In this document: positions 1 to 64,000 of the stretch, in pieces
Position numbering within the stretch: position 1 is the stretch's first letter
Layout of the letters: the number at the start of each line of letters is the position of its first letter
Virus record (IMG/VR): IMGVR_UViG_3300032214_000615
Length of the DNA: 64,000 nucleotides
Origin: a virus
Taxonomy: Duplodnaviria; Heunggongvirae; Uroviricota; Caudoviricetes
Reading direction: 5' to 3' (one strand)
Notes under the pieces: model-generated
Database searches by the model: none
What the model was told of the DNA's origin: nothing
Seen by the model: the letters and a program-made list of their open reading frames with translations, nothing else
Made by a program: the position numbers and the translations under genes

Positions 1-17
1 GTGATAACAATCGTTGG

Positions 18-3000
18 ATGTATTTGTTTAAGCAATCTACTAGCACGGTGTATGTGTATCACTTGAATTCTAATAATGTATATCAACTGGCGAATACTGC
101 TGTTATTGCTAACGCAACTGGATCAGTAATCGCTACTACCACTGATGGTCGTAAGCTAATAGCTGGTGCTCCAACGGAAGTAGTTAATGGGTTATCCGAG
201 GCTGGAGCAGTTTACATATATAGTAGAGCCGTACAGAGATTTATTTCCGACGGAACACAAACTGAATATTCGCTAGTTAACGGAGCTCCTAATAATATTG
301 CTGATGTTTATTTAAATGGAGTCTTGACTAGTGCTGTAACTGTGACTGATAACAAAATTAAATTAAACACACCCGCTCCTGCTGGTATAACAGTTTCTAT
401 AGAAACGGCAACTCTACAGCTAACACAAAGATTGGTCAGCACACAGCCAAAAATTGGAGCACGTTACGGGCACAGCATTGATACGAATCGTTGGGGGTCT
501 ACTGTAGTTGTTGGTTCTCCGTTTGACTTAAATACTGACGATATAGTTTCAAATATTGAAGGCAGCGTAGCTGTTTACATCAATGGTGCTCAGCGATACG
601 GAACAATAACACTAAATGATCCTGTTGTTAATAGCGGTGATTGGTTTTTAATAGATGGATATGTAGTAGCGTTTTCAGTCAATACTGAAAACGTCAACAC
701 CATTGCCGCGACAATCAACGATCAGACGCCCACCAACATTGTTGCCACTGCTAGCGACAATCAGATTGTCTTAACAGTGTTGGACAGTACCGCGGAAACA
801 CCATATGATATTATTGATATAGTTGCCAACTTGGGTCTACAGGAGCGTTTGCGATTAGAGCCCTATAGTTTGACTCAAACTATACTAAGTGTTAATCGCT
901 CACAAACTGCTGAGTTTGGATATGCGGTATCAATGAACGAGCGTGACGGATTGATAATTTCTGCTCCTAGAACCAATAAAGTCGGAAAAACTACTTTTGA
1001 TAAAGCTAATAGCTGTGTTGATGATTACACTACTTTTGATAATGGAGTAACTACCTTCGTTGAGAGCTTTGTCGGAGTTGGTATGGTCTATGCGTATGAG
1101 TATTTGCCTGCCTCTAACGAAAGTATTACTAATCCAGGCAAATACGTATTTGGACAATATATTGTAAGTGGAGATACCAATTATGGCTCTCAATCTAGAT
1201 TTGGACACAGCGTAAAGTATCATCAAAATATGATATTAGTCGGCGCCCCAAATTGGAGTAAAACTTTCGGAGGATTCGCAACTCTATTTACAAGTGGAGT
1301 GGACAATACTGATCCTTGTATACCGCGCAAGGTCACAACGTGGCACATTGATAAGAAACCGGTCAATCAAGTAAACATCAATAAGATTAATAATATCAAC
1401 ATATTCAATCGTTTAACAGATAAAACTTTAGACGTTCTGGACTATATAGACCCAGTACAGGGAAAAATGCTGGGAGCAGTTTCTGTTAACATAGATTTCA
1501 TTAGTTCCTATGATCCAGCTGGGTATGAGATAAATGATTTACAATGGGGACGCTCTCACGTTGGCACAGTGTGGTTAGACACTAATAATTTACGTATGTT
1601 AAATTACAATCAACAAGACGTAAATTACAATGCTAAGTATTGGGGAGTTGCTTTCCCCGGAAGTTCGGCCGACGTCTATACTTGGATAGAAAGCGCGGAC
1701 ACTCCTTTAAATTATACTGGCAGCGGATTCCCGGTAGCATACGATAAGTACGTTACATCGGCCGAGCTAAATGTGGCTTCCAACACTATAGTGGTTCGCT
1801 ATTACTTCTGGGTAAAAAATTACGATGCTATCCCTGAGGGTAAAACTCTTAGTCCACTGATTATTAGTCAATACGTATTGAATCCTCAAAGTAGTGGAAT
1901 CTCATACTTGGCTCCAATTACCACGAACATTGTTGCGCTATACAATAGCAATCAATACATCAACGATAGCACTAGTACTTTACATTTAGGTTATGGAAAT
2001 TCTATATACGATGATGGAAAGCACGTTTCTTGGAAGCTAGTTCGTAGCAACAGCGATGACTTTTTGCCTGGAATCCCAGACAAGAATAATGTTAATCCAG
2101 TCGGATTGTACTTAAAGTATTTGGACAGTTTTAGTGGAGCAGATTCCGCTGGAAATTTCGTTCCTGATATAAGATTACCAGCAATGGTAAAGTCTGGAGT
2201 CAGTTTCAGTCCGCGTCAAACAATGTTTATTGATAGAAATGTAGCGGTAAAGAACTTTATAAATTATGCTAATAATATTCTCATTCAGCATCCTGTTACT
2301 GAAACACGACCAAATTTAAGCTTTATCAACACAAATGTTACCAATACATACGACACTAGAAAATACTGGAAATATGTAAATTGGTGGGCTAGTGGTTACA
2401 ATGATCAAACCAAGGCCTTGATAGAAGTAAATCAATACGTTGATCTTATTAAGATTGGCGATTCGCAGCTAATAACTGGAATCAACGGATTAGTACTTGC
2501 TCTTAAAGATGGACTGATAGTAAAAGTAAAATCTAACTCTCAGGGACTAAGCGAGCATTATGTCTATAAGAATTCTCAATGGACTCGCATCGGGGTAGAG
2601 AATGGAACCATACAATTTTTGACTACATTATGGGAGCAAATTTATGGATGGGATACCGATTTGTGGGGAACTCAATGGGACGGAAATCCATCAAAAGAAG
2701 TTTACTGGATTATACGTTGGATAAATGAGGTTCTTTACACTGATGATCTGCTAGCGGAAAGAAATAATAGCTTGATGCTGATGTTTAATTACTCACAAAG
2801 CGAGATACTAAATGAGAAAAATTACAATCAGTGGTTAATGAAGACTAGTATGATTGACGTTAATCATACTATTAGAAAGCTATCTCCGTATAAAAAGTAT
2901 CAACGCGACAACACTGAATTCTTAAGTGGGTACTTAAACGAAATTAAACCTTTCCACGTTTACATAAAAGACTTTGTGTATGCGTATGATGGTATTGACA

Positions 3001-4604
3001 CGGCTCGCACTGATGTTACCGATTTTGATTTACCGGCTCAGTACAATAATTCACAGCGTAAATTTATAACTCCACAGTTGAGGTACAGCGGTAACGTCAA
3101 CGTTGGCGAGTATATGCCAACTTCTAATATATGGAGCGACACTGATTACGTTAAATGGTTTGAAAATTATGGACTATCGCTTTCGGAGTCAGTTAAAGAG
3201 CCAATTAAAGTTGCTACACTAGCGGAAAAAGTATTAGATACTGCGACCGCCATTAGATTATCTACGGTGTATGGACTTCAAGCAGGTGATGTAATCATTA
3301 TTGATGATGAGCAGATTCAGGTTAATAACGTAGATAGAATCAGCAATCGTGTTACTGGATTAACTCGTGGGTATAACAGCACTGTTATTAGCGAACACAA
3401 GGCTAAGTCCAATGTGTTTGTTGCCCATAGGTCTTCTTTTGTATTGGATTCTGGACGTGGATACGATTCCACTGAGGAATTAATAAGCATTACTTCGGAC
3501 ACAGTGAATTATCCAAGTCCTAGACAAGAAATTGTTTTAAGTCCCGCAGTGGCTAACACTAGAATAACTTCGATTAATACGGTAAACAGTGGCGGTGGTT
3601 ATTCGGTAGCACCAGAAATTAAATTTCTGCCCAGCAATTTGTACAAAGAGTTTTCTGGTTCTAATGTAAATGCTACCACAAATACAATTACGATTAATAA
3701 TCACGGCTTTGAAACTGGCGATAGTGTAATTTACACAAACACTAGTACGATTAACTACGGCTTAAAACACAACTCTTATTATTATGTAAGAGCAATTAAC
3801 GCCAATACTATTGCTCTGTATCAAAATTACAAACACGCTGCTGATGGTGGAACACAATTTGAACAAAAGCAGGAGCTTGACGCAAGAAGAGTTAAGCTAA
3901 AGTCGTCATCGTCAACTGTGCTAACTCGTCTATCAATAATAGCAAGAGCGCAGTTTATGTACGAGAGCTATCCAATAAGAACAATCAAAACTACTATAGC
4001 ATTTGATAGAGTTTCCTATACCGCTCGTGACGATAATGGCTGGGACAATTCATACTATTACTGGGACGTACTTCCTTGGGACGGTGAAGAGGACAGTGAC
4101 ACAGCGGCCACAAGAATTAAAAAGTACTATACTCCTACTGTTAATATGCCAGGCAAAGATTTAAGACAACTAATGTCTGGCGTTATTTATCCTAATTCTA
4201 TACTAAGCGGTATCGATTTCGCTCCAGCGATTCCAGTAACTCCTGATATTGAGATTGAGAGTCCAGTGGACGAAACTGAAACTGATATTATCGTTGACGG
4301 TGGAGATTTCATTGACGGATACGGACCAGAAGAATTAGTTTCCGGATATGTCACTGATACAGTCAACATTACTGTTACTACTGACCCAACAAAAGAGCCA
4401 GGCGGTACAGGACCAACTTGGACTCATAGAATTTTTGTAAATTACGACGGAAAAGCAAGAGCTTATTCTAATAGTAATCAAAGATTAGCTTGGCAATATC
4501 TAAAGAGATGGTGGTATGGATCGGACGGGGGCAATCCCGCTAATGCTAATACTACACTAACCGCAGATGTAACTAATACTGCTGCCACATTCTTAAAAAG
4601 CTAG
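18..4604 (+). CDS. Giant virion protein (1528 aa, probably 5'-truncated by the window edge) with an N-terminal FG-GAP/integrin-alpha-like beta-propeller; candidate tail fiber or receptor-binding protein
   Basis: Uninterrupted ORF from the window edge, with no in-frame stop upstream of the first Met. Repeated FG-GAP signatures: LIAGAPTEVVNGLSEAGAVYIYS, RYGHSIDTNRWGSTVVVGSPFD, FGYAVSMNERDGLIISAPRT, SRFGHSVKYHQNMILVGAPNW. Asn/Thr/Ser-rich like fiber proteins. Confidence 0.6.
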   Translation: MYLFKQSTSTVYVYHLNSNNVYQLANTAVIANATGSVIATTTDGRKLIAGAPTEVVNGLSEAGAVYIYSRAVQRFISDGTQTEYSLVNGAPNNIADVYLNGVLTSAVTVTDNKIKLNTPAPAGITVSIETATLQLTQRLVSTQPKIGARYGHSIDTNRWGSTVVVGSPFDLNTDDIVSNIEGSVAVYINGAQRYGTITLNDPVVNSGDWFLIDGYVVAFSVNTENVNTIAATINDQTPTNIVATASDNQIVLTVLDSTAETPYDIIDIVANLGLQERLRLEPYSLTQTILSVNRSQTAEFGYAVSMNERDGLIISAPRTNKVGKTTFDKANSCVDDYTTFDNGVTTFVESFVGVGMVYAYEYLPASNESITNPGKYVFGQYIVSGDTNYGSQSRFGHSVKYHQNMILVGAPNWSKTFGGFATLFTSGVDNTDPCIPRKVTTWHIDKKPVNQVNINKINNINIFNRLTDKTLDVLDYIDPVQGKMLGAVSVNIDFISSYDPAGYEINDLQWGRSHVGTVWLDTNNLRMLNYNQQDVNYNAKYWGVAFPGSSADVYTWIESADTPLNYTGSGFPVAYDKYVTSAELNVASNTIVVRYYFWVKNYDAIPEGKTLSPLIISQYVLNPQSSGISYLAPITTNIVALYNSNQYINDSTSTLHLGYGNSIYDDGKHVSWKLVRSNSDDFLPGIPDKNNVNPVGLYLKYLDSFSGADSAGNFVPDIRLPAMVKSGVSFSPRQTMFIDRNVAVKNFINYANNILIQHPVTETRPNLSFINTNVTNTYDTRKYWKYVNWWASGYNDQTKALIEVNQYVDLIKIGDSQLITGINGLVLALKDGLIVKVKSNSQGLSEHYVYKNSQWTRIGVENGTIQFLTTLWEQIYGWDTDLWGTQWDGNPSKEVYWIIRWINEVLYTDDLLAERNNSLMLMFNYSQSEILNEKNYNQWLMKTSMIDVNHTIRKLSPYKKYQRDNTEFLSGYLNEIKPFHVYIKDFVYAYDGIDTARTDVTDFDLPAQYNNSQRKFITPQLRYSGNVNVGEYMPTSNIWSDTDYVKWFENYGLSLSESVKEPIKVATLAEKVLDTATAIRLSTVYGLQAGDVIIIDDEQIQVNNVDRISNRVTGLTRGYNSTVISEHKAKSNVFVAHRSSFVLDSGRGYDSTEELISITSDTVNYPSPRQEIVLSPAVANTRITSINTVNSGGGYSVAPEIKFLPSNLYKEFSGSNVNATTNTITINNHGFETGDSVIYTNTSTINYGLKHNSYYYVRAINANTIALYQNYKHAADGGTQFEQKQELDARRVKLKSSSSTVLTRLSIIARAQFMYESYPIRTIKTTIAFDRVSYTARDDNGWDNSYYYWDVLPWDGEEDSDTAATRIKKYYTPTVNMPGKDLRQLMSGVIYPNSILSGIDFAPAIPVTPDIEIESPVDETETDIIVDGGDFIDGYGPEELVSGYVTDTVNITVTTDPTKEPGGTGPTWTHRIFVNYDGKARAYSNSNQRLAWQYLKRWWYGSDGGNPANANTTLTADVTNTAATFLKS

Positions 4605-4765
4605 TAATACTAATAGGCATAAATAATTTATATGAGCACACAACCAGTTAACCCCCAACCACTCCCACCAACGACAAAAGAGCATTCCGAGTTTCAGTTG
4701 TCGAGTTTTATTAAAATTACTGATCCAAAAACTGGGCAGGTGTTGGTACAAAAACGATGTGAATA

Positions 4766-5395
4766 ATGGAACAGAATATGAGCAATATTATTGGTTTAGA
4801 CGTTACGGGATCATTAAAAATATATGATCCCAAGAATGGTCAAGTTTTTGTGGACAAGAAAAATGCCATACATTACGAAAATATGTCCTATGCTATGGCA
4901 CTTACTTTAAGTAATCGTGGAACAGGAACTATCTATCAAATGGCATTTGGAAATGGTGGGGCCAGCGTTGATGCTACTGGAATTATTACCTATTTGCCCC
5001 CTAATGCGTCTGGGCAAAATGCCGCGCTTTACAATCAAACATACGCAAAGATAGTAGATGATACGCTGATATCTAATTTTTCTCCACTGTCTAATAAGAT
5101 GATCGTCAATCATACTACCGGCAAGATTTATACTGATGTATTGATTCAGTGTTTGTTGGATTACGAAGAGCCCTCTGGACAGGCAGCGTTTGATAACGGC
5201 ACAAACACCAATAGTGATTATGTTTTTGACGAGATAGGACTTTTGGCTAACAACGGAATAGATGCTGACGGTAACGTAACCACGAAACTACTTACTCACG
5301 TTATCTTTCACCCAATACAGAAATCACTGAACAGACAAATTCAAATTGATTACACTATCAGAATTCAAACACTGACCAATATGTTAACAATTTGA
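4766..5395 (+). CDS. Hypothetical virion-associated protein
   Basis: 209 aa ORF between structural genes, same strand, Gly/Asn/Thr-rich composition like its neighbours. Confidence 0.45.
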   Translation: MEQNMSNIIGLDVTGSLKIYDPKNGQVFVDKKNAIHYENMSYAMALTLSNRGTGTIYQMAFGNGGASVDATGIITYLPPNASGQNAALYNQTYAKIVDDTLISNFSPLSNKMIVNHTTGKIYTDVLIQCLLDYEEPSGQAAFDNGTNTNSDYVFDEIGLLANNGIDADGNVTTKLLTHVIFHPIQKSLNRQIQIDYTIRIQTLTNMLTI

Positions 5396-5407
5396 ATACA
5401 TAAATAC

Positions 5408-5415
5408 TATAAATA
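5408..5415 (+). promoter_or_regulatory. T4-late-promoter-like TATAAATA box 22 nt upstream of a structural gene
   Basis: Exact TATAAATA followed by a GAGG RBS and the ATG at 5438. Confidence 0.4.
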
Positions 5416-5437
5416 GTTTAATACGAGGTTATTTAAG

Positions 5438-6334
5438 ATGCCATACAACATACAGCTAGTCAACACCAGTATAACGGTAAATGATGGATCATTGAACGGG
5501 TCAACTGGATTACAATTGCCAGGTAGAAATTTCGCTGGTTATGGACAGCCAATTAATCAGAGCTTGGTAGATTTACTACAGCATTTTGCTAGACTTCCAT
5601 CTACCGATCAGGGTCCTGATACAGCAGTCGTGGGGCAAATTTGGTTTGATAAGGGCGATCCAACTGCCACCCCTCCTCGTCCGGAATCATTAAAAGTAAA
5701 AACAGCCGCTTCTGCCAATTATGGTTGGAAAAAAATAATTACCGAAGGCAGCACTTTTAATACTAGCGAAATCACTGCTACTACTATAAACAGTGACGAT
5801 ATCATAACCGATACATTGACTAGCAGACTAGTAACTGTTAGTGGCACTCTTACTACTACTAAAATTACTACTGGATCCGCTTCTACTGCCGGAACATTAA
5901 CAGGAGACTGGACACTAACCGACGGATCTAGATTAAATGCTACATATGCGGACTTGGCTGAGCGATTTGAGGCAGACTGCGAATATGATCCAGGCACAGT
6001 AGTTGAGTTAGGCGGAGAAAAAGAAATAACAGCGGTAAAAGAAGACTGTAGCGAAACTGTATTTGGAGTAATAAGCACTAATGCTGCCTATCTAATGAAC
6101 AGTGGCGCTGGAAATAACGCAACACACCCTGCTATAGCGATTGCCGGAAGAGTCCCTGTAAAAGTACGCGGGCAAATTCGCAAGGGTGATCGATTGGTGA
6201 GCGCTGGTAATGGAGTTGCTAGAGCCGCTCGCAAGGGAGAAGCTACAGCATTCAACACTATAGGACGATCTTTAGAAAACAAAAACACAGATGCGTATGG
6301 TAGCGTTCTAGCGACAGTTACTGCTAAAATGTAA
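5438..6334 (+). CDS. Tail-fiber-like structural protein
   Basis: 298 aa, Thr/Ser-rich, TATAAATA box upstream. The C-terminal block ATYADLAERFEADCEYDPGTVVELGG resembles a module I associate with phage tail-fiber C-termini; the similarity is from memory only. Confidence 0.4.
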   Translation: MPYNIQLVNTSITVNDGSLNGSTGLQLPGRNFAGYGQPINQSLVDLLQHFARLPSTDQGPDTAVVGQIWFDKGDPTATPPRPESLKVKTAASANYGWKKIITEGSTFNTSEITATTINSDDIITDTLTSRLVTVSGTLTTTKITTGSASTAGTLTGDWTLTDGSRLNATYADLAERFEADCEYDPGTVVELGGEKEITAVKEDCSETVFGVISTNAAYLMNSGAGNNATHPAIAIAGRVPVKVRGQIRKGDRLVSAGNGVARAARKGEATAFNTIGRSLENKNTDAYGSVLATVTAKM

Positions 6335-6347
6335 TATGGAATAAATT

Positions 6348-8663
6348 ATGGCTTACACAGTAGGACAAACAGTACAAGCTGCTGATTATAACGGATTCAG
6401 AACGAGCGTAAACACTGCTTGGAGCGTTGGTACTGGAAACGCTGGGTACGGCCAGCCAGAGTTTACACAAGTTAATGTCGGCGACTTGATCCAAGCTAGA
6501 GCATCAACCGTTACTCCTGGAAATCCAAATAGCAATGTGCCTCCAACCTGGAGTACTACTCCGGAATGGCGATCATTGGTTAACGCAATAAATTCTATGT
6601 CCAAGCATCAAGTTGGTGGAGCCGACATAGTAACTGCCAGCAGTTTTGCTGCTAGTAATAGTTTGCCAACTTCAGCAGCATCAATCACTGGTTTGATAGC
6701 GCATTCCTCTACCGTTAGCAACGGTATTACTGCCGTAACTGGTAATCAAAGATTAAATGCCGCCGCGCAGGGCACTACGTCTACGACTGTATTAACAAAT
6801 AACGCCGGCGCTTGGTCAGACAAATTAGTGTTTACATTTGAAGTAAATTTCTCAAATGTAAATCGTCTACGCTACTACTTTAATGCTGGTGGACAGATAA
6901 GTTTAAATATGAGTCACAGCGGTTCTGGTGATGCTAACTCTTTATTCTCAAACATAGCTTCAGAAGCGGGACAAATTTATTTAAGTAGCACAAACGCATT
7001 TCCACTTACAATAGCGGGTCAAACTTACGACGGAGTTACAAAAGTTGGAGGTGTGGTCAGTAGCAGAACTACTATTAACAACTTGGGATTCTATCAATTA
7101 ACCGGTACGCCAGTTCAAATATACAAACAAACCGGTAGTAGTCCATCTACACCATATACCAGTGATAGTGCTATAACTATAACTGCTGCTCATGATGGTG
7201 CTGGAAAGTTAATCTTTGTAGTTACTTGGGACTTAATACCGAATGGAGTCTCTGTCAGTAGCGGATCAATTACTAATTTAAGTTTGCTACCGCCAAGTAC
7301 TGCGAACATTGTTGACACATGGGGCACTCCTACTGTTACAACAAACGTTGAACTAACTCAAGCACCAAACTGTATTACACCGACTGTTGGATCAGTGTCA
7401 TCGAACGCATTTAAGGCTACAGTTGCCTATAATGGAACAATCACCGTTACAAATGCTACCGATGCTAGCATAACTAGTGGTCTGCCAAGTGGAATTACGT
7501 ATACGGGTGCTGCTAATGGAAATAATTATGTTCTGACTTTAACGGGAACTCCCACTACTGGAAATCAATCATACAATATTTTGGTGACTGCTACCAATAG
7601 TGGTCTTGGATGCGTTTCTGCCACATTACCGAGTCCGGTATCTGCTGGATCAGGAACAGTAGAAGAAACACTATGCGACACTCCAGTGTCATCAGCAGCG
7701 TTTGCCGCTAACTCATTTACAGCCAACGTTGCCTATGGACCAGTTACTTGGACTGTATCTAAGGCAACCTCTGCTACACTCAGTGGATTCCCAACTGGAA
7801 TTACAGTAACTGGGCAACAAGTAGGGGCCGACTATCAATTCACAGTTAGTGGTACGCCAGGCGTATCTACTGGTGGAAGTACGTGGACCGCATTAGTAAC
7901 CGCAACTAATAATTGTGGCGGCGGTAAGACACAATCAACACTAGCTTCCACTCAAGTGGGAACAGGAACCGTAGGCGCTCTAGCAAACTGCGTGGCTCCT
8001 ACGGTGGGAACAGTAAGCGCCAATTCGTTCCAAGTTGGCGTAAGTTACACAGGCACTATTACCGTACAAAACGCCACTAGTGCTACCATAACTGGTGGTC
8101 TGCCAAGTGGAATTACTTCCAACGCAGGCGCGGCATCTGGATCAAATTACGTATTTAATTTAAGTGGTACTCCGACAAGCTCCGGAGAAGCATACGACAT
8201 TCGTGTAAATGCTACTAACTCAGGAGCTACTTGTACTACTGTAACAGTAACAAATCAACAAGCTGGTTCTGGAACGGTTATAGCTCAAGCACAATGTGCT
8301 GCCCCAGTAATTGGAGCTATAACTCCAAATCTAGCAAGCCCGCCATCATTCAAGGTTGGACAAGCATACAGCGGTACAGTTACTATCACTAACACTACGT
8401 CCACTGGTCAAGGAAATATAGGAACTGTTATAGTACCGGGAGTTACGATAACAGCGGCCAATCTTGCTGGAACCACTCTAACATATACTATATCAGGCAC
8501 CCCGACTACTACTGGGCAATATGATATATCATTTACTGCTACGAATAATTGCGGAGGAGGCTCAGCACCAACCACTACTACTAGTAGCATCGGATTAATT
8601 ACTGTATCTGCTGCCGCCGCCTGTGCGAATCCAGTAATAGCGGCTAATATAATAGAAGTGTAG
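6348..8663 (+). CDS. Fiber/adhesin built from repeated Ig-like (He_PIG / 'putative Ig') domains
   Basis: 771 aa. Several about 90 aa repeats of the form C..PTVG.VS.N.F...V.Y.GTITV.NAT.A.ITGGLPSGIT.....G..Y.L.GTPT..G.Y.I.V.ATNSG..C. Thr/Gly/Ser-rich. Confidence 0.55.
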   Translation: MAYTVGQTVQAADYNGFRTSVNTAWSVGTGNAGYGQPEFTQVNVGDLIQARASTVTPGNPNSNVPPTWSTTPEWRSLVNAINSMSKHQVGGADIVTASSFAASNSLPTSAASITGLIAHSSTVSNGITAVTGNQRLNAAAQGTTSTTVLTNNAGAWSDKLVFTFEVNFSNVNRLRYYFNAGGQISLNMSHSGSGDANSLFSNIASEAGQIYLSSTNAFPLTIAGQTYDGVTKVGGVVSSRTTINNLGFYQLTGTPVQIYKQTGSSPSTPYTSDSAITITAAHDGAGKLIFVVTWDLIPNGVSVSSGSITNLSLLPPSTANIVDTWGTPTVTTNVELTQAPNCITPTVGSVSSNAFKATVAYNGTITVTNATDASITSGLPSGITYTGAANGNNYVLTLTGTPTTGNQSYNILVTATNSGLGCVSATLPSPVSAGSGTVEETLCDTPVSSAAFAANSFTANVAYGPVTWTVSKATSATLSGFPTGITVTGQQVGADYQFTVSGTPGVSTGGSTWTALVTATNNCGGGKTQSTLASTQVGTGTVGALANCVAPTVGTVSANSFQVGVSYTGTITVQNATSATITGGLPSGITSNAGAASGSNYVFNLSGTPTSSGEAYDIRVNATNSGATCTTVTVTNQQAGSGTVIAQAQCAAPVIGAITPNLASPPSFKVGQAYSGTVTITNTTSTGQGNIGTVIVPGVTITAANLAGTTLTYTISGTPTTTGQYDISFTATNNCGGGSAPTTTTSSIGLITVSAAAACANPVIAANIIEV

Positions 8664-8681
8664 TATTATCAGGAATAATTT

Positions 8682-10004
8682 ATGCCATTAGTAGTAGGAC
8701 AATCATATTCTTCTTATATAGAAATAACTGGAGCAACAAGTGCCACTGTTACTAGTGGATCACTTCCCACAGGAATAACTGGCTCTCTCAATACAGGTAC
8801 CGGACGATATAATTTGTCTGGTACACCAACTGCGGCTGGTATTTATGATTTTACCATCACTGCGACTAATGAATGTGGCACCGGTGGAGCTACTGGGTCC
8901 GCTGCTATCCCCTTCACTTTAACTGTGGGCGATTTTTCTCCGCAAACTGCGCTAACTTTTTATCATACCAACACTCTCTCACTTATGGCGCGGGACCTTA
9001 ATAATCAACAGCCATTTTCTACCCGATATTTAGTAGCATCTACGTACAATTATAATGAGTGGCAAACGCAAGCAAATCAGCCATTTAATCCACTTGTTTC
9101 TGGAATATCACCGTCGGCTTTTGGATCAATTGGTGGTTCTGTGTCTACCACTGTTCTTTCTATAGGAGTCGGAATAGATGATTACGATAACAGTCCACAA
9201 GGCAATATCAAAGATTGGACTAATTTGGTGTGGGAAGGAAGTGATAGCTATTCATTCCCAAATCAAATAGTCGGAAACACTGCTCAGGAATACGGGGGCG
9301 GAGCAGGAGTGTGGAATATACAAGAGGGTCTATCAACATTTAACGGCAATACAACTGTAACTATAGCAAATGGATTGGCCGGCAGTGGAGGAATAGATCG
9401 TGCTACTATAGCACACTGTGCCTTTATTCCTGGTAACTGGAGAGCAACTACCGTGTACTCTCCCCCAGCAGCCACTCTTGTTAGCGGAAATGGAGGGTAT
9501 CCAGTATCAAGTGCTCTTGGATTGACCACTAGTGTTTCCGAAATAGCAGAATACACTGTTACGGTTCCAGCCTTTTCTTTTATTCTCGTGGCAGCCTCAA
9601 CCGCAATCTATTACTACACATTAAATGACGATACTAATCTCAAGTATCATCAATTTTTTGATATACCAGCTGGATGTGTGACCTCATATGAAAGAGTTTT
9701 TGATGATGGCGGATATAACTCTGCCCTATCGACGATAATATGTAATTTAACTGCTAGTCAAAAGACTGTAAAAGTTAAATTGCCATCAACTATTAGTTAT
9801 AACGACGTTGATTTTGAAGGAAACCCGACCACTGGAACCGTGAGTCAAACACTAGGAAAGCAATGCGGCATATTTGTTTTTGAACCTATGACTCAGTTTA
9901 ATACAGTAATTTCCAAACCGACTTCTGCTCCAACTTGGCCTGGAGGCGGTGGTGGAGGCGGAGGCGGAGGTGGAGGAATCACTTACCCAGTATCTAATCA
10001 GTAA
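8682..10004 (+). CDS. Fiber protein paralog with N-terminal Ig-like module and C-terminal poly-Gly tract
   Basis: N-terminal MPLVVGQSYSSYIEITGATSATVTSGSLPTGITG...LSGTPTAAGIYDFTITATNECGTGG is shared with the next gene. Ends ...WPGGGGGGGGGGGGITYPVSNQ. Confidence 0.55.
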   Translation: MPLVVGQSYSSYIEITGATSATVTSGSLPTGITGSLNTGTGRYNLSGTPTAAGIYDFTITATNECGTGGATGSAAIPFTLTVGDFSPQTALTFYHTNTLSLMARDLNNQQPFSTRYLVASTYNYNEWQTQANQPFNPLVSGISPSAFGSIGGSVSTTVLSIGVGIDDYDNSPQGNIKDWTNLVWEGSDSYSFPNQIVGNTAQEYGGGAGVWNIQEGLSTFNGNTTVTIANGLAGSGGIDRATIAHCAFIPGNWRATTVYSPPAATLVSGNGGYPVSSALGLTTSVSEIAEYTVTVPAFSFILVAASTAIYYYTLNDDTNLKYHQFFDIPAGCVTSYERVFDDGGYNSALSTIICNLTASQKTVKVKLPSTISYNDVDFEGNPTTGTVSQTLGKQCGIFVFEPMTQFNTVISKPTSAPTWPGGGGGGGGGGGGITYPVSNQ

Positions 10005-10010
10005 CACATT

Positions 10011-11669
10011 ATGCCATTAGTAGTAGGACAATCATACAATGCTTATATAGAAATAACTGGAGCTACAAGCGCTAGTATTACTAGTGGCGCATTACCGGGT
10101 GGATTAGTTGGATCGTACAACGCCGGCACTAGTAGATTTACTATAACAGGCACGCCAGAGACAGCCGCAACCTATAATTTTACTATCACCGCCATTAACG
10201 CTTGCGGATCAGGTGGATCCGATGGAAGTTTCGTCAGAGATTATTCTTTAACTGTAGCCTCCCCGCCTGCTATGTCTGCTAGTATAGGCATTCCAACTCC
10301 TCAATATGTCAACGAAGGAGATGTAGTTGTATTCACTTACACTATAACAAATCGTCAAAATCAAAACGTATATTGGAGAGTAGAGGCCACGTCCCCAACA
10401 TCATCCGCGGCGATTACCTCTGATGATTTTTCTACTCCAAGTAGCGGAGTTATTAATACCGACTCTGGCAATATTACATTAACTATTAGCAGTGATTTAA
10501 CAACAGAAAACTTTGAACGATTCCGTCTTGTTTTTTATACAAATGGGACCTACACGGATTTATTAACACTTTCTACTTTCGTGGAAATCGTTGACACATC
10601 AGTTACTCCACCGTCTACTTGTGCCACTCCAACTCTAGTATCAAACATTACTCCAAGTGCTGCCACTCAGGGAACTTATACTGGAACTATACAATTATCA
10701 AACACAAGCAGTGTTGGAGTAACTTTAAATAGTCCGCCAGATTGGTCTGTTGCGTCATACGATAAAGCCACTGGAACATTAACTATTAGTGGACCATCCA
10801 GTCCGGGCTCATATAGTGTTAGCATTAACGCAATTAATAATGAAATTCCAGCAGGCTGTAATACTACTGAAATTGTTTCAATAAACGCCGGCAGCGTTAC
10901 GATTTGTAACGAAGCAACATCGGCAACTCAAACAGTAACTGGGTCATTAACTGGCACCACAGTGTGGGGCTCAAATCCTTACACTCAAGATTCTGACTTT
11001 GCTGTAGCCGCTGTTCACGCTGGGTTGGTGGCACCAGGCGCCACCGCTACTATAACTAAAACTTTTGTTGGGTACTTACAAAATTATTCAGGCACCACAG
11101 CCAATGGAGTCACAACCACAAACTGGACTACTGGATGGTGTGGCGTTCAAATTTCTCTAGCATCTGGAGGCGGTGGAGGTTCCACCTGTTTTGCTTATGG
11201 AACAAAAATACTAATGAGTGATGGTACGTCAAAGAATATTGAAGACTTACAAGAAAACGATATTATAAAAACAGTAAGCATAGCTGATTTAGATACACAA
11301 GAGACTGCGTGGGAATACTGGAGTTCAAACTCATTCGTTACTAGCAATGCCACGGCCACAGTCAAGAGCATATATGTACACACCGCAACACACTACTATA
11401 ACATCAATAATGGATTATTGAAGGTAACAGATAGCCATCCAATATTAGTAGAAAAAAATGGAATTTATAGATTCAAGCGCGTGGACTCACTAACAACCGA
11501 AGATCGTCTATTCAACGTCAACGACGGATGGATACCAATTAATTCCATTCAAATTATTAATGAACAGTTAGCCACTATAAATATAGATGTTGAAGAGCAA
11601 GACACTTACTTTGCTAATGGAATTCTTGTACACAATAAGAACGAAGAAAATCAACAATCAAATCAATAA
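10011..11669 (+). CDS. Fiber protein paralog carrying an LCCL-like domain and a C-terminal Hint (bacterial-intein-like) domain
   Basis: N-terminal module nearly identical to that of 8682-10004. LCCL signature WGSNPYTQDSDFAVAAVHAGLVAPG. SGGGGGST then CFAYGTKILMSDGT (Hint block A), TDSHPILV (block B), terminal YFANGILVHN followed by only 10 more residues. Confidence 0.6.
   Translation: MPLVVGQSYNAYIEITGATSASITSGALPGGLVGSYNAGTSRFTITGTPETAATYNFTITAINACGSGGSDGSFVRDYSLTVASPPAMSASIGIPTPQYVNEGDVVVFTYTITNRQNQNVYWRVEATSPTSSAAITSDDFSTPSSGVINTDSGNITLTISSDLTTENFERFRLVFYTNGTYTDLLTLSTFVEIVDTSVTPPSTCATPTLVSNITPSAATQGTYTGTIQLSNTSSVGVTLNSPPDWSVASYDKATGTLTISGPSSPGSYSVSINAINNEIPAGCNTTEIVSINAGSVTICNEATSATQTVTGSLTGTTVWGSNPYTQDSDFAVAAVHAGLVAPGATATITKTFVGYLQNYSGTTANGVTTTNWTTGWCGVQISLASGGGGGSTCFAYGTKILMSDGTSKNIEDLQENDIIKTVSIADLDTQETAWEYWSSNSFVTSNATATVKSIYVHTATHYYNINNGLLKVTDSHPILVEKNGIYRFKRVDSLTTEDRLFNVNDGWIPINSIQIINEQLATINIDVEEQDTYFANGILVHNKNEENQQSNQ
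11187..11666 (+). other. Hint/BIL autoprocessing domain (Cys1 ... terminal HN) at the C-terminus of the fiber protein
   Basis: Hint blocks A, B and F/G read directly in the translation. No C-extein catalytic residue follows the HN (it is followed by K and a short tail). Confidence 0.55.
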
Positions 11670-11674
11670 CGATT

Positions 11675-13096
11675 ATGAAATACATAATATCTTTTATCAA
11701 AAATACAACTGACGAACACGTTGAACAGTATATGTTGGCGAATAATATTCAAGTTTTAGAACACTTGAAAAATTTAGATCACATTTACTTAACAGAGACT
11801 GACACAGTGCCCCCTCCAGACAACAATGTAGACTACATTGTTGAAAGTGAGCTAACAAAAATTACATTGGTATCCAATAATTGTGCTAGCATACAAACAG
11901 AAACTGATGAAAATTGGTGGAAACTGTCTACGTTGAATATTGATGAGTTTGATAGCACTGGAGTGTATCATTGTAAAAATGTAACTCCTGTTAATGTTTA
12001 TGTAATGGATAGTGGACTAAATCACTCACACAGCGAATTCTCGGGAATAAACGTGGAAAATGTTTATACTTATGATGAATCCTACAGTGATGAGAGTGGT
12101 CACGGCACCGCGGTATCGTCGCTAATAGCAGGCAATACGCTAAGCTTGGCTAATGTAAATCTTAAAGTTGTGAAAGTACTTGGTACAAAGGATACTTATC
12201 TAGTTGATTTATTGCGTGGATTAGACGCTATTATTGGATCAGCAGTCAACAGCGAATACATTTCCATAGTAAACATTAGCTGGGTCATGCCAAAGTTTAC
12301 ATTCTTTGAAAATCAACTTGAAAAGCTGTTTGATAAAAATATTTTAGTAGTCTGCGCGGCTGGAAATGCTGATATGGATATAGCGTTTGTTAGTCCCGCT
12401 TCAATGAATAACGCAATTTGCGTAGGCGCATATGATGAATATTTTAGACCCTGTAATTATTCGGACTATACTGGAGAACTATCAACAATATCTAGTTGGA
12501 GTAATTACGGATCAATAAATGTCTGGGCGCCAGGCTCAAACATAAAAGTGGCTAATATTGCTGACCAATATTCAATAGCTGGCGGAACATCTTTGGCATC
12601 TGCTATACACGCGGCTAGCGTTGCTTACGCACTTGGAAATTATTACAATATGGGTTCAGTTCCACTACGTAGCAACTTTAACTTCTATATGAGCGTGGTG
12701 TCTACCTTATCTGGCGTCAATTCCGGATTAATTGATTTTAGACACAGTTATGGACAATATAGTAATATTTCTACTGCTAGAACTAGCTTGGTCAAATCAC
12801 AAGTAAATCAATCAACTGACGTACTTATGGCACCAAATTCTTCTAATTTCTCTGTTAAAAATAATGGCGTGACTTTTGTAAAATGTATTCTCACCTCTTC
12901 TATAAAAGATGTAAGCATATCTGGATTGCCAGATGGACTATCTCTTACTGACGGTTGGATAATAGGAAAACCAACAATAGAATTTCCAGAGGACGAATCG
13001 GTAAAACAGTTAAATTTTGATTGTGTAATACAGTTCACTGTTATGAATCAAACGGAACCACAATCATTGCCAATTAAAGTTATTGTTAGAAGGTAA
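11675..13096 (+). CDS. Subtilisin-like serine protease (peptidase S8) with a C-terminal Ig-like (He_PIG) domain; probable virion-associated enzyme
   Basis: Catalytic motifs in order: VYVMDSGLNHSH (Asp), SGHGTAVSSLIAG (His), VVCAAGNAD (oxyanion Asn), GGTSLASAIHAASVAYA (Ser). C-terminal ISGLPDGLSLTDGWIIGKPT matches the Ig-like repeat of the fiber genes. Confidence 0.8.
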   Translation: MKYIISFIKNTTDEHVEQYMLANNIQVLEHLKNLDHIYLTETDTVPPPDNNVDYIVESELTKITLVSNNCASIQTETDENWWKLSTLNIDEFDSTGVYHCKNVTPVNVYVMDSGLNHSHSEFSGINVENVYTYDESYSDESGHGTAVSSLIAGNTLSLANVNLKVVKVLGTKDTYLVDLLRGLDAIIGSAVNSEYISIVNISWVMPKFTFFENQLEKLFDKNILVVCAAGNADMDIAFVSPASMNNAICVGAYDEYFRPCNYSDYTGELSTISSWSNYGSINVWAPGSNIKVANIADQYSIAGGTSLASAIHAASVAYALGNYYNMGSVPLRSNFNFYMSVVSTLSGVNSGLIDFRHSYGQYSNISTARTSLVKSQVNQSTDVLMAPNSSNFSVKNNGVTFVKCILTSSIKDVSISGLPDGLSLTDGWIIGKPTIEFPEDESVKQLNFDCVIQFTVMNQTEPQSLPIKVIVRR

Positions 13097-13412
13097 TAAA
13101 ATGAAATTTTTGGAAAGATTACAGCAACGAAAGCAGGACATAGCAAATAAGGTACAAGATGCTACCGATTTTGTGATAAAAGAAACAACTCAAGTAGCCA
13201 CTATGGTTACCAATACTGTGGTAGATGCGATCAAAGAAAACATAATTGATCCGATCATAGAAACCGATCAAGAAATTGTAGATAAAAGATTCAATACTTG
13301 TCTAGCGTGTGATAAGTTTAATCACAGTTCACAGCGCTGTAACGAATGTGGATGCTTCATGCAGGTAAAAACAAAATTTAAGCACGTTACTTGCCCGCTT
13401 AATAAGTGGTAA
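13083..13412 (+). CDS. Small protein with C-terminal zinc-ribbon (CLACD...CNECGC...CP)
   Basis: 109 aa ORF overlapping the end of the S8 gene. Cys cluster CLACDKFNHSSQRCNECGCFMQVKTKFKHVTCP. Confidence 0.45.
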   Translation: MLEGNKMKFLERLQQRKQDIANKVQDATDFVIKETTQVATMVTNTVVDAIKENIIDPIIETDQEIVDKRFNTCLACDKFNHSSQRCNECGCFMQVKTKFKHVTCPLNKW

Positions 13413-13462
13413 TTTGCTCAAAACGCTTGATTTTTATAGCTCAGTAGCGTACTATATCGTTT

Positions 13463-13645
13463 ATGAACGACGATACTCTTTTTGATTTCAGCAATTTACC
13501 TCCAAAAAAGAAAAAGAATGTTGTAGACGATGTACGCAACATTCTTATAGTTGAATTTCCTGGCGACAAAGCTGGAGAACAACGTGCGAAACAATTGTTT
13601 GAAGAATTGCGTGATCGTGGTTACACATTAAAGATAATGACATGA
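13463..13645 (+). CDS. Hypothetical small protein
   Basis: 60 aa ORF; its stop overlaps the start of the next gene (ATGA). Confidence 0.35.
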   Translation: MNDDTLFDFSNLPPKKKKNVVDDVRNILIVEFPGDKAGEQRAKQLFEELRDRGYTLKIMT

Positions 13646-14763
13646 ACAATTCAAGAACATTTGAAGTAACGCTAAAGACTGACGCGCCCAATGATTTCTA
13701 TTGTATCAAGGCTGCGAACAGCGTTGACTTGGATATAGAGAAGAAGTTAACTCATCACTTAAAGGTCACTGCTGACATAGATTCCGACTACAACATAGGG
13801 TTGATCATAGGCAACAGTGGTAGTGGTAAGACAACACTAGCCAAGCACATCTGGGGCGACGAGTGCTTTGACACACTGCTAGACAAAGATCGTGCGATAA
13901 TTAGTCAATTTGATGATAGTTATGGCTATGATGAACGAGTTCAATTTTTGAGCGGCGTTGGTCTAGCAAGTCCAACGTGCTGGATCGCACCAGCAAAGAC
14001 GCTATCCAACGGTCAACAAGCACGAGCCGAGATAGCACTACAGATGGCTCGCACTGACGGTAAGTTTACTGTTATAGATGAGTGGACAAGTGTAGTAGAC
14101 AGAACAGTTGCCAAGGCAATGAGTCACGCTATTCAAAAGCATGCTCGTAAAACTGGCAAAACAATTGTGTTGTTAAGTTGTCACTATGATGTAGTTGAGT
14201 GGTTGAATCCAGATTGGATCATTGACTGTAATCTACAAGAGTATACTGACCGGAGGTCACTTTGTCGAGGGTTTACCAGATCCGAGCAACTTGTTTTTGG
14301 GATTAGACAGCTTACCGACTCAAAAAGTTGGGGTGTCTTTAGCAAATATCACTATTTAACTGATACACTTCCTCCGGGAAAGACCTTAATGTTTGGTCTG
14401 TTTCACGAAGACACGCAGATAGGATTTATTGCGTACTCAAATTACGTGATGTGGAAGCAAGAGCATAAAGACAAGGGTTTGCCAATGGTCATGCATGCCA
14501 ACCGAATAGTAGTACATCCAGATTACTGCGGGTTTGGTCTTGGAGGAAAATTAACTGATATTACTGCTGACTATCTACAGAACACACTCGGATATGATGT
14601 TCAAATCAAACTAAGTAGTGTCAGTATGGCTAATCTGCTAAAGCGTAATACACGCTGGGAGTTACGTGACGTTAGCAGAAACGTCAACAACATCTGGGGT
14701 AATCATAAAGGCAGAACTGGTCGCATAGACGTTAAGACATACTCATTTAAATTTTTAGGATAA
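13642..14763 (+). CDS. Soluble ABC-type ATPase domain fused to a C-terminal GNAT acyltransferase-like domain
   Basis: Walker A GNSGSGKTTLA, Q-loop SQF, ABC signature LSNGQQARAEIAL, Walker B/D-loop FTVIDEWTSVVD, H-loop LLSCHYD. Then GNAT motif A MHANRIVVHPDYCGFGLGGKL. No transmembrane domain. Confidence 0.65.
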   Translation: MNNSRTFEVTLKTDAPNDFYCIKAANSVDLDIEKKLTHHLKVTADIDSDYNIGLIIGNSGSGKTTLAKHIWGDECFDTLLDKDRAIISQFDDSYGYDERVQFLSGVGLASPTCWIAPAKTLSNGQQARAEIALQMARTDGKFTVIDEWTSVVDRTVAKAMSHAIQKHARKTGKTIVLLSCHYDVVEWLNPDWIIDCNLQEYTDRRSLCRGFTRSEQLVFGIRQLTDSKSWGVFSKYHYLTDTLPPGKTLMFGLFHEDTQIGFIAYSNYVMWKQEHKDKGLPMVMHANRIVVHPDYCGFGLGGKLTDITADYLQNTLGYDVQIKLSSVSMANLLKRNTRWELRDVSRNVNNIWGNHKGRTGRIDVKTYSFKFLG

Positions 14764-14856
14764 TTATTGTGGACTTTTTATTCTTTTTAGTTGTTGCGGT
14801 ATCAATAATTGCTATAGTTGGTAGTATGATATACTTATTGATTAACCCAGAACAGG

Positions 14857-15045
14857 ATGATATTGATGAAATCATTACAAAAAACACTGCTGATATTGTT
14901 GATCGCTAATCTACTGGTACTACTACTAGTAATAGTATTCGGAATCAAATTCAGTTCCGATATACACGTACAATGTACAAGTTGGGTTGAAATTCAGGGC
15001 ACAAACTCATTGTACAAAGAACGTATGTGTAACGTCGCTCAATAA
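14857..15045 (+). CDS. Small single-pass membrane protein
   Basis: 62 aa, hydrophobic stretch LLILLIANLLVLLLVIVFGI. Confidence 0.4.
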   Translation: MILMKSLQKTLLILLIANLLVLLLVIVFGIKFSSDIHVQCTSWVEIQGTNSLYKERMCNVAQ

Positions 15046-15098
15046 GTACGCACATTTAATCACAGTGACTCTCTTAAATACTATTTTAAGGAGCCACT

Positions 15099-15467
15099 AT
15101 GATTAAAAAAATATTAGTGGCGTTCCTATTCTGCTTAGCAAGCACCATAGCCAACGCCAACGCATTCAAAGTAAATAGAGAATTAGCGTGTAACACACTA
15201 TCCGAGATAGCAAAAATTCTAAATGAGTTTGATGAAAAGTATGTTTGGCAAGGAAAAAATTCTCAAAAATTGCAGACAATGTTGGTAGTCAATACTAAAT
15301 CTCAAACCTGGACTTTAGTTATGACTGATGGTCAATTGGCTTGCGTGCTTGATTCTGGCGAAGGATTTCTGTTGCCAGGGCAATCAGAAAAAAAATCTGA
15401 AGTAAAACCACAAGCAGACAAGAAAAAAGATTCTAAGAATTTAGTTGATATTAACTTTGTTCAGTAG
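15099..15467 (+). CDS. Secreted protein (Sec signal peptide)
   Basis: MIKKILVAFLFCLASTIANANA signal peptide, strong RBS AAGGAG 7 nt upstream, Lys-rich C-terminus. Confidence 0.55.
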   Translation: MIKKILVAFLFCLASTIANANAFKVNRELACNTLSEIAKILNEFDEKYVWQGKNSQKLQTMLVVNTKSQTWTLVMTDGQLACVLDSGEGFLLPGQSEKKSEVKPQADKKKDSKNLVDINFVQ

Positions 15468-16290
15468 AACGTTTACGATTTTTATAAGCCCACAGTAATA
15501 GCGGTAGTACTATAGTACTGACAATCCACTGCCAGTACTTGCTAAACCACGCAACGATAATTTGTGTGGCGGTAATTTCTATCTCTACGGTTTTCTTAAA
15601 TGTTTTTATTTGATACTCGGTTTCTTCATGATCTAGTTTTATAATAGCCACTATACCAACATCTATTTTATGTTTGCCAACTGACTTTGGTTTAAGTGTC
15701 CATAACCAGGTTGTATTATCGGTTCTATTTAAAATTTGACGTTCTGGGGTTACAGCTTTTACTTCAAAGTCGGGAGCTGTTAATGTGACTGCCACAGTTC
15801 TAGTAACAAACACAGGAGCAGCAAATTGCTTACCACTCTCACTTAAATCAAGTGCTAACTTGTTGGCTTCTTTTACTAAACTTATTAATAATTCAACACG
15901 AACATCGTCGGTTATGTTAGCCTGCTCCGGGATGCTAAGTGCCGTGTTTGCGTTTAGTAATTGCTTTTTGAATTCATCATCATAGTCTATTGATGGTGTT
16001 ATGACAGTAGGTATTTTTGGTTGATTCTTTTTTGAAGCCAGTACTAATCGTTCTCTATTGTTTATTTTTGGTTCTGTTACCGTCGGCGATGATGTCATCG
16101 GTGCTGGTGGCGGTGGGGGTAGAATCAATACTGTTGTCCTTGAAGGATTCGTCATAGCGGGAGCAGCGGCTGTAACTGGCTCAGAAATCTTTTCTTCTAC
16201 TGCTGAATACTCGGTGATTGTCGCTCTTTCGTACTGAGCGCAGCTTGCTACAGCCAGTGATATTCCAATTGCCAGTAGTAATAGTTTCAT
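15451..16290 (-). CDS. Membrane-anchored lipoprotein-like protein with Pro-rich linker and C-terminal TM helix
   Basis: Lipoprotein-type N-terminus MKLLLLAIGISLAVASCAQ (lipobox-like ASC), PPPPPAPMTSSP linker, C-terminal IVAWFSKYWQWIVSTIVLPLLLWAY. Convergent with, and overlapping, the previous gene. Confidence 0.5.
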   Translation of the reverse strand: MKLLLLAIGISLAVASCAQYERATITEYSAVEEKISEPVTAAAPAMTNPSRTTVLILPPPPPAPMTSSPTVTEPKINNRERLVLASKKNQPKIPTVITPSIDYDDEFKKQLLNANTALSIPEQANITDDVRVELLISLVKEANKLALDLSESGKQFAAPVFVTRTVAVTLTAPDFEVKAVTPERQILNRTDNTTWLWTLKPKSVGKHKIDVGIVAIIKLDHEETEYQIKTFKKTVEIEITATQIIVAWFSKYWQWIVSTIVLPLLLWAYKNRKRSTEQS

Positions 16291-16520
16291 CGTCTTGCCT
16301 ATTCTATGTTGTATTTATTGTTAAAGATGATATTCTAAATGATTGAAATTAGAATAAATATTCACTATGATTGAAGTTTGTTTAATATTTGTTCTGATCG
16401 CTGTCATAGTTTGGTTTGACGATTACTATTATAAGCAATACTATTTTGCTAGTAGATAACATGTCATCAATGACGAAATTGGTATAAAATTTAACTTTAA
16501 TACGTTAATGGAGAACAATT

Positions 16521-16934
16521 ATGGAAATATTAGCTGTGATTCTTGCTTTTTTACAAGTCGCTGATATAGCAATGAAAGTAAAAAGTGCTATTACAAGCGA
16601 CGGCCAGGAAAATAAAAACAAGATTGCCGATCTTTTTGATGAGATTGGTAATTTAATGTCCGAAGTTGCCGATGATTTAACAAATAATATATATCCGCAC
16701 GATAAATGTGCCAAGATGGCGGGTTTATTACACAAGTTTAAAACTGCTCTAACTGGAAAATTAGATGATTCTGATATTACTAGATTGGAAGATATATTGG
16801 ATCGTGCCAGTAGAGTTGAACAATTGTTTGGTGATTTGAATAGATGTTCACCTGAAAATAAACATCAACAATTATTGATTCTACGTCAATCTGCTGGAAC
16901 ATTTAACGCTGAAGCACTACTGCTAAGAATATAA
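16521..16934 (+). CDS. Hypothetical protein
   Basis: 137 aa ORF, RBS GGAG upstream. Confidence 0.45.
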   Translation: MEILAVILAFLQVADIAMKVKSAITSDGQENKNKIADLFDEIGNLMSEVADDLTNNIYPHDKCAKMAGLLHKFKTALTGKLDDSDITRLEDILDRASRVEQLFGDLNRCSPENKHQQLLILRQSAGTFNAEALLLRI

Positions 16935-16956
16935 TTTTGATAAATACTTTATATTT

Positions 16957-18555
16957 TTGGAAAATAAAATGTCGGACATAAGAAAACTAATAGACTTACT
17001 AAGTGAGTCAAGCGTTGGGGCCACTGCCAGTGGTAATGTTGCCACTGTTGAGCAGTCTGCGTTTACTCAATCTCGTTCTACCGCAGTAGAAGCTTCACCT
17101 GTGCTAGAGTATGGCAACTGGGAAAATAGCGCACTGTCTACTAGTAAAAAGTTAAAGAAGACTCGTACTAAAGCAAGCAAGCTTGTAAAGAGCATTTACG
17201 GCGAAGATGCGATTGTTAAAGAGTCAAAGAGTGATGTGGCGGAAGCAAAATCTCCGGCAGAATTTATTGGACAGATGAAAAAGTTGACCAGCACAGAACA
17301 ACAATTCAACGTCGGTGATTGGGTAACTATTGATCCTAATGAAACCAGTGGGTACGCAAGTAGTGGAATGACAGGACGCATAGTTGAATTATACACCGAC
17401 GAAGGTGAACAAATGGCCAAAATTGATGTTGGCGGAGGCGGTGGTGTGCAAACAAAAATGAAAACTTATGGAGGCACATTTGGGCCACCAGGCACCACGA
17501 TAGGCCTAGGTAAAGGTGTTCGTAGTTATGGCACATATACCGTGGTTCCAACCTCAATCCTGCAAAAAGATGATCCACAAGGTGTGGCGGAAGGCTTAGC
17601 CGAAGCAATTGCGAGTGGTAATTATAGCGTAGGACTAGAGGATATTGGCAAACGAGTAACAGTTAATGGCGATACTGGAGGCAAGACTGGTTATGTGCTT
17701 GTGAGTATTAGATATTCACCACGTGGATTGGACGCAGAAATAGTTGATCGCAAAAACGGCAGTACTGGCTGGTACAACTTGACTGATATTTCAAAGTCAA
17801 ATGATCAACATTTAGGCGAGCAAGGTGTGGCGGAAGGCTCCTTAAATGAGATTGGCTATTCAGACAAATTGGGCAATCTAAATGTATCAGACTCTGAAAT
17901 TATTGCCTCTGCTACACAAGTTGGAACAATAAGTCAGAAACCTGTGATGAAGTATGAAAAGCACAATACTACATTGTTCTTTTTTTCCGATGATGAAAAA
18001 ATTTCAGCTTTGATATTATTAGTTGACGGAAATAAATTACGAGCAATTAAAAATTTCTCTGGACAAGCTGGGCAGATTTATGCTCTGATAAATTATATCG
18101 TAAACATTGACAATAGAAGATTAGTTATAACATCAGACGAGCCATTGACCAAGGAAGGGTTCAACTGGATTGCGAGATTAATCAAAGAGCCGACAGGGAT
18201 AAAAGTATCAACTTTAGATGGAGCATCGGTTGATGTTAAAACATTACACAACGAATGGCTAAAATCTAAATCAACTCGGGGAACCGAATCTGGAGAAACT
18301 GGTTTAGTCATCAGCGAATCATCACAAAAATGGAAAAATAAACTACAAGAAAATGAAACAAGATTAATTCCACATCATTATTTTAATGTTACGAGTAAAT
18401 CCAGAGAACAAGATGTGGCGGAAGAGCAGATTGACGAAGTTGCTGGTGCTCAAAAATGCTGGTCAGGTCATCGTAAAGTAGGCACTCAACCCGGCACTGG
18501 AAAAAATGCCGGTCAGCCAGTCAATAAATGTAAAAAGATATCCAAGTCTAAGTAA
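16957..18555 (+). CDS. Large multidomain (polyvalent-type) protein, putative packaged/internal protein with repeated protease-site-like motifs and basic C-terminus
   Basis: 532 aa. Motifs SDVAEA, QGVAEGLAE, QGVAEGSLNE, QDVAEEQIDE. Contains copy A of the about 150 aa repeated module (IKNFSGQAGQIYALINYIVN...DEPLTKEGFNWIARLIKEP...ETRLIP). Lys/Arg-rich tail. Confidence 0.55.
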   Translation: MENKMSDIRKLIDLLSESSVGATASGNVATVEQSAFTQSRSTAVEASPVLEYGNWENSALSTSKKLKKTRTKASKLVKSIYGEDAIVKESKSDVAEAKSPAEFIGQMKKLTSTEQQFNVGDWVTIDPNETSGYASSGMTGRIVELYTDEGEQMAKIDVGGGGGVQTKMKTYGGTFGPPGTTIGLGKGVRSYGTYTVVPTSILQKDDPQGVAEGLAEAIASGNYSVGLEDIGKRVTVNGDTGGKTGYVLVSIRYSPRGLDAEIVDRKNGSTGWYNLTDISKSNDQHLGEQGVAEGSLNEIGYSDKLGNLNVSDSEIIASATQVGTISQKPVMKYEKHNTTLFFFSDDEKISALILLVDGNKLRAIKNFSGQAGQIYALINYIVNIDNRRLVITSDEPLTKEGFNWIARLIKEPTGIKVSTLDGASVDVKTLHNEWLKSKSTRGTESGETGLVISESSQKWKNKLQENETRLIPHHYFNVTSKSREQDVAEEQIDEVAGAQKCWSGHRKVGTQPGTGKNAGQPVNKCKKISKSK

Positions 18556-19700
18556 TGAAAGCACACGAAATTGTTTCAGAAAGTTGGAGCGAAAAATACA
18601 AACGCTCCATTGACTGCTCTCGTCCCAAAGGTTTCTCTCAACGCGCACACTGTCAAGGTCGTAAGAAAAAAGTAAAAGAAGATATTCCGGTAAATTTAGT
18701 ATTCAACAGTATAGAACTGTCAGAATCTAGCATATCAACATACGCAAAACACTATTACTCAGCGCATCAAATTGAACAATCGCATGTGAAATTTACTTCT
18801 AATGTAAAACTTTTAGGAAAAAATAAATTAGCAGAATCAAAAGAAAATTCAGAAATAAAATCGTTTATAGACGCTATTAATCAACTTGATACTGTAAAAA
18901 AAATAAAAATAGGTGATAAATTTTCTGTATTGGCGTTTGAAATCAGATTTGCCTGGAGAGAAATTGATGCTATGGGATTCATAGAGTCAAAGACAGTATC
19001 AGATATAAACCTCAACGATAACGGAACTATTAACTACGTCATGTTTACTGATGGAGATCGTTATCCTAGACATGTTCAAGCAACTTACAATAATAAACTC
19101 GTAATACACACTGCGTATTTTAATAATTCTCAAGAGGCTAAAAAAGCACTGACATTTTTGGTGTTAAATGTTCCGGATAATTGGGGCTTGGACATTTCGG
19201 AAATAAAAGATGCTGACGGTGTAAATGAGACAAAAGATTCAAGTACGCTTCAAGATGATTTGATTTACATAATTTATATTAATAATCAACCAGTTGTAAG
19301 ACATACTTCTAAAGAAGATGTCGAGCGCGATGTTGCTGTCGTACTAAAAAAGTATCCAACGACAAAAATTGAAATACGAACCAAATCAAAAAATTCAGTA
19401 GAAGAAGATAACAACGGGTTGTCACCAACTACAAAAATGTTTCTTGAAAAAGAACAGATATTATCGACGCTAAATCGCAAACAGCACACAACGGAAGCAC
19501 TTAATTCAGATAATAGACTTCCAGATATTCCAACGACTACAACGTACATACTGTACAAGAATGTTGGAAATGAGTGGAATCCAGTTGCTAGATACCCAAC
19601 TGAAGAACAGGCACGTGACGCTGGTCGCGAAATGGCTCAAGAACTTGGCGGAAAATATCGGGTAAAACAAGTAGAGTACCCGACTACAAAATACGAATGA
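18555..19700 (+). CDS. Hypothetical protein with basic N-terminus
   Basis: 381 aa; start overlaps the upstream stop (TAATG). Confidence 0.45.
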   Translation: MKAHEIVSESWSEKYKRSIDCSRPKGFSQRAHCQGRKKKVKEDIPVNLVFNSIELSESSISTYAKHYYSAHQIEQSHVKFTSNVKLLGKNKLAESKENSEIKSFIDAINQLDTVKKIKIGDKFSVLAFEIRFAWREIDAMGFIESKTVSDINLNDNGTINYVMFTDGDRYPRHVQATYNNKLVIHTAYFNNSQEAKKALTFLVLNVPDNWGLDISEIKDADGVNETKDSSTLQDDLIYIIYINNQPVVRHTSKEDVERDVAVVLKKYPTTKIEIRTKSKNSVEEDNNGLSPTTKMFLEKEQILSTLNRKQHTTEALNSDNRLPDIPTTTTYILYKNVGNEWNPVARYPTEEQARDAGREMAQELGGKYRVKQVEYPTTKYE

Positions 19701-19708
19701 GGTAAATC

Positions 19709-20149
19709 ATGTTAGCAGACGAACTAAAAAAACTACTGGGCACTACCTTTGTGTTGTACACAAAAGTGCATGGCTTCCACTTTAATGTAGAAGGCCCTGA
19801 CTTCCCACAATATCATCAACTACTTGGAGATATTTACGAAGACATTTATTCATCTATAGATAAGATAGGCGAATACATACGCACACTAGACAGTTACACG
19901 CCCGGCAGTTTAGCCCGTATGCTAGAACTCAGTGTCATACAAGAGCAGCCAAAGATACCACGTGCTGAGTTGATGTTTGCTGAACTTATCGAGAACAACA
20001 CGGACTACATTTGCCTGTTGAACGAATGCTTCAAGTGTGCAGACGAAGAGAATCAACAAGGTATAGCAGACTTCATTGCTGGGCGTCTAGATGCTATGAA
20101 CAAACATCAGTGGATGATGAAGGCTATAATGAAGCGTCAGCGGGCGTGA
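19709..20149 (+). CDS. dps: Dps-family (ferritin-like) DNA-protection protein
   Basis: LYTKVHGFHFNVEGPDFPQYHQLLGDIYEDIYSSIDKIGEYIRTL matches the Dps di-iron/ferroxidase helix region (compare E. coli Dps [26 protein letters not shown]). Confidence 0.75.
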   Translation: MLADELKKLLGTTFVLYTKVHGFHFNVEGPDFPQYHQLLGDIYEDIYSSIDKIGEYIRTLDSYTPGSLARMLELSVIQEQPKIPRAELMFAELIENNTDYICLLNECFKCADEENQQGIADFIAGRLDAMNKHQWMMKAIMKRQRA

Positions 20150-20186
20150 TAGATCATGCGTATACAAGAAAGAAAGACAAGAAGGC

Positions 20187-20273
20187 ATTGCCAACTTCTT
20201 AGCAGAAAGATTAGAAGCAATGAACAAGCACGCCTGGATGATGCGCAGCATACTTAAAAAAGAACGAGCATGA
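20187..20273 (+). pseudogene. Diverged duplicate of the last 28 codons of the dps gene, out of frame with dps and ending at the start codon of the next gene
   Basis: Translates to IANFLAERLEAMNKHAWMMRSILKKERA*; the true Dps C-terminus is IADFIAGRLDAMNKHQWMMKAIMKRQRA*. Confidence 0.5.
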
Positions 20274-21292
20274 AAATAGTTGAGTTACTAGAGAACATTA
20301 ATGTAACAGAGGGTGTACATGACCCTGCCATATTCAAAGTGGTGTTCATCATAGGCGGCCCTGGTAGCGGTAAGAGTAGAGTGGCGCATATGCTAGCTTT
20401 AAAATCGTTGGGATTTGTAAGCGTCAATAGTGATGAAGCGTTCTCTCATTTGTTGAAAAAGTCTGGGTTGAATTTAAAGATGCCTCCAGAAGAAGAGGCT
20501 CAACGCAGTAGCGTTCGTGCTAGAGCTAAAGAGATCACTGCTAACAAGATGCAGCTAGCGCTTGATGGGCGTCTTGGTATAGTAATTGACGGCACGGGCG
20601 AAGACTACAGAAAGATAGAGGGCATACACGCTAACTTAAGTGAGATGGGCTACGAGAGTTTCTTGGTAGTGGTCTATGCTAATCTAGAGACTGCCAAGCG
20701 TAGAAATGCTGCCAGAGAGCGCAGCGTACCCGAACATGTTGTTGAGAAGAAGTGGTACGGCGTTCAACAGAACTTGGACAACTTTTTGACGATGTTTGAC
20801 AATAGTGTAATCATTGACAATAATGGTACCGTATCTGATTTGACTCCACAGACCGAGCATGCTTACAAGATGATAGCGCGATGGTCACGAGTCAAATCTA
20901 GCTCACCCGAGGCGCAAAATTGGATCAATGATCAACTTGGTAACGACGATGACGATGATGTTGAAGACGATGATGTTGAAGACGATGATGTTGAAGATGA
21001 AGACATTCCAGAGCCTGAAGACGAAGTTACAGATGAGCCAGTGAAAGAGGGCTATTACAAAAATAAAGTCATAGCACAGCAAGAGTTAATGAATAAGCAA
21101 ACTGGTCAGTGGCCTACAGTTGATAATGCTGTTAGTCAAATAAAACCTAAATTTTGGAATGTAGAGATAAACGGCAAAATTTGGAAAAAATGGCGTGAAC
21201 CTGTTAAGATTCCAGATAGTAGAATAGATCGTGTTATTGATTCCATTCGTGGTCCGCAAGATGTAGTTAAAAAAATACCGGCAAAATCATGA
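20270..21292 (+). CDS. P-loop kinase, most like a polynucleotide 5'-kinase (T4 Pnk kinase-domain-like), with an acidic low-complexity insert
   Basis: Walker A VVFIIGGPGSGKSRVA followed by VSVNSDEAF (compare T4 Pnk GCPGSGKST ... NVNRDDYR). Acidic DDDDDVEDDDVEDDDVEDEDIPEPEDE tract. No HAD phosphatase motif. Confidence 0.5.
   Translation: MKIVELLENINVTEGVHDPAIFKVVFIIGGPGSGKSRVAHMLALKSLGFVSVNSDEAFSHLLKKSGLNLKMPPEEEAQRSSVRARAKEITANKMQLALDGRLGIVIDGTGEDYRKIEGIHANLSEMGYESFLVVVYANLETAKRRNAARERSVPEHVVEKKWYGVQQNLDNFLTMFDNSVIIDNNGTVSDLTPQTEHAYKMIARWSRVKSSSPEAQNWINDQLGNDDDDDVEDDDVEDDDVEDEDIPEPEDEVTDEPVKEGYYKNKVIAQQELMNKQTGQWPTVDNAVSQIKPKFWNVEINGKIWKKWREPVKIPDSRIDRVIDSIRGPQDVVKKIPAKS
20945..21004 (+). repeat. 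Three tandem 15-nt repeats (GTTGAAGACGATGAT) encoding VEDDD units
   Basis: Direct reading of the sequence. Confidence 0.8.
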
Positions 21293-21708
21293 CTAATTGG
21301 ATGGAATACGTCAAGGCAAGTTATGACTTGATTATGTTGGCTCAGCAACGAGCGTCTACTGAGTTAGACTATGATGTTGGCGCCTTTGTTGTTCATACAT
21401 TTGCCAAGTATATGACCACCACTATTAGAACAGAAGAGCCAGTCGCAATCAAATTATTGACCGCTGTAAACAGTACTGGTGAATTGCGCAAACAACGCCT
21501 GATAGAAGTATCTGAAGAGTGCATGTTGATTGACGGACTTGAATTAAACAAGTCTCGTTGGGTAAGCAATGACTACTATCAGAACATTGGTATCATCGCA
21601 CTAGAGCATCGTGCATATAGTGAGCGTCCCCCAGAGTTACTTTACGATAGAATCGCTCAACAATTCAAAGACATTTCCAGAGTATTACATGCTGTAAGAT
21701 TAGTATAA
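21289..21708 (+). CDS. Hypothetical protein
   Basis: 139 aa ORF, translationally coupled (ATGA overlap) to the upstream gene. Confidence 0.45.
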   Translation: MTNWMEYVKASYDLIMLAQQRASTELDYDVGAFVVHTFAKYMTTTIRTEEPVAIKLLTAVNSTGELRKQRLIEVSEECMLIDGLELNKSRWVSNDYYQNIGIIALEHRAYSERPPELLYDRIAQQFKDISRVLHAVRLV

Positions 21709-21719
21709 ATACTAACAGC

Positions 21720-23102
21720 ATGAATATATTTGAAGTTATTGCTGGCAAAACTATTACTCTAAATCGCCTATACGGAGGAAATTTTCCTGATCGTTACGAA
21801 GATTTTTGGGATCATGTTCGTTCGCATGAGCTTGATAAAGAATTGCCAGTTAGAGTTCTACCAGCGTTTAATTTAAAATTACTATTGACTAGTCAATATC
21901 GTAAAGAAGATATTGATGAAGTGTCAGAACTATTAAATGATGGACAGCGAGATATTATCAATCGCTATCAGAAGGACCCACAACTCAGCAGTAAGATAAT
22001 AGTACTGTCTGGCAATAGAATTGTGGATGGCAATCATCGTGCTCTAGCCGCCGCGCTTAACAATGTAAGTATTAATTATGTTGATCTAGCAGACTTGGAT
22101 GAACAAGATGTGACTGAAGATTCTCTAAATGAAGTCAGCAAAGACTGGCGCGAAAGAAGTTCAGCGGAAGATAAGATAGGAAAGATAGCGTCCAGCCGCG
22201 AAAGATCGGATCAATTTACGATTGACGACATAAATGAAGTAAAAAGACTGATCAAAATTACAGGGCGCGCCTCAGTTATTTACGGAGGCAAAGAATATAA
22301 TAGGCTAGGAACAGCGGGCGGTATTTTAGATCATATGATTCATAACTATAGATTGAATCAAGCAAAATCTGGAGCAATGCCACAATTTACTGGAGTCGCA
22401 GCCAATGCTCGTGATATGGCCCGACAAATAGCAATGCAGACTAATGGAGATTATAATCAAAAATATGCCAGAGTATGGACTACTGGATACGGACAGAGAT
22501 ATAAAGACCCATCTGACTTTGTTGAATATAAAACTGAAGAAGACTATGATAGTGCCTGGGACTGGGTACAAAGCAAGGGCAAAAAAGTTTACTACTATGA
22601 TAATTTCAAGCATCTAAACACTGCTATAAAAATTGGAAGATATATAGTTGAGCCAGCTTCAGTTACCAGAGGTGTGTTTAGTGGTAATCCAGAAACAACA
22701 CATCAACTTAGTGTAAGAACGGCAGCAGTGATAAATCAAGCAGTTAGAAGACAAGCGGATATATCAGATCAACAAGCAATGGCACTCAAAGATATTGCTG
22801 CTACTAAAAACGCAAACGCTTTAGAAGGACTTAAACTTTTAATGAGTGTTCTTAAAGGTGAAGAAGACATTAAGAGTGTTATTGATAACTCTAAAAAGTT
22901 AGATCCCAAAGACAAGGCAAAGTTGGATGCCATAATTGCCGGCGCCAAAAATTTTAAAGAACCCGATCAAGATATAGCGGAAGCACGAAAGAAAAAGCGT
23001 AAACGCAAAGTGAATCGTACACCAAGAAGCATAACCACTGGATGGTGGGGTGGCTTTTACGGTGATAATAGTTCAGACGGCGAAGGTGGGGGTGGAGAGT
23101 GA
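21720..23102 (+). CDS. ParB-like nuclease-domain protein (polyvalent-type)
   Basis: IVLSGNRIVDGNHRALAAAL fits the DGxHRxxA core of the ParB/sulfiredoxin fold. Followed by QDVTEDSLNE motif and a basic KKKRKRKVNR C-terminal region. Confidence 0.5.
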   Translation: MNIFEVIAGKTITLNRLYGGNFPDRYEDFWDHVRSHELDKELPVRVLPAFNLKLLLTSQYRKEDIDEVSELLNDGQRDIINRYQKDPQLSSKIIVLSGNRIVDGNHRALAAALNNVSINYVDLADLDEQDVTEDSLNEVSKDWRERSSAEDKIGKIASSRERSDQFTIDDINEVKRLIKITGRASVIYGGKEYNRLGTAGGILDHMIHNYRLNQAKSGAMPQFTGVAANARDMARQIAMQTNGDYNQKYARVWTTGYGQRYKDPSDFVEYKTEEDYDSAWDWVQSKGKKVYYYDNFKHLNTAIKIGRYIVEPASVTRGVFSGNPETTHQLSVRTAAVINQAVRRQADISDQQAMALKDIAATKNANALEGLKLLMSVLKGEEDIKSVIDNSKKLDPKDKAKLDAIIAGAKNFKEPDQDIAEARKKKRKRKVNRTPRSITTGWWGGFYGDNSSDGEGGGGE

Positions 23103-24430
23103 GAGCAAGTGAATTCACTAAGCAAGATGTGGCGGAAGGCTCGTATAGAGAAGGCGGTAGTATTACACACGATGGAGTAGAATATGATTTTGATAGGGTA
23201 ATGAGCATAGCAGAAAAATTGCCTACTAAGACTTGTTCTGTTGATAAACTCTCTTGGATACTCAAATACGATACTCCGAACAAAGAGCGTCTTGAACGTG
23301 CTGACATAACAGTTCCGTTAATAGTCACAAAGAGTTCTAATGGCAAATTAGCAGCAATAGATGGTTTACATAGATTGGCAAAAGCAGTTAGAGATAATGT
23401 AAAGACGTTGCCAGTGAAATATGTAAGTCCAAAGATGTTGCCATCAGCAAAAATCAGCAAGCAAGGCGTGACGGAGAGCATTCAACATAATTCACAAGAC
23501 CTAAAAGATGTGGCAGAATGGATGAGTACTACGTCTGACAAACTCAATATCGTAGTAAAGCAAGAACCAATTGAAAAGTTCATCAAACAAATTCGTGAGA
23601 TGTATGGCACTTACGATGAATTTCCAGAAGATGAAGAACGTACTAATCGTATTTTGAAGTTATTGAAGCGTGGTGCTAAACCACTACCTATGTATGTAGA
23701 AGCCAATGATCCAGACTTATTTGTTATGGAAGGTAGACATAGAATGGTGGCATTCTGGTTAGCAGGTATGAAAACTATTCCAGTTGCGTATGTTAGTGTA
23801 AAAGATAAGCAAGATGTGACGGAAGATAATGTGGTCAATGAAATTGATTATGCTTCAACACTAGCAAATCTTTCTATGTCTGATCAACAACTTATAAAAT
23901 CTTCATCTGTCGTGGGTACAATTGGATCTAGAGAAGTGTTTTTATTTACACAGGGAAATTCTAGAATTTATTTCTTTAAAGATAATGACGCTATAGACGC
24001 ATTAGTCTATCTATTCAAAAATCGTTTGCTAGGCATTAAGAATTATTCACGTAACAAAGGCTTGGTTTATAATTTATTACAGTACATTGTAAATATGAAT
24101 CGTGAGTCAATTAAACTAACGGAGATAGATAAACTAACTCCTGATGGAATACAGTGGATATTGCGACAAATTAAAACTTCAAGTGATTTTGTGATTACGG
24201 ATCAACGAGGAAATAAAATAGATTCGTCTAATCTATATGATGAATGGGAATTAGCAAGAACTTCTGGAAAACATGGATCAACTGAAATAGTAATTGCCCC
24301 ATCTGACAATAGAAAAAACATCAGAGAAAATGAATCGCGACTGATGCCCATGGATATTTGGGGAGCAACATTAAAAACTACTTCATCTAATGTTGTTGAT
24401 ATTAATACGTTATTAGAGATGACATCATGA
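23099..24430 (+). CDS. Protein with two ParB-like motifs plus repeated module copy B
   Basis: LAAIDGLHRLAKAV and FVMEGRHRMVAFWLAG. Motifs QDVAEGSYRE, QGVTESIQHN, KDVAEW, QDVTEDNVVNE. Module B (IKNYSRNKGLVYNLLQYIVN...TPDGIQWILRQIK...ESRLMP). Confidence 0.5.
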   Translation: MRASEFTKQDVAEGSYREGGSITHDGVEYDFDRVMSIAEKLPTKTCSVDKLSWILKYDTPNKERLERADITVPLIVTKSSNGKLAAIDGLHRLAKAVRDNVKTLPVKYVSPKMLPSAKISKQGVTESIQHNSQDLKDVAEWMSTTSDKLNIVVKQEPIEKFIKQIREMYGTYDEFPEDEERTNRILKLLKRGAKPLPMYVEANDPDLFVMEGRHRMVAFWLAGMKTIPVAYVSVKDKQDVTEDNVVNEIDYASTLANLSMSDQQLIKSSSVVGTIGSREVFLFTQGNSRIYFFKDNDAIDALVYLFKNRLLGIKNYSRNKGLVYNLLQYIVNMNRESIKLTEIDKLTPDGIQWILRQIKTSSDFVITDQRGNKIDSSNLYDEWELARTSGKHGSTEIVIAPSDNRKNIRENESRLMPMDIWGATLKTTSSNVVDINTLLEMTS

Positions 24431-26904
24431 GATTAAAAGAATTTATCAATAAACATCATGTAACGGAAGACTCATTGAATGAGTTTTCTATCAATCGCGG
24501 AGATGGAGACGATGACGATGATAATAATCGAGGCCCGGGATTAACTCGTCAAGAATTTAAGAATGCTCTAAAACTTGCTCTAGGGTATGATATGAATGGA
24601 GTAAATGTGTCTACTTTTGAAGGCGGCATGCTCAGAGTTGAGGTAAATGGTGAACGACGAATAGTTCCATGTAATAAATTAGGCGTCAAGGATGCTGCTA
24701 ATTTTATAAAAAGAATAAAAAACCAAGGTGTGACAGAAGGCTCATTGAATGAATTAGCACCAAGTTCAGGTGGTCGCGATGATATACTAAAAACTTTGGC
24801 CGCACAATGGCTTCATGGTGATATAGCCAGTGGTGATTTGAGTAGTGATACTCAATCACAAGAACAAGTCGAGCGCAGATTAGAAAAAGGTATTGTCTGT
24901 CCAGATGGTGCGAAGCGTAAACTTTATATTGACTACAGTGATGATTATGAGGGTGTTGTAATTTACAGTGACGATGATTGGAGTATTACTTATAAGCAGG
25001 ATGACTTGAGTGAATCTAAACAAGGTGTGTCGGAAAACGGCGTTAAGGCTGATATAGAAGAATACTCTTTAAAAGAAATAGATTATTCTTCTGAATTAGA
25101 TTCTACAAATTTTTCGCACAGCAAAGTTATAAAACTTGGAGTAGTTGATGGTCAAATAGACGGGCATGATGTTATGAAAGCATCGTCTGGTGATCAAACA
25201 GTATATTTTTTACTATCTAATGATAGTAAAGTATCAGCCTTTTTAGGTTTTAAAAATGGATACTTGAAGAACATTAAAAACTTTAGTGGTGCTTCTGGAT
25301 TAATCAGTGCGTTGGTGGGTTATGTGGTTCATATTAAAAAAGAAAAGATAAAAATATCTCCAGATGAGCCTATGACTGAATCTGGCATCAAATGGTTATC
25401 TAAGCTAATTAAACAGCCACGTGGATTAACTATAACAAATCAGCGCGGTGAGTCAGTTGATGCAGAAGCGTTAAAACAAGAATGGTCAAACGCAAAAAAC
25501 ACTGGAGCTGCGGGCACTACTGGTATTACTATTAACGAAAATTTTTCGTTTGGTAATAAAATAAGACTTAACGAAGAGTCAAGAAAACAAGACTCTATAC
25601 TTATGCCACATAATTTTTACATAAGTCGGAAAGAGGTGGCGGAAGACTCATTGAATGAGTTCGCCACTAGCGGCGACGATGACAATAGACCACAGCGTCC
25701 GATGTTATTAGCAGATGTTGCCAAAATAATCAAGGCAAAATTAGGTCCAGGTTGGACTATGGAACATGTTGGTAGAACTGAACAGCCAGGATACAAATTC
25801 ATTCCAACAGATAAGACAAAACACGGAATGGCTAAGATTTGGTGCTTAGTAGATTGGGATAAGGTGGGTGAATATCCAACTTACAATACAATACTGTATT
25901 CATTCCAGAATGAAAATGGTAGACTGATGGCTCATGGTCGACACACAGAACGAGCAAAATCTAAAACCGTTTCCAACGCATTAGTGACAGCGCAAACACT
26001 ACTTGGAAATACTGATGGAGCATTAAAAGATTCGGTGACAGAAGACACAGTTGACGAAATGACACTCAAAACCTATAAGACTATGGGTGACTTTAGTAAG
26101 CCAGGACCATTCAAAGACCCAGATTACAAATTAGTCACACATCCAGTTCACATACAGAAGGTAACAGATTTCTTTCAACGCGTTCCACACGATTTTCGTT
26201 TCTTCATGAGCAATCTTCCCGGTATGAGAAAGTATCAAGAAAGTGGCGAGAAAACTCCGCAAGAAATACAACAAATGTTTGGCGAAAAAATAGCCAGAGA
26301 AATTCTGCAAGATACTGAAGATGCTATTACTGTTATTTATATTGGAAATTACGGTCAGAATAAGGTAATGATGTCTCCGCATACTATGGCACATCGTGTT
26401 GGTCATGCTATTACTGCCGCTGGTAGATACGAACGTAGCAAAGTAATTCCGGAATGGACTGAATTATACAATCATTTTTTCAATCAACTTAAAAAAATAG
26501 TAGTAGACTGCTATCAACGACCAGAATCTAACAGATATGATTACTTTACCACTAGACAACAAAGTGTCGATATGGAAGCAAAATATATGGCACTAATGTA
26601 TCAGATTGGGACCCTAAAGAGTAGTCGTGAGCGTAATCTAAATAACACATACGAATTCTTGTATGAAATGTTAGCGCAATATATTAGAACAGGCAAAGTA
26701 ACTCTAAATCCATTGCCAATCAGCGCTGGTTACGGTCGTCTAGTTGGTTGGAAGACAAAATCATTTCAAAAGTATATACGCATAAATTCCGAATGTAGTG
26801 ATGAGCTTTATCGCACTGAAGTTACACAACGATTAGCAAGAGATATGGGAATATTATTCGGGCAAGTATTAGGTGGTTGTGTTGGTAAAATATTTGTGAT
26901 GTAA
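24427..26904 (+). CDS. Large polyvalent-type protein with repeated module copy C and five motif copies
   Basis: 825 aa. HVTEDSLNEF, QGVTEGSLNEL, QGVSENGV, EVAEDSLNEF, SVTEDTVDEM. Module C (IKNFSGASGLISALVGYVVH...DEPMTESGIKWLSKLIKQP...DSILMP). Acidic GDGDDDDDNNRG tract. Confidence 0.5.
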   Translation: MRLKEFINKHHVTEDSLNEFSINRGDGDDDDDNNRGPGLTRQEFKNALKLALGYDMNGVNVSTFEGGMLRVEVNGERRIVPCNKLGVKDAANFIKRIKNQGVTEGSLNELAPSSGGRDDILKTLAAQWLHGDIASGDLSSDTQSQEQVERRLEKGIVCPDGAKRKLYIDYSDDYEGVVIYSDDDWSITYKQDDLSESKQGVSENGVKADIEEYSLKEIDYSSELDSTNFSHSKVIKLGVVDGQIDGHDVMKASSGDQTVYFLLSNDSKVSAFLGFKNGYLKNIKNFSGASGLISALVGYVVHIKKEKIKISPDEPMTESGIKWLSKLIKQPRGLTITNQRGESVDAEALKQEWSNAKNTGAAGTTGITINENFSFGNKIRLNEESRKQDSILMPHNFYISRKEVAEDSLNEFATSGDDDNRPQRPMLLADVAKIIKAKLGPGWTMEHVGRTEQPGYKFIPTDKTKHGMAKIWCLVDWDKVGEYPTYNTILYSFQNENGRLMAHGRHTERAKSKTVSNALVTAQTLLGNTDGALKDSVTEDTVDEMTLKTYKTMGDFSKPGPFKDPDYKLVTHPVHIQKVTDFFQRVPHDFRFFMSNLPGMRKYQESGEKTPQEIQQMFGEKIAREILQDTEDAITVIYIGNYGQNKVMMSPHTMAHRVGHAITAAGRYERSKVIPEWTELYNHFFNQLKKIVVDCYQRPESNRYDYFTTRQQSVDMEAKYMALMYQIGTLKSSRERNLNNTYEFLYEMLAQYIRTGKVTLNPLPISAGYGRLVGWKTKSFQKYIRINSECSDELYRTEVTQRLARDMGILFGQVLGGCVGKIFVM

Positions 26905-26936
26905 CTCAATCACGCTTTATAGACTAAATACATATT

Positions 26937-29474
26937 ATGAGTTTAAATTTTGACGATCAATTATCTATAACTGAAGCAGAAATGTCCCCCAGTGCATTTA
27001 GCGGAGCATTACAGCAGGGTGAAGTTGATCGCGTGCTTGTTGGGTTTGAATTTGAATTCTGCATGCCTAAGAGCAAAATTAAAGAACTCACTGCGTCTAC
27101 AACTACTACCACTACTTCAACTGAAGAAGAAATATTTCAACAATTACGACGAACAAATTTGTTACACTATACTCCATACGGCAGTATTAATCTAGCTAAT
27201 TTTAATAAATGTTTTAAAGTAAAGCCTGGATTTAAATATCCTACTCTTGGTATGGGATTGCGTGGCTATATAGATGCCACGATTGATAAGTGTATTAAAA
27301 TATTCTATGAAATTCCGGAAGAAGAGCGAGCTAGAATTTCTAAAGTGGCTCTTAAGAAATTACGAGAACAGGGCGCAGCACAAATGCTTAATGTAGGTAC
27401 TTTTTGTGTTATTAGCGCGGCAAAATTATTAAGATATAAAACAGATCAGATAGCTTATCTAAGATATTTTTGCCAGGAAGCATCGCGAGAGCGTACTATC
27501 CCCATGCAATGGAGTAACTCTAAGTATAAAAAAATTATAGATTTAATTTATGGTCGTTTAATAACTTATAAATTTTTATTATATTTTATTACTGGAGCAT
27601 CTCAAGAAAGAATCGTACAAAATCCACAAGATTATTTAGATATAGTATCAATTGACGCTGCCAACAACATCTTATCTGTCAGTGAGCGTGCTACTGGTAG
27701 TTCATATATGGATTATGCTAAAGCTGTTTCAAAACTATGTCAGAGTTATGTTAAAAAGACGCCAATAATATTCATTCGTCGTCATGAAAGACCAAAAAAT
27801 CTAGTAGATTGGTATATTGAGCCTGATGGTAGTGTTATACCCACTGATTCTGAACAGGGAGGAGAATTAGTTAGTCCGCCGTTTAGGCCTGCTGTTGCCA
27901 TGGATATGTTAAAACAGTTTTACGCCATGTCTGTAGAGGGACAATTTAATGTAAGCAAAGCTAGAAAAACTGGACTACATATAAATGTCAGCATACCTAA
28001 GAAAATTGATTTGTTAAAGTTGGCAATATTTACAGCCGATGATCGTATTTTGACTCAATTTGATAGACAGAATTATGACTACGCTGTCAATGTAATGAAC
28101 AGTTTAAAACAATCTTTATCTAGTAATACTAAATTAAAAAACGACGCTAGAGTTGATAGTGATAAGGTATTGTCACGGATTGAATCTATTGCCAAAGGAA
28201 TAATGAAAGATCACACTGCCAGTATCAGTTCTGAAAACAAAAACTATATTAGTTTTCGCAGCGTTGGATTTGATTATTTAAGCCCCGGGCAGTTTAAACA
28301 TGTTGTAGATGCTGTTGGACGATTTGTTCGCGCTATAATTATTGCCAGCGACCCAGACGCATATCGTTCTGAGTATCTAAAGAAATTACAAGACTTGCTT
28401 GAAACTAATATACCAAAAAAAGAAAATCTGACAACTTCAGAATTAATAAATCTGTATCGTAATATAAAACAAAATGGTATACCAGCAATCAAAACAATAG
28501 CATATCTTACTAAAAATAATAAAAAAGCAGCAAATAAAATAGATTATTTTGGAAGCATGCTTCTTCATCTTTCTGGTTTAACCCAGCGATCTTATAAACC
28601 TAAAGAAATAATTAATACTCCAGTAAGAAATGCCACTGACGAAGAAAAGAACTTATTAACGACTACTATTACCGCCAGCAATAAACCGGCAAACATCAAT
28701 GCCACTGTTGATAAAATTAATGATCCAGTCGCAACTATAAAAACTGTAACGCTAACTGCTTCAAAAAACCCAGAAATATTAATCAAAATTATTAATATGG
28801 CTGATTCAGTAGTTAAATTACAACAAACAATGACAATGACTTACTACACTGGTGTAGAGTATCTAGGATATGGTGGTTGGGGATTAGTACAACCAACTAG
28901 AATACCCATAACAGATGATCCAGCAACTACCGATATATTAAAATACTTGAAGAGACAAATAGAAAAATCAAAAGAAACGACAAAAAAACTTAATTTACCA
29001 GAAATGATTCAAGAAGAATTAGATGTAAATAAGATTTATTACTTTGCGTATGGTATGTTGACCGACGAGAGCAAAATGAAACACTTGAACGCCAAGAAAA
29101 TAGGCAGAGCAGTACTATCTGATTTTAAATTGGAATTATTACAGCATGCTAATATCGTCAAAGAATCTGGATCAAAAGTTGTGGGTGTACTTTGGGAAAT
29201 AGATAAAGACGCACAAGATGTCTTGGATCAGATTGAGGGTTATCCAGTATATTACAATAGAATAGTAGCATCAGTAAAAACAGATACTGATGTGGTAGAT
29301 GCCGAAGTTTATATTATGACCGATCAATCTCGCAAACATTCATATGAACACGGATATCCTACTCAGAGATACGTAGATGACATAGTTCGTGGATATCGTG
29401 CCGCACGAATTAATATAAATCAGCTAATCACTGCTCTAAATGAATTAAACAGTAGACTTGACGATGAAAAGTAA
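26937..29474 (+). CDS. Amidoligase (glutamine-synthetase-like fold, Amidoligase_2-type) fused to a C-terminal gamma-glutamyl cyclotransferase (GGCT/AIG2-like) domain
   Basis: N-terminal VGFEFEFCMP (ExE ligand motif), GGELVSPP, TGLHINVS. C-terminal YYFAYGMLTDES...KVVGVLWEIDKDAQDVLDQIEGYPVYYNR (GGCT pattern YGSL...G.LY.I....LD..EGY...Y.R). Confidence 0.55.
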   Translation: MSLNFDDQLSITEAEMSPSAFSGALQQGEVDRVLVGFEFEFCMPKSKIKELTASTTTTTTSTEEEIFQQLRRTNLLHYTPYGSINLANFNKCFKVKPGFKYPTLGMGLRGYIDATIDKCIKIFYEIPEEERARISKVALKKLREQGAAQMLNVGTFCVISAAKLLRYKTDQIAYLRYFCQEASRERTIPMQWSNSKYKKIIDLIYGRLITYKFLLYFITGASQERIVQNPQDYLDIVSIDAANNILSVSERATGSSYMDYAKAVSKLCQSYVKKTPIIFIRRHERPKNLVDWYIEPDGSVIPTDSEQGGELVSPPFRPAVAMDMLKQFYAMSVEGQFNVSKARKTGLHINVSIPKKIDLLKLAIFTADDRILTQFDRQNYDYAVNVMNSLKQSLSSNTKLKNDARVDSDKVLSRIESIAKGIMKDHTASISSENKNYISFRSVGFDYLSPGQFKHVVDAVGRFVRAIIIASDPDAYRSEYLKKLQDLLETNIPKKENLTTSELINLYRNIKQNGIPAIKTIAYLTKNNKKAANKIDYFGSMLLHLSGLTQRSYKPKEIINTPVRNATDEEKNLLTTTITASNKPANINATVDKINDPVATIKTVTLTASKNPEILIKIINMADSVVKLQQTMTMTYYTGVEYLGYGGWGLVQPTRIPITDDPATTDILKYLKRQIEKSKETTKKLNLPEMIQEELDVNKIYYFAYGMLTDESKMKHLNAKKIGRAVLSDFKLELLQHANIVKESGSKVVGVLWEIDKDAQDVLDQIEGYPVYYNRIVASVKTDTDVVDAEVYIMTDQSRKHSYEHGYPTQRYVDDIVRGYRAARININQLITALNELNSRLDDEK

Positions 29475-30228
29475 TGAATTTTTATCGGAATCTCAAGCAG
29501 GATTACCCGATGACTTACAAAAAATACTGTCCGAAAAGGGATACCGTTATATAAATGCGGGCGCTGAACATACTGTATGGTTGGGTCCAGATGGATTCGT
29601 ATATAAGATAATGCCTCCCAGATTTATCAAAGAAGAAACCGCAAAAAAATTACAAATGGGCAGTAAACGCCCAGAAGATGTGTATGTGACTAAAGCTCAA
29701 CAATGCTTTATTGATTGGGTTGAATACTGTCAAAATCATCCCAATAATAAATTTCTACCATTCTTTGATGATTGGAAACCATATATACATGAGTTCGTAA
29801 GAGACAATAAAAAGTATTACTACTTCTATATTCAATGTAGAACCGAACGATTATTCCCATTACACGATTGGAAAAAACTTACCTGGGCAGATACTGATTT
29901 AATTACTGGAGAAATTGATTGGGGTCAAGCACTTAGTGAGATAGCATATGATATTGCCTATGGTATGTCAAAACAAGGTTTTATTAAAAGATTGAAGAAT
30001 GGTGCTGCTAGACAGGGAACATATCAAGTCGTTAGTCATATGGGAGATCAGCGAACACTAACACTGTTTTATGATACCATTACTGATTTGATTCGTATTG
30101 CCACTAATAAAGGATACAGACTTGATTTACACAGTGATAACTTTATGTTGGGCAGTGATGGACATATAGTTATTAATGACCCATTCTTTATTAGATACGC
30201 ACCCGAAAACGATATGTATAGCAGTTAA
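29458..30228 (+). CDS. Protein-kinase-like fold protein (atypical kinase)
   Basis: INAGAEHTVWLGPDGFVYKIMPP (Gly-rich strand and VxK lysine), catalytic-loop-like DLHSDNFMLGSDGHIVINDPF (HxDxxxxN ... xxD). Confidence 0.45.
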   Translation: MTMKSNEFLSESQAGLPDDLQKILSEKGYRYINAGAEHTVWLGPDGFVYKIMPPRFIKEETAKKLQMGSKRPEDVYVTKAQQCFIDWVEYCQNHPNNKFLPFFDDWKPYIHEFVRDNKKYYYFYIQCRTERLFPLHDWKKLTWADTDLITGEIDWGQALSEIAYDIAYGMSKQGFIKRLKNGAARQGTYQVVSHMGDQRTLTLFYDTITDLIRIATNKGYRLDLHSDNFMLGSDGHIVINDPFFIRYAPENDMYSS

Positions 30229-30256
30229 GAGTAAATACTAATGAAATAATTTAATC

Positions 30257-31696
30257 ATGCGCGCACGAGAAATACTAACAGAAACCGTTGAAGAGCAACA
30301 AAACATTGTAACAATGGCTAAAAACATAATTAAATGGCACTCAGAAAAAATAGGCGATATGTCGTCTCTATTAAAAAATAGAAATAATATATCCTCTCAA
30401 TTATACAATGAATCAGAAGATGATGATATTTCAGACGACGAATTACTTTCAATAATGAATCGTGCTAGGAACAAAGCCAAGAAATCAGGAATTGATGATA
30501 TTGATATCTCAGACGACGAATTACTCGCCATTATGAACAAAAATAAAATGGCGAAGTTTGATTATGATAATTGGTTAAACAGGCCTATACGTCTAATTGA
30601 TGTAGTCGGTTCTGGCCCGTGGACGCCAACTGTTAACGATTGGTTAAGCACAAATCCTACAATAATATTTGCCACAGAAGACAATTCTTCTTTGAAAATT
30701 AGAAAGGACGCATTACAAAAATTTTGGGGATGGTGGGATTCTACGCTTAATCATATTGTTATTAACTGCGCGATGCGGCGACCGGTTTCTTCTTATCTAT
30801 CGACGATTGTTCATGAGCTTCAACACGGGTTGGATTATTATAAGTCTAATTCTCTTGCAGGACAACGCTCTCTTGCAGGACGAGGTGGATCAGCAACACG
30901 AGCCAAACAAGAAAAAGAGGACATCTCAACTATAATAGCGGCATTCAAAAACGCAATAGATAGAATTCCAAGTTCCGGGCTTTACATCAAAGATATTATT
31001 ACTTCAGACTCGTTACAATCAACAATCTTTAAAAATCTTGTAAATGATCCCGAGATTGCTTCTATGAAAATAGAATCGCCAGAGAGTGAATACTCAGATG
31101 AAATGCAGGCGGATCGTTATCTTGATCTTGATATTGATAACAAGTCCGGTACGTATCTAATGTTTTACTGGGTAATTGAAGCGTTGCTAATTGGTTCAAC
31201 TAAAGATTTTCTAACAAAACTAGAAAATACTTTAAATGAATATCGTAATTCATACTATAAACCTAGAGCCGGCTATAGTAACGCAGTAAAACAAGGCTCT
31301 CTTGAATTAGATAAAAACCGCAGCGAATATCTGAGTAAAAATCATGAAATAAATGCCAGAATTTCTCAAGCATTTCACGCTATTATTGAACGTCTAACTC
31401 AACAAAATTTTAAAGGTTATTCAAAAAATAAAAAAACAGCAGAACTACAGCAGAAAGAAATATCCAACGTTGTTAACGCAGTTTATAGTAGTTACCATAT
31501 TAATGGTAGTTTATTTCCGGAACGAATTCGCGAAGAAAGACTTAGACGATTACAAAGAAGACTTCAGCAGTATATATTGGCTCATTTTCCGGAAAATAGT
31601 AACATCATTCCTAAGGCCATCATTCCGCGACGTAATGATGACGTTAGAAAATTACTCTCGCTATTAGGCCCAGAAGGTTTAAAAAATATAAAATAA
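30257..31696 (+). CDS. Putative zincin-like metallopeptidase (single HExxH)
   Basis: STIVHELQHGLDYY. Also acidic repeated ISDDELLSIMNR / ISDDELLAIMNK units near the N-terminus. Supported by one motif only. Confidence 0.3.
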   Translation: MRAREILTETVEEQQNIVTMAKNIIKWHSEKIGDMSSLLKNRNNISSQLYNESEDDDISDDELLSIMNRARNKAKKSGIDDIDISDDELLAIMNKNKMAKFDYDNWLNRPIRLIDVVGSGPWTPTVNDWLSTNPTIIFATEDNSSLKIRKDALQKFWGWWDSTLNHIVINCAMRRPVSSYLSTIVHELQHGLDYYKSNSLAGQRSLAGRGGSATRAKQEKEDISTIIAAFKNAIDRIPSSGLYIKDIITSDSLQSTIFKNLVNDPEIASMKIESPESEYSDEMQADRYLDLDIDNKSGTYLMFYWVIEALLIGSTKDFLTKLENTLNEYRNSYYKPRAGYSNAVKQGSLELDKNRSEYLSKNHEINARISQAFHAIIERLTQQNFKGYSKNKKTAELQQKEISNVVNAVYSSYHINGSLFPERIREERLRRLQRRLQQYILAHFPENSNIIPKAIIPRRNDDVRKLLSLLGPEGLKNIK

Positions 31697-31697
31697 T

Positions 31698-32204
31698 ATG
31701 AAAATATCCGACTTTCGCATACACAGTACTGATAAATTGGACAGCATTCTCGCGAAATGCTGCGAGATGATTTTGACAAAACAACGAGAGGGCTCGGAAT
31801 ATTGGGGAATGGTTGGTGCTTGTGTATTGGACATGGAGAATCGCGCTGTATATGGTGTTAATCACGCTATGGACGATGGTAAACGCAAACACGCAGAACG
31901 AGCGGCAATTGATAATTACCGAGAAAAGTACGGTGACAATTTGGAACACTGTATTATTATCACTACTCTTAGTCCCTGTAGTGAACCATTAGACGAACGC
32001 TGGGGCGATAGTTGTACCGACTTGATAAATGAAATTGGAATACATAAAGTCTATTGCGGATACAAAGATCCAAGTCAAGATCATAGCGAAACTTATCTAC
32101 ACAAACACTTTCATGTCAAGTGTACTCGCAACCAAAAGTTGAACGAACTGTGTAAACGGTTTGCCGACACCTTTTTGAATTCGGATGACACCGATCACAG
32201 TTGA
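31698..32204 (+). CDS. CDA-fold zinc deaminase (cytidine/deoxycytidylate/RibD-like)
   Basis: HAERAAIDNY (H[AC]E) and TLSPCSEPLDERWGDSC (PC-x9-C, long spacing as in RibD/guanine deaminases). Confidence 0.5.
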   Translation: MKISDFRIHSTDKLDSILAKCCEMILTKQREGSEYWGMVGACVLDMENRAVYGVNHAMDDGKRKHAERAAIDNYREKYGDNLEHCIIITTLSPCSEPLDERWGDSCTDLINEIGIHKVYCGYKDPSQDHSETYLHKHFHVKCTRNQKLNELCKRFADTFLNSDDTDHS

Positions 32205-32272
32205 TCAAGCCAAAATAAGTTGACATTTAGCGCAGGTGTAGTAAGATAGATAATCTACTACAAGGAGTAATA

Positions 32273-32554
32273 ATGTCTGATACTGAAAATTTTGATACCC
32301 CAGTTACATTTAGCGGCGACCAAAAGAAGAAGCTAACTCAAATCATTAACGAAGGCTGCCAGGTGTTACACGAGGTTGAGACACTGAATGAAGGGTTGAA
32401 TGAAACCATTAAAGCAATTGCCGAAGAGATGAATATCAAATCATCGGTCTTGAAGAAAGCAATCAAGATCGCTCATCGTGCTGAGTTTCACAAAACACAA
32501 AAAGAACAAGAACTGCTAGAAACCATTCTGACAACTGTTGGAAAAACACTATGA
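32273..32554 (+). CDS. Small helical protein, possibly GapR/DUF2312-like DNA-binding protein
   Basis: Strong RBS AAGGAG. LKKAIKIAHRAEFHKTQKEQELLETILTTVG resembles the DUF2312 C-terminal pattern; weak. Confidence 0.35.
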   Translation: MSDTENFDTPVTFSGDQKKKLTQIINEGCQVLHEVETLNEGLNETIKAIAEEMNIKSSVLKKAIKIAHRAEFHKTQKEQELLETILTTVGKTL

Positions 32555-32814
32555 GTGATTCAATGTCTGCTCATCGCGACGATCTTCGTGAGTGGAATGA
32601 ATTTTGTGAAAAAACTAAAATTCCACTTAGTTGGAGAGTCTATAGTCCGGACTCAATGTGGGCAAGAAGATTTCATAATGAACGTGGGTTAGTGGGACGA
32701 GAATTAATGTTGGCTGTAAAGCAAGAACTAGAAACTATAGCTCTTAAACAGAAACACGCCACTCAGCAACAAGAGCTTAAGCAGTTAATTGAATTGGAAA
32801 AGAAGTATCAATGA
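32551..32814 (+). CDS. Hypothetical small protein
   Basis: 87 aa, translationally coupled on both sides (ATGA overlaps). Confidence 0.4.
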   Translation: MSDSMSAHRDDLREWNEFCEKTKIPLSWRVYSPDSMWARRFHNERGLVGRELMLAVKQELETIALKQKHATQQQELKQLIELEKKYQ

Positions 32815-34427
32815 GTTATGTGGATGCCATCTTCGACAGAGAGCGTGATACAATTCACGTTGTAGAACGTTCGCCCACCGGCAAACGTGTATATCAGCAG
32901 TATCCTGCCAATTATGTTTTTTATTATGATGACCCCAAGGGCAAGCATCGTAGTGTAAATCTTGATCCAGTCAGCAGATTCAGCAGTCGCAAGCGCGGTG
33001 AGTTCATGAAAGAACTCAAGATTCACAGTGGCAAGCGTACATATGAAAGCGATTTGAATCCAATATTCAGATGCTTGGCTGACAATTATTTGGACGCAGA
33101 GTCTCCGCGACTACATATCTGCGTTTTTGACATTGAAACAGACTTCAATCCTGATCGTGGATTCGCTCCTACTACTGATCCATTCAACCCAGTAACCGCA
33201 ATCTCGTTGTACTTGGATTGGTTGGGACAGTTAATAACACTGTGTATTCCGCCAAAACATATGTCGCAGGAAACTGCTGCTGAAATAGCAGGTCAGTTTG
33301 ATAACACTTTTGTGTTTGAAAATGAAACTGATATGTTCAATGTGTTTTTTGAGTTGATTGATGACGCTGATGTACTAACTGGCTGGAACAGTAGTGGATA
33401 CGATATTCCCTATATGGTCAATCGTGTTACTCGTGTAATGAGTAAGGATGATACACGCAGATTCTGTTTGCTAAATCAACTGCCAAAGCTACGCAAGTAT
33501 GTTATGTTTGATCAAGAACAGGAAACGTATGATCTAAGTGGTCGCATTCATATGGACTACTTGGAGCTATACAAGAAGTATAACTATGAAAGTCGTCATA
33601 GTTATAAGCTTGATTTCATTGGTGAAATGGAAGTAGGAGAGAAGAAAGTTCAGTATGAAGGAACTCTAGATCAACTGTACAACAAAGATTGGCGCAAGTT
33701 CTTAGAGTACAATCGTCAAGACACACTGTTGCTATTCAAGATTCATGACAAGCTAAAGTTCTTGGATCTTGCCAATAGCATCGCGCATCAAAATACCGTA
33801 TTGCTACAAACTGTCATGGGCAGTGTGGCAATGATTGAACAAGCCGTTATTAATGAAGCTCACGCTCGTGGGTTAGTAGTACCAGACAAAAGGAAAGTAA
33901 ATGAAGACACAGAACCAAAAGCAGCCGGTGCCTATGTTGCTACGCCCAAGCGGGGCATGCACGAGTGGATCGCGGCGGTTGACATCAACAGTCTCTACCC
34001 ATCAGCTATCCGCGCTCTTAACATGGCCCCGGAAACCATTATTGGGCAACTCAGACCAACACTCACAGACAAGTACATCAGTGACAAAACATCTGCTGGC
34101 GTAGAATTCGCACACGCGTGGGAAGGTTTGTTCGGCACACTGGAATACACTAGTGTGATGAATCAAGAGCGTGGCACTATGATTACCATTGATTGGGAGC
34201 GTGGTGGCAGTGAAACTGCCAGTGCGGCTGAGATTTGGAAGCTAATCTTTGACAGCAATCAACCCTGGATGATCAGTGCCAACGGAACAATATTCACTTA
34301 TGAGCGAGAGGGTATCATTCCTGGTCTACTCACCAAGTGGTACACTGAGCGTAAAGAAATTCAAAAGCAACTCAAAGAGGCCTCAAGCGTTATTTATGGA
34401 ATTGAATTGCCAAAAGACATGTTATGA
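32811..34427 (+). CDS. Family-B DNA polymerase, fragment 1 of 3 (N-terminal, 3'-5' exonuclease and palm motif A)
   Basis: Exo I ICVFDIETDF, exo II-like LTGWNSSGYDIPYM, motif A AAVDINSLYPSAIRALN. Ends at a stop before motif B. Confidence 0.8.
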   Translation: MSYVDAIFDRERDTIHVVERSPTGKRVYQQYPANYVFYYDDPKGKHRSVNLDPVSRFSSRKRGEFMKELKIHSGKRTYESDLNPIFRCLADNYLDAESPRLHICVFDIETDFNPDRGFAPTTDPFNPVTAISLYLDWLGQLITLCIPPKHMSQETAAEIAGQFDNTFVFENETDMFNVFFELIDDADVLTGWNSSGYDIPYMVNRVTRVMSKDDTRRFCLLNQLPKLRKYVMFDQEQETYDLSGRIHMDYLELYKKYNYESRHSYKLDFIGEMEVGEKKVQYEGTLDQLYNKDWRKFLEYNRQDTLLLFKIHDKLKFLDLANSIAHQNTVLLQTVMGSVAMIEQAVINEAHARGLVVPDKRKVNEDTEPKAAGAYVATPKRGMHEWIAAVDINSLYPSAIRALNMAPETIIGQLRPTLTDKYISDKTSAGVEFAHAWEGLFGTLEYTSVMNQERGTMITIDWERGGSETASAAEIWKLIFDSNQPWMISANGTIFTYEREGIIPGLLTKWYTERKEIQKQLKEASSVIYGIELPKDML

Positions 34428-35291
34428 CTTCAATCTTCTTCTGATAACTTCATCACTCCATTGATTGATTGTATTAGAATCTTCAAAGATTAGATTGAAG
34501 TTTAGCTCAGTGTCGCTAAGTCTTAGTATGTTATAACCTAACTCTCTTGCAGAATTAGTTTTTAACAAGTCTCTGTTTATTTGTTTTGGTTTAGAATGCC
34601 AGAACTCGCCGTCAACTTCTATTAATAGATTCAATGATGGAATATAAAAATCAAAAACCCATGAGCATTTTTCTGCGACTACTATGAATTGTGAAATATA
34701 TTCAATATTATTTTTCAATAAAAACTCAGCGCATTCAAGTTCTATAGAGGTGAATGATGATTTAGTTTTGTTGGTTGAAAGATACGCTGATCTTTTCAGG
34801 GAGCGATTCATTCTCTGTTCGTTCGTTAAATTTAGAAGACGACCTTTATTATGATGTCCATTTTTACCATTTGAGTTTCCCATCATGAGCTTTGATCTTG
34901 CCAAGCGTTGTTCTACTGTCCATTTTGGCGGTCTCCATCCGTTTTCCAAACGAGCCTTCATGTTTTCTTTTGATATTTCTGCCATATTTATTTTGTATTC
35001 TTCGGTATGTGACCCCCATGATTTACCTGTTCTTGATTCCGAAAGTTTCTTTTTGTGCTCTTCGGATTTTGGTCTGTCAGTCAGAGCAATAATAACCTTG
35101 TTTTTACTTTCTTCATTATGCATGGGATTAGCTTCGCGAAATGCTTTGCCGTATGAGTGTCTTAGCTCTGAGCTAATAGTCTCTGCGTCTGGATAAAGTG
35201 ATGAATATTCTGTGGTAGTCAAATCATGTGTGTTGAGATGAGTTCCAGTAATTCTTTTAAAAAGTTTTTTACAAATTTCACAAGTTATCAT
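34422..35291 (-). CDS. Free-standing homing-endonuclease-like protein: N-terminal zinc finger plus C-terminal Vsr-like (PD-(D/E)xK) nuclease domain, inserted between PolB fragments 1 and 2 on the opposite strand
   Basis: CEICKKLFKRITGTHLNTH zinc finger. C-terminal LLIEVDGEFWHSKPKQINRDLLKTNSARELGYNILRLSDTE matches Vsr (GCFWHxH ... GWRVLIVWE). Confidence 0.65.
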   Translation of the reverse strand: MITCEICKKLFKRITGTHLNTHDLTTTEYSSLYPDAETISSELRHSYGKAFREANPMHNEESKNKVIIALTDRPKSEEHKKKLSESRTGKSWGSHTEEYKINMAEISKENMKARLENGWRPPKWTVEQRLARSKLMMGNSNGKNGHHNKGRLLNLTNEQRMNRSLKRSAYLSTNKTKSSFTSIELECAEFLLKNNIEYISQFIVVAEKCSWVFDFYIPSLNLLIEVDGEFWHSKPKQINRDLLKTNSARELGYNILRLSDTELNFNLIFEDSNTINQWSDEVIRRRLKS

Positions 35292-35332
35292 TTTTAATTC
35301 TTATTTAGTAAAGCTCCATAAATATATTTATC

Positions 35333-36061
35333 ATGAATCTACAAAATTTTAATTTATCCACGGTTAAGAATTTCATAGACGCTAGAGACACAAATGGTCT
35401 AAAAACATATATCTCTGAGTTCGGCCTAGAAATTAGAGAAGGTAAAATTTTGCCAATGACAGAACATTTAGCAGCATGGCAAAATTTACACGATTTTTAT
35501 GACAAGCGTCAGTTAGTTCGTAAGATTTTATTAAATTCGGCATACGGTGCCCTTCTCAATACACACATGCGATTCTACGACATTCGTATTGGTCAGAGTA
35601 CTACGCTCAATGGTCGTCAAATCGTCAAGCACATGAGTGCTCACTTGAATGAGCAAATTGCTGGTGAATACGATCACAACGGAGAAGCAATCGTGTACGG
35701 GGATAGTGTAACCGCGGACACGATCATTCGTACTGATACAGGATCTATTACTATCGAGAAACTATTCAATATGTCATTAGAAAAATGTATCAGTGATGAT
35801 AAAGAATATGGGGTATGGAATGATGCAAAGGTGCTGGGGTTCAACTCAGAAACTATGGAGCCTATAACAGCAAAAATTTCATATGTCATGAGACATAAAA
35901 CAAAGAAAAAATTATATAGAATTACCACCGAAAACGGTAAACAAGTAACGGTCACCGAAGATCACAGTCTAATTGTAGATAGAGATGGATTTTTAGTTGA
36001 ATGTAAACCTACCGATATTAGAGACACTGACTTAATCATCACTTTTGATCCTTCTGCATAA
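35333..36061 (+). CDS. Family-B DNA polymerase fragment 2 (motif B through YGD of motif C) fused to a split-intein N-terminal half
   Basis: Motif B KILLNSAYGALLN. VYGD followed directly by SVTADTIIRTDTG (intein block A) and TEDHSLIV (block B), then a stop. The intein part starts at 35705. Confidence 0.8.
   Translation: MNLQNFNLSTVKNFIDARDTNGLKTYISEFGLEIREGKILPMTEHLAAWQNLHDFYDKRQLVRKILLNSAYGALLNTHMRFYDIRIGQSTTLNGRQIVKHMSAHLNEQIAGEYDHNGEAIVYGDSVTADTIIRTDTGSITIEKLFNMSLEKCISDDKEYGVWNDAKVLGFNSETMEPITAKISYVMRHKTKKKLYRITTENGKQVTVTEDHSLIVDRDGFLVECKPTDIRDTDLIITFDPSA
35705..36061 (+). mobile_element. Split intein, N-terminal half (IntN, 118 aa) inserted after YGD of polymerase motif C
   Basis: Ser1 + blocks A/B, terminated by a stop; sits in a different reading frame from the IntC gene. 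Confidence 0.75.
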
Positions 36062-36090
36062 ATAATCTATGGAGATAGAAGTATCAGCAT

Positions 36091-37050
36091 ATGATTAAAT
36101 GTTTAGAATGCGGATTTGAGTCCAGCAGACTTCAATGGACTCATTTCAAATATAAGTGTACCGGACGTTTTCAAAATGGAACGGAATATTTGAAGGCGTA
36201 TCCGCATGCAAAAGTAGTTGATACTGAGTTGGCTTCTAAAACTACACTAACAAAATCAAAATTCATTGAAAAATATGGTGAAAAAGAAGGAATTGAAAAA
36301 TGGGATGCTTATAGAAATAAGCAAGCGTACTCAAATTCCTTTGAGTACAAACAACAAAAATATGGGTGGACTCAACAGCAATTTGATGAATATAACTCAA
36401 ATAGAGCGGTGACGTTAGAAAAGTGTATCCAGCGACACGGAGAGAACGAGGGCGTTCATGTATGGAATGAATATGTTCAAAAGCAAGCATATACAAAAAC
36501 GCAAGCATACTTTATTGAGAAATATGGAGAAAAAATAGGAACAGAAAAATTTTCTCAAGTAAATTTTCTGAAAAGTGCAGCCGTAAATCCCAAAACTATG
36601 GCAGAGGTAAAAAACATATCGGTTGACGACGCTGTTGATATTATTCTTAACAGAAAGAATATGTTCAGATATACGTCAAATCTAGAAAAGGAATTTGTAG
36701 AGAAACTAGAACATCGCATTGGCCCAATGCAACATACGAGCGTCAATAAACCATATGGAAAATGGTCAACGTTGCTGAATTCATACGTGGTATTTGATGT
36801 AAAACATAATGATTGTGTGATAGAATTCAACGGAGATTACTGGCATTGTAATCCAAAGTTATACGAATCGATTGATACTGGCCCTGGAAATAAAACAGCT
36901 CAAGAAATTTGGGATAGGGATGCTAAAAAAATTCAAACAGCGAGAAATCTTGGATTTAGAGTACTGACTGTGTGGGAATCAGATTACATAAAGAACAAAC
37001 AAAAAATTATAGAAGAGGTGATTGAATGGATGCTGAATGGACAAAAGTAA
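36091..37050 (+). CDS. Free-standing homing-endonuclease-like protein (zinc finger + repeated YGxxxG modules + Vsr-like nuclease) located between the two halves of the split intein
   Basis: CLECGFESSRLQWTHFKYKC. Repeats FIEKYGEKEGIEKWDAY / FIEKYGEKIGTEKFSQV. C-terminal VIEFNGDYWHCNPKLY...LGFRVLTVWESDY (Vsr motifs). Confidence 0.7.
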   Translation: MIKCLECGFESSRLQWTHFKYKCTGRFQNGTEYLKAYPHAKVVDTELASKTTLTKSKFIEKYGEKEGIEKWDAYRNKQAYSNSFEYKQQKYGWTQQQFDEYNSNRAVTLEKCIQRHGENEGVHVWNEYVQKQAYTKTQAYFIEKYGEKIGTEKFSQVNFLKSAAVNPKTMAEVKNISVDDAVDIILNRKNMFRYTSNLEKEFVEKLEHRIGPMQHTSVNKPYGKWSTLLNSYVVFDVKHNDCVIEFNGDYWHCNPKLYESIDTGPGNKTAQEIWDRDAKKIQTARNLGFRVLTVWESDYIKNKQKIIEEVIEWMLNGQK

Positions 37051-37151
37051 GTAAAATTGAATGCTTGGGTGAAGTAGATGACTATGTGTATGATATAAGC
37101 ATAGAGAATCAAGACCCATTCTTTTTTGCCAATGATATTTTGGTTCATAAT
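37026..37151 (+). mobile_element. Split intein, C-terminal half (IntC)
   Basis: Ends HN, then the +1 Thr of the extein. Confidence 0.75.
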
Positions 37152-38015
37152 ACAGATAGCTGCTATTTCAGTGCATATCCTACTCTCAAGCAGGATATTG
37201 ACAGCCGCAAGATTGAGTGGAATAAAGACGTAGCTATTCAGTTATACGATCAAATAGCAGAGAATACCAATGCCAGTTTCCCACAGTTTATGGAACGAGC
37301 GTTTCACTGTCCACGAAAGAATGGCGCTATTATCAAAGCCGGGCGTGAATTGGTAGCTGATCGTGGAATCTTTATGACCAAGAAGCGCTATGCTGTTAAC
37401 ATCTATGACAAAGAGGGTAAGCGACTAGACGTTAACGGTAAACGTGGTAAGATCAAGGCTATGGGTCTTGATCTAAAACGCGCAGACACTCCAAAATACA
37501 TACAAAACTTTTTGTTTGATATTTTGGAAGATGTACTCGCTGGCGTCAGTCGCGTCGAGATTGTCGAGAAAATTAAAGCATTCAAAATAAATCTGGAACA
37601 ACAGCCTGCTTGGACAAAGGGCAGTCCCAAGGGAGTTAATAAGCTAACCTGGTATGGCGAACAGCAAGAAAAGGCTGATAAAAAAATCAATATGCCAGGG
37701 CACGTTCGCGCTAGTTTAAATTGGAATTACTTGAGAACTTTGAACAATGATACGTACAGTCAAAAAATAGTTGACGGTATGAAAATCGTAGTATGTAAGT
37801 TAAAAGATAATTTACTAGGAATGACCAGTATTGCGTATCCAACTGATGAGCTAAGACTGCCTTCTTGGTTCTTGGAACTTCCTTTTGATGATCGTGGTAT
37901 GGTTCAAACTCTTATTGATGAAAAGATAGAAAATTTATTGGGAGTGTTAAAGTGGAACATATCCAAAGACATTAATACCAGTAGCACTTTTAATTCATTA
38001 TTTACATTTTCTTAA
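37026..38015 (+). CDS. Split-intein C-terminal half (42 aa) fused to family-B DNA polymerase fragment 3 (TDS of motif C and thumb)
   Basis: GEVDDYVYDISIENQDPFFFANDILVHN (blocks F/G) immediately followed by TDSCYFSAY, which completes YGD|TDS. Confidence 0.8.
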   Translation: MDAEWTKVSKIECLGEVDDYVYDISIENQDPFFFANDILVHNTDSCYFSAYPTLKQDIDSRKIEWNKDVAIQLYDQIAENTNASFPQFMERAFHCPRKNGAIIKAGRELVADRGIFMTKKRYAVNIYDKEGKRLDVNGKRGKIKAMGLDLKRADTPKYIQNFLFDILEDVLAGVSRVEIVEKIKAFKINLEQQPAWTKGSPKGVNKLTWYGEQQEKADKKINMPGHVRASLNWNYLRTLNNDTYSQKIVDGMKIVVCKLKDNLLGMTSIAYPTDELRLPSWFLELPFDDRGMVQTLIDEKIENLLGVLKWNISKDINTSSTFNSLFTFS

Positions 38016-38083
38016 TTTGGCAACATAAGCTATTGACATTCTCTATATTAAAGAATTAGAATTACACAACACAAGGAAAAATT

Positions 38084-38812
38084 ATGCGTGATTACTTAGA
38101 TGATATTATTCAACACACTTGTAGCCTAGGCAACATTGATTTAATCAAAATCGTTGGCGATCAAAAAGAAACTCTGATCAAATCTATCACTGAAGATAGG
38201 TTTGTAATACTGAACGGTAAGTTTAAAATCCCCAATACTCAATTTGCGGGTGTATTTGGTATGCCTAACTTGACAAAACTAAAAACAATTTTGGGGTTTG
38301 ACGAGTACGACGAACACGCTACTATTCAAATGACACATCAGCAACAAAATGGAATCGCGATTCCTGCTGCTATTCACTTTGAAACCAAAAACAACGACTT
38401 CATCAACGATTATCGTTTAATGGGTCAAGCAATCGTAGAAGATAAAATTCGCGATGTAAAGTTTCAGGGCGCTACTTGGAGCGTTGACTTTGAGCCAAAA
38501 GTAGCAAGTGTAATTAGGCTTAAGAAGCAAGCGCAAGCTAATAGTGAAGAAACGCTGTTCACAGTAAAAACCGAAAATGGTAATCTAAAGCTGTTTTTTG
38601 GTAATATGAGCACTCATAGTGGTAACTTTATTTTTGAAAGCAATGTTTCCGGGGCTTTAAATCGCAGCTGGCAGTGGCCCATTCGTCCGTTTCTATCAAT
38701 ACTGGATTTGCTAGGCGACAAGCGAGTTTATATTAGCGATCAGGGTGCCATGAGAATCACCGTTGATAGCGGCTTAATTGATTACGAATATTTGCTACCA
38801 GCACAGGCTTAA
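38084..38812 (+). CDS. Hypothetical protein; possible replisome accessory protein (sliding-clamp-sized, next to polymerase)
   Basis: 242 aa acidic protein with a good RBS. The assignment rests on size and position only. Confidence 0.3.
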   Translation: MRDYLDDIIQHTCSLGNIDLIKIVGDQKETLIKSITEDRFVILNGKFKIPNTQFAGVFGMPNLTKLKTILGFDEYDEHATIQMTHQQQNGIAIPAAIHFETKNNDFINDYRLMGQAIVEDKIRDVKFQGATWSVDFEPKVASVIRLKKQAQANSEETLFTVKTENGNLKLFFGNMSTHSGNFIFESNVSGALNRSWQWPIRPFLSILDLLGDKRVYISDQGAMRITVDSGLIDYEYLLPAQA

Positions 38813-38815
38813 CAA

Positions 38816-39172
38816 ATGATTAAAAATATTCAATCCACGAGTAATCATCTTGCGATCAATACTAATCCTGCTTCGTATGTATCAGCCAATCCTAACTCTG
38901 GCGCACTGAGATTTAATACTATCACTCAAACACTTGAAGTATTTGATGGATATAATTGGATATCTTTTTCGTCATACACAACGATTGATCTAACTGTCAC
39001 AGCACAATCTGCTATAGATTGGGCAATTAAAAAGATGACTCGTGAGCAAGAATATGCTATACTAGCATCACAATACAGTTCTGTACAAGACGCTCTTGAC
39101 AATTTGGTCAAGGCACAAGAGCGTCTTGATATCATTGTAGCCTTGACCAAAAAAGAGGAAAGTCATGCTTGA
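38816..39172 (+). CDS. Hypothetical protein
   Basis: 118 aa ORF. Confidence 0.4.
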   Translation: MIKNIQSTSNHLAINTNPASYVSANPNSGALRFNTITQTLEVFDGYNWISFSSYTTIDLTVTAQSAIDWAIKKMTREQEYAILASQYSSVQDALDNLVKAQERLDIIVALTKKEESHA

Positions 39173-39383
39173 AAATCGTATTAAACATTTAGAGCAAATT
39201 CATCGCGATCTTGATAATAAAATCACTGATCTAGATAAAAATCATCCGCACGTTGATGAAACTCATCTTCACGAGATGAAAAAACAACGTCTCTCTGTTA
39301 GAGATGAGTTGAGTAATCTGCGCCGCAAGCTATTTGAAATGACCAGTGGTCGTGAAACTGAAAACTGGGCAGATGAACGATAA
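39165..39383 (+). CDS. DUF465 (YdcH-like) family small protein
   Basis: RBS AAGAGGAAAG. KHLEQIHRDLDNKITDLDKNHPHVDETHLHEMKKQRLSVRDELSNL parallels E. coli YdcH (HFAKLFDEHNELDHEI...KKLALKDEIYQL). Confidence 0.55.
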   Translation: MLENRIKHLEQIHRDLDNKITDLDKNHPHVDETHLHEMKKQRLSVRDELSNLRRKLFEMTSGRETENWADER

Positions 39384-39747
39384 CACTATTATGTTTGAAG
39401 CTAACAGAAAAGCGGCTAATTACGAGCGCACAATTAGAGTTTTGCGCAGTAGCAGACGCAGCGTATCAGTGTCTCATAAACTAGACAACGTTGATGTTTT
39501 TGTTAAGATTGAATCAAAGAGCAATGATCAATTTGACTTTGACGATATAAAGAAAACAATCAATACAGTGTTTAACGAATTAGACTTTTCAGTAGCTACA
39601 ATAATGGAACGAACTGACGCTCTGTTTGTTTTGCTTAGCGAACAATACCATGACAATAAAATTAGCATCACCGTCACTGATAATGATGGGTGCGGACTAA
39701 CGACCAACTATTACAACAGTATCCCTCAACAACTTATTAAGATTTAA
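39373..39747 (+). CDS. Hypothetical protein (start uncertain)
   Basis: ORF 39346-39747; internal Met at 39373 or 39391 is more compatible with the upstream stop. Confidence 0.35.
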   Translation: MNDNTIMFEANRKAANYERTIRVLRSSRRSVSVSHKLDNVDVFVKIESKSNDQFDFDDIKKTINTVFNELDFSVATIMERTDALFVLLSEQYHDNKISITVTDNDGCGLTTNYYNSIPQQLIKI

Positions 39748-39757
39748 AGGAAAAAAT

Positions 39758-39967
39758 ATGATCAATCAACTAAGCAAGATTTTTGAAGACCTAGAAAAGT
39801 ACCGTGATTTTTGCGTAGAATACGGATATCGTTTTGACGAATCCACTCTTTACAATATGCGTAATTATGCTTTTCAGCAATTTATGAAATACTCGGGCGG
39901 AAAGCACGCCAAAAATATGTGGGCAGAAGACGCCAAGCGATACGAAAGTGCGTTAAACAGCTTCTAA
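39758..39967 (+). CDS. Hypothetical small protein
   Basis: 69 aa, RBS AAGGAAAAAATATG. Confidence 0.4.
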   Translation: MINQLSKIFEDLEKYRDFCVEYGYRFDESTLYNMRNYAFQQFMKYSGGKHAKNMWAEDAKRYESALNSF

Positions 39968-39968
39968 C

Positions 39969-40232
39969 ATGTCAATCGTCGCAGAATTTCCTGCGAAGAA
40001 GCTTGAGCCCTGGCACGCTATGTTCCGGGGCTCAGTTGCTGATTCAGTAACAGTAATGAAAGCCGCCCGAAATTATGGAAAACATATTGTTGACTGTGGT
40101 TACGCCAAACAATTCAAGATCATTGGGTTAGATCATGAAGACATAGTTATCGTTCACTGTATTCCTCACACTGATTCTATAAATTTATTGGATTATTGGA
40201 AACAAGTTGAAATTGACACAAATACGGTTTAA
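39969..40232 (+). CDS. Hypothetical small protein
   Basis: 87 aa ORF. Confidence 0.4.
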   Translation: MSIVAEFPAKKLEPWHAMFRGSVADSVTVMKAARNYGKHIVDCGYAKQFKIIGLDHEDIVIVHCIPHTDSINLLDYWKQVEIDTNTV

Positions 40233-40262
40233 TGATACTATACAACACACAAACAACTACAC

Positions 40263-41297
40263 ATGGCTTCTATGATCAAACGACTTGGATTTGCGTGCAA
40301 ATGGATTGATCGTCCAGATCAATGCGATGGCATCAAACCAAAAGATGACTGTGCCAAGTACAATACTGGCACTACTACTCGCGCCTGGATGAATCGTCAA
40401 TCACGATCAACTGCCGAGGACAAACTGTGGACTCTGATGAAAGCCAATATTGAGTCAGTGCGTTTGCTGGTAGATAGAGTTAGTAAGTTGGACCCAGCAT
40501 TGCGTATGGTTCGTTTGTCATCGGAAATTTTGCCGCTGTACACTGAGCAAGATTGGAAATATTTCTATCGTCAATCTGATGTTGTTGCTTATATGGAGCG
40601 ACACTTTGCTGTCATTGGTGAAATTGCCAGACAGCATAATGTTCGTTTGAGTTTTCACCCTGGACAATTTACAGTACTGGCTTCCGAGAATCCAGAGATT
40701 GTTAACAACAGTGTTGAGGAGTTTGAGTATCACGCTGATATGATGCGTATGATGGGCTACGGAAAAACCTTCCAAGACTTTAAAGTCAACGTCCACATCA
40801 GTGGTAGGCTCGGCCCGCAGGGCATCAGAATGGCTTACTCCCGTCTCAGTCCAGAAGCAAGAAACTGTATCACCATTGAGAACGAGGAAAACAGTTGGGG
40901 ATTGGATGACTGCCTCACGCTAGGTGATCTACTGCCAATCGTGTTGGATATTCATCATCATTTTTGTCGTGAAGGTGAATACATTGAAGCAAATGATTCT
41001 CGCATTCAAAGAGTTATTGATAGTTGGCGTGGGGTGCGTCCTGTTATTCACTACAGTCAATCTAGAGAAGAGTATCTGGTTGGACACTCAACTGATGTAC
41101 GTCCTGATCGTAATTCCTTGATTTCCGTCGGCATCGGCAAACAAAAGCTACGAGCGCACAGTGATTTCTATCACAATAATGCTTGTAATGATTGGGCACT
41201 TACACACTGGGACTGGGCTGACATGATGTGCGAGTCAAAAGCAAAATGCTTAGCGAGCTTCAAACTACATGAATATGCTAAGTCTAAAGGACTATGA
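40263..41297 (+). CDS. uvdE: UV-damage endonuclease (UvdE/UvsE family)
   Basis: Collinear blocks with B. subtilis UvsE: MIKRLGFAC, SFHPGQFTVLASENPEIVNNSVEEFEYHADMMRMMGY, VNVHISGR, ITIENEENSWGLDD, IVLDIHHHF, VIHYSQSRE, AHSDF. Confidence 0.8.
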   Translation: MASMIKRLGFACKWIDRPDQCDGIKPKDDCAKYNTGTTTRAWMNRQSRSTAEDKLWTLMKANIESVRLLVDRVSKLDPALRMVRLSSEILPLYTEQDWKYFYRQSDVVAYMERHFAVIGEIARQHNVRLSFHPGQFTVLASENPEIVNNSVEEFEYHADMMRMMGYGKTFQDFKVNVHISGRLGPQGIRMAYSRLSPEARNCITIENEENSWGLDDCLTLGDLLPIVLDIHHHFCREGEYIEANDSRIQRVIDSWRGVRPVIHYSQSREEYLVGHSTDVRPDRNSLISVGIGKQKLRAHSDFYHNNACNDWALTHWDWADMMCESKAKCLASFKLHEYAKSKGL

Positions 41298-41329
41298 CAG
41301 AGTACGAAACAATGTGATATGGAGAGAGT

Positions 41330-41521
41330 ATGTGGCGTGGTACTATTGATTGGCGTTATAGATTTTGTTGGTTCCCAAAACGATGCGCTATCACGGGAAA
41401 ACAATTATGGCTTAAAATGGCATACTGTGGATATCGTATGATCACTGAACCAGATAACCCCATAGTAGAATATTGTTGGCATGACGCTGACGAACATTTG
41501 ATTTGGTTGCTTAAGAACTAA
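41330..41521 (+). CDS. Hypothetical Trp/Cys-rich small protein
   Basis: 63 aa ORF. Confidence 0.3.
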   Translation: MWRGTIDWRYRFCWFPKRCAITGKQLWLKMAYCGYRMITEPDNPIVEYCWHDADEHLIWLLKN

Positions 41522-41534
41522 ATAAATACATATT

Positions 41535-41993
41535 ATGTTTGACAAGATTAAAAATTTATTTAAATCAAAGCCGGGTGATACACCAATCACTGCTCCGGTA
41601 GCATCTGACCAGCCCAAGAAACAACGAAAGCCCAGAGTAAAGAAAACTGAGCAGCAGATGACTGCTAAACAACTGGCCACTCAAAATGGGGAGCCATATA
41701 TTTCAATATTAAAAGTAGATGTTGACCCGTCAAACATAAACAGTGGTAGCTTTGAGCTAGATTGGAATGATAAATTTGTATTGAATTTAGTTCGGGCCGG
41801 CTACAAAATTCGCGAAGACGATACAGACAACGACATTGTTGATCGTTGGTTTCAAACCGTGTGTAGAAACATAGCACTTGAAGTGTATGAGCAGAAAGAA
41901 GCCGACTTGACTACTAGACCAAAATCAGCAAATTCTGATATTCGTCACGTACAAAGAAAAGACATTGGAAATAATCGCAGCGAAATAAGTTGA
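41535..41993 (+). CDS. Hypothetical protein with basic N-terminal region
   Basis: 152 aa ORF. Confidence 0.4.
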   Translation: MFDKIKNLFKSKPGDTPITAPVASDQPKKQRKPRVKKTEQQMTAKQLATQNGEPYISILKVDVDPSNINSGSFELDWNDKFVLNLVRAGYKIREDDTDNDIVDRWFQTVCRNIALEVYEQKEADLTTRPKSANSDIRHVQRKDIGNNRSEIS

Positions 41994-42045
41994 CAACAAA
42001 TCATTTTTAAGATAATATACTATATTATCAGTCAATTAAGTCACT

Positions 42046-43089
42046 ATGAAATACATTATCGTAGACTCTGCCAATCTGTTCTTTAAGAGTAGACACGTTG
42101 CCAGTAAACAATCAACTGACTGGGAACGAATTGGCAAGGCAATTGAGTTGACGCTTAGTAGTGTCAACCGTCTAGTTCGTAAGTTTAGTGATGGGCAGCC
42201 TACGCATGTAGTATTTGCTCTTGAGGGTCGCAGTTGGCGCAAGGATTTTTACAAGCCATACAAGGCTAATCGTGTTGTAGCAAAACAGGCACTGACAGAA
42301 GCCGAACTCAAGCAAGATGAAATGTACTGGACTGCGTATGAGAAATTTACGCAATTCTTGATTGAGCAAACAAATACCAGTGTGCTTCGTTGTCCTACTG
42401 CTGAAGCAGATGACATTATTGCCAGATTCATTCATCTACATCCCAATGATGAGCACTATATTGTCAGTAGTGATGGTGACTTTTATCAATTGATTGCGCC
42501 GAATGTTAAGCAATACAATAGTCTCAATGGAATGTTGATCACTGATAATGGTATATTTGATGATCGTGGTCGCAGTGTAGCATTTACTCTTGACAGCAAG
42601 AGTAAGATTAAGATTGGAAAACCAAGTGCTGATTTTGTGACACCCGAAAATTGGGTAGAGTACGGACTATTCTTGAAGTGTATTCGCGGAGACACTGGTG
42701 ACAATGTATTCAGTGCTTATCCCGGAGTGCGAGAAAAGGGATCAAAAAGCAAGCCTGGATTGAAGGAAGCTTTTGATGATCGCACTAGTCGTGGATTCGC
42801 GTGGAACAATCTAATGCTACAGCGTTGGACCGATCATAATGATGAAGAACACAAAGTATTGAATGACTATGAACGCAATCGTCGATTGATTGATTTGCGC
42901 TATCAGCCTCAAGAAGTAAAAGACGCAGTGGATGAGTCCGTTAAGACTGGTCTGAAAAAGACAAAGATTAGTAATGTAGGTATTTACTTTATGAAATTTT
43001 GCGGCAAGTTTGAACTGATCACTATCAGTGATAGTCCTGATAGTTATGCTCGTTGGCTGAACAATTCGTATACTGGTGTTCTAGTATGA
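42046..43089 (+). CDS. rnh: T4-type RNase H / 5'-3' flap exonuclease (FEN family)
   Basis: IIVDSANLFF; EADDIIARFIHLHPNDEHYIVSSDGDFYQLIAPNVKQYNS (compare T4 RNase H EADDHIAVLVKKFSLEGHKILIISSDGDFTQLHKYPNVKQWSP); H3TH KCIRGDTGDNVFSAYPGV. Confidence 0.85.
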   Translation: MKYIIVDSANLFFKSRHVASKQSTDWERIGKAIELTLSSVNRLVRKFSDGQPTHVVFALEGRSWRKDFYKPYKANRVVAKQALTEAELKQDEMYWTAYEKFTQFLIEQTNTSVLRCPTAEADDIIARFIHLHPNDEHYIVSSDGDFYQLIAPNVKQYNSLNGMLITDNGIFDDRGRSVAFTLDSKSKIKIGKPSADFVTPENWVEYGLFLKCIRGDTGDNVFSAYPGVREKGSKSKPGLKEAFDDRTSRGFAWNNLMLQRWTDHNDEEHKVLNDYERNRRLIDLRYQPQEVKDAVDESVKTGLKKTKISNVGIYFMKFCGKFELITISDSPDSYARWLNNSYTGVLV

Positions 43090-43112
43090 TGATTTATTAA
43101 AAGAGAAGGAAA

Positions 43113-43259
43113 ATGAAACTTATTTTTGACGATTATGATGGTTATTGGGTTTGGGTTAACGATGAGGACGAGCAAGATGAACTCAGTCCGCAGTTTGACG
43201 ATCAGCACGATGCCATTCAATGGCAACAACGAATGAAGAAGATTTTTACAGGACGCTAG
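43113..43259 (+). CDS. Small acidic protein, paralog of 43765-43908
   Basis: MKLIFDDYDGYWVWVNDEDEQDELSPQFDDQHDAIQWQQR... versus MFLKEDIHNQVWVWVDEQTQKEISPHFDYEEDALLWKQR... RBS GAGAAGGAAA. Confidence 0.45.
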   Translation: MKLIFDDYDGYWVWVNDEDEQDELSPQFDDQHDAIQWQQRMKKIFTGR

Positions 43260-43260
43260 C

Positions 43261-43560
43261 ATGCTGAACTTTAAGTTCATTGGTTGGTGTCATGATCCAA
43301 AAAACAATCATGACAAAGTTTGGGGCGTAATTCGCTTGGACGATGACCATCTGTTTGGGAAAGTATTGATTTTTTGGGGTCGTCGTGGTAAGAAATTACA
43401 AACCAAAATTGATAAGAATAGCATTAAACTAAGTGGGTTAATTCTTAACAAAGAATACCGGGGCTACAAGAGTATTAATGCAAAACGATTAGACGAAGTT
43501 TATCCAGAGTTTCACAATGATTTGGAAAAAACTGCCATGTGGGCTATGTTAGCGTCATGA
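43261..43560 (+). CDS. Hypothetical protein
   Basis: 99 aa ORF. Confidence 0.4.
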   Translation: MLNFKFIGWCHDPKNNHDKVWGVIRLDDDHLFGKVLIFWGRRGKKLQTKIDKNSIKLSGLILNKEYRGYKSINAKRLDEVYPEFHNDLEKTAMWAMLAS

Positions 43561-43763
43561 ATCATAATTTTGAACGACTTCTTACTGACACGGCAGTTAA
43601 ATATCGGTCTTACGACCGTCGTTGGAAGTGGGATGCTGAGCCAGAAAAGCTAGAACGATATTCTCAAGAATTGGTGAGAGAGTTCATAAAAATAGCATGG
43701 CGAAATGGAGCATCATCCGAAGTTATCATGGCTGTACAACGACATTTTCATGTTATGAGGTAA
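43539..43763 (+). CDS. Hypothetical small protein
   Basis: 74 aa ORF. Confidence 0.35.
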   Translation: MGYVSVMNHNFERLLTDTAVKYRSYDRRWKWDAEPEKLERYSQELVREFIKIAWRNGASSEVIMAVQRHFHVMR

Positions 43764-43764
43764 A

Positions 43765-43908
43765 TCATGTTCTTAAAAGAAGACATTCACAATCAAGTGT
43801 GGGTATGGGTTGACGAACAGACTCAAAAGGAAATTAGTCCGCATTTTGATTATGAAGAAGATGCACTGCTGTGGAAGCAACGACTAGAAGACTCGCAGCA
43901 TAAATAAA
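43765..43908 (+). CDS. Small acidic protein, paralog of 43113-43259
   Basis: See the paralog; conserved VWVWV...SP.FD...DA..W.QR. Confidence 0.45.
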
Positions 43909-43929
43909 TCAGTGCTTCACTGATTTAAT

Positions 43930-46206
43930 ATGAGATATAAAGACTTTTACACAGAATTAGTTAATGAAATTACGATGAAACCTCGCGCTTTTGATAAGTT
44001 TATCAAGAGCGATGTATCTGCGGGCATCAAATGTGGATTTGAGGCTGAGCTATACTATCCCAATATGGTAAGATCATCTGGTTACGATGATCAGCAGCCC
44101 AATTATGATTATGACAGACCAGCCAAAAGTATAGAGTCAGTATGTGATTTTTTTTATGATAGTGACTACAATAGCAGAGATGTCATACAAAAATTACGAA
44201 ATCAATTAAATAACGGTTACGAAGATTGGCTAGACAACATCATATCAGAACAGTGGATTGAGCAGCGTGAAGAACTAATAAAGACAAAACTTATAGACGA
44301 CAAACTGTGGATCTTAAAAGATGCGATAACTAACGCTCTTGACGATATGGGTTTATCTCGTACTCAAATAGCAAATGCGTTTGCTGCCAAATCAAACCGA
44401 GATTATGCTGAACAAATGGGAAATGAAAAGCAGTTAGAATTATTTCAAGATGATAACGACTACAAAAGATATGTAGAAGCCGAAGAAACTGCTGAACAAG
44501 ATTTACAAGATGAAGTAGAACGCAGTGTTCGCCGTCAAGATCATACTTATCAAACAGTATACGACGAATTTACAGATGACATCAGAACCGGTTATGAATA
44601 CGATGAGGAAGAATACTTAAAATCTTTACGCATTGGGTACATGAGCGATGTGCCAAATGTATTTCAATACATATCATGGGGTTATTACACTGAAGAATCT
44701 GATGATGTTGATAGAGAAACTGGATTCAGTGAGGCCGCTGCTGAGGAATTGGCAGAAGAATTAAAAAAATACATTCCTGATCTGTTGATTGACGGGAAAT
44801 CTGAGCCAATAATAGTGAAAGTATCAGATCGCTATAAAACGATACCAAGACATTATGATGGAATGACTCCAAATTTATGGATTATTGAGCCTGATGCATC
44901 ATTGGATGAAAGAAACCGTGATAGTGACATGGGTGCTGAAATAATTGCCCCACCTATACCAATAGATCAACTGGAACGAGTACTTACTCAATTTTGGAAA
45001 TTTGCTCGGGCACATAGAGCATACAGTCATGAGTCAACTGGGTTTCATATAAATGTAAGTATGCCAAATATTACAACTTCAAACATAGATTATTTGAAGT
45101 TGGCTCTATTGCTGGGTGATGAGTATGTGGCAAAACAATTTGACAGATTTGAGGAAGAGGCATCCACATACTGCCGAAATAGTTTAGGTAAAATAAAGTC
45201 TGAATACAGACTTATGAACATACCAGAAATGTTAGTTAAGTTGAAAGATGACTTAGAAAATAGTGCCGCTCAAGCAATTCTAAGAACAAAACACGGAGCA
45301 GAAAAGAAAAGTAGTATTCATCTAAAACAGAACTATATAGAATTTCGCAGTCCGGGTGGAGAGGACTACTTCTCTTCAGATCCAAAATCGTTTACTGAAT
45401 CTCTAAAAAAGATTACAAACACTGCCAAGCGATTTGCTTACGCTACTTATGTTGCTTCACAGCCACAATTAGAGCGTAATGAATACGCAAAGAAATTAAC
45501 GGCTCTGCTAACTAGTTTATCTACTGGCAGAAAACCAACTGTAAAATACTATGATCCAAAATTGCCAGATAATGCTAAACAACCAACTGTCTTTGTTGAT
45601 AAACCACAGCCTGGATTCAAACAGGTGGTTATACCAATTTCATCTGATTATGACAAAGATTTAGTCAATATATTTACTCGCTTTGCTGTTGGAGAGTTGC
45701 CACGGGCCGCACTAAAGAGTTTTGTAAAACAAGCACAACTTACTAGATCACTTGAGCCACTACATCGTCCATTTAGTAAATCTGCTGGAACTCAAACTCA
45801 GCCAACAAATGAATATTATTGGTGGAAAGTAGAATCTACAAGTAAACAACATGCTATTGAAGTAGTAGCGAAAAACAAAGCAGAAGCCATAAAAACTGCC
45901 GCAGAAGAGTGGGGCGTTACTACAGAACACGAAATGATAGTGGGCGCTACAGCTCAACCATTAAGAAAATACGAAGAACTAACAGCCACACACCCAGCAA
46001 GCTATTATAGTGCTATTATTCCAGCACATGATGAAACTGGAAACTGGGAAGTTTTTAACAGAATTAGTAATCATTCTTTGTATAGATTTAACGCTGATAA
46101 TTATGATGATGCTGCTCAGATAAGTCGTTCCTGGGCCAGAAGAAATAATATTACCCCTGATGTTGCCTCCGAATTTTCTATTCGTCAAGTATCGCAACAA
46201 AATTAA
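43930..46206 (+). CDS. Second amidoligase-family protein (paralog of the 26937 N-terminal domain), 758 aa
   Basis: KCGFEAELYYP (ExE), WIIEPDASL...GAEIIAPP, TGFHINVSMP...LKLALLLGD. Collinear with VGFEFEFCMP / IEPDGSV...GELVSPP / TGLHINVSIP...LKLAIFTAD in the 26937 ORF. Confidence 0.5.
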   Translation: MRYKDFYTELVNEITMKPRAFDKFIKSDVSAGIKCGFEAELYYPNMVRSSGYDDQQPNYDYDRPAKSIESVCDFFYDSDYNSRDVIQKLRNQLNNGYEDWLDNIISEQWIEQREELIKTKLIDDKLWILKDAITNALDDMGLSRTQIANAFAAKSNRDYAEQMGNEKQLELFQDDNDYKRYVEAEETAEQDLQDEVERSVRRQDHTYQTVYDEFTDDIRTGYEYDEEEYLKSLRIGYMSDVPNVFQYISWGYYTEESDDVDRETGFSEAAAEELAEELKKYIPDLLIDGKSEPIIVKVSDRYKTIPRHYDGMTPNLWIIEPDASLDERNRDSDMGAEIIAPPIPIDQLERVLTQFWKFARAHRAYSHESTGFHINVSMPNITTSNIDYLKLALLLGDEYVAKQFDRFEEEASTYCRNSLGKIKSEYRLMNIPEMLVKLKDDLENSAAQAILRTKHGAEKKSSIHLKQNYIEFRSPGGEDYFSSDPKSFTESLKKITNTAKRFAYATYVASQPQLERNEYAKKLTALLTSLSTGRKPTVKYYDPKLPDNAKQPTVFVDKPQPGFKQVVIPISSDYDKDLVNIFTRFAVGELPRAALKSFVKQAQLTRSLEPLHRPFSKSAGTQTQPTNEYYWWKVESTSKQHAIEVVAKNKAEAIKTAAEEWGVTTEHEMIVGATAQPLRKYEELTATHPASYYSAIIPAHDETGNWEVFNRISNHSLYRFNADNYDDAAQISRSWARRNNITPDVASEFSIRQVSQQN

Positions 46207-46228
46207 TTTCTCTATCTTTTCAATTCAC

Positions 46229-46257
46229 TTGACTAATTTAATTAGTTAGTGTATCAT
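46229..46257 (+). promoter_or_regulatory. Sigma70-like promoter TTGACT-N17-TATCAT with GTGTATCAT -10 context
   Basis: Same -10 context as the promoter at 60038. Confidence 0.4.
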
Positions 46258-46286
46258 CTTTACTTGAAAAGTAAAATGGAGATTTT

Positions 46287-46463
46287 ATGTTTAAAATGAT
46301 TTTGGCTTTTGTATTACTATTTGCTGCATTCTTTATTGGTATTACCGCACTCACAAAAACGTCTAAATCGGATAAACGTGAGTTGCTAAAAATCGCAGGG
46401 TATAGTATAGTATGTTCTCTGCTGACATTTGTTGTGTTGACATTAATTGTTCTACTATTTTGA
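46287..46463 (+). CDS. Small two-helix membrane protein upstream of the SPFH gene
   Basis: MFKMILAFVLLFAAFFIGITAL...IVCSLLTFVVLTLIVLLF, RBS GGAG. Confidence 0.45.
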   Translation: MFKMILAFVLLFAAFFIGITALTKTSKSDKRELLKIAGYSIVCSLLTFVVLTLIVLLF

Positions 46464-46473
46464 AAGGTAAATC

Positions 46474-47277
46474 ATGAAGCGTGTTTTTTCTCTTGGTATC
46501 GTTGCCGCTGCTGTTATTGCTGCTGGATGCACTCGTATTGAAAGTGGCGAAGTTGGCGTGAGAATTGATTTCTCAAAACAGATCAAGCCCGGTGAACTAC
46601 AACCTGGCTCATTCAATCAGACTCTGATCGGCGATGTTCTTACGTTCCCAGTCAAGGATGTGGCAGTCGCAGTAGATAATATGACTCCACTGGCTAAGGA
46701 CAATTCAACAATGAAGGACGTTGATATGACCGTTATCTACAGTATCAACCCTAATCAGGTCAGTGAACTGTACACCTCAAAGAATCAGAGTTTTCATGCC
46801 AAGAGCAAGGAAGACACTCTGCTGATGTACAACTATGTCTATCAGGCTGCTCGTAATGGTCTGTATAAGGCTACCCGTGAATTCGAAGCACTGGACATGA
46901 ACGACAATCGTAGTGCCATTGAAGGCAAGATTCGTGAAGCGATGGTAGCAACTCTGGCAAGCGAAAAGCTGGATGGTAGCATCACTATTCAACAAGTTCT
47001 GGTTCGTCAGATGACGCCTGCTGATTCGGTTGTTGCCAGTGCTAATGATCTGGTTCGTAGCAAGAATGAACTTCGTCAAAAGGAAGTAGAAGTCAAGACT
47101 GCTGAAGCCGAAAGTCGTCGTATGGCTGCACTGGCCTCTCAAGGTGGTCAGAGTATTGCTTACATGAACGCTCAGACTGAGCAGATGAAGGCACAGGCTA
47201 TGCTTGAAGCTGCTAAGAAGGGTTCACTAATGATGGTACCAGTTGGCACTACGCCGATGGTCCATGTAGGCAAGTAA
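46474..47277 (+). CDS. SPFH/band-7 (stomatin/HflKC/YqiK-like) lipoprotein
   Basis: Lipoprotein signal MKRVFSLGIVAAAVIAAGC. SPFH-like core (ESGEVGVRIDFS...FPVKDVAVAVDNMTPLAKDNSTMKDVDMTVIYSI) followed by a long coiled-coil, Ala/Glu-rich C-terminus. GC clearly higher than the surroundings. Confidence 0.55.
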   Translation: MKRVFSLGIVAAAVIAAGCTRIESGEVGVRIDFSKQIKPGELQPGSFNQTLIGDVLTFPVKDVAVAVDNMTPLAKDNSTMKDVDMTVIYSINPNQVSELYTSKNQSFHAKSKEDTLLMYNYVYQAARNGLYKATREFEALDMNDNRSAIEGKIREAMVATLASEKLDGSITIQQVLVRQMTPADSVVASANDLVRSKNELRQKEVEVKTAEAESRRMAALASQGGQSIAYMNAQTEQMKAQAMLEAAKKGSLMMVPVGTTPMVHVGK

Positions 47278-47306
47278 TATTCAGCTATTTTAAATAGGAA
47301 GTCGCT

Positions 47307-47531
47307 GTGTCTGGAATTAATTACCAACTGCGTTGGTTGATTCGTAAGACGGGAAATCGTCTTCAGAATGATTATGGTTACTACTATGAAGAAACTATTC
47401 GCGTCTTGCAATATCGTGTATACTATGATGCAACTATTTACGCGGCTATTGCGTCAAACGGCGACTTTCTAAAGCAGATGGTGTGGAGTGAATGGCAGGA
47501 TGTTCCTGAGGTAGAAGATGTTAAAATTTAA
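47307..47531 (+). CDS. Hypothetical small protein
   Basis: 74 aa ORF. Confidence 0.3.
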   Translation: MSGINYQLRWLIRKTGNRLQNDYGYYYEETIRVLQYRVYYDATIYAAIASNGDFLKQMVWSEWQDVPEVEDVKI

Positions 47532-47811
47532 TTGTGTATTACATAATCTTTGGGCTAAAGAGAACTTTGATTCACTCTGGAACAAATCTGGAAGTTTTAC
47601 TAAAAATAAACATTGGGAAATTGAACTTACAAAATACAGCAATTACTTTTTAGGCATCAGACTCGACACCTGCTGGCGTGGTCGCGATCATGCTGGATTT
47701 TCGGTAGAATTGATGTTGCTTGGTTATTGTTTTCATGTTAACATCTACGATAGTAGACATTGGGACTACGAAAATAATTGTTGGGAAATTTACACAGGAG
47801 AAAACGAATGA
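47518..47811 (+). CDS. Hypothetical protein
   Basis: 97 aa ORF. Confidence 0.35.
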   Translation: MLKFNCVLHNLWAKENFDSLWNKSGSFTKNKHWEIELTKYSNYFLGIRLDTCWRGRDHAGFSVELMLLGYCFHVNIYDSRHWDYENNCWEIYTGENE

Positions 47812-48332
47812 TTACCATGCGTGATTTTATGGAAGTTATTAACTATCGTATTACTGAAGGAAGTGAATACGGCTGGCAGTGCTATGGACCTAATGCTCAT
47901 TCACTTGATAGTTGGAATGGAGATAACGATGAAGGTTACAGTGCTGGCATTGTTTTTGACACGGTAACACAGGTTGTTTATGAATTGGACGTATGCGACT
48001 ATAAGAACAATCGCGCTTATCGTTGGATTCATCCAGAATTTCGCGAAGAATACGTCAAACACTCGGAATGTAATGATACTCCTATGGATCAAGCCTGGGA
48101 TGATGTGTGCTATACTGACTTGGATGTACGTGAAGACATTCTAAGCAAGGCAGAGGCAATCGTAAAGGGACTAGATTATGACACACGTGTGTCGGTTCCG
48201 CTTGAGTTGGAAGATGATGTTATTCTTGCCGCCGCACTAGAGGCTCATAAGATGGACATCACTCTTAATGATTATATTCAACGAGTGTTGGCTTACCATG
48301 CAGAAGAAGTCTCTAATAAGAGGAACACATGA
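47808..48332 (+). CDS. Hypothetical acidic protein
   Basis: RBS AGGAG before ATG 47808 (the ATGA overlaps the upstream stop). C-terminal VPLELEDDVILAAALEAHKMDITLNDYIQRVLAYH is RHH-like. Confidence 0.4.
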   Translation: MITMRDFMEVINYRITEGSEYGWQCYGPNAHSLDSWNGDNDEGYSAGIVFDTVTQVVYELDVCDYKNNRAYRWIHPEFREEYVKHSECNDTPMDQAWDDVCYTDLDVREDILSKAEAIVKGLDYDTRVSVPLELEDDVILAAALEAHKMDITLNDYIQRVLAYHAEEVSNKRNT

Positions 48333-48751
48333 CTAATTTAATTGACGACCTAATTAATGATGCTGGGTTCAGTAGCACTTACGAGCGAGACAGACTTAAA
48401 AAGTTGTGTCAGCTATCTGCTCTTTACTGTGTAAGTGTCATGCTTACTGTAGAAGACAAAACCAAGTGTATTGCTGAGATTATCTCTTCTTTTAATATTG
48501 AGTTTGATAATGAACAAGATGAATGAGTACTTTGCCAACAATCGTTATAAGCACACTTATAATTTGGGTGATCGTGTGCGAGGTGTATGGGGGAAAATTC
48601 CCTTTACTGGAACTGTAATGATTGATACTCTAGTGGATGAGTATGATGGGCCCTACATTATCGTTCATAGCGATTTGCCTATCAAAGACGAAAATGGACT
48701 TGTTCGTACTATGATTAAACTCACTCATTCCGATATTACACAGGTGCTTTA

Positions 48752-49195
48752 ATGACATTAGTTGCTAAACCGCTCGTAACAGACAAGCTCTGGATACTAC
48801 TACACGGCCACAAAAAAGTTGGTAACGTGACCGCACAAGATGACGGGTATGTTGTAAACATTGGCAAAGCCGAAACGAAGTTTTCAAGTACTGATACGAT
48901 TGAACAATTCACTAAGATTGAGTTTGAACGACCGTCAAAAAAACTAACTGAGCAGAATCCTTTATTTAATATTTGGCCAACTAATGGTAAACCATACAAT
49001 AGTATGCTTGACATTAAGAAAAAAATTCATTTGTATACCAAGACATCCGATAGTCGATGTTATTACGCAAGTGGGTGGTATCGTTTAAAGATTAATGACA
49101 CGTGGCAAACTCAGTTTTGTCCTAAGTATATCTTTATTCAGCGATATGAGTACTCTGGTCCTTATATGACACAAGAACAGGCAGAATTGGCATAA
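48752..49195 (+). CDS. Hypothetical protein
   Basis: 147 aa ORF. Confidence 0.4.
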   Translation: MTLVAKPLVTDKLWILLHGHKKVGNVTAQDDGYVVNIGKAETKFSSTDTIEQFTKIEFERPSKKLTEQNPLFNIWPTNGKPYNSMLDIKKKIHLYTKTSDSRCYYASGWYRLKINDTWQTQFCPKYIFIQRYEYSGPYMTQEQAELA

Positions 49196-49403
49196 ATATA
49201 TGAATGATAAACATAAAAAAATTTATTGATAAAGTATCAACAATTGACGCGCGATCATCGCGAGATGTAGTGCTTACTCTCAGCGAGGCTAGAATGCTTC
49301 GCGACGAAATAGCAAAATTATTAGTGGACAGACTGGAGTCTATTCAACGAAACTCGTCACTCTCTTCGGAAGAAGTAACGCAAGTAGAAATTGTGGGAGG
49401 AAA

Positions 49404-49703
49404 ATGGTGATGAGTAGAGTTCAGCCAAAAATACTAATGGAAATAGTTGATAAAAAAACATATAAGTGCGATCAAGTTGTAGAGGCTGCTGGAATATGGG
49501 CGGTGTTTTTGGACGATCAGCCCATTAATTTAAAAAATCAGCATTATTTAGACAGTAACAGTGTTCCGAAATATAAAAAGACCAGTTTTAGTAATCCAGG
49601 ACACGCCAGAAATTTGTGTAGAAAGCTAAACGCACAGTTCAAAACTGATAGATTCACGGTAGTACTGCTAAATCAGGGAACAAAAGTATACCCGGACGAT
49701 TGA
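49404..49703 (+). CDS. Hypothetical protein
   Basis: 99 aa ORF. Confidence 0.35.
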   Translation: MVMSRVQPKILMEIVDKKTYKCDQVVEAAGIWAVFLDDQPINLKNQHYLDSNSVPKYKKTSFSNPGHARNLCRKLNAQFKTDRFTVVLLNQGTKVYPDD

Positions 49704-49704
49704 T

Positions 49705-50094
49705 GTGAGTGAGTTTGTCAAAAATAGAAACGCAATAACTAGAAAAATTCTAGGCATTGTAATGCCGGATTATTCCGACGAGATGCTAGACAACTCATTA
49801 CTTACTTGGTGGGTAAATATTCGTAGCACTGGGGGACTCGGACTCACTGATGTAGGCTATCAAGCCTTTACTAAAGCTGATTTGGAAAATTATACATTTT
49901 TCATAGATAAAGCAACTCCGTCATTACATATCTACGCTGTAGAAATAGATAGAAAAATTCCTAGCCCATACTATCTTAGATATATAAAAAGAGATAGATA
50001 CATAACAGTTTATGATACTCGTGTGGCAACTATGATTCAACTATACGGCAGTGTACACGACTACATAAGTAAATTGGAGAACTTATATGAGTAG
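49705..50094 (+). CDS. Hypothetical protein
   Basis: 129 aa ORF. Confidence 0.4.
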   Translation: MSEFVKNRNAITRKILGIVMPDYSDEMLDNSLLTWWVNIRSTGGLGLTDVGYQAFTKADLENYTFFIDKATPSLHIYAVEIDRKIPSPYYLRYIKRDRYITVYDTRVATMIQLYGSVHDYISKLENLYE

Positions 50095-50288
50095 CACTAA
50101 AAATCACAATCCCTTTATACGCATGGCACAAGAGGCAAAAGAAGCACAGAACGACAATGTTTTACCAAAGACTGGTAAACCAACAATAAATACACGTGTA
50201 CCAAAGCCAACAAAAGGATTTGGAAACAAAATAATTAAGAAAACTGGAAGAGCATAATAACAATATAACCAAAAGTTGTATTCTTATA

Positions 50289-50317
50289 TTGACTTTCATG
50301 CGTTATATAAATATAAT
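50289..50317 (+). promoter_or_regulatory. Strong sigma70-type promoter TTGACT-N17-TATAAT
   Basis: Direct reading; drives the Lys/Ala-rich peptide gene. Confidence 0.55.
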
Positions 50318-50344
50318 ACTAACACTTATAGAAAGAGGTATAAA

Positions 50345-50524
50345 ATGAAGAAACTAATCACTATCGCAGCACTTGCTTTCGCAGGCTCTGTATTCGCTCA
50401 AGCACCCGCATCTGCCCCAGCACCAGCAAAGGCAGCTTCAGCTCCAAAGAAGGAAGTAAAGAAGGTCGAGAAGAAGGATGCTAAGCCAGCTGAAAAGAAG
50501 GCTAGCGAGCCAGCAAAGAAGTAA
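50345..50524 (+). CDS. Secreted Lys/Ala/Pro-rich small protein (signal peptide + about 40 aa basic mature peptide)
   Basis: RBS AAGAGG. MKKLITIAALAFAGSVFA|QAPASAPAPAKAASAPKKEVKKVEKKDAKPAEKKASEPAKK. Higher GC than the flanks. Confidence 0.55.
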   Translation: MKKLITIAALAFAGSVFAQAPASAPAPAKAASAPKKEVKKVEKKDAKPAEKKASEPAKK

Positions 50525-50543
50525 AAATTTTTTATTTCTATAA

Positions 50544-50573
50544 AAGGGAGACTTTTGTCTCCCTTTTATTTTT
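50544..50573 (+). terminator. Rho-independent terminator (9-bp GC-rich stem, TTTT loop, T-tract)
   Basis: AAGGGAGAC-TTTT-GTCTCCCTT followed by TTATTTTT. Confidence 0.65.
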
Positions 50574-50574
50574 G

Positions 50575-50582
50575 TATAAATA
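50575..50582 (+). promoter_or_regulatory. T4-late-promoter-like TATAAATA immediately after the terminator
   Basis: TTTTGTATAAATAC, the same arrangement as at 59001-59014. Confidence 0.4.
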
Positions 50583-51028
50583 CATATGACAGAATACTGT
50601 CATCACACACACAGGAAAATTTATGTTAGCTTTACACAACTTACTATTAGGTATCAAAGCCTTTTTCAATTCGCCTAGTTACGGCGAAATCTTAGAACAC
50701 TACATAGTCTCTAAACACCCAAAGGACAGTTCTGATATTGATCGTCTAACCATTGAATGGCAGCGCGATCAAATGAGAGGACGTATACTATGAAGTTCTT
50801 AGTTAGTCTATGGGAAGCACTCTTAGAGTGGTCAGAAGAAATAAACGAATACCGTCGCAAGAACTGTATTCGAAACATGTACTAAGGAGAATACAAATGT
50901 TAAATTGGCAACCAATGACGGATGAGGATTGGCAGTGGGTCAATTACGGCACATTACCAAAATAAGTTGACATCTTACTATAAACGATGTATATTACACA
51001 GACACTTACACATATAAAGGAGATACAA

Positions 51029-51322
51029 ATGTCTAAAAATCAAAACACAGAATCTTTTATGTCACAGCTACCAAAGATGCCAGAACTAAAGGTTTCAAAA
51101 ACCGGATACGAGATTCGTTCTGATGTTCTTGCTATGGCAAAGGACTTGGTTCAATCAGAATACAGTATGAAATTTCACGGCTGGGAACTAAGTTCAACTC
51201 GTGACGAAAAGACTGGGCAAATCGTCAACGCGGTGAATATGCCAGAGTTTCCCGGACTAGACAAAGTACTAGAAACCGCGGAAAAGATGTACGCATTTAT
51301 CAACGCTACCACACGCAAGTAA
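51029..51322 (+). CDS. Hypothetical protein
   Basis: RBS AAGGAG 7 nt before ATG 51029 (the ORF track starts earlier at 50987). Confidence 0.45.
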   Translation: MSKNQNTESFMSQLPKMPELKVSKTGYEIRSDVLAMAKDLVQSEYSMKFHGWELSSTRDEKTGQIVNAVNMPEFPGLDKVLETAEKMYAFINATTRK

Positions 51323-51373
51323 GTATTAAATTCTAGTAGAGAACAGTGGGAGCTAAACTGCTCCCACTATTTT

Positions 51374-51664
51374 ATGACTGAACTATTTTATAACACATTA
51401 AAATGGATACGTGAGGATTACCGTAGTAATCCAGTTCGCTGTGTTCTTGAAGTATTTGCCTGGGCACTTAGTATAGGGTGCAGTGCTACTATGGCAATAA
51501 CTGTTCCTCATCCGCCATTCTTGATCCTGTATCCACTTTTTATTATTCAGTGTGCTATCTTTGCCTGGGCAGCCTGGACCAGACGCAGTAGTGGAATGTT
51601 GGCAAACTATGGACTATTGGTGACTATTGATAGTATAGCCTTGTTTAGATTGTTGGTTCAATAA
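51374..51664 (+). CDS. Small integral membrane protein (2-3 TM)
   Basis: Hydrophobic helices VLEVFAWALSIGCSATMAITV and FLILYPLFIIQCAIFAWAAW. Confidence 0.45.
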   Translation: MTELFYNTLKWIREDYRSNPVRCVLEVFAWALSIGCSATMAITVPHPPFLILYPLFIIQCAIFAWAAWTRRSSGMLANYGLLVTIDSIALFRLLVQ

Positions 51665-51665
51665 T

Positions 51666-51693
51666 TTGACAAAAAATCAAAAACGTCTATAAT
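51666..51693 (+). promoter_or_regulatory. Sigma70-type promoter TTGACA-N16-TATAAT
   Basis: Direct reading, upstream of 51727. Confidence 0.5.
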
Positions 51694-51726
51694 AGAAACA
51701 TAACTTAAATAATTTTGAGGTGAAAC

Positions 51727-52125
51727 ATGCCGTGTCGTGATTATGGTAGCGATGACTATGATTTTTCTGATAGACAATTGGGAATTCTAAAGCGCCAAGC
51801 AGAGGAAGAGATTCTTAAAGAGCGTGCCGATATGCTGGCTCGTATTGCCTGCCGCGCACTTGAAGCCATTGAGGCTGGTGGCGGCACTTACAGTCATCTT
51901 CTTGAAACCGTCATTCAAGACAAGGAGACTGCTGATTGGTGGGTAAAGCATAAGGAACAGGATAAAAAGCAACGTCTGATTCGTCTTAAAGAAGAACTAA
52001 AAAAGAAAGAACAGGATGAGTTAAAAAAACGTGCCTATGCTAAATTGACTGAAGAAGAAAGACAATTGTTTGGTTTGAATAAAAAGAAAGCAGATAAGCA
52101 AAATGGAACAAGAAGTTACTACTGA
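51727..52125 (+). CDS. Hypothetical early protein (coiled-coil, Lys/Glu-rich)
   Basis: 132 aa, RBS GAGGTGAAACATG. Confidence 0.45.
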   Translation: MPCRDYGSDDYDFSDRQLGILKRQAEEEILKERADMLARIACRALEAIEAGGGTYSHLLETVIQDKETADWWVKHKEQDKKQRLIRLKEELKKKEQDELKKRAYAKLTEEERQLFGLNKKKADKQNGTRSYY

Positions 52126-52456
52126 GCTGCCAGACGAACTAGTTGAAGAACTAGAGGCAGTTATCAAACAAGATTCTATGAGAGAATCACGTGCCACACG
52201 CATCATGCTGGAATTGGTAAAATGCCAACGCGCTGATTTTCTACTACTGCGTGACGATGATGTCCGTAAGTGGTGGGGGCAAATTCTAAAACACGTAGAA
52301 ACTACTATTTCCGAAAGAAAGCGAAGATGGAACGAATATACAGTCAAAGTCGCGGCATATGAACGTCTGTTGCCAGAAGAACGCCGCGCTCTGGGAATTC
52401 GTAAGCCATCAAAACCACAAGGCAAAAATCCATTTGACAATAAATCGGTTAGGTGA
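52103..52456 (+). CDS. Hypothetical early protein
   Basis: 117 aa; its last codons (FDNKSVR*) are encoded by promoter cassette 1. Confidence 0.45.
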   Translation: MEQEVTTELPDELVEELEAVIKQDSMRESRATRIMLELVKCQRADFLLLRDDDVRKWWGQILKHVETTISERKRRWNEYTVKVAAYERLLPEERRALGIRKPSKPQGKNPFDNKSVR

Positions 52457-52462
52457 TATACT
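52434..52462 (+). promoter_or_regulatory. Promoter cassette 1: TTGACA-N17-TATACT with extended -10 TG
   Basis: TTGACAATAAAT...TGATATACTGTATTCA consensus shared by 5 copies. Confidence 0.6.
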
Positions 52463-52493
52463 GTATTCACTGAGTTAAACAAAGGAGTAAGAA

Positions 52494-52892
52494 ATGGGAA
52501 CACGCAGCACTATCGCACTTGAGTACGCAGACGGTACCGTTGGTCAAGTTTATTGCCACTGGGACGGCTACTTGGATCACAACGGCATGATCCTGGACAT
52601 CAACTACACAGACCCGTTCAAAGTGCGTGAGCTGTTGGACCGTGGTGATATGAGTACGCTGGATACCTCTGTTAGCGGCTGCGACTTCTATTCTAATCGC
52701 GGTGATTACGTGCCGCAGCGTATGTATAAGGACTTCGCTGAATATCAGAGTCAAGCATCAATGGAGGAATACGACTATATCCTGCGTCAAATCGATGGCA
52801 AAGCCGTATGGTTTGTGCGTAGTTACGCAACCCACGATGATTGGGTCACTCTGGAGAAGGCTTTTGTGGCGGAAAAGGAGTACACAGAATGA
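52494..52892 (+). CDS. Hypothetical early protein (higher GC)
   Basis: 132 aa, RBS AAAGGAG, preceded by cassette 1. Confidence 0.5.
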   Translation: MGTRSTIALEYADGTVGQVYCHWDGYLDHNGMILDINYTDPFKVRELLDRGDMSTLDTSVSGCDFYSNRGDYVPQRMYKDFAEYQSQASMEEYDYILRQIDGKAVWFVRSYATHDDWVTLEKAFVAEKEYTE

Positions 52893-53080
52893 TCAAGGTT
52901 GTAACGAATAATTTGGGAAGCGGTGATTGGACTACGGTTCTGGGTCACTGCGGTGAAGTCCTGTTCGAGGGGCATAAAGCAGGCCCGCAAGACATTGTAG
53001 ACATCTTGAACAGTCTACTGGATTGCGGTGCGACACTGGTGGAAGTCACTGACGAACAAATGGAAGAACAGTATCCCTGA
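52889..53080 (+). CDS. Hypothetical small protein
   Basis: RBS AAGGAG before ATG 52889 (the ATGA overlaps the upstream stop). Confidence 0.45.
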   Translation: MIKVVTNNLGSGDWTTVLGHCGEVLFEGHKAGPQDIVDILNSLLDCGATLVEVTDEQMEEQYP

Positions 53081-53082
53081 AT

Positions 53083-53111
53083 TTGACAATAAATCCAATT
53101 CCTGATATACT
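53083..53111 (+). promoter_or_regulatory. Promoter cassette 2 (TTGACA-N17-TATACT)
   Basis: 53082-53140 is near-identical to cassettes 4 and 5. Confidence 0.6.
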
Positions 53112-53140
53112 GTATTCAAGTTAGAAAACAGGAGCAAACG

Positions 53141-53290
53141 ATGTTTCAAGACTGGCTCTACCAAGACATGACGGACTTTGAAAGTGCCTTGGAATACGAA
53201 CGTGAGCATCCTAGTTGGCAGTGTGAGTGGGATCAGCGTATGGCTAATGAGTTTCCTGTGTTTGTTACTGATTTGGGAGTTGAAGAATGA
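53141..53290 (+). CDS. Hypothetical small acidic protein
   Basis: 49 aa, RBS CAGGAG, preceded by cassette 2. Confidence 0.4.
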   Translation: MFQDWLYQDMTDFESALEYEREHPSWQCEWDQRMANEFPVFVTDLGVEE

Positions 53291-53553
53291 ACGAACGAAT
53301 TCAAGAACTTGCTGACAGGCTGTGGCGTATTCATCCTAAGGATATTGATGCTATGGGATTAAAAACTCGCAAAGAGTTTTATGAACAAGAATTGAAAAAG
53401 TTTGCCGAGTTGTTGATTCGGGAATGTATCACACAATGTGAAAATGTTGGTGAAATTGCTGAACAAACGAATCACGGTGAGATGGCTCGTAAGACTAAGG
53501 CAACATCTAATGGTTGTGCCCAAATGATAAAGTGGCGTTTTGGACTTGAATGA
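53287..53553 (+). CDS. Small protein, member of the MNERI paralog family (3 copies)
   Basis: MNERIQELADRLW...KFAELLIRECITQCEN. Shares MNERIxELA...EKFAELLIRECIEQCE with 56973 and, more distantly, 57203. Confidence 0.5.
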   Translation: MNERIQELADRLWRIHPKDIDAMGLKTRKEFYEQELKKFAELLIRECITQCENVGEIAEQTNHGEMARKTKATSNGCAQMIKWRFGLE

Positions 53554-53560
53554 CCGAAAT

Positions 53561-53589
53561 TTGACAATAAATACGTTTCCTGATATACT
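53561..53589 (+). promoter_or_regulatory. Promoter cassette 3 (TTGACA-N17-TATACT)
   Basis: Same consensus; subfamily with cassette 1 (tattcactgagtta). Confidence 0.6.
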
Positions 53590-53622
53590 GTATTCACTGA
53601 GTTAGACAACGGAGTAAACGAA

Positions 53623-54108
53623 ATGAACTGCGCACCCACTCTCACTGCCGAAGAATTCAAGCAAATCCACAATGGTCTGTGCGACCTCAGGCATGCGATT
53701 GACCGTCTCGACGGCGTGTTGGCCCCTGATGTTTTCAAACTCCTTACTAAGGCTAAGGAACAAATTTCTGTTGGTTTGGTCGGTGCTTACGAACAGGATA
53801 CTCGTTCGTTTGATAGCAAGCATAGTCATTATGGATCTGTGCAGAAGGATCTGGGTCTGGATGCCATCTGGTCTCTGTACGAAATTGATGACCTGAACAA
53901 GCCGCATTCGTTCGAAGGTGTGACCAAGGTTGTGTATCGTAACCACTGGGGTCGTAAGTCGGTGTCGTGCACGATTAATGGCAATACCTGGGCTTCACTG
54001 TATGTGGCTGCTAATGCTTGCATCCGTGATAGCAGCGACAATCACCATGTCTTCATTGAGGATTTCACCAAGGAAGATGATACTCTGATTTTGTCGACCG
54101 GTTCTTGA
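53623..54108 (+). CDS. Hypothetical early protein (higher GC)
   Basis: 161 aa, RBS ACGGAG, preceded by cassette 3. Confidence 0.5.
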   Translation: MNCAPTLTAEEFKQIHNGLCDLRHAIDRLDGVLAPDVFKLLTKAKEQISVGLVGAYEQDTRSFDSKHSHYGSVQKDLGLDAIWSLYEIDDLNKPHSFEGVTKVVYRNHWGRKSVSCTINGNTWASLYVAANACIRDSSDNHHVFIEDFTKEDDTLILSTGS

Positions 54109-54518
54109 TAATGTCTGAACTTTCACGCGACCAAAAACGAGAACTCACGGACTCTGGCTTGATGTTTCTTCGTGCTGTAGGTAATATCTACGGTAGTGAA
54201 CGTGCCTTGGAAATGTGGCACACTATCGCCGATACAATTAACTCTGATTTGAAGGGTTGGACGTTTGAGGCTATGTTGCTTGGTCGTATGGAGTCCTCTA
54301 TCGTTATCCAATATCTTGGTATGCATGTCAATAAAATTGCCATCATCAAGGCAATTCGTACATGGGATAGGCGTGGTCTTGGATTGAAGGAAGCTAAGGA
54401 CATGCTAGACGAATTGATGGAACGCGGGAAAGAAATCACACTAGAGGTAAGTTACAATAGAGTGAATCACGCAGCCGAAGAATTTAGGAATCTAGGATGT
54501 AAAGGATTAGGGTTATGA
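54105..54518 (+). CDS. Hypothetical protein
   Basis: 137 aa, coupled (ATGA). Confidence 0.45.
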   Translation: MIMSELSRDQKRELTDSGLMFLRAVGNIYGSERALEMWHTIADTINSDLKGWTFEAMLLGRMESSIVIQYLGMHVNKIAIIKAIRTWDRRGLGLKEAKDMLDELMERGKEITLEVSYNRVNHAAEEFRNLGCKGLGL

Positions 54519-55213
54519 ATTCAATATTTGTTGATTTAGATTACAAGGTTAAACAAAAAGAATTAATTTCTACAGAAATTGATTCATTAGTGCTTAGTGT
54601 TGCTTATTATCGGTATAGAACTGATTCTAGAAATTACTACATTGAAAATTTCTATGACGCTAAAATTGTGTCTAGCGTCACTGATGAAGATTATTCTACT
54701 GCTCGTCGCATTCGTGAGTACTATAGTAAAAAAATAATGTGGTGGAAACTTAGCGGAAAACATCTATCAAAATTTCGCAGTGACTTGGCAGAATTCTTGT
54801 CAGAAGATAATTCTCGCTCTTTTGACAAGAGCATTTGTGGTTTAATTTGGAAATTGCCAGAATTTTATTTTTATGATGTTGAGTTAGATCGGCTGTTTGA
54901 GTCACAACAGAATTATACTGTAATTGAGTCAGAAGTCCAAAATTCTGAGTTTACAGTTAAATTTTTGACAAAGCTGTCTAGAAAGACACGATTCAACGAT
55001 GTGATCAAATATTGGTTTATAAACAAAGACGGAGTAATTGTCAATTTTACAATTGATCGTAAAAACATATTGTTGCCGATGTTTGAATCTATCGTGACTA
55101 GTGGAAAATTTTTAAAATTGACGGCCAAGTCAGCGAAAGTCGCAACTTACGACAGTAATCAGTATTGGAACATTACTGCTCTGAATTCTGTGTGTTTTGA
55201 CTCTTGTCAATAA
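54515..55213 (+). CDS. Hypothetical protein (AT-rich, unlike its neighbours)
   Basis: 232 aa, coupled (ATGA). Confidence 0.45.
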   Translation: MNSIFVDLDYKVKQKELISTEIDSLVLSVAYYRYRTDSRNYYIENFYDAKIVSSVTDEDYSTARRIREYYSKKIMWWKLSGKHLSKFRSDLAEFLSEDNSRSFDKSICGLIWKLPEFYFYDVELDRLFESQQNYTVIESEVQNSEFTVKFLTKLSRKTRFNDVIKYWFINKDGVIVNFTIDRKNILLPMFESIVTSGKFLKLTAKSAKVATYDSNQYWNITALNSVCFDSCQ

Positions 55214-55250
55214 ATACATCTTCTGCTATAATGTCAAACTATTGAGACAA

Positions 55251-55439
55251 ATGGATACTTGTATGAAGCGAGAAGTAATTTCTTTCACTGCTGCTAAGCC
55301 TCGTGATATCATTGCGCGTGATATGATGGATCGCAATGGCCCATTTAAAGCCAAAGTGGAGTGCGATCAACGAAAGTATCGTCGCAATCAAAAGCATCGG
55401 AAAAACTTTTCGGATTATTCAGATCGGTTTTATCGTTAA
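55251..55439 (+). CDS. Small basic protein (start uncertain)
   Basis: ORF 55197-55439; the TATAAT at 55227 suggests a start at 55251 or 55263. Arg/Lys-rich C-terminus. Confidence 0.3.
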   Translation: MDTCMKREVISFTAAKPRDIIARDMMDRNGPFKAKVECDQRKYRRNQKHRKNFSDYSDRFYR

Positions 55440-55456
55440 TCTGTACAAAAAAACTC

Positions 55457-55485
55457 TTGACCTAAATTAGAAAATAGGTTATAAT
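55457..55485 (+). promoter_or_regulatory. Sigma70-type promoter TTGACC-N17-TATAAT
   Basis: Direct reading, 80 nt upstream of 55567. Confidence 0.5.
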
Positions 55486-55566
55486 AGAATCTTCAACAGA
55501 ACAATACGAATTGCCCGAGTTTGTATTGTTCTATTCAATAATCATCGGGAAATAAGGAAATGTAAA

Positions 55567-56052
55567 ATGGCTACTCTTAACACTCTGTGGACTTGTGTCG
55601 GTATTACTAAGCATGTTGGCTCTAATGGCAAGGAAGTTGTCAAGGTTCGTTGTGGCGTGGATCTCGCTCGTCGCATCAAATCCAGTCAATCTGCTTCCTA
55701 TGTAAAGAGCAAGGGTGAAAAGTTGAAGGAAGTTCGCACGGACTTTGTATCGCTTCCTACTCCTATGCTGCGTTTGGACGCACTAAAGTTTGCGCTGGCT
55801 GCCCCAGACTTTCAGTCACCCAGCGATCAAGCACTGATTCAGGACGCCATTGATAGTCGCGTGCCGAAGCAGCCTCGCGAGAAGGCAAAGGCTGAAAAGA
55901 CTGTCAAGGTTCGTGCTTCTAAGAACACATCGCCTAGTCTTGATAGCATCAAGGCTCGCGTTCGCAAGACCAAGACAACGGTAGAGGATGTTCTTTCTGC
56001 TGTCGCAAGTGAGAAAATCTCGTCTGAGACTGAATCAGTATCCGCAGAATAA
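55567..56052 (+). CDS. Hypothetical Lys/Ala/Ser-rich protein (higher GC)
   Basis: 161 aa, RBS AAGGAAATG. 5'UTR carries a 10-bp inverted repeat. Confidence 0.5.
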   Translation: MATLNTLWTCVGITKHVGSNGKEVVKVRCGVDLARRIKSSQSASYVKSKGEKLKEVRTDFVSLPTPMLRLDALKFALAAPDFQSPSDQALIQDAIDSRVPKQPREKAKAEKTVKVRASKNTSPSLDSIKARVRKTKTTVEDVLSAVASEKISSETESVSAE

Positions 56053-56064
56053 TCGGTATCTAGC

Positions 56065-56301
56065 ATGAGTAGACTTTCCTCGGTTGGTCGTCAGTGGGTC
56101 AATTTTGACCCAGCAAACAAGAATCATCGTAGTTGGTATGCGAAATTTGAACGCAATAAAACGTGGGGCGGCTGTCCAGTGAGATTTGTTGTTAGTGACG
56201 ATCACGGGGATGTACTTAGCATGATTCGCGCACAACTGACTCAGTACTATATCGGCAGAGAATTTGATTTGAGTCGGCTTGACAATAAATCCGAATCCTG
56301 A
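56065..56301 (+). CDS. Hypothetical small protein
   Basis: 78 aa; its last codons (LDNKSES*) are encoded by promoter cassette 4. Confidence 0.45.
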   Translation: MSRLSSVGRQWVNFDPANKNHRSWYAKFERNKTWGGCPVRFVVSDDHGDVLSMIRAQLTQYYIGREFDLSRLDNKSES

Positions 56302-56307
56302 TATACT
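56279..56307 (+). promoter_or_regulatory. Promoter cassette 4 (TTGACA-N17-TATACT)
   Basis: 56278-56332 is identical over 55 nt to 56690-56744. Confidence 0.65.
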
Positions 56308-56336
56308 GTATTCAAGTTAGAAAACAGGAGCAATTG

Positions 56337-56501
56337 ATGAGCACTTTCGTTTTTAGAAGCCCGCAAAGCGAGGTTCGTGTCACTGTGATTGCTGCCGATC
56401 ATGCCCGTGCTACACAGGAGTTGGTACAGCGTCTTGAGCACCTTGAACAGATGGGCATCGTGATCAGCCCTGAAGATTTTGAATTGGTAAGTGCCTACTA
56501 A
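56337..56501 (+). CDS. Hypothetical small protein
   Basis: 54 aa, RBS CAGGAG, preceded by cassette 4. Confidence 0.4.
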   Translation: MSTFVFRSPQSEVRVTVIAADHARATQELVQRLEHLEQMGIVISPEDFELVSAY

Positions 56502-56511
56502 GGAGTACACG

Positions 56512-56682
56512 ATGAAAACCTGGGAAATCTGTGTAGAGGATGGACCACATCAATGCTTTTATGTAGAGGCACAGGCCCGCACTCTTGATGAGGCTATCCA
56601 CAAAGTTCGGAGTGATATGAAAAAGCAGAAGCCTTGGCTTCATATCCTGATTAGTCACGCCGCCTGTAGAGAAATCAAATAA
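56512..56682 (+). CDS. Hypothetical small protein
   Basis: RBS AAGGAG before ATG 56512. Confidence 0.4.
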   Translation: MKTWEICVEDGPHQCFYVEAQARTLDEAIHKVRSDMKKQKPWLHILISHAACREIK

Positions 56683-56690
56683 CCTTCCAC

Positions 56691-56719
56691 TTGACAATAA
56701 ATCCGAATCCTGATATACT
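56691..56719 (+). promoter_or_regulatory. Promoter cassette 5 (TTGACA-N17-TATACT)
   Basis: Identical to cassette 4 over 55 nt. Confidence 0.65.
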
Positions 56720-56748
56720 GTATTCAAGTTAGAAAACAGGAGCACAAG

Positions 56749-56973
56749 ATGAAGGTCACAATCAATCCGTTCCAAACTCGTCAAATCGGTAGCAACATTG
56801 TTGAGGTGTGGGTTGGTACTCCGGGCGAGGCAGAAAGCGAATTTGTCTGCTCCGTTGGTATCAACCTCGTGCCCCAACTGATTGCCACACTGCGGAAGAT
56901 TGAGGGCAAGCGAAAGCCTATTGATCCCCGAGATAAACTGATCAAGTCTGTGGATATCATTGGAGATAGATAA
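56749..56973 (+). CDS. Hypothetical small protein
   Basis: 74 aa, RBS CAGGAG, preceded by cassette 5. Confidence 0.45.
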   Translation: MKVTINPFQTRQIGSNIVEVWVGTPGEAESEFVCSVGINLVPQLIATLRKIEGKRKPIDPRDKLIKSVDIIGDR

Positions 56974-57206
56974 TGAACGAACGAATCTTTGAACTGGCCA
57001 ACAAGGCTGGATTTGAAAATGGGCATCAGGATCGCAACGGCAATTCATTATCAGGTGAATTAGAAAAGTTCGCCGAGTTGTTGATTCGGGAATGTATCGA
57101 ACAATGCGAAAAGCAAGAGTATGACTACTGGCGTGCTCCGGAAGATCAAGAATTCACGCCGCAGGATTGTGCTGATGCGCTTGCTCGACATTTTGGAGTG
57201 AAATGA
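56973..57206 (+). CDS. MNERI-family small protein (paralog 2)
   Basis: MNERIFELANKAG...EKFAELLIRECIEQCEK. Confidence 0.5.
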   Translation: MNERIFELANKAGFENGHQDRNGNSLSGELEKFAELLIRECIEQCEKQEYDYWRAPEDQEFTPQDCADALARHFGVK

Positions 57207-57475
57207 TGATGGAACGAATTAAAGAACTTGCCGAGCAGGCTGGTATGACCGACGATAAGTTTGGTATGTTCTTTGCCAAAGACAAGCACGATGAAGACGG
57301 TGTTGACTTGGAAAAGTTCGCTCGGTTGATTGCCAAAGAATGTGCGGTTTTGGCTATGACCGAACACCATAGCACCAGTCCTGCTGAATACGAGGAGATG
57401 GAGCCATACGAGCAAGGCTGCGATGATACTGCTAGTGCCATCAGCGGCAAGATCCGTAGAATTTTCGGAGTTTAA
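57203..57475 (+). CDS. MNERI-family small protein (paralog 3, diverged)
   Basis: MMMERIKELAEQAG...EKFARLIAKECA. Confidence 0.45.
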   Translation: MMMERIKELAEQAGMTDDKFGMFFAKDKHDEDGVDLEKFARLIAKECAVLAMTEHHSTSPAEYEEMEPYEQGCDDTASAISGKIRRIFGV

Positions 57476-57477
57476 GA

Positions 57478-57663
57478 ATGAAAGCAGAATTTGAAATGAC
57501 CTTGTTTGATGACGAGGAAACAGCAAAGAACTTGCCAATCCTGAATCGTCTCGAAGCATTGTTTGATCACTCTAAAAACAATTTGCCCGAAGAATACTTT
57601 TGGTTCAGCGACACTTTGCCGGTGGGTTCTCGGGTAAAAATTACATTTGAGGTAATAGAATGA
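57478..57663 (+). CDS. Hypothetical small protein
   Basis: 61 aa ORF. Confidence 0.35.
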   Translation: MKAEFEMTLFDDEETAKNLPILNRLEALFDHSKNNLPEEYFWFSDTLPVGSRVKITFEVIE

Positions 57664-57875
57664 TGCGTCTAGGAGCCTACGAACGAATCGCCCAAACTCT
57701 GCTGCGTGGTCAGCCCAAGCCCCAACGGTTTGCCCGTGTTTGGGAAGGTAGGCTGCTCACCGGTACAAAGAGTCTGCACCGTACCCCACAGAGCCGTCGT
57801 TGGCGAATGTTTTGGCGACTCAAGAGTCAGCGGCAGACCTCTGTTGAATTCTACTGGCAATCAAAGTCCCAGTAG
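57660..57875 (+). CDS. Hypothetical small basic protein
   Basis: 71 aa ORF, Arg-rich. Confidence 0.35.
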   Translation: MMRLGAYERIAQTLLRGQPKPQRFARVWEGRLLTGTKSLHRTPQSRRWRMFWRLKSQRQTSVEFYWQSKSQ

Positions 57876-57880
57876 TTGAC

Positions 57881-57909
57881 TTGACTAATAATAAAAAATA
57901 AACTATACT
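57881..57909 (+). promoter_or_regulatory. Sigma70-type promoter TTGACT-N17-TATACT
   Basis: Direct reading upstream of the RNA ligase gene. Confidence 0.5.
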
Positions 57910-57941
57910 ATAACATCTCAATAAACAGTTTGGAATAACTT

Positions 57942-58976
57942 ATGTACAAGAACGGTGAACGCATGATGGCTTGGATTGCCAAAATTGCTGAAGTGTCTGA
58001 TATCCCGAATGCTGATTCTATTTGCGCCTATCGTGTTGGTGGGTGGTGGGTAGTAGATAAGAAGAATGCCTACAATGTGGGTGATCTTTGCGTTTATGTA
58101 TCCATCGATTCCTGGGTACCAACCGAACTGGCACCGTTCCTGAGCAAGGGCAATGAACCTCGTGAATACAATGGGGTCAAGGGTGAACGTCTGCGAACTG
58201 TGAAGTTGCGCGGAACTACCTCACAAGGCTTGCTGCTACCACGGTTGGTTGTGCTTGACAAGGTAGGCGAGATCGCTGAAGCCCAAGATGTGACCGAACT
58301 TCTTGGCATTCAAAAGTGGGAAGCACCTGTCCCGGCTCAGTTGGCTGGTCAAGTGCGCGGTGTCTTTCCTGCGTGGGGTAAAAAGACTGATGCTGAACGG
58401 TGCCAAAACTTGACAAGTGAAATCAAGCGGGCATATGATGAAGAGGTTCAATTTGAAATCACGATCAAGCTGGACGGCACTTCTATGTCTGCTGGGGTAG
58501 GACCAGACGGAGAATTCTGTGTATGCTCACGAAATCTTTCATTGAAGTTGGATCAAATTGGCAATACTTACGTTGATGTTGCCAAGATGTATGATCTTGA
58601 GACTAAAATGAAAGGTCTTGGGCGACCATTGATGATTTCTGGCGAAATCATCGGTGAAGGAATCCAGAAGAACCAAGAAAAAATCAAAGGGCAAGATTTT
58701 TACGTGTTCAATATCTGGGATCCGATTCGAGGTGAGTATCTTTCTATGGCTGAGCGTAAGCAAATTGTTACGATTCTAGGTCTAAAGCACACTCCGGTGA
58801 TGCATGAATCGGTCACTCTACGCGAACTCGGATTGGACACTGTTGAAAAGATTCTGAAGTTTGCAGAGGGCCCGTCATTGAACGCCGTATCCCGAGAAGG
58901 AGTGGTATTCAAGTCGGTGGATGGAAAGTTTATGTTCAAGGCTGTGAGTAACGCATGGCTAGTGAAAAATGAATAA
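57942..58976 (+). CDS. ATP-dependent RNA ligase (nucleotidyltransferase superfamily; DraRnl/Rnl-like with N-terminal domain)
   Basis: Motif I EITIKLDGTS, motif III FYVFNIWD, motif IV REGVVFKS, motif V KFMFKAV. About 50% GC versus about 37% in the phage backbone. Confidence 0.6.
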   Translation: MYKNGERMMAWIAKIAEVSDIPNADSICAYRVGGWWVVDKKNAYNVGDLCVYVSIDSWVPTELAPFLSKGNEPREYNGVKGERLRTVKLRGTTSQGLLLPRLVVLDKVGEIAEAQDVTELLGIQKWEAPVPAQLAGQVRGVFPAWGKKTDAERCQNLTSEIKRAYDEEVQFEITIKLDGTSMSAGVGPDGEFCVCSRNLSLKLDQIGNTYVDVAKMYDLETKMKGLGRPLMISGEIIGEGIQKNQEKIKGQDFYVFNIWDPIRGEYLSMAERKQIVTILGLKHTPVMHESVTLRELGLDTVEKILKFAEGPSLNAVSREGVVFKSVDGKFMFKAVSNAWLVKNE

Positions 58977-58981
58977 TACAA

Positions 58982-59003
58982 AAGACTGATTAATCAGTCT
59001 TTT
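58982..59003 (+). terminator. Rho-independent terminator (perfect 20-nt palindrome AAGACTGATT/AATCAGTCTT + TTTT)
   Basis: Direct reading, immediately after the RNA ligase stop. Confidence 0.6.
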
Positions 59004-59004
59004 G

Positions 59005-59012
59005 TATAAATA
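59005..59012 (+). promoter_or_regulatory. T4-late-promoter-like TATAAATA, 19 nt upstream of the HEG start
   Basis: TTTTGTATAAATAC, the same 14-mer as at 50571-50584. Confidence 0.4.
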
Positions 59013-59030
59013 CGTTGTGGGAGAATATAT

Positions 59031-60041
59031 ATGATATTATGTCCGCAATGTAATCATTCGTCAATATCCGTGAAAGCATTTAGAAGTCACGTAGCAAAAT
59101 CACATAAGGATCTTTCTGAATTACAATCCGAGGAGATGTGTGTTTATACGATTCACGGTAAAGAGTTAGTTGATAAGATCGTTCAACAGTATGTTGATGA
59201 GCACTTCGCAATTACATCTCTACCTATTCCAATTTCAAAGTACATTACATTAATTGGTAAAAAACGTTCAGCGTCAGAGGAAAAGAAAACTAAAAGATAT
59301 AAAGCTAAAATATCCGCGACTCTAGCTGAAAGATATGGTGAAGGAATAATAAATCCGAGTCAAATTCAAGCAGTTAAAGAAGCGGTAAAATCAACAAACA
59401 TTAAAAAGCATGGTTCGTATGAAAAATATCTAGAGATAAAAAATAAAGAATTAAGCGAGGGATATAAAAGTTATATACAAAATGATGTTCTAAAAAAAGA
59501 CAGAACCTTAAAAGCGGAAAAAACATGCTTGGAAAGATACGGTCATAAAAACTTTGGGGCGGGCAAAAAGGCAAAAGACAAGAGAATAAAAACAATGTCT
59601 GAAATTATTGCCAATTGGGATTATGAAGAGAGACTTTCAAGAACAAATAATGCCAGAAACGCAGTAACTCATCGTGGAGGCTTCTCATCAAATCCAGAAA
59701 AAAGAGTCAGAGTAGCACTCGTCATTCTTGATATTGAATATATTCCAAACATTTTTCTACTCAACTATAGTTGGGACATGTTGATTGAAAACAAAATATT
59801 AATTGAGGTACAAGGAACAATGTGGCACGCTCATCCGTCAAAATATAAAGCAGATGATTTAATTATGAACAAGATACCGGCTCAGACTATATGGGATAAA
59901 GATCAGAGAAAACGAGAAATTGCAGAACACAACGGATACAAAGTTGTATACATTTGGGAACACGAAATAGATAAGCTGTCAGATTTTGAAATAATTGATT
60001 TCGTATCCGAGAGACTTAAATCAGTCAAAAATAACACTTGA
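59031..60041 (+). CDS. Third free-standing Vsr-like homing-endonuclease-family protein (zinc finger + YGxxxG repeats + Vsr-like nuclease)
   Basis: CPQCNHSSISVKAFRSHVAKSH; LAERYGEGI... / LERYGHKNFG... repeats; C-terminal ILIEVQGTMWHAHPSKYKADD...NGYKVVYIWEHE. Confidence 0.65.
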   Translation: MILCPQCNHSSISVKAFRSHVAKSHKDLSELQSEEMCVYTIHGKELVDKIVQQYVDEHFAITSLPIPISKYITLIGKKRSASEEKKTKRYKAKISATLAERYGEGIINPSQIQAVKEAVKSTNIKKHGSYEKYLEIKNKELSEGYKSYIQNDVLKKDRTLKAEKTCLERYGHKNFGAGKKAKDKRIKTMSEIIANWDYEERLSRTNNARNAVTHRGGFSSNPEKRVRVALVILDIEYIPNIFLLNYSWDMLIENKILIEVQGTMWHAHPSKYKADDLIMNKIPAQTIWDKDQRKREIAEHNGYKVVYIWEHEIDKLSDFEIIDFVSERLKSVKNNT

Positions 60042-60066
60042 CAATAATACTTTGCTTGTGTATCAT
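60038..60066 (+). promoter_or_regulatory. Sigma70-like promoter TTGACA-N17-TATCAT (GTGTATCAT context)
   Basis: CTTGACAATAAT resembles the cassette -35 block. Confidence 0.4.
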
Positions 60067-60127
60067 ATAAAGTCTCAAACAAGTTCCTGTTGCGGAACGG
60101 TGATTAATTTTTACAAGGAGAAATGAA

Positions 60128-60349
60128 ATGGAAAACGAAGTGCGTGAAGTAAATGGTTACGTTCAGAATGAACAAGGCAAGTGGGTTCTAACTGAGGCTG
60201 CTAAGGCAGAATCATTGGCACTGTATTACAGTGGCCGACTGGCATATGATCGGGAAGACACTCGTCATGCTATTGGTCGTTATAATTCAGTAGGAGAGAT
60301 TATTCCCTTTCAACCTTGGCCTTCTAAGACTGTAAGTGCTTCTGAGTAA
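60128..60349 (+). CDS. Hypothetical small protein
   Basis: 73 aa, RBS AAGGAG. Confidence 0.45.
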   Translation: MENEVREVNGYVQNEQGKWVLTEAAKAESLALYYSGRLAYDREDTRHAIGRYNSVGEIIPFQPWPSKTVSASE

Positions 60350-60352
60350 AAC

Positions 60353-60700
60353 ATGAGTGGATATAATCTGCTAACAAAAATTCGCCGTCTTGAGGCTATT
60401 TGTGATAAAATGGGATTTATGTTATGTCATAGTAAACACGGATATCATCGTGAATTCGGTGATGTGATTGCCATCAAACCCAAGGATCAGGATAGTCTTC
60501 CGATCTACAGTCGTGACGCTGAACTTTTTGTTGGTACATTTGATCAACTTGAAATTTGGTTACAGGGTTTAATTTGGGCACGTGACTATGATCGTATGGT
60601 ATTTGGTAGTAAGCATGAATCAAATCGCGAACGTAAAGAACAAGATGTAAGAAATAAAAAATTAGTTAAAATTCTAACAGATGGAGCACAAGATGACTGA
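60353..60700 (+). CDS. Hypothetical protein
   Basis: 115 aa ORF. Confidence 0.4.
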   Translation: MSGYNLLTKIRRLEAICDKMGFMLCHSKHGYHREFGDVIAIKPKDQDSLPIYSRDAELFVGTFDQLEIWLQGLIWARDYDRMVFGSKHESNRERKEQDVRNKKLVKILTDGAQDD

Positions 60701-61094
60701 CACAATGCCAACAGGAACCATTACAGAATGGACTGATACACAATGGGATAATTTCTCATATTGGTTAGAAAATCTGTTGCGTGAGGAAGTAGTTGAGATT
60801 GTGTTTACAAAAACAGATGGCTCTCAGCGTGTGATGAATTGTACTAAGAAAAATAGTGTAATTACTGAAGGCGTAAAACTTCTAGAACAAAAGCAAGCCG
60901 CTGAAAATACAGATGAAATTCAATCTCTCAAATCAAAACGTAAGATTCCGACCAAAGTAGGGAATATTACGGTTTGGGATATTGATGCTGGCGACTGGCG
61001 TAGTTTTCGTATCCGCAGTCTTACCAATATTCTCACGCTAATTTTGAAATATGATTATCGTGAGAATCATAATTTATATGAGGTAGTTTTCTAA
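60681..61094 (+). CDS. Hypothetical protein
   Basis: 137 aa ORF. Confidence 0.4.
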   Translation: MEHKMTDTMPTGTITEWTDTQWDNFSYWLENLLREEVVEIVFTKTDGSQRVMNCTKKNSVITEGVKLLEQKQAAENTDEIQSLKSKRKIPTKVGNITVWDIDAGDWRSFRIRSLTNILTLILKYDYRENHNLYEVVF

Positions 61095-61744
61095 TGAGAT
61101 CAGAACTAGATAAACAACTATGTGAAAAGTATCCCAAGATTTTTAAAGACAGGTACGCTGATATGCGTACTACTGCCATGTGCTGGGGTTTCGAACACGG
61201 TAGTGGTTGGTTTAACATTATCGACCTTCTTTGCGGACAAATTCAAGGCCATATCGATTGGCGTAGAAAACAGAGGGCCAGAGATTTAGTGTTCAACAGA
61301 GCACTAAAACGAGCACTTGCTGGAGATAAAGATAGTCTAATCAAATACTTTTCTTACAAGGGAAAAGTTAGTGACTATACAATGAAATCTGTTGAGGATT
61401 CGATTAAAGAGGGCACTTATCGAGATGTTCCTGAAAAAATTTATCAAGTAGTTGCTAGTCAGATTAAAGAAAAGTTTGGCACACTGAGATTTTATTATAA
61501 CGGTGGTGATGAATATATTCACGGTCTTGTTGCTATGGCCGAGACGATGAGTGCTCGTACTTGCGAATCGTGTGGTGCTCCTGCTAAATCAACTAACAAC
61601 GGTTGGATCACTACCATGTGTCAACCTTGTATTGATTCTAGAGAAGAACGTAGACAACAAGCACTTGACGAATATAATGCTAAACACGAAGATGTTTATC
61701 AAAAAATGAAAGATGATACTCATCGTCCAGAAGGAGTTGACTAA
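61094..61744 (+). CDS. Hypothetical protein with C-terminal zinc ribbon (CESCG...CQPC)
   Basis: 216 aa ORF. Confidence 0.4.
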   Translation: MRSELDKQLCEKYPKIFKDRYADMRTTAMCWGFEHGSGWFNIIDLLCGQIQGHIDWRRKQRARDLVFNRALKRALAGDKDSLIKYFSYKGKVSDYTMKSVEDSIKEGTYRDVPEKIYQVVASQIKEKFGTLRFYYNGGDEYIHGLVAMAETMSARTCESCGAPAKSTNNGWITTMCQPCIDSREERRQQALDEYNAKHEDVYQKMKDDTHRPEGVD

Positions 61745-61790
61745 TATTCAATCATAGTGTATACTATCATCTATTGAATAAAGGAATTAT

Positions 61791-63113
61791 ATGTCCGCAA
61801 TCTGGATCAAAAATCTCAATGAGTCCGATAGTCGTCTACACAAAGAAGATGTGCTGCGCAAGGTTCTAAGCGCCGCCACATTGGGTGATTACGATAGTCA
61901 AGTGTTCTTGGGTCTAGTCAACGCAACTTACAATCCCATGATTACTTGGGGTATTAAACAAGTTTACGATACGACAGGGATCATTGATGCAGAAAATCCT
62001 TGGAATGAATTTAACGATCTACTGAATCAACTACGGCTACGTAAACTTACTGGTAATGCTGCACGTGATGCTATTGCAGCTATGAGTCTACGTTTTAACA
62101 GTGATGATTGGAATCTATTCTGTGCTGCTGTACTTCGTAAGGATTTACGCGCGGGCATTAGTGACAAGACTATCAACAAAGTCTGTAAAGGCACAAAATA
62201 TGAAGTGCCTGTATTTAGTTGTCAACTTGCTACAAGTTGTGAAGATCGTCCAGAAATGAGTGGAGTAAAACGGCTTGAGCCCAAGCTTGATGGCGTTCGT
62301 GTGCTTATGATGTGTATTATTGGACAAGATAGCACAATAGTTACTAGCTACAGTCGTAATGGTAAGATTTTTGAAAACTTTAGTCACATTGAGCTAGAAC
62401 TTGAAGATGTGATTCATCGTATTGCTGGACTTAGCGGACATACAAGCTTTATTTTGGACGGAGAAGTAGTTGGTAACTCGTTTCAAGAGTTGATGCGTCA
62501 AGCGCGACGTAAGGAAAACGCACAAGCTGATGATAGTGTATTTCACGTGTTTGACTTTATTCCACTAGATGATTTCGTTCGTGGAAGTTGTAATATTCCA
62601 CTCAAGCGACGATTGATGATTCTGGAAAAGATTCGCGGCGTTCTAGGTCAGCTTTCTTCTGTTGCTTTGCTTCCTAGTATTGAAGTAAATCTAGACACTG
62701 CTCTTGGTAGAGAACAGTTGGATCGCTACGCAAATGATCAAGTCAGTGCTGGATTTGAGGGCATCATGGTCAAAAATCTTGATGCTCCATATGAGTGTAA
62801 GCGTAATACGTTTTGGTTGAAATGGAAGCCGGTAATTACAGTTGATTTGGAGATTGTGAGTGTTGAAGAAGGCACTGGTCGTAATGCTGGTAGGCTAGGA
62901 GCACTAGTGTGTTCCGGTGTAGACAACGATAAATCTATCACAGTAAACGTTGGTAGTGGGTTTAGTGACGCTGATCGTGACAACTACTGGGTTAACGCTA
63001 GTGTTGTTATTGGCCGCACTGCTGAAATTATGTGTGATGCTATTACTCAAAACCAAAACGGAACATACTCACTTCGTTTCCCGCGTTTCGTTAGATTTCG
63101 CGAGGACAAATGA
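61791..63113 (+). CDS. ATP-dependent DNA ligase
   Basis: Motif I LEPKLDGVRV (KxDGxR), motif III ILDGEVV, motif IV FEGIMVKN, motif V WLKWKP. Confidence 0.75.
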   Translation: MSAIWIKNLNESDSRLHKEDVLRKVLSAATLGDYDSQVFLGLVNATYNPMITWGIKQVYDTTGIIDAENPWNEFNDLLNQLRLRKLTGNAARDAIAAMSLRFNSDDWNLFCAAVLRKDLRAGISDKTINKVCKGTKYEVPVFSCQLATSCEDRPEMSGVKRLEPKLDGVRVLMMCIIGQDSTIVTSYSRNGKIFENFSHIELELEDVIHRIAGLSGHTSFILDGEVVGNSFQELMRQARRKENAQADDSVFHVFDFIPLDDFVRGSCNIPLKRRLMILEKIRGVLGQLSSVALLPSIEVNLDTALGREQLDRYANDQVSAGFEGIMVKNLDAPYECKRNTFWLKWKPVITVDLEIVSVEEGTGRNAGRLGALVCSGVDNDKSITVNVGSGFSDADRDNYWVNASVVIGRTAEIMCDAITQNQNGTYSLRFPRFVRFREDK

Positions 63114-63361
63114 AAATAAAATCAGCAAATGGTCTAACTGGGTGTCTAATCTACTGTGCCGATCAAGTGTATAGGATAAGAATCTACGCTGATGGTGGTG
63201 ACTTCATAGACTACGACATTCAGCACAACGATCTGCTCTTCACTATATGCGATGAAGACGCATATCTATACAGCAATAATGATCGCTTTTGGATAGATCA
63301 CTCTACAGAAACTCTTGGACTTAACAATGAAAATAGCCATAGCGTCGGATCTTCATCTTGA
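63110..63361 (+). CDS. Hypothetical small protein
   Basis: 83 aa, coupled to the ligase. Confidence 0.35.
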   Translation: MKIKSANGLTGCLIYCADQVYRIRIYADGGDFIDYDIQHNDLLFTICDEDAYLYSNNDRFWIDHSTETLGLNNENSHSVGSSS

Positions 63362-64000
63362 GATGGCGGATCTAAATCTTCAAAACACTGAAAACGCAGA
63401 TGTATTGATTTTGGCCGGCGATATCTTGGTTGCTAACGATCTACATGACCACCCAAAGCCAGAAACACCATATCCACCTGGCATCATCAAAACACTAGGT
63501 AGTCGCCAGCGTAAGGCACAGGAGTACCGTGACTTCATCAGTAGATGTGCATTTGAGTTTCCGCATGTGATTGCGATTGCAGGCAATCATGAGTTCTATC
63601 ATGGCAAGTGGATTCAAAGTGTCCAAACTTTACGTGATGAGTATGGAATGTATCCTAATGTGCATTTCCTTGAACGTGACATCTTCACATTAGATGATGT
63701 TACTTTTGTAGGGGGTACATTGTGGACGGACATGAACAACTATGACCCACTTACATTACATGCAGTCAGTGATATGATGAACGATTATCGCATGATTAGG
63801 CATGATGGATTAGGTTATACTAAACTACGTCCTGCACATACGGTTCTAAGGCATCGTGATACATTGAGCTACTTCAAAACGGTAATCGATGATCGTAAGG
63901 ATAGTAAGATTGTGGTGGTAAGTCACATGGCTCCATCTTACCAAAGTATCCACGAAAATTATCGTAATGATAAAATAATGAATGGCGCCTATTACACTGA
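63342..64000 (+). CDS. Calcineurin-like metallophosphoesterase (3'-truncated by the window end)
   Basis: MKIAIASDLHLE (motif I DxH), VLILAGDIL (GD), IAIAGNHEF (GNHE); continues to the window edge. Confidence 0.65.

What the first reader, a model, noticed from the sequence alone, without database searches (positions are those of the whole stretch)
10899..11669. Phage fiber protein ending in LCCL and Hint (intein-like) domains preceded by a poly-Gly tract
The LCCL signature YTQDSDFAVAAVHAG (a domain mostly known from eukaryotic extracellular proteins) is followed by SGGGGGST and a complete Hint domain. That domain starts CFAYGTKILMSDG and ends ...ILVHN, with only 10 residues after the HN and no nucleophile at +1. 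This is the BIL-type architecture that performs N-terminal cleavage or transfer rather than splicing. A Hint domain at the tip of a fiber could release the distal domain or covalently transfer the Gly-rich C-terminus to another molecule (hedgehog-like). The upstream paralog ends in the same poly-Gly run (12 Gly) but has no Hint domain.
Basis: partly seen in the sequence, partly recalled or inferred. Interest (0 to 1): 0.7.

Follow-up and report, generated by a model that had tools for sequence, protein, structure and literature searches.

The report
Self-removing Hint domain ending a phage adhesin
A jumbo-phage surface protein ends in an intein-like (Hint) domain belonging to a very large, mostly unannotated phage family that almost always carries one lysine just after the domain, which suggests the domain cuts itself out using that lysine rather than the usual cysteine, serine or threonine.

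Summary
ORF 10011..11669 (552 aa) reads Ig-like modules, LCCL (Pfam 36 bits, cutoff 22.6), ASGGGGGST, a 150-aa Hint domain (Cys393, T473-x-x-H476, H541-N542), then KNEENQQSNQ. The Pfam Hint models all score below their cutoffs. A family profile (E 2.7e-20) and a pLDDT 92 model nevertheless place the domain nearest the Tetrahymena BUBL BIL2 domain and the Clostridium thermocellum A-type BIL domain.

The domain is not a one-off: 3003 cluster representatives match it (E<=0.001). Most of the top matches carry it at the extreme C-terminus, often after poly-Gly. They lie in phage contigs, beside fibre genes where neighbours were read.

Cys1, TxxH and His-Asn are nearly invariant. Arginine does not substitute.

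My best reading is an active BIL-type self-excising module, with Lys543 as the probable acyl acceptor (an isopeptide product, as reported for BIL2). The chemistry is inferred, not shown.

I rate it a new variant of a known kind, interest about 0.6. "Fibre" rests on gene context only. LCCL is an exchangeable cassette whose boundary is the Gly tract.

The parts
10011..11669 (+). Gene for the 552-aa modular adhesin/fibre-like protein: Ig-like modules, LCCL, Gly linker, Hint, Lys tail
   Evidence: ORF list. A 97%-identical protein, P0001, lies on an independent contig with the same downstream genes. dN/dS against that relative is 0.11.
10011..10265 (+). N-terminal Ig-like module (aa 1-85) shared with the upstream paralogue. 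It looks like the continuation of the Ig repeat that is cut off at the end of ORF 6348
   Evidence: BLASTP gives 40% identity over 167 aa and about 68% over the first 60. Repeat similarity to ORF 6348. 26 nt are identical at both start sites.
10880..11179 (+). LCCL cassette (Pfam LCCL aa 316-373 = nt 10956-11129). This is the only stretch shared with an otherwise unrelated 341-kb T4-like jumbo-phage contig, at 91.7% nt identity
   Evidence: Pfam LCCL above cutoff. blastn of L004 against the window. The same cassette lies in two IMG/VR contigs. dN = 0 with 16 synonymous changes against L005.
11166..11180 (+). Gly5 tract (aa 386-390) in the linker ASGGGGGST. It is the right-hand boundary of the exchanged LCCL cassette
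   Evidence: GGG lies within 12 aa before Cys1 in 43 of 102 C-terminal family members, and the -1 residue is Gly in 68 of 172 copies.
11187..11636 (+). Hint (BIL-type) domain, aa 393-542. Cys393 (11187-11189), block B T473-D-S-H476 (11427-11438), His541-Asn542 (11631-11636)
   Evidence: Family conservation is Cys1 170/172, Thr 151, His 158, penultimate His 167, Asn 172/172. dN/dS is 0.10.
11637..11666 (+). C-terminal tail KNEENQQSNQ, with a single Lys (Lys543, nt 11637-11639) at +1. This is the proposed acyl acceptor
   Evidence: Family-wide single-Lys rule. The close relative P0001 has the different tail KNENQQSTL but keeps the Lys.
8682..10004 (+). Upstream paralogue (440 aa) with the same N-terminal module. 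It ends in Gly12 (nt 9942-9977) + ITYPVSNQ, with no Hint and no Lys in the tail
6348..8663 (+). 771-aa protein with about five Ig-like repeats. It ends inside a repeat (CANPVIAANIIEV*). It is in the same frame as the next two ORFs but separated from them by TAG...TAA
5438..6334 (+). 298-aa protein with a weak Peptidase_G2 match (intramolecular chaperone, autoproteolytic). This is context indicating a fibre/spike gene cluster
   Evidence: Pfam 26.8 bits against cutoff 25. PHROG matches.
18..4604 (+). 1528-aa virion structural protein (FG-GAP repeat), related to proteins of PA5oct and other jumbo phages. Context only
   Evidence: phrog_10938 at 1.3e-47. Pfam FG-GAP_2. tblastn against phages.
11675..13096 (+). 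Subtilisin-like S8 protease gene 5 nt downstream. It is syntenic in the one close relative but not seen next to other family members, so it is probably not part of the mechanism
   Evidence: Pfam Peptidase_S8 at 6e-22. Synteny in L005. No S8 gene was among the neighbours listed, or among the eight largest neighbour families (none identified there).

Best explanation
The last 160 residues of this jumbo-phage adhesin-like protein form an active, BIL-type (bacterial intein-like) Hint domain that removes itself after translation.

Proposed steps:
1. Cys393, helped by the block-B Thr473/His476, converts the Thr392-Cys393 peptide bond into a thioester.
2. The acyl group, which is the whole Ig-LCCL-Gly-linker body, passes to the epsilon-amine of the single tail lysine (Lys543, at +1). 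This lysine stands in for the Cys/Ser/Thr that a normal intein has at +1.
3. Asn542, helped by His541, cyclises and frees the 150-aa Hint domain.

The mature protein would then end at ...SGGGGGST with a short peptide attached through an isopeptide bond. If hydrolysis wins instead, it would end in a free carboxylate.

Biologically, the Hint would act as a removable C-terminal pro-domain of phage fibre or adhesin proteins. It would be comparable in role to the self-cleaving intramolecular chaperone domains found in neighbouring fibre genes. It is swapped onto many different bodies at flexible Gly- or Pro-rich linkers.

Shown: the domain identity, intact catalytic residues, purifying selection, family size, its C-terminal position in most of the top matches, a phage fibre context, and the lysine rule.

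Inferred: that the reactions happen at all, that lysine is the nucleophile, and the biological purpose.
For: Domain identity:
- The family profile's best solved relatives are Tetrahymena BUBL BIL2 (2.7e-20) and the A-type BIL 2LWY (5e-17), ahead of inteins.
- The AF2 model has pLDDT 92.4 and gives the same top hits by Foldseek.

Catalytic set:
- All catalytic residues are intact in the window protein.
- They are near-invariant in 172 homologous copies.
- dN/dS is 0.10 against a 95%-nt relative.

Family and context:
- 3003 representatives match at E<=1e-3.
- About two thirds of the top 150 carry the Hint at the extreme C-terminus, with tails of 1-24 aa.
- The neighbours of three metagenomic members, as listed with Pfam hits, include Peptidase_S74 fibres, Phage_fiber_rpt, LamG, LRR_5 and DUF5977.
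- The N-terminal bodies include Phage_Tail_Tip, BACON, Calx-beta and PASTA.

Lysine rule:
- 100 of 102 tails contain Lys and 98 contain exactly one. The composition-based expectation is 23%, and the maximum in 20000 simulations was 40.
- In an independent set, 79 of 91 contain Lys; 6 of the 12 exceptions have no tail at all and 2 have +1 Cys. Many of these proteins end in 'HNK*' or 'HNIK*'.
- All 60 IMG/VR homologues contain it, as do all five Hint copies in cultured phages NCTB, Yoloswag and fHe-Yen9-02.
- Lys occurs in 106 of 109 tails against Arg in 13 of 109, so the requirement is for the amine, not the charge.

Precedent and control:
- The structure providers report that BIL2 forms a Lys epsilon-amine isopeptide with the Gly C-terminus of its N-flank (PMC8616854).
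- As an internal control, the genuine split intein in this window's PolB gene has +1 Thr.
Against: - No biochemical or proteomic data exist for any member, and none was found in the literature searches.
- A-type BILs can ligate through the alpha-amine freed by Asn cyclisation and mostly just cleave (PMC4031507). The lysine may therefore serve another purpose.
- The position of the lysine varies from +1 to +16, mostly +1 to +6. That fits a flexible nucleophile but is not proof.
- An isopeptide-capped C-terminus has no obvious benefit.
- The -1 residue here is Thr, not Gly.
- The tail is modelled with low confidence (pLDDT 46-70), so the geometry could not be assessed.
- Lys depletion of the N-extein (2 in 392) is shared by the Hint-less paralogues and is therefore uninformative.
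Confidence: 0.5

Rival explanations
1. Simple pro-domain removal. The thioester at Thr392-Cys393 is hydrolysed, so this is N-terminal cleavage only. The protein matures to ...SGGGGGST-COOH, and the Hint plus tail is discarded. The lysine and His-Asn are not chemically involved in ligation. They might serve C-cleavage, solubility or folding of the pro-domain.
For: - Cleavage products dominate for characterised A-type BILs (PMC4031507).
- Cys1 and TxxH are intact.
- Self-cleaving C-terminal chaperone domains (Peptidase_S74/G2) are common in the same fibre clusters.
- The Hint-less paralogue ends in a Gly tract plus 8 residues.
Against: This reading does not explain three things. His-Asn is essentially invariant. 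A single Lys, never replaced by Arg, is kept even when the tail is only one or two residues long. Hedgehog-type domains that perform only the N-terminal reaction have lost His-Asn.
Confidence: 0.25
2. Hedgehog-like or harpoon-like transfer. The thioester is resolved by an external nucleophile, such as a lysine of another virion protein or an amine or hydroxyl on the host surface. This would covalently tether the Gly-rich C-terminus.
For: - BIL2 is reported to conjugate its N-flank to other proteins as well (PMC8616854).
- Long flexible Gly/Pro linkers precede Cys1 in many members.
- The carrier proteins are surface adhesin-like.
Against: - The acceptor-like lysine is conserved in cis, within a few residues of the active site. 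It would out-compete outside nucleophiles.
- There is no adduct-recognition region, since only 1-24 residues follow the Hint.
- His-Asn conservation points to release of the C-flank.
- No conserved partner gene was found across lineages. The only recurrent neighbour, in 12 of 40 loci, looks like a 2OG-Fe(II) oxygenase.
Confidence: 0.1
3. A non-processing structural or binding domain, or a decaying selfish remnant. The Hint stays attached as the distal knob of the protein, or it is an intein relic with no activity.
For: - Pfam Hint models all score below threshold.
- Some tandem copies in relatives have lost TxxH (P0010).
- Hint-derived non-catalytic domains are known (the AXH and Vint matches are such relatives).
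Against: - All catalytic residues are present in this protein and near-invariant over a family whose members are only 30-45% identical.
- dN/dS is 0.10.
- A useless terminal domain could be lost through a single stop codon, yet it persists in thousands of clusters.
Confidence: 0.1

Closest known systems
Tetrahymena thermophila BUBL-locus BIL2 domain (PDB 6TMM/6Y75)
   Same: - It is the best match by sequence (phmmer 5e-5, family profile 2.7e-20) and by fold (Foldseek 2e-9, TM about 0.65-0.75).
- It has Cys1 preceded by Gly-Gly, block-B His, and terminal His-Asn.
- It has no Cys/Ser/Thr requirement at +1.
- It is reported to ligate the upstream Gly C-terminus to a lysine epsilon-amine (PMC8616854).
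   Different: - BIL2 is eukaryotic (ciliate) and sits between ubiquitin-like domains, with a folded C-extein that supplies the lysine.
- Here the N-flank is an LCCL adhesin module, -1 is Thr, and the C-flank is a 10-residue tail.
- Identity is only about 23%.
- Zn dependence is unknown here.
A-type bacterial intein-like (BIL) domains, e.g. Clostridium thermocellum BIL4 (PDB 2LWY)
   Same: - Cys1, C-terminal His-Asn and no +1 nucleophile.
- Mini-intein size with no endonuclease.
- Located in variable regions of non-conserved surface or secreted proteins.
- Second-best profile and fold match (5e-17 and 2e-8).
- Definition taken from PMC4031507 and PMC7765530.
   Different: - Described A-type BILs are bacterial and usually internal.
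- Their proposed ligation uses the alpha-amine released by Asn cyclisation.
- A conserved single lysine in a very short C-terminal tail, and an association with phage fibre genes, are not part of their description in the papers I could read.
Class 1 mini-inteins, including the split PolB intein in this same window (35333..36061 and 37026..38015)
   Same: Same fold and the same blocks A, B and G. Same expected first step (N-S acyl shift) and third step (Asn cyclisation).
   Different: - Inteins interrupt conserved sites of essential proteins (here the YGD|TDS motif of PolB) and need Cys/Ser/Thr at +1 (Thr here).
- The fibre Hint is terminal, follows a Gly linker, and has Lys at +1.
Hedgehog C-terminal autoprocessing (Hog) domain (PDB 1AT0)
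   Same: A C-terminal Hint that activates a Gly-Cys-Phe junction as a thioester, so that the N-terminal body is released with a modified C-terminus. The fold match is 1.2e-4.
   Different: - Hog has no His-Asn.
- Hog has a sterol-recognition region after the Hint and transfers to cholesterol.
- Here His-Asn is invariant and only 10 residues follow.
- The Pfam Hint (PF01079) model does not match the window protein.
Peptidase_S74 / Peptidase_G2 intramolecular chaperone domains of phage tail spikes and fibres
   Same: A functional analogy only. These are C-terminal modules of phage fibres that cut themselves off after assembly. They occur in genes next to family members and in ORF 5438..6334 of this window.
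   Different: An unrelated fold and chemistry (a Ser-Lys dyad protease acting after trimerisation). A chaperone role for the Hint is pure conjecture.
PT-HINT (pretoxin Hint) domains of polymorphic toxins
   Same: There is a weak Pfam match for the window protein (E 0.004). It is the model most often recorded for family members, and the few full scores seen lie near or below the 27.7-bit cutoff, apart from one strong match of 84.6 bits (L058).
   Different: PT-HINT precedes a C-terminal toxin domain that it releases. Here nothing but a short Lys tail follows.

Membership tests
Hint (Hedgehog/intein) superfamily | The characteristic Hint beta-fold | tested here: met
   The AF2 model has pLDDT 92.4 and pTM 0.86. 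Foldseek gives 50 PDB Hint structures at E<=1e-3, all with probability 1.00.
Hint (Hedgehog/intein) superfamily | N-terminal nucleophile (block A Cys/Ser) and block B T-x-x-H | tested here: met
   Cys393 and T473-D-S-H476. These are invariant or near-invariant columns in A1 and in 172 copies.
Hint (Hedgehog/intein) superfamily | Curated profile match above threshold | tested here: inconclusive
   Pfam Hint_2, Hom_end_hint, Intein_splicing, PT-HINT and Vint all score below their gathering scores. TIGR01443 intein_Cterm scores 16.8, above its 15.6 cutoff. TIGR01445 scores 22.7, below its 24.5 cutoff.
A-type BIL domain | C-terminal His-Asn (intein block G) retained | tested here: met
   H541-N542. 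In the family, His is present in 167/172 and Asn in 172/172.
A-type BIL domain | No Cys/Ser/Thr at +1 of the C-flank | tested here: met
   +1 is Lys. In the family, +1 is S/T/C in only 14 of 172 copies.
A-type BIL domain | Located in variable regions of non-conserved (surface or secreted) proteins rather than in conserved sites of essential proteins | tested here: met
   The domain is terminal, after a Gly linker, on many unrelated bodies. The same N-terminal module occurs with and without a Hint.
A-type BIL domain | Autocatalytic N- and C-terminal cleavage, with or without ligation | not testable with these tools
   This needs expression and mass spectrometry. No published data were found.
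BUBL-type BIL (Tetrahymena BIL2) | Closest sequence and structure relative | tested here: met
   Top hit.
BUBL-type BIL (Tetrahymena BIL2) | N-flank is a ubiquitin-like domain ending in Gly-Gly | tested here: not met
   The N-flank is LCCL + ASGGGGGST with Thr at -1, and there is no Ubl match. Gly at -1 is nevertheless the commonest state in the family (68/172).
BUBL-type BIL (Tetrahymena BIL2) | Lysine epsilon-amine of the C-flank as acyl acceptor (isopeptide product) | not testable with these tools
   There is only indirect support, namely the single-Lys rule.
Canonical (class 1) intein | Cys/Ser/Thr at +1, and insertion inside a conserved host-protein site that is restored by splicing | tested here: not met
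   +1 is Lys, the position is C-terminal, and the C-extein is 10 aa. Contrast the PolB split intein of the same window.
Hedgehog Hog domain | No His-Asn, and an adduct (sterol) recognition region after the Hint | tested here: not met
   His-Asn is present and only 10 residues follow. Hedgehog ranks 35th to 39th in the fold search.
B-type BIL / Pfam Hint_2 | No similarity to intein block G | tested here: not met
   A block G match is present (TIGR01443 above cutoff). Hint_2 scores 21.9, below its 28.4 cutoff.
PT-HINT (polymorphic toxin) | Followed by a C-terminal toxin domain | tested here: not met
   Only a 10-aa tail follows. PT-HINT scores 17.8, below its 27.7 cutoff.
LCCL domain (PF03815) | Pfam profile above the gathering score | tested here: met
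   36.1 bits against 22.6, E 7.5e-9, aa 316-373. Pfam also records the domain for homologues P0001-P0005 and P0008.
Phage tail fibre / receptor-binding protein | Virion location and a fibre-type gene neighbourhood | tested here: inconclusive
   The neighbours include a virion structural protein, an IMC-like domain protein and Ig-repeat proteins. phrog_38766 is labelled 'virion structural protein'. Family members lie in fibre clusters. There is no proteomic evidence and no match to a fibre shaft.

The most novel reading that the evidence does not exclude
This gene represents a large, essentially unannotated, mainly phage-borne class of 'lysine inteins'. These would be C-terminal Hint domains in which a single lysine in a 1-24-residue tail replaces the +1 Cys/Ser/Thr as the acyl acceptor. 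The domain would excise itself and leave the fibre or adhesin C-terminus capped by an isopeptide-linked peptide. That would be protein splicing through an amide branch, so far reported only for one ciliate ubiquitin-like locus. An even bolder variant, which the evidence also does not exclude, is that the stored thioester tethers the fibre covalently to a virion or host amine.
Probability: 0.35. Interest if true: 0.8.

Novelty: new variant of a known kind. Interest (0 to 1): 0.6.

Why it matters
If the lysine-dependent reaction is real, it would add a fourth nucleophile type to Hint/intein chemistry outside a single ciliate locus. It would reveal a common, overlooked maturation step of phage host-recognition proteins, with thousands of sequence clusters that current Pfam models mostly miss. 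It would also offer small (150 aa), Cys/Ser/Thr-independent, self-removing tags that leave a defined isopeptide or a Gly-terminated end, which is of interest for protein engineering.

For phage annotation there is a practical consequence. The mature fibre protein would be about 17 kDa shorter than the gene predicts. The Gly or Pro linkers in front of the Hint also mark module-exchange points in receptor-binding proteins.

Even under the conservative reading of plain autocleavage, the finding documents that BIL-type domains are a widespread phage feature and not only a bacterial one.

Tried and rejected
1. Nucleotide search of 8000-14000 against 50,697 phage genomes found no match, so the genome has no close cultured relative.
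2. I considered stop-codon read-through or recoding joining ORFs 6348, 8682 and 10011, which share a frame. I rejected it because the junctions hold TAG followed by an in-frame TAA, and TAA.
3. I tested Lys depletion of the N-extein as a sign of a reactive thioester. The count is 2 Lys in 392 aa, but the Hint-less paralogues are equally Lys-poor, so this is uninformative.
4. I asked whether the adjacent S8 protease is a partner. It is syntenic only in the one close relative. It is absent from the neighbourhoods listed and was not noted among the neighbour families.
5. A search for a conserved partner or acceptor gene around 40 non-redundant viral loci found only lineage-restricted neighbours. 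The most frequent looks by eye like a prolyl-4-hydroxylase-type 2OG-Fe(II) oxygenase, in 12 of 40 loci.
6. I searched for Hint-less 'empty-site' alleles of Hint-bearing proteins. I found proteins sharing only the ~50-aa N-terminal module with different C-termini, and LCCL relatives carrying LamG instead of Hint. There was no precise empty site, so mobility as an intein-like insertion could not be judged.
7. PDB sequence searches with ORF 5438, the N-terminus of ORF 6348, and the N-extein gave nothing useful.
8. Literature searches found nothing on Hint domains in phage fibres, on isopeptide-forming Hint domains, or on virion proteomics of the cultured homologues. The primary BIL2 paper is not held.
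9. The first attempt to scan viral contigs with the 46-sequence alignment failed because it had no conserved stretch. A 10-sequence alignment worked.
10. The genome-collection scan returned a single locus. It used one narrow pattern, so it does not measure absence from cellular genomes.
Full report
**1. What is in the sequence**

The finding lies in ORF 10011..11669 (+), which is 552 aa long.
- the LCCL signature at aa 324;
- a Gly5 tract at aa 386-390 (nt 11166-11180) inside ASGGGGGST;
- Cys393 opening CFAYGTKILMSDG;
- a block-B motif T473-D-S-H476;
- ...GILVH541-N542;
- exactly ten further residues, KNEENQQSNQ.

The upstream ORF 8682..10004 ends W-P-(Gly)12-ITYPVSNQ and has no Hint domain. 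It is a paralogue only over its first ~85 residues.

**2. Are the domains real?**

LCCL passes Pfam's curated threshold (36.1 bits against 22.6).

The Hint domain is detected by five Pfam Hint-type models at E 2.5e-4 to 4e-3 (a sixth, Vint, at E 0.13), but all score below threshold. NCBIfam's intein C-terminal model scores just above its threshold and the N-terminal model just below. PHROG 38766 ('virion structural protein') matches at 9e-13.

Stronger tests settle the matter. I built a profile from this domain and 45 relatives (A1). It hits solved Hint structures at E 2.7e-20. An AlphaFold2 model built on that alignment has mean pLDDT 92.4. Foldseek finds 50 solved Hint-fold structures (inteins, BIL, Hedgehog and related domains) at E<=1e-3, all with probability 1.00.

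In both the sequence and the fold searches the two best relatives are the BIL2 domain of the Tetrahymena BUBL locus (6TMM/6Y75) and the C. thermocellum A-type bacterial intein-like domain (2LWY). Genuine inteins follow, and Hedgehog ranks far below.

The domain is 150 residues long and has no endonuclease insert.

**3. Genomic setting**

The window looks like part of a jumbo phage.
- ORF 18..4604 is a 1528-aa virion structural protein related to proteins of PA5oct and other jumbo phages.
- ORF 5438..6334 carries a weak intramolecular-chaperone (Peptidase_G2) match.
- ORFs 6348, 8682 and 10011 are Ser/Thr/Gly-rich proteins built of Ig-like repeats.
- A subtilisin-like protease gene follows.
- Replication genes lie further on.

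No cultured phage is similar at the DNA level. One metagenomic contig is 94.7% identical over 3.6 kb and keeps the same gene order.

The label 'fibre' therefore rests on context, not on direct evidence.

**4. The domain belongs to a very large family with a fixed architecture**

An exhaustive HMMER search with aa 381-552 found 3003 cluster representatives at E<=1e-3 and 648 at E<=1e-10.

In the best 150 proteins I located 172 complete copies:

| Position | Count |
|---|---|
| Cys1 | 170/172 |
| block-B Thr | 151/172 |
| block-B His | 158/172 |
| penultimate His | 167/172 |
| terminal Asn | 172/172 |
| +1 Cys/Ser/Thr | 14/172 |
| -1 Gly | 68/172 |

About two thirds of the proteins carry the Hint at the very C-terminus, with 1-24 residues after His-Asn. 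A Gly run lies within 12 residues upstream in 43 of 102 of these. A few proteins carry tandem arrays of Hint domains joined by linkers such as HN-KGG-CF.

The family is barely annotated. Nearly all members are metagenomic 'hypothetical proteins', and many have no Pfam hit on record.

Evidence that the family is phage-borne and fibre-associated:
- Two narrow peptide patterns alone recovered 66 loci in IMG/VR viral contigs of 5-320 kb.
- A similar single pattern found one locus in 185,579 reference genomes. The patterns were not identical, so this is only indicative.
- Cultured carriers are the related jumbo phages Yoloswag, Alexandra and the SNUABM series (Erwinia), two Dickeya phages, Yersinia phage fHe-Yen9-02 and phage NCTB. 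In those examined (Yoloswag, fHe-Yen9-02, NCTB) the Hint ends a protein located among annotated tail-fibre genes, and depositors have written 'intein domain protein'.
- Metagenomic members lie beside Peptidase_S74 fibres, phage fibre repeats, LamG, LRR and DUF5977 genes.
- Their N-terminal bodies carry Phage_Tail_Tip, BACON, Calx-beta or PASTA modules and long Pro/Thr or Gly linkers.
- Proteins sharing the same ~50-residue N-terminal module exist both with and without the Hint. That is the pattern expected of modular fibre proteins.

**5. The unexpected regularity: one lysine after the domain**

Across the family, the C-flank lysine is in fact as conserved as the catalytic residues.

- Of 102 C-terminal tails, 100 contain Lys and 98 contain exactly one. 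Composition predicts 23%, and none of 20000 simulations exceeded 40. The Lys sits at +1 in 22 tails and at +4 to +6 in 52.
- In the 70 internal copies, +1 is Lys in 42.
- In an independent set of 105 proteins, 79 of 91 tails contain Lys, mostly at +1 or +2. Many of these proteins simply end in HNK* or HNIK*. Six of the twelve exceptions have no tail at all, and two have Cys at +1.
- All 60 IMG/VR homologues obey the rule.
- All five Hint copies in the cultured phages obey it as well.
- Arginine is not a substitute: Lys occurs in 106 of 109 tails and Arg in 13 of 109. The selected property is therefore the amine, not the charge.
- The window protein's close relative has a different tail (KNENQQSTL) but keeps the Lys.

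**6. Mechanism**

*Established chemistry of the superfamily (PMC4031507).* Cys1 with block B forms a thioester at the N-junction. His-Asn cleaves the C-junction by Asn cyclisation. A-type BILs have both activities but lack a +1 nucleophile. They mostly cleave, and can ligate through the freed alpha-amine.

*The closest solved relative.* The structure providers describe BIL2 as forming an isopeptide bond between the Gly C-terminus of its N-flank and a lysine epsilon-amine of its C-flank or of other proteins (PMC8616854).

*My inference.* In this family the tail lysine is the acyl acceptor. The body of the protein would be transferred from Cys393 to Lys543. Asn542 would then cyclise and the Hint would leave.

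Three points support activity in general. All catalytic residues are near-invariant at 30-45% pairwise identity. The local dN/dS is 0.10 (10 synonymous and 4 non-synonymous changes). And a terminal domain that could be lost through a single stop codon has persisted in thousands of clusters.

The invariance of His-Asn argues against a Hedgehog-type reaction confined to the N-junction.

None of the chemistry is shown, and I found no proteomic or biochemical data.

Rough weights:
- an active autoprocessing BIL-type domain, about 0.75;
- lysine as the nucleophile, about 0.4;
- plain hydrolytic cleavage, about 0.25;
- transfer to an external molecule, about 0.1;
- an inert domain, about 0.1.

*Why a phage would want this.* This is the weakest part of the account. 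The best analogy is the self-cleaving C-terminal chaperone (Peptidase_S74/G2) of neighbouring fibre genes. A selfish, self-excising element is an alternative. The tandem arrays would fit that alternative.

**7. Module exchange at the Gly tract**

A 341-kb T4-like phage contig shares exactly 300 nt with the window, at 91.7% identity. The shared stretch is window 10880-11179, which is the LCCL module ending in the Gly tract. After the Gly run that contig continues with a LamG domain instead of a Hint. The same protein occurs in two IMG/VR contigs.

Three things follow. LCCL is a recently exchanged cassette. The Gly-coding tract is the junction. The Hint is an optional terminal module rather than a partner of LCCL.

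LCCL also occurs in other, non-phage-like metagenomic proteins.

**8. Comparison and membership**

The domain meets every testable defining feature of an A-type BIL:
- Cys1;
- His-Asn;
- no Cys/Ser/Thr at +1;
- a variable, non-conserved host protein;
- profile similarity.

It fails the definitions of the other families considered:
- a canonical intein (+1 nucleophile and a conserved insertion site);
- the Hedgehog Hog domain;
- B-type BIL;
- PT-HINT.

It works most like BUBL BIL2 but lacks that system's ubiquitin-like flanks.

A genuine intein in the same window provides an internal contrast. The PolB gene is split within its YGD|TDS motif by a split intein with Ser1 and +1 Thr.

**9. Novelty and score**

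Hint domains in phage tail-region proteins have been noticed by annotators. BIL domains have been known since 2003.

I did not find the following described in the searchable literature:
- the size of this phage family;
- its fixed C-terminal architecture;
- the single-lysine rule that links it to the ciliate isopeptide-forming BIL.

I rate it a new variant of a known kind, with interest 0.6. If lysine-mediated splicing is confirmed, the interest would be about 0.8.

Noticed in passing
window 32811..38015: The family-B DNA polymerase gene is in three pieces. Piece 1 is 32811..34427 (exonuclease domain plus the start of the polymerase domain). Piece 2 is 35333..36061 (polymerase segment ending ...IVYGD, then an intein N-half starting SVTADTII). 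Piece 3 is 37026..38015 (intein C-half ...ANDILVHN, then TDSCYFS). The pieces are separated by two endonuclease-like genes: 34422..35291 on the minus strand (Vsr/DUF559/MTES_1575-like) and 36091..37050 (MTES_1575-like). This is a 'fractured gene' with a split intein in the YGDTDS motif, plus a second intein-less split.
   Followed up: partly
window 8620..8720 and 9990..10040: ORF 6348..8663 ends in the first strand of an Ig-like repeat (CANPVIAANIIEV*). ORFs 8682 and 10011 both begin with the rest of that repeat (MPLVVGQSY...), with 26 identical nucleotides. All three are in the same frame but are separated by TAG...TAA and by TAA. This suggests duplicated alternative C-terminal cassettes, or strand complementation between separate proteins.
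   Followed up: partly
L011, L012, L014, L021, L029, L036, L038, L040, L049, L057, L058, L062 (IMG/VR loci), 1-3 genes downstream of the Hint-ending gene: In 12 of 40 non-redundant viral loci the Hint-ending gene is followed by a protein of ~140-205 aa (399 aa in three loci; one 93-aa ORF also clusters). By eye it has motifs of a prolyl-4-hydroxylase-type 2OG-Fe(II) oxygenase. Many of these Hint proteins have Pro-rich linkers, with PPPP directly before Cys1.
   Followed up: no
L006 2619..2957 and L007 8837..9178: SET-domain (lysine methyltransferase family) genes lie close to two unrelated metagenomic Hint-ending genes, and in L007 immediately downstream. This may be coincidence, but it is notable given the conserved tail lysine.
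   Followed up: no
proteins P0010, P0014, P0020, P0051: Some relatives carry tandem arrays of up to nine Hint domains joined by 3-5-residue linkers such as HN-KGG-CF. Some copies have lost the block-B Thr/His.
   Followed up: no
L001 744..1205 (phage NCTB gene BN7874_135): A 153-aa free-standing Hint gene lies directly after another gene that itself ends in a Hint domain. Its match covers only profile positions 25-163, so Cys1 was not aligned. It ends HN-KVD.
   Followed up: no
window 13642..14763: A fused ABC-type ATPase / GNAT acetyltransferase protein (phrog_11143, 1.5e-73) is 47-52% identical to proteins of small temperate phages of Pasteurella and Leptospira. In those phages it lies near ParB-like and DNA-modification genes. 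It is an unexpected passenger next to the structural genes.
   Followed up: no
window 26937..29474: An 845-aa protein has a C-terminal gamma-glutamyl cyclotransferase (GGACT/AIG2) domain and an unannotated 700-aa N-terminal part.
   Followed up: no

Follow-up and report, generated by a model that had tools for sequence, protein, structure and literature searches.

We find that the window, the whole 64,000-nucleotide stretch of viral DNA analyzed here, encodes at 13642..14763 (plus strand, ATG to stop) a true soluble fusion of an ABC-type ATPase with a GNAT acyltransferase (373 aa; ABC-GNAT), in which both catalytic motif sets are intact and which, together with an overlapping upstream gene, constitutes a two-gene module. 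Based on its context, we suggest, at a probability of roughly 0.4, that this module, whose upstream member is usually a ParB-tail protein, carries out ATP-driven, late-expressed acylation of DNA bases. The initial annotation had proposed a protein, peptide or nucleic-acid target or a toxin-like effector, which is too broad: toxin and peptide lack specific support, while DNA is favored because the ParB module is common to DNA methyltransferases and because of the pre-terminase position, the natural fusions of the two genes and the neighboring formyltransferase. A literature search found no experiments on any ABC-GNAT family member and no paper on the ParB/ABC-GNAT pair or the conserved ParB-tail partner.

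The AlphaFold model of ABC-GNAT (pLDDT 87.2, pTM 0.82), searched with Foldseek, matches both ABC domains and GNATs, bearing out the two folds that had been proposed from the sequence. Motifs, Pfam and Foldseek place a soluble ABC nucleotide-binding domain at residues ~1-204 (13642..14253, plus strand; pI 5.3). On the same strand, motif reading locates Walker A, GNSGSGKT, at residues 57-64 (13810-13833), the Q-loop at Q89 (13900-13911), the signature LSNGQ at residues 121-125 (14002-14016), Walker B, VIDE, at 144-147 (14071-14082), the D-loop SVVD at 150-153 (14089-14100) and the H-loop SCHYD, with H181, at 179-183 (14176-14190). The ABC motifs are thus complete and in the order first described; they and GNAT motif A are invariant or nearly so among 43 homologues, and the motif order and a RecA-like core with its helical subdomain establish membership of the ABC ATPase superfamily. 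Pfam ABC_tran scores 30.8 bits (cut-off 25, E 5e-7). By structure, Foldseek ranks transporter nucleotide-binding domains first (Wzt, MalK, MacB and HlyB, E 6e-8 to 1e-5, with 8dne at 6e-8), not Rad50, SMC or UvrA, a likeness that counts against DNA acylation; by sequence, the top solved-structure match is UvrA (E 8e-7).

Many database records name such proteins as ordinary ABC transporter ATP-binding subunits (siderophore, Mn/Zn or ECF), and the structural likeness just described agrees with those names; we nevertheless give this reading almost no credence. A permease gene is absent from all ~160 loci examined and from the window, NCBIfam scores fall an order of magnitude under every transporter-family cut-off, neither a GNAT fusion nor a ParB partner has a place in a transporter, and the reading is already contradicted. 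As initially annotated, there is also no membrane domain: the Kyte-Doolittle maximum over a 19-residue window is 1.08, and ABC-GNAT is soluble, with no hydrophobic membrane segment. With neither permease gene nor membrane segment, the transporter assignment was rejected. PADLOC returned only generic ABC matches for ABC-GNAT (mad3, mad8) and no known defense or anti-defense system beyond these.

The remainder of the protein, residues ~205-373 (14254..14760, plus strand; pI 9.7), is a divergent GNAT acyltransferase domain, its predicted fold confirmed through structure and not through Pfam. Foldseek matches on this side include Naa60 (5icv, E 2.7e-6, TM on target 0.56), 6tgx (0.62) and PA1377 (2vi7, 0.60), and a BFVD structure search matched many viral GNATs (TM on target 0.54-0.68). 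Pfam GNAT families all score under their cut-offs (best E 1.2e-4), the best curated match being Acetyltransf_CG at 22.6 bits versus a cut-off of 30; distant relatives, including fusions, carry precomputed PF00583 and PF13508 matches. A GNAT-only profile against PDB sequences gave marginal matches (E 0.02) that are uninformative on substrate. The C-terminal GNAT and motif A that had been read from the sequence are thereby upheld as to fold but not as to size, which is ~150-170 aa instead of 130. Motif A, RIVVHPDYCGFGLG, spans residues 288-301 (14503-14544, plus strand) and reads RIVVHPDY-C-GFGLG, with Cys or Ala replacing the Q/R of Q/R-x-x-G-x-G/A; G297 and G299 are invariant among homologues, whose alignment also reveals an invariant F..YHYL motif (14347-14358, plus strand). 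The domain is predicted to use acyl-CoA, and it is reasonable to picture the fusion as a clamp that is driven by ATP and works together with an acyl-CoA transferase. The basic pI of the GNAT domain and the UvrA match, UvrA being DNA-binding, lean weakly toward DNA.

ABC-GNAT is a further member of a catalogued phage/prophage family, PHROG 11143, which matches it over its full length (E 1.5e-73; residues 10-372, profile positions 4-349 of 357) and shares both domains and their order, with no difference in architecture. The view of this architecture as unusual does not hold: a homology search returned 2060 homologues at E<=1e-5, which, like the PHROG match, is far above chance, and the family runs to thousands of members across many bacterial phyla and the phages that infect them, ~60 sequenced phages included. 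JGI labels family members "ABC-type ATPase with predicted acetyltransferase domain", which we take to be COG2401. Compared with its closest relative (L089, 94% identical), the gene has a dN/dS of 0.034; the window itself has no nucleotide similarity to known phages.

The upstream gene of the window, a 60-aa ORF at 13463..13645 (plus strand), is, as judged from tail-profile and tblastn matches and its conservation, the remnant of a ParB-like partner. A typical partner begins with a ParB N-terminal domain (NTP-binding, ParB/Srx), continues through a disordered, acidic linker and ends in a C-terminal tail of ~35 aa. A profile of 67 partner tails, run against 926 six-frame ORFs of the window, matched this ORF only (E 8.7e-9), and tblastn with the Pmp13 partner found it at E 0.003; it is a stand-alone tail, predicted to fold as strand-helix-strand (NILIVEF...EQRAKQLFEELRDRGYTLKIMT), and a ParB N-domain match was found nowhere in the window. 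The ORF is conserved in the relatives L089, L005 and L088, with a dN/dS of 0.067 relative to L089, indicating purifying selection. Its stop codon and the ABC-GNAT start codon share an ATGA (13642..13645, plus strand, read directly), an overlap that suggests translational coupling of the two genes; the annotations of Pmp13, LE4, prophage 315.4, phiE255 and BiggityBass show this short overlap as well.

This arrangement is general. Of 74 assessable IMG/VR loci, 71 have a ParB+tail gene adjacent to ABC-GNAT, as do 65 of 80 genome loci spread over many phyla; Pfam ParB_N itself was found in 30 of 44 partners. Truly tail-only partners occur in about six (5-6) genome loci and as gp28 of phiE255; the ParB domain has been lost and the tail kept in the window and, independently, in a Mu-like/betaproteobacterial clade. 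In one clade the whole pair is joined into a single ParB-tail-ABC-GNAT chain, and as Rosetta-stone evidence for the pairing there are a 611-aa ORF of L106 and more than 90 clusters of such natural fusions (560-650 aa) that cover at least 95% of the fusion. The partner, we infer, docks onto the ABC-GNAT protein by way of its tail, for which the AlphaFold model of one fusion offers indirect support: its tail helix is predicted with confidence (pLDDT 86-92) and its linker is disordered.

The same gene order, with a small acidic upstream gene overlapping the GNAT gene by 4 bases, would also fit a toxin-antitoxin-like or addiction module in which ABC-GNAT is the toxin and the upstream tail the antitoxin, as in TacA-TacT and AtaR-AtaT, and the retention of the tail alone after loss of the ParB domain agrees with such a role. 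We consider this very improbable, however, since toxins of the TacT/AtaT type are ~160-180 aa without an ATPase and their antitoxins carry an RHH or HTH, whereas the present enzyme carries an ABC domain and its partner has a ParB domain or nothing in place of an RHH or HTH DNA-binding domain. Furthermore, the supposed "antitoxin" and "toxin" are commonly joined in one chain, the late-operon position is fixed, and strictly lytic and T4-like or jumbo phages carry the module (LE3/LE4, PX29 and the phage of the window).

The principal link to DNA comes from the ParB domain. In PADLOC, the first 150 positions of the Type II methyltransferase model match 36 of the 44 partners (best E 1e-44), and partners reach 61-65% identity to the N-terminal parts of proteins annotated as phage (adenine) DNA methyltransferases; the partner ParB domain is the same module as in phage adenine DNA methyltransferase fusions. 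Such ParB-methyltransferase fusions are frequent in phages (PMC12704722), the ParB domain of one ParB-methylase is described as nicking DNA (work cited in PMC5512222), and phage T-dioxygenases, which modify DNA bases, require a ParB-like helper that activates them (PMC13229309). The ParB-fused phage methyltransferases share with the present module both the ParB N-domain and the pre-terminase slot; in contrast, the catalytic unit of ABC-GNAT is neither a SAM methyltransferase nor a dioxygenase, and it is held non-covalently through the 35-aa tail or, in one clade, by fusion. The ParB-less module of the window differs from both systems, and the absence there of the ParB domain, which is dispensable in several lineages, weakens the case for DNA acylation.

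On the other hand, ParB/Srx domains can be nucleotidases (PMC5512222), and ParB-CTPase folds bind various NTPs, one ParB-acetyltransferase fusion binding GTP (PMC12704722). The latter is not equated with a member of the partner family; its Box II reads GNHRLEA versus GH(G/L)R in the family, and because of this difference it is probably another protein. These properties would suit a small-molecule acyltransferase acting on a nucleotide-derived immune signal, a polyamine, an amino sugar or an antibiotic, with ParB/Srx as an NTP-binding or NTP-degrading helper. Small-molecule amines are the substrates of most GNATs and of PF00551 formyltransferases. We regard this alternative as improbable, as it leaves a mechanical ABC ATPase with no obvious role and the late-operon placement unexplained, and no biosynthetic genes adjoin the module.

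The ParB-tail/ABC-GNAT module usually lies just upstream of terminase genes; in small phages it forms the head of the late/packaging operon, directly before them, and downstream ORFs from 44 IMG/VR and phage loci match four large-terminase Pfam families (19, 14, 6 and 1 proteins). In streptococcal phage Javan65, this slot holds a ParB-adenine methyltransferase and a cytosine methyltransferase; in prophage 315.4 it holds ParB-tail, ABC, GNAT and ASCH. Because unrelated accessory genes also gather in this slot, location is a weak argument by itself. In phiE255, a Mu-like phage, the module follows the tail-fibre genes, the position of mom in Mu. The window gene has no adjoining terminase gene, which speaks against DNA acylation: a scan of 20 window ORFs gave no match to terminase families and no DNA-modification genes elsewhere in the window.

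A constant place beside the terminase could mean a packaging-related client. Read as a protein acetyltransferase, which we hold to be unlikely, the enzyme would use its ABC domain to recognize or remodel a client whose lysine or N-terminus is then acetylated by the GNAT domain. Clients could be proteins of host defense, host translation or phage packaging, by analogy with AcrVA5 and the RimI-like GNATs of phage polyvalent proteins. The top structural GNAT matches are N-terminal acetyltransferases (Naa60, 5icv/6tgx), RimI-clade phage GNATs are predicted to modify proteins (PMC5512222), and a gene beside ABC-GNAT is labelled "acr candidate" in Porphyromonas phage records. Early action on host defenses, however, fits poorly with a late operon, and protein acetylation leaves unexplained both the ParB module of DNA methyltransferases and the natural fusions. 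The tail is an unlikely substrate because the Lys near its C-terminus, although nearly invariant, is Arg in many partners.

Comparison with solved structures brings RNA into consideration. TmcA (2zpa) and Kre33/NAT10 (5jpq_i), which among solved structures are the only P-loop ATPase + GNAT proteins matched across both domains, align with ABC-GNAT in Foldseek over ~400 columns and, like it, have a P-loop NTPase N-terminal to the GNAT domain; the rmsd of 14-15 A implies a different arrangement of the domains. TmcA uses ATP hydrolysis to drive the acetyl-CoA-dependent acetylation of a base amine. An RNA-directed enzyme might thus acetylate cytidine N4 of tRNA/rRNA in the manner of TmcA/NAT10, or the alpha-amine of aminoacyl-tRNA in the manner of GNAT toxins, in some clades together with an Fmt/PurN-like formyltransferase. 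The basic GNAT domain and the ASCH-domain gene that adjoins the module in prophage 315.4 are in keeping with this, as is the PF00551 formyltransferase gene directly downstream of the module in one clade (phiE255, Gordonia phage BiggityBass and 11 genome loci), since PF00551 also includes Met-tRNA formyltransferase. This neighbor, however, is ~205-215 aa long with a single Pfam domain and lacks the C-terminal tRNA-binding domain of Fmt. TmcA/NAT10 combine a helicase-type ATPase with DUF1726 and a tRNA-binding domain, whereas ABC-GNAT has an ABC domain, neither extra domain and a ParB-like partner whose kinship with DNA methyltransferases points to DNA; we therefore consider action on RNA distinctly unlikely. 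Membership of the TmcA/NAT10 family itself was rejected, as the ATPase is ABC-type and there is no Pfam or NCBIfam TmcA match. For a DNA target, the same neighbor has a parallel in DpdN, a phage PF00551 enzyme predicted to formylate a DNA base amine (PMC10516641).

The Mom protein of phage Mu offers the other comparison. Mom is a GNAT-fold enzyme that makes N6-carbamoylmethyl-adenine in DNA, and, to our knowledge, enzymatically acylated DNA bases in phages are known only through it. It resembles ABC-GNAT in the GNAT fold, late expression and, in phiE255, genome position, and both would modify a DNA base amine against restriction; Mom, in contrast, has no ATPase and is without the Q/RxxGxG/A loop that is intact in ABC-GNAT. 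The Mom family (PF25680) was rejected on a Pfam score of 16 bits (cut-off 27, E 0.009), and kinship with Mom was likewise dismissed, hhalign giving a probability of ~1% against Mu Mom and BFVD placing it at rank 38, below ordinary GNATs. That the GNAT domain is not specifically Mom-like, nor nearer to the GNAT of TmcA than to ordinary protein or small-molecule GNATs, counts against DNA acylation.

In the DNA acylation that we propose, the tail would dock the partner onto the ABC-GNAT protein, and ATP binding would bring two ABC domains together as a head-to-tail dimer, as is common to all ABC ATPases. This dimer may engage nucleic acid, most likely replicated phage DNA prior to packaging; ATP hydrolysis would then present a base to the basic GNAT domain, which would acylate an exocyclic amine, either N6 of adenine or N4 of cytosine, with acyl-CoA as the donor. 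The ParB domain, where present, could load or activate the enzyme on DNA and would be dispensable in the jumbo-phage lineage of the window. Overall, the module would be a DNA-acting, ATP-coupled counterpart of TmcA/NAT10, which offer the precedent of a P-loop ATPase joined to a GNAT, with an anti-restriction role like that of Mom or the ParB-fused methyltransferases. Two considerations weigh against this chemistry: exocyclic base amines are poor nucleophiles, and we know of no phage report of N-acetylated DNA bases. A bolder version, which we hold to be doubtful, is that ParB-tail/ABC-GNAT represents a widespread, unrecognized ABC-ATPase-driven N-acylation of phage DNA bases, that in the clade with the PurN-like formyltransferase the transferred group might carry a free amine (e.g., an aminoacyl such as glycyl) that is then formylated in a new two-step hypermodification, and that the jumbo phage of the window has a minimal, ParB-free version.

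If the module does modify DNA, it would represent a new kind of phage DNA modification, and a very common one, as well as the first case of an ABC ATPase working with an enzyme that modifies nucleic acid, concerning thousands of prophages and phages of many phyla, including streptococcal, lactococcal, Burkholderia and actinobacterial phages, with a bearing on restriction evasion, sequencing artefacts and phage engineering. Whatever its function, the database annotation of the ABC-GNAT family as a transporter is corrected, and the obligate partner is defined as a tail of 35 aa, which in most cases is attached to a ParB domain of the methyltransferase type. With natural single-chain fusions of both genes in existence, this is now a defined two-gene system that is cheaply testable.

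Among the neighbors named as context in the initial annotation, the short ORF at 13463 proved relevant, as the partner remnant, but neither the subtilase nor the zinc-ribbon gene is a conserved neighbor. The subtilase (Peptidase_S8, 11675-13096, Pfam E 6e-22) and the DUF6171 zinc ribbon (13083-13412, by domain match) accompany ABC-GNAT only in L089 and are absent near it in L005 and L088 (79-83% identity) and in all distant relatives, on which ground a functional tie to ABC-GNAT was rejected. Small hydrophobic ORFs lie downstream of the ABC-GNAT gene in the window.

The ABC-GNAT gene (13642-14763, + strand) is intact from ATG to stop and encodes 373 residues, in which all six ABC motifs reported by the initial annotation were located: Walker A GNSGSGKT (residues 57-64), Q-loop Q89, signature LSNGQ (121-125), Walker B VIDE (144-147), D-loop SVVD (150-153), and H-loop H181. 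GNAT motif A, RIVVHPDYCGFGLG, occupies residues 288-301, and the motifs of both domains show no or almost no variation across 43 aligned homologues (52-94% identity). Pfam ABC_tran scores over its gathering cut-off; all Pfam GNAT families score under theirs, so the GNAT assignment rests on structure. Foldseek searches of the PDB with an alignment-based AlphaFold2 model (mean pLDDT 87.2, pTM 0.82) matched the ABC part to ABC nucleotide-binding domains (Wzt 8dne, E 6e-8; MalK; MacB) and the GNAT part to Naa60 (5icv, E 2.7e-6) and PA1377 (2vi7), with TM scores on the target of 0.56-0.62. Both a GNAT fold and a canonical ABC core, on which the original observation had been staked, are present, and it therefore stands.

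TmcA (2zpa) and Kre33/NAT10 (5jpq_i), the two solved enzymes combining a P-loop ATPase with a GNAT domain, were matched across ~400 columns. TmcA/NAT10 are the most similar in working principle, as ATPase-coupled GNATs; ABC-GNAT is no member of that family, and its GNAT domain, whose profile reaches just E 0.02 against PDB sequences, forms a separate, divergent family. Membership of Mom fails, with Pfam Mom below its cut-off and an hhalign probability of ~1%; in the BFVD ranking a Mom model comes 38th, after ordinary GNATs. Among rival readings of the function, acetylation of a protein, as the Naa60 hit might suggest, is unlikely, that of RNA or aminoacyl-tRNA, on the model of TmcA/NAT10, somewhat less likely still, and transfer to a small molecule is improbable.

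The ABC domain is structurally nearer transporter nucleotide-binding domains than DNA-binding ABC proteins (Foldseek), and its top solved-structure sequence match is UvrA. The protein has no membrane helix (peak 19-residue Kyte-Doolittle value 1.08), as originally claimed, and the transporter annotation common in database records is effectively excluded. The GNAT domain is basic (isoelectric point 9.7) and the ABC domain acidic (5.3); the basic GNAT domain and the UvrA match are weaker hints towards DNA.

The architecture had been called unusual, a description that did not survive database comparison. ABC-GNAT aligns along its whole length with PHROG 11143 (labelled "unknown function"; E 1.5e-73) and is a new member of this catalogued family with no assigned function; 2060 homologues were found at E<=1e-5 in a large protein collection, several labelled "ABC-type ATPase with predicted acetyltransferase domain" by JGI, and a second protein search seeded with a fused relative gave at least 7730 matches. 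IMG/VR yielded >598 loci, and a scan restricted to one genome per species another 348, from Bacteroidota, Proteobacteria, Planctomycetota, Actinomycetota, Acidobacteriota, Patescibacteria, and one archaeal MAG. Matches by tblastn lie in 80 sequenced phage records, of which ~60 reach past the ABC domain; the weakest (Rhizobium, Klebsiella/SSU5-like, and Escherichia) cover the ABC part only. Carriers of the fusion include Pasteurella Pmp13 (52% identity), Leptospira LE3/LE4, Aeromonas PX29, Burkholderia phiE255, S. pyogenes prophages 315.4 and phiNIH1.1, Lactococcus P335, and Gordonia and Arthrobacter phages. In prophage 315.4 and related streptococcal, lactococcal, and Oenococcus phages, ABC and GNAT are annotated as separate genes and tblastn matches in two pieces. 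No known phage is related to the window at the nucleotide level; its closest protein relatives (74-94% identical) come from metagenomic contigs as long as 235 kb, and the window also has genes for a DNA polymerase and for a giant virion protein, so it derives from an uncultured large phage.

The neighbour that is conserved is the partner gene directly upstream, whose stop codon overlaps the ABC-GNAT start codon (ATGA). Upstream ORFs were taken from the fetched loci, and profiles built on them were then used for searching; an adjacent gene encoding a ParB domain plus tail was present in 71 of 74 assessable IMG/VR loci and 65 of 80 genome loci, and in Pmp13, LE4, and prophage 315.4 it is annotated as ParB-like (~180 aa). 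Pfam ParB_N is matched by 30 of 44 aligned partners, which carry a Box-II-like motif, (A/D)GH(G/L)R. All partners end in a conserved C-terminal element of ~35 aa, in which an acidic helix (E.E...LFEEL..RG) lies between a hydrophobic strand and a final strand (.CK/R..).

In the window, the partner is a 60-aa ORF (13463-13645, + strand) that aligns to this tail and to nothing else; it is the sole match of a 67-tail profile among 926 six-frame window ORFs (E 8.7e-9), and the ParB N-domain is encoded nowhere within the window. The ORF is kept in the relatives L089, L005, and L088, with a dN/dS against L089 of 0.067, compared with 0.034 for the enzyme gene. In L005 (7520-8014) and L088 (5520-6014), a 164-aa HNH_3 homing-endonuclease gene, absent from the window and L089, sits exactly between the 61-aa tail ORF and ABC-GNAT.

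Loss of ParB with retention of the tail also took place as independent events outside the window's lineage: phiE255 gp28 is a 54-aa tail without a ParB domain (tail profile E 5e-12), and tail-only partners occur in five or six betaproteobacterial, alphaproteobacterial, and Bacteroides loci. Conversely, a planctomycete-associated clade fuses both genes into a single ParB-linker-tail-ABC-GNAT polypeptide (a 611-aa ORF in locus L106 and >90 clusters of 560-650 aa); one such fusion, modelled with AlphaFold (overall pLDDT 87, pTM 0.67), has a confident tail helix (pLDDT 86-92) and a disordered linker. Taken together, these results establish the tail rather than the ParB domain as the obligate element of the partner, and show that partner and ABC-GNAT act as one unit. 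A small upstream gene overlapping the enzyme gene in this way could also be read as a toxin-antitoxin-like pair, which we consider very unlikely for a unit that also occurs as one chain.

Several lines point to DNA as the target. The partner's ParB module is that of phage DNA methyltransferases: the PADLOC Type II methyltransferase model PDLC03229 is matched over positions ~9-155 by 36 of 44 aligned partners (best E 1e-44), and in tblastn the Pmp13 partner is up to 61-65% identical to the N-termini of annotated (adenine) DNA methyltransferases. ParB-like proteins also have a documented role in assisting enzymes that modify DNA: phages are enriched in ParB-methyltransferase fusions (PMC12704722), nicking activity in a ParB-methylase is cited in PMC5512222, and a subclass of phage thymine dioxygenases requires a cognate ParB-like activator (PMC13229309; bioRxiv 10.1101/2025.08.14.668559). 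Such ParB-assisted DNA modifiers are, with TmcA/NAT10, the most similar in working; ABC-GNAT is no member. A bacterial ParB-CTPase-acetyltransferase fusion, reported as the sole GTP-specific binder (PMC12704722, Fig. 5, Fig. S6), differs from the partners in its Box II (GNHRLEA vs. GH(G/L)R). ParB-like genes also lie within ~1 kb of ABC-part-only matches in Salmonella phage SSU5 (JQ965645/NC_018843, ~100.5-101.8 kb) and Rhizobium phage RHph_N2_6 (17.7-19.4 kb); these matches span query residues ~77-206 only and may represent a related ParB and ABC pair without the GNAT domain.

The position of the module is strikingly constant across four terminase lineages: in a set of downstream ORFs drawn from 44 loci, 40 proteins matched large-terminase families (19 Terminase_6N, 14 Terminase_3, 6 TerL_ATPase, 1 GpA). 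In related streptococcal phages the slot before terS/terL holds ParB-tail, ABC, GNAT, and an ASCH-domain gene in prophage 315.4, and a ParB-adenine-methyltransferase fusion plus a cytosine methyltransferase in Javan65; the ASCH-domain gene (L003:6125-6502) directly follows the module. In the Gordonia phage the module genes are numbers 1 and 2, before the terminase gene, and in Mu-like phiE255 they come after the tail-fibre genes, the site of mom in Mu. This placement fits late activity, on replicated DNA prior to packaging.

The gene for a second amine-acylating enzyme, a PF00551 formyltransferase (~205-215 aa), lies directly downstream of ABC-GNAT in phiE255 (gp30, L173:4948-5562), BiggityBass (gp3, L174:1823-2473), and 11 genome loci (within L150-L172). 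It keeps the HPSLLP motif and the Asp, with the catalytic Asn apparently replaced (GYH vs. NxH). The loci with a true tail-only partner all belong to this clade; the window has no such formyltransferase gene. For DpdN, a phage PF00551 protein, the predicted activity is formylation of the dPreQ1 aminomethyl group in DNA (PMC10516641).

Our best mechanistic reading, to which we assign a probability of roughly 0.4, is ATP-driven acylation of DNA. ABC ATPases perform mechanical work through ATP-dependent head-to-tail dimerisation, and in TmcA the fused P-loop module must hydrolyse NTP for cytidine N4 to be acetylated with acetyl-CoA; the mechanism is proposed by analogy with these two properties. 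The tail would tether the partner to the enzyme, ATP would close the ABC dimer on DNA to expose a base, and the GNAT domain would move an acyl group onto an exocyclic amine. The ParB domain, where present, would load or activate the complex on DNA, a role that may have been lost or taken over in the window's lineage. The DNA reading is weakened by the transporter-like structure of the ABC domain, by the divergence of the GNAT domain and its lack of specific kinship with Mom, and by the missing ParB domain in the window, where the gene is also not beside a terminase gene, and the positional argument by the unrelated accessory genes that the pre-terminase slot also gathers.

We found no experimental work in the literature on any family member, nor any description of the partnership through the tail, the ParB module of methyltransferase type, the fusions into one chain, the slot ahead of the terminase genes in four terminase lineages, or the clade with a formyltransferase gene. 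Should DNA acylation prove correct, the family would amount to a new class of DNA modification in phages, and a widespread one.

The subtilase (Peptidase_S8, E 6e-22) upstream and the DUF6171 zinc-ribbon gene, first taken as meaningful neighbours, accompany ABC-GNAT only in L089 (94% identity) and are already gone from L005 and L088 (79-83%). Of the initial interpretation, then, the folds hold and the unusual architecture and choice of neighbours do not, and the proposed function ranged too broadly over targets (protein, peptide, nucleic acid, or toxin-like). Beyond the enzyme gene lie two overlapping small ORFs (14769-14909 and 14857-15045), both containing a single, strongly hydrophobic segment (KD19 2.9-3.2), and the gene of a 122-aa protein whose N-terminus resembles a signal peptide (15099-15467); all three are of insufficient size for an ABC permease.

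Elsewhere in the window, the adjacent paralogous genes 8682-10004 and 10011-11669 share an N-terminus (MPLVVGQSY..YIEITGATSA...); the former ends in a 12-Gly run, and in the latter an LCCL domain (E 7.5e-9) precedes weak, sub-threshold Hint/intein-like matches at the C-terminus. The end of ORF 36091-37050 matches REase_MTES_1575 and the start of ORF 37026-38015 a C-terminal intein splicing motif, both under Pfam cut-offs; a host gene may have been interrupted here by an intein or homing endonuclease. The window also encodes a ferritin/Dps-like protein (19709-20149, E 1.8e-20), a Zeta-toxin/AAA_33-type P-loop kinase (20270-21292), and an 845-aa protein whose C-terminal domain is a gamma-glutamyl cyclotransferase (GGACT; 26937-29474).

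Follow-up and report, generated by a model that had tools for sequence, protein, structure and literature searches.

The window (the whole 64,000-nt stretch of DNA analyzed, from virus IMGVR_UViG_3300032214_000615) contains four large ORFs, A, F, G, and H, as the initial annotation had proposed (Table 1). ORF A comprises a capsid-protein-like N-terminal segment, two small domains, a GNAT-like module, and a Cys-containing basic tail. ORF F consists of a ParB/Srx-like motif domain (21720-22094), a junction, a conserved domain of ~290 aa, a second junction, and a tail. ORF G starts with a leader, after which junctions precede each of three domains: ParB-like 1 (23141-23455), ParB-like 2 (23486-23803), and a GNAT-like module. 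ORF H also begins with a leader, and five junctions then alternate with two small domains, a GNAT-like module, a further domain, and a C-terminal domain of ~280 aa. The basic C-terminal tails described earlier for several proteins are present in ORFs A and F, and the Cys mini-module of the ORF A tail is also seen in T4-like cyanophages and in homologues. No close relative is in culture, and 50,697 phage records included no match to ORF A, F, or H. In homologues, the same domains are arranged in different orders.

Table 1. Features of the multidomain ORF cluster and neighboring genes (slash, predicted cleavage point)
Feature	Coordinates	Strand	Remarks
ORF A	16957..18555	+	532 aa; ATG at 16969; junctions V94, V210, V291, V487
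LLSE/SSVGATASGNVATV	16996..17049	+	ORF A N terminus; resembles capsid-protein maturation site and N-arm
A94 (SDVAEA)	17230..17247	+	junction copy
A210 (QGVAEG)	17578..17595	+	junction copy; exact 18-mer
A291 (QGVAEG-SLNEI)	17821..17838	+	junction copy; exact 18-mer
GNAT-like module copy 1 (ORF A)	17842..18411	+	
A487 (QDVAEE)	18409..18426	+	junction copy
ORF A C-terminal tail	18430..18552	+	short; past last junction; Cys mini-module (CWSGHRKVG...NKC) and basic end
ORF B	18555..19700	+	381 aa; leader MKAHEIVSE, then mini-module WSEKYKRSIDCSRPKGFSQRAHCQGRKK
ORF D	20270..21292	+	zeta-toxin/AAA_33-like kinase; leader MKIVELLENINVTE/G
D12, ORF D leader	20297-20314	+	junction-like copy
ORF F	21720..23102	+	460 aa; junctions F131, F419
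F131 (QDVTED-SLNEV)	22104..22121	+	junction copy
F419 (QDIAEA)	22968..22985	+	junction copy
ORF F tail	22989-23099	+	Lys-rich / aromatic-Gly / GGGGE
ORF G	23099..24430	+	443 aa; GTG start; three junctions (G11, G124, G240)
G11 (QDVAEG)	23123..23140	+	junction copy, immediately 3' of leader MRASEFTK
G124 (QGVTES)	23462..23479	+	junction copy; left breakpoint of domain replacement vs contig L247
Exchangeable cassette (ParB-like 2)	23480..23809	+	L247 has unrelated 298-nt domain instead
G240 (QDVTED)	23810..23827	+	junction copy; right breakpoint of ParB-like 2 replacement vs L247
GNAT-like module copy 2 (ORF G)	23831..24412	+	
ORF H	24427..26904	+	825 aa; junctions H12, H102, H201, H404, H537
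H12 (HHVTED-SLNEF)	24454..24471	+	junction copy following leader MRLKEFINK
ORF H domain cassette	24486..24777	+	in window; missing from 99%-identical L247
H102 (QGVTEG-SLNEL)	24724..24741	+	junction copy
H201 (QGVSEN)	25021..25038	+	junction copy
GNAT-like module copy 3 (ORF H)	25066..25632	+	copy used for modeling
H404 (KEVAED-SLNEF)	25630..25647	+	junction copy
H537 (DSVTED-TVDEM)	26029..26046	+	junction copy
Kinase-like neighbor gene	29464..30228	+	T4-CTS-like leader MKSNEFLSE/
Neighbor gene	30257..31696	+	leader MRAREILTE/
Distant gene	43930..46206	+	leader MRYKDFYTELVNE/; one domain in common with ORF 26937-29474

The junction reads (K/E)Q(G/D)V(A/T)E(G/D), with 14 copies spread over the four multidomain ORFs (16957-26904) and a 15th in the ORF D leader. 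At least 14 in-frame copies had been claimed, and the 15 junction-like sites that we found lie at domain boundaries. A six-frame scan of the window for [GDHES]V[ATS]E[GDEN] in context returned 12 matches, all on the + strand, 11 of them in the four ORFs and 1, a weak one, in ORF 21289; looser copies raise the total to 15. No match was found in the three minus-strand frames or in the other ~54 kb of the window. As to occurrence elsewhere in the genome, the motif was absent from the rest of the 64 kb except for the weak match, which falls outside the junction set and probably reflects chance. When residues 1-230 of ORF H were modeled with AF2, overall confidence was low (mean pLDDT, 49), and pLDDT was <50 exactly across the three junction segments.

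The paralogous module previously described as about 150 aa long does occur three times (A273-496, G237-434, and H189-413; 34-37% mutual identity), with a length of about 185-200 aa. It has no Pfam match, and its structure model shows a GNAT-like alpha/beta fold; its region KNF(S/T)xxxG bears only a loose likeness to the acetyl-CoA motif Q/R-x-x-G-x-G/A. The module also exists as a stand-alone protein of ~190 aa. A suggested packaging or targeting role thus found no support, since a module with a GNAT-like fold is unlike a dedicated targeting domain. As for the three reported DGxHRxxA motifs, two contain DGxHR, and the third reads EGRHR. The N terminus of ORF F carries a ParB/Srx-like motif only. 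For the two ORF G domains, ParB-like matches of weak to moderate strength were obtained: residues 15-119 matched genes of Erwinia and Salmonella jumbo phages with a ParB annotation (E, 1e-9 to 1e-16), and residues 168-239 matched phrog_1033 and phrog_723 (E, 0.002-0.009). The homologue of ParB-like 1 in PA5oct, EST35_0140, bears the annotation "structural protein, ESI-MS/MS," which marks it as a virion protein detected by mass spectrometry and indirectly favors packaging.

At the DNA level, the junction consensus (K/E)-Q-G-V-A-E-G, often followed by S-L-N-E-F, corresponds to the 18-mer CAAGGTGTGGCGGAAGGC. Its conservation, noted before, was borne out: with ≤3 mismatches, the 18-mer occurs six times in the window, compared to 0.02 times in shuffled sequences, and all six copies are on the + strand and in frame. 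More than 100 copies are present in uncultured jumbo phages, whose longest contigs are about 335-343 kb. In the 491 kb made up of the window and related loci, we collected 106 context-distinct copies (≤3 mismatches), every one of them (106/106) on the coding strand and in one shared frame of the longest ORF. Codon choice within the 18-mer was strongly skewed: Ala was encoded by GCG in 66 of 73 copies, whereas the background across these ORFs is 7% (P about 6e-68), and other synonymous sites showed GTG in 60/64 (background, 20%) and GGC in 52/63 (background, 30%). The adjoining SLNEF codons are under no such constraint. Protease recognition cannot explain this nucleotide-level constraint on the junction. 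Most simply, the 18-mer is nearly fixed even at synonymous sites because it serves recombination as a short homology.

Among related phages, the ENA contig L247 matches window positions 23120-26903 at 98-99% identity, with two exceptions. Between G124 and G240, L247 carries an unrelated domain, and identity ends and resumes inside the motif; in addition, one ORF H domain is missing, with breakpoints adjoining H12 and H102. Among 43 internal endpoints of DNA alignments with ≥88% identity, 51% lay ≤10 nt and 70% ≤20 nt from a junction copy, compared to 1.3% and 2.7% for random positions. Likewise, 20% of protein homology breakpoints were ≤5 aa from the motif, compared to 4.4% at random. The clustering of breakpoints and the replacement and deletion in L247 therefore demonstrate that domain cassettes are exchanged in frame at the junction, which is very probably a recombination junction. 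The nucleotide-level constraint and the role of the junction as a breakpoint for domain swapping are new relative to the initial annotation.

The motif had also been read as a hydrophobic-x-Glu sequence preceding a small or acidic residue, and its core proved constant and in keeping with the gp21 rule. T4 gp21 cleaves at L/I-x-E, T4 core proteins undergo many cuts each, and Alt is trimmed at each end (PMC9026906). Across the 106 copies, Glu is invariant at position 5, and position 3 is always V, M, I, or L, in contrast to the variable remaining positions; at the sequence level, V/I/M/L-x-E is kept in 15/15 window copies, and V..E persists in those whose DNA has drifted (QDVTED, HVTED, EVAED, and SVTED). 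Other lineages with the same GNAT module have different junctions (VNE/ASGYIP, FSGAIAE/, and P[MI]NE/[ST]) that share the core. Furthermore, in related jumbo phages, the major capsid protein bears a presumed N-terminal maturation site and N-arm, LLSE/SSAGTTTAGNIATL, which the N terminus of ORF A resembles; this pattern is found in 119/120 capsid proteins and once in the six-frame translation of the window. Related head modules also include a gp67/68-like prohead-core ORF, which contains ..SGVAE/AEDD and ..QGVSE/DEDE. By eye, these sequences resemble T4 gp67 NFLIE/GEEPEDED. A gp21-type protease gene adjoins the portal and capsid genes in the nearest cultured relatives (PA5oct, Phosso, Atu_ph07, Vibrio 2.275.O, and SCTP-2); for the ~341-kb source genome, the link to such an enzyme comes from relatives at about 47% polB identity. 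Together, the sequences give about an even chance that the junction is a prohead-protease cleavage site.

The leaders point in the same direction. The T4 capsid-targeting sequence (CTS) is MKTYQEFIAE (PMC8442874). The leaders MRASEFTKQDVAE/, MRLKEFINKHHVTE/, and MKSNEFLSE/ of genes in the window closely resemble it, as do MKSTEFIKE/ and MRAKEFISE/ in relatives. Their common form, M-[KR]-x-x-E-F-hydrophobic-x-E, spans ~10 aa and, judged by similarity only, ends in a predicted cleavage site. Such leaders are enriched in the cluster (7/12 genes, compared to 4/77 elsewhere; P = 3e-5), with a pattern that is incompletely specific, since a dCMP deaminase (31698) fits its first half. A Dps/ferritin-like gene in the cluster has no leader.

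Instead of being cut, the multidomain proteins might stay intact, the junction acting solely as a recombination linker, i.e., a flexible spacer and shuffling homology. We regard this as possible but rather doubtful. It fully explains why the nucleotides are constrained and where the breakpoints fall, and it agrees with the finding that none of the capsid, scaffold, and portal proteins encoded in 80 related head modules contains the full QGVAEG motif. It does not readily accommodate the invariance of Glu and the hydrophobic residue where other positions vary, nor the hydrophobic-x-Glu/small pattern shared by the unrelated junctions of other lineages. Moreover, junctions sit after a 9- to 14-aa N-terminal leader, ahead of the first domain, and precede very short C-terminal tails, which a mere linker would not predict.

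Cleavage by another protease (an S8 subtilase, a host protease, or a polyprotein domain), not necessarily in the capsid, is improbable. A subtilisin-like Peptidase_S8 gene does lie 4 kb upstream, at 11675-13096, but it is located among tail-fiber-like genes, and subtilases typically do not require Glu at P1. Processing of polyvalent proteins by embedded peptidases has been proposed (PMC5512222); however, a survey of 66 polyproteins revealed no peptidase domain, and the leaders and the hydrophobic-x-Glu core specifically fit the T4 system. Quite improbable, too, is that the 18-mer is an RNA or DNA signal, such as a two-tetrad G-quadruplex or an SD-like pause site at which ribosomes slow between one domain and the next, or a site bound by a phage protein (e.g., the ParB-like domains). 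The pattern GG-TGT-GG-C-GG-AA-GG is compatible with a G2 quadruplex, and the strongest synonymous constraints (GTG and GCG) fall on third positions that make GG doublets. Nonetheless, such a structure is predicted to be only marginally stable (-1.4 kcal/mol, not exceeding alternative folds), the constraint on GGT, GGC, and CAA is left unexplained, and the G pattern has disappeared from many window copies that still keep the peptide core. Folding gave no stable hairpin, searches found no antisense partner, Rfam match, or tRNA, and the 18-mer is not palindromic, unlike parS.

On balance, we lean toward exchangeable-cassette cargo proteins whose recombination junctions double as prohead-protease sites. 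The region would encode cargo proteins built of cassettes: ParB/Srx-like domains, three modules with a GNAT fold, several domains whose fold is unknown, and short peptides that are basic or rich in Cys. Each cassette is flanked by one in-frame junction, and it is here that related phages swap, insert, or delete whole domains in frame. The T4-like capsid-targeting leaders would load the proteins into the prohead core, where a protease of the T4 gp21 type could cut after the Glu of hydrophobic-x-Glu. The products would be single domains and small peptides, probably ejected along with the DNA. Similarly, in polymorphic toxins (CdiA VENN and Rhs DPxGL), a short conserved peptide borders constant and exchangeable toxin domains, and the Rhs DPxGL junction is a proteolytic site as well. 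Unlike the proteins described here, those toxins have one junction per protein, belong to bacterial secretion systems, and have only the C-terminal tip swapped.

Several phage systems share part of this organization. Like the T4 internal proteins (IPI-III and Alt), which carry a CTS and are processed by the gp21 prohead protease, the proteins described here have a short leader (MRxxEF-hydrophobic-x-E, compared to T4 MKTYQEFIAE) (PMC8442874), follow the hydrophobic-x-Glu rule, differ in gene content among relatives, and are putatively delivered with the DNA (PMC9026906, PMC8442874). Unlike in T4, the sites are internal, with up to five per protein (8-11 at most in homologues), and the junction, with its putative cleavage and packaging, is longer (6-11 aa), lineage specific, and DNA conserved. 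The label "polyvalent protein" applied earlier reflects only a resemblance. Polyvalent proteins are long and join unrelated enzymatic domains, including those of ParB/Srx type (Iyer et al. 2017, PMC5512222); here, ORF G combines ParB/Srx-like, GNAT-like, and unknown domains, and DUFs and canonical GNAT domains are further components of relatives' polyproteins. For the polyvalent proteins, packaging and injection have been suggested, and processing into units has been proposed (PMC5512222). That class is defined around a metallopeptidase and other hallmark domains, with no conserved linker described (PMC5512222), whereas here the junction is the defining feature, and neither the four ORFs nor 66 homologous polyproteins matched a Pfam family for such domains (zincin-like MPTase, virion RNAP, ART, SNF2, and others).

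In T4-type phages, short conserved PeSL repeats flank nonessential modules, and through recombination between these repeats, near-identical phages come to differ by inserted, deleted, or replaced modules (Arbiol et al. 2010, PMC2839356). The locus shares this trait: where a module is replaced in one of two near-identical phages, a short repeat lies at the breakpoints. PeSLs are intergenic promoter and stem-loop units that shuffle whole genes (PMC2839356), whereas the junction is intragenic, translated in one frame, and shuffles protein domains. The phiKZ-like phages (e.g., SPN3US), also giant, extensively process their head, inner-body, and ejection proteins; they have an essential prohead protease that cuts head proteins and eject many packaged proteins into the host cell; they are another lineage, for which the available portions of these sources report no repeated DNA-conserved junction or cassette exchange (PMC5694885, PMC7411985, PMC10052503). 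If the proteins described here are cut at their internal junctions, one gene would give rise to many products. A giant phage builds several large proteins of interchangeable cassettes by means of one short DNA-conserved junction, which is putatively a site for the capsid-maturation protease as well.

Four large ORFs of the window (A, F, G and H) had been described in the initial annotation as carrying a recurring peptide, and this is borne out: all four are real, and 15 junction-like sites, looser copies included, were found for a (K/E)QGVAEG-type peptide that is often followed by SLNEF (here, the junction). A six-frame scan returned 12 strict copies, all on the plus strand and 11 of them in these four ORFs, whereas the minus-strand frames had none, nor had the remaining ~54 kb of the window. 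The claimed conservation at the DNA level also held, since the 18-mer consensus encoding the junction, CAAGGTGTGGCGGAAGGC, is matched with ≤3 mismatches six times in the window versus 0.02 expected, each time in frame. The domain layout is very regular, with a junction at every recognisable domain border: ORFs G and H open with a 9- to 14-residue leader directly followed by a junction, and ORFs A and F close with a last junction and a short C-terminal tail. Self-comparison confirmed three copies of the repeated GNAT-like module (one each in ORFs A, G, and H; 34 to 37% identity), although its length is about 185 to 200 amino acids rather than the ~150 first proposed. The C-terminal domain of ORF H had no sequence match to solved structures.

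Features of the window and their coordinates
Coordinates	Strand	Feature	Details
18-13096		Tail-fibre-like genes	Flank the cluster
5438-6334		Peptidase_G2-type gene	In the tail-fibre-like block
8682-10004; 10011-11669		Adjacent paralogous tail-fibre-like genes	N-termini nearly identical (MPLVVGQSY...ITGATSA)
11675-13096		Subtilisin-like Peptidase_S8 gene	In the tail-fibre-like block, near the cluster
13642-14763		ABC-type ATPase P-loop plus GNAT-like C-terminal part	Immediately upstream of the cluster; phrog_11143, E 1.5e-73
16957-18555	+	ORF A	
16996-17049		Pattern in the ORF A N-terminus	LLSESSVGATASGNVATV
17578-17595		18-mer	GG-TGT-GG-C-GG-AA-GG, as in all consensus copies
18450-18552; 18582-18670		Two small Cys-containing mini-modules	CWxGYxKxG...NC (Pfam DUF3008-like); WSEKYKRSIxCxxPKGFSQRAHCQGRKK
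21720-23102	+	ORF F	
22989-23099		Recurring mini-peptide after a junction	Lys/Arg run, aromatic-Gly stretch (GWWGGFYG / GGYFFPGYAYYG), acidic Gly tail ending GGGGE
23099-24430	+	ORF G	
23120-26903		Region shared with L247	
24427-26904	+	ORF H	
24486-24777		First domain of ORF H	
26937-29474		ORF ending in a gamma-glutamyl cyclotransferase domain	Shares a ~200-aa domain (34% identity) with 43930-46206
32811 onward		Replication genes	Flank the cluster
32811-38015		Split DNA polymerase gene	N-terminal part, 32811-34427
34422-35291	-	Zinc-finger, homing-endonuclease-like ORF	Interleaved with polymerase fragments
~35333-36061; ~37026-38015		DNA_pol_B plus intein-splicing fragments	
36091-37050		Zinc-finger, homing-endonuclease-like ORF	Interleaved with polymerase fragments
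43930-46206		ORF with a leader resembling a capsid-targeting sequence	

Comparison with the ENA contig L247 showed that the junction is a recombination breakpoint. The two DNAs are 98 to 99% identical over the shared region and differ at two places. A ParB-like domain of 330 nt, located between junctions G124 and G240 (ORF letter and residue) in the window, is replaced in L247 by an unrelated 298-nt domain that is also seen in protein P0011; identity is lost inside the left motif and regained inside the right one. The first domain of ORF H is missing in L247, with breakpoints immediately after H12 and H102. Among 43 internal endpoints of DNA alignments (≥88% identity) among the loci compared, 51% lie within 10 nt of an 18-mer copy (random, 1.3%) and 70% within 20 nt (random, 2.7%). 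Likewise, 20% of protein homology breakpoints fall within 5 residues of the motif versus 4.4% at random.

The junction motif is characteristic of a phage lineage. Metagenomic data contained 25 homologues of ORF H, which are multidomain proteins with up to 8 to 11 copies of (K/E)QGVAEG in which the same domains are reused in different orders; P0002, for instance, combines the ORF F C-terminal domain with the C-terminal domains of ORF H. A degenerate DNA pattern for QGVAEGxxNEF was found in 38 IMG/VR contigs of up to 342,865 bp, with 1 to 8 copies per ORF, and a full-text literature search found QGVAEG in such a context in no paper. Pfam assigned a few GNAT domains, DUFs, and almost nothing else to 66 junction-bearing proteins, and PHROGs returned mainly unknown families plus three labelled "virion structural protein." In a full HMMER search, the GNAT-like module occurred in 221 protein clusters, at any position of a polyprotein or as a stand-alone protein of ~190 amino acids. 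Other lineages (P0305, P0310, and P0314 to P0329, protein sequences only) flank it with different repeated junctions, namely, VNE↓ASGYIPS.KEKNDPRF, ENFSGAIAE↓, and P(M/I)NE↓(S/T), where the arrow stands after Glu; therefore, junction motifs seem to be lineage specific, with hydrophobic-x-Glu in common. The GGGGE mini-peptide (also in P0010, P0012, P0017, and P0024) lies at C-termini or between junctions, and both Cys mini-modules also occur in multimodule proteins from T4-like cyanophages and from a Pelagibacter phage, which lack the QGVAEG junction.

Codon usage was counted in 73 context-distinct copies from IMG/VR loci against the background of the same ORFs. Alanine was encoded by GCG in 66 of 73 copies versus 7% in the background (P ~6e-68), valine by GTG in 60 of 64 (20%), the last glycine by GGC in 52 of 63 (30%), the first glycine by GGT in 65 of 73 (46%), and glutamine by CAA in all 54. 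Third positions of the core carried 1.1 to 1.9 bits, and those of the partly conserved downstream SLNEF <0.45 bit. Moreover, all 106 distinct copies found in 491 kb (≤3 mismatches) were on the coding strand and shared one frame relative to the longest ORF. Protease recognition cannot produce such a synonymous-site pattern, and the constancy of the 18 nt is most simply read as the outcome of continuing recombination or gene conversion at this site.

Other explanations at the nucleic acid level were also considered. ORF G encodes two ParB-like domains, and the copies could form a parS-like array for them; since every copy stands in one reading frame at a domain border, this was not accepted as the main reading. 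Internal translation starts at GTG or TTG were rejected, as the Leu codon is not conserved and the spacing to Shine-Dalgarno-like sequences is poor, and no explanation by a tRNA or known RNA was found. The 18-mer has a two-tetrad G-quadruplex pattern, and the GG doublets are created by its most constrained synonymous positions (GTG, GCG); the pattern fits, but the predicted stability is marginal (only about −1.4 kcal/mol), and a G-quadruplex was not retained.

Besides recombination at the junction, prohead-protease cleavage there, as first proposed, is plausible but unproven. Across the 106 copies, Glu invariably occupies position 5, and position 3 is always one of V, M, I, and L, although the remaining positions vary; this agrees with the L/I-x-E rule of T4 gp21 (PMC9026906). 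Window copies that have drifted at the DNA level (QDVTED, HVTED, EVAED, and SVTED) retain V..E; thus, the peptide is constrained too. The peptides KQGVAEGSLNEF and MRLKEFINKHHVTEDSL are candidate protease substrates with a putative cut after Glu. The core proteins of T4 undergo many cuts, and its Alt protein is cleaved at each end (PMC9026906); the T4 capsid-targeting sequence is MKTYQEFIAE (PMC8442874). Leaders resembling it (MRASEFTKQDVAE, MRLKEFINKHHVTE, MKSNEFLSE, and MRAREILTE in the window; MKSTEFIKE, MRAKEFMKE, MRFKEFVIE, and MRAKEFISE in relatives) are enriched in the cluster (7/12 genes versus 4/77 elsewhere, P = 3e-5), and a dCMP deaminase gene matches the leader pattern in part. The N-terminus of ORF A (LLSE↓SSVGATASGNVATV) is similar to the presumed capsid-protein maturation site and N-arm LLSE↓SSAGTTTAGNIATL of related jumbo phages, a site that aligns with the T4 gp23 N-terminal region. 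Its pattern occurs once in the six-frame translation of the window and in 119 of 120 capsid proteins. This N-terminus may be a capsid-binding or coprocessing mimic. Upstream of the protease gene, related head modules have an acidic ORF with SGVAE↓AEDD, TGMAE↓GEDEE, or QGVSE↓DEDE, which by eye resemble NFLIE↓GEEPEDED of T4 gp67. In PA5oct, the homologue of ParB-like domain 1 carries an annotation as a virion protein based on mass spectrometry, and a gp21-type protease adjoins the portal gene in all cultured relatives checked (PA5oct, Phosso, Vibrio 2.275.O, Atu_ph07, and SCTP-2). An AF2 model of ORF H residues 1 to 230 was weak (mean pLDDT, 49), and its three segments below 50 fall on the three junctions. 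In the 80 related head loci closest to PA5oct, full QGVAEG was absent from capsid, scaffold, and portal proteins, and none of these protease-profile loci lay on a motif-bearing contig.

The window comes from a jumbo phage. The B-family DNA polymerase fragment that it encodes is ~47% identical to the polymerases of Pseudomonas phage PA5oct, Sinorhizobium phage Phosso, Agrobacterium phage Atu_ph07, and Vibrio phage 2.275.O, and a 341,154-bp metagenomic contig encodes an identical polymerase protein (P0146, polB). Pieces of the window phage are present in Logan assemblies of run ERR2848492, and an exact 44-mer taken from the window had no occurrence in IMG/VR. Among 50,697 phage records, the region had no DNA match, and tblastn of ORFs A, F, and H had no match in cultured phages; therefore, no virion proteome is applicable. 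The neighbourhoods of three homologues on long contigs contained no head genes. The MSKVLLESRWDETKEALLEGLKG... capsid-protein type (loci L048 to L127) is extremely abundant in public metagenomes, with a match in all 8000 candidates scored; the best 120 of 8000 are 86 to 98% identical to the query, on contigs reaching 314 to 356 kb, and several samples with this type also have motif-bearing contigs.

Like T4 internal proteins, the cluster proteins have, as read from sequence, a leader and a gp21-type site; unlike them, they have many internal sites per gene. With respect to shuffling, the closest likeness is to the modular exchange mediated by PeSLs in T4-type phages (PMC2839356), for which circular excised cassettes were found, except that here the exchange takes place inside genes and in frame. 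The suggested "polyvalent protein" theme holds as a likeness (PMC5512222), but the hallmark peptidase of those proteins is absent. Altogether, the DNA-conserved in-frame junction with domain exchange is a more solid and more surprising result than the protease reading.

It is conceivable, though we consider it rather doubtful, that a dedicated, selected system is built around the junction, in which an 18-nt recombination signal, possibly enzyme recognised, coincides with a protease site for domain shuffling and processing. A ~340-kb phage population would then shuffle injected-effector domains as cassettes through an in-frame signal possibly recognised by a phage enzyme, and the same six residues would later serve as the protease site freeing each domain inside the capsid, so that evolvability and processing would both be encoded in one short sequence. 

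As a translated linker with constrained synonymous sites, the junction offers a clean, testable case in which one set of six codons is under selection at both the DNA and the protein level. If the main reading is right, that of exchangeable cassettes with probable cleavage at the junction, the 18-mer or its lineage-specific equivalents offer a simple sequence tag for such cargo in metagenomes, where nearly all of the domains are unannotated, and the arrangement points to a design rule by which one gene could deliver several foreign proteins to T4-type capsids. On the same condition, the junction is a natural plug-and-play device for protein domains, fixed itself while any domain can be swapped in frame between genes or genomes; it then probably directs the capsid protease where to cut, and it would account for how giant phages diversify the proteins that they carry into the cell.
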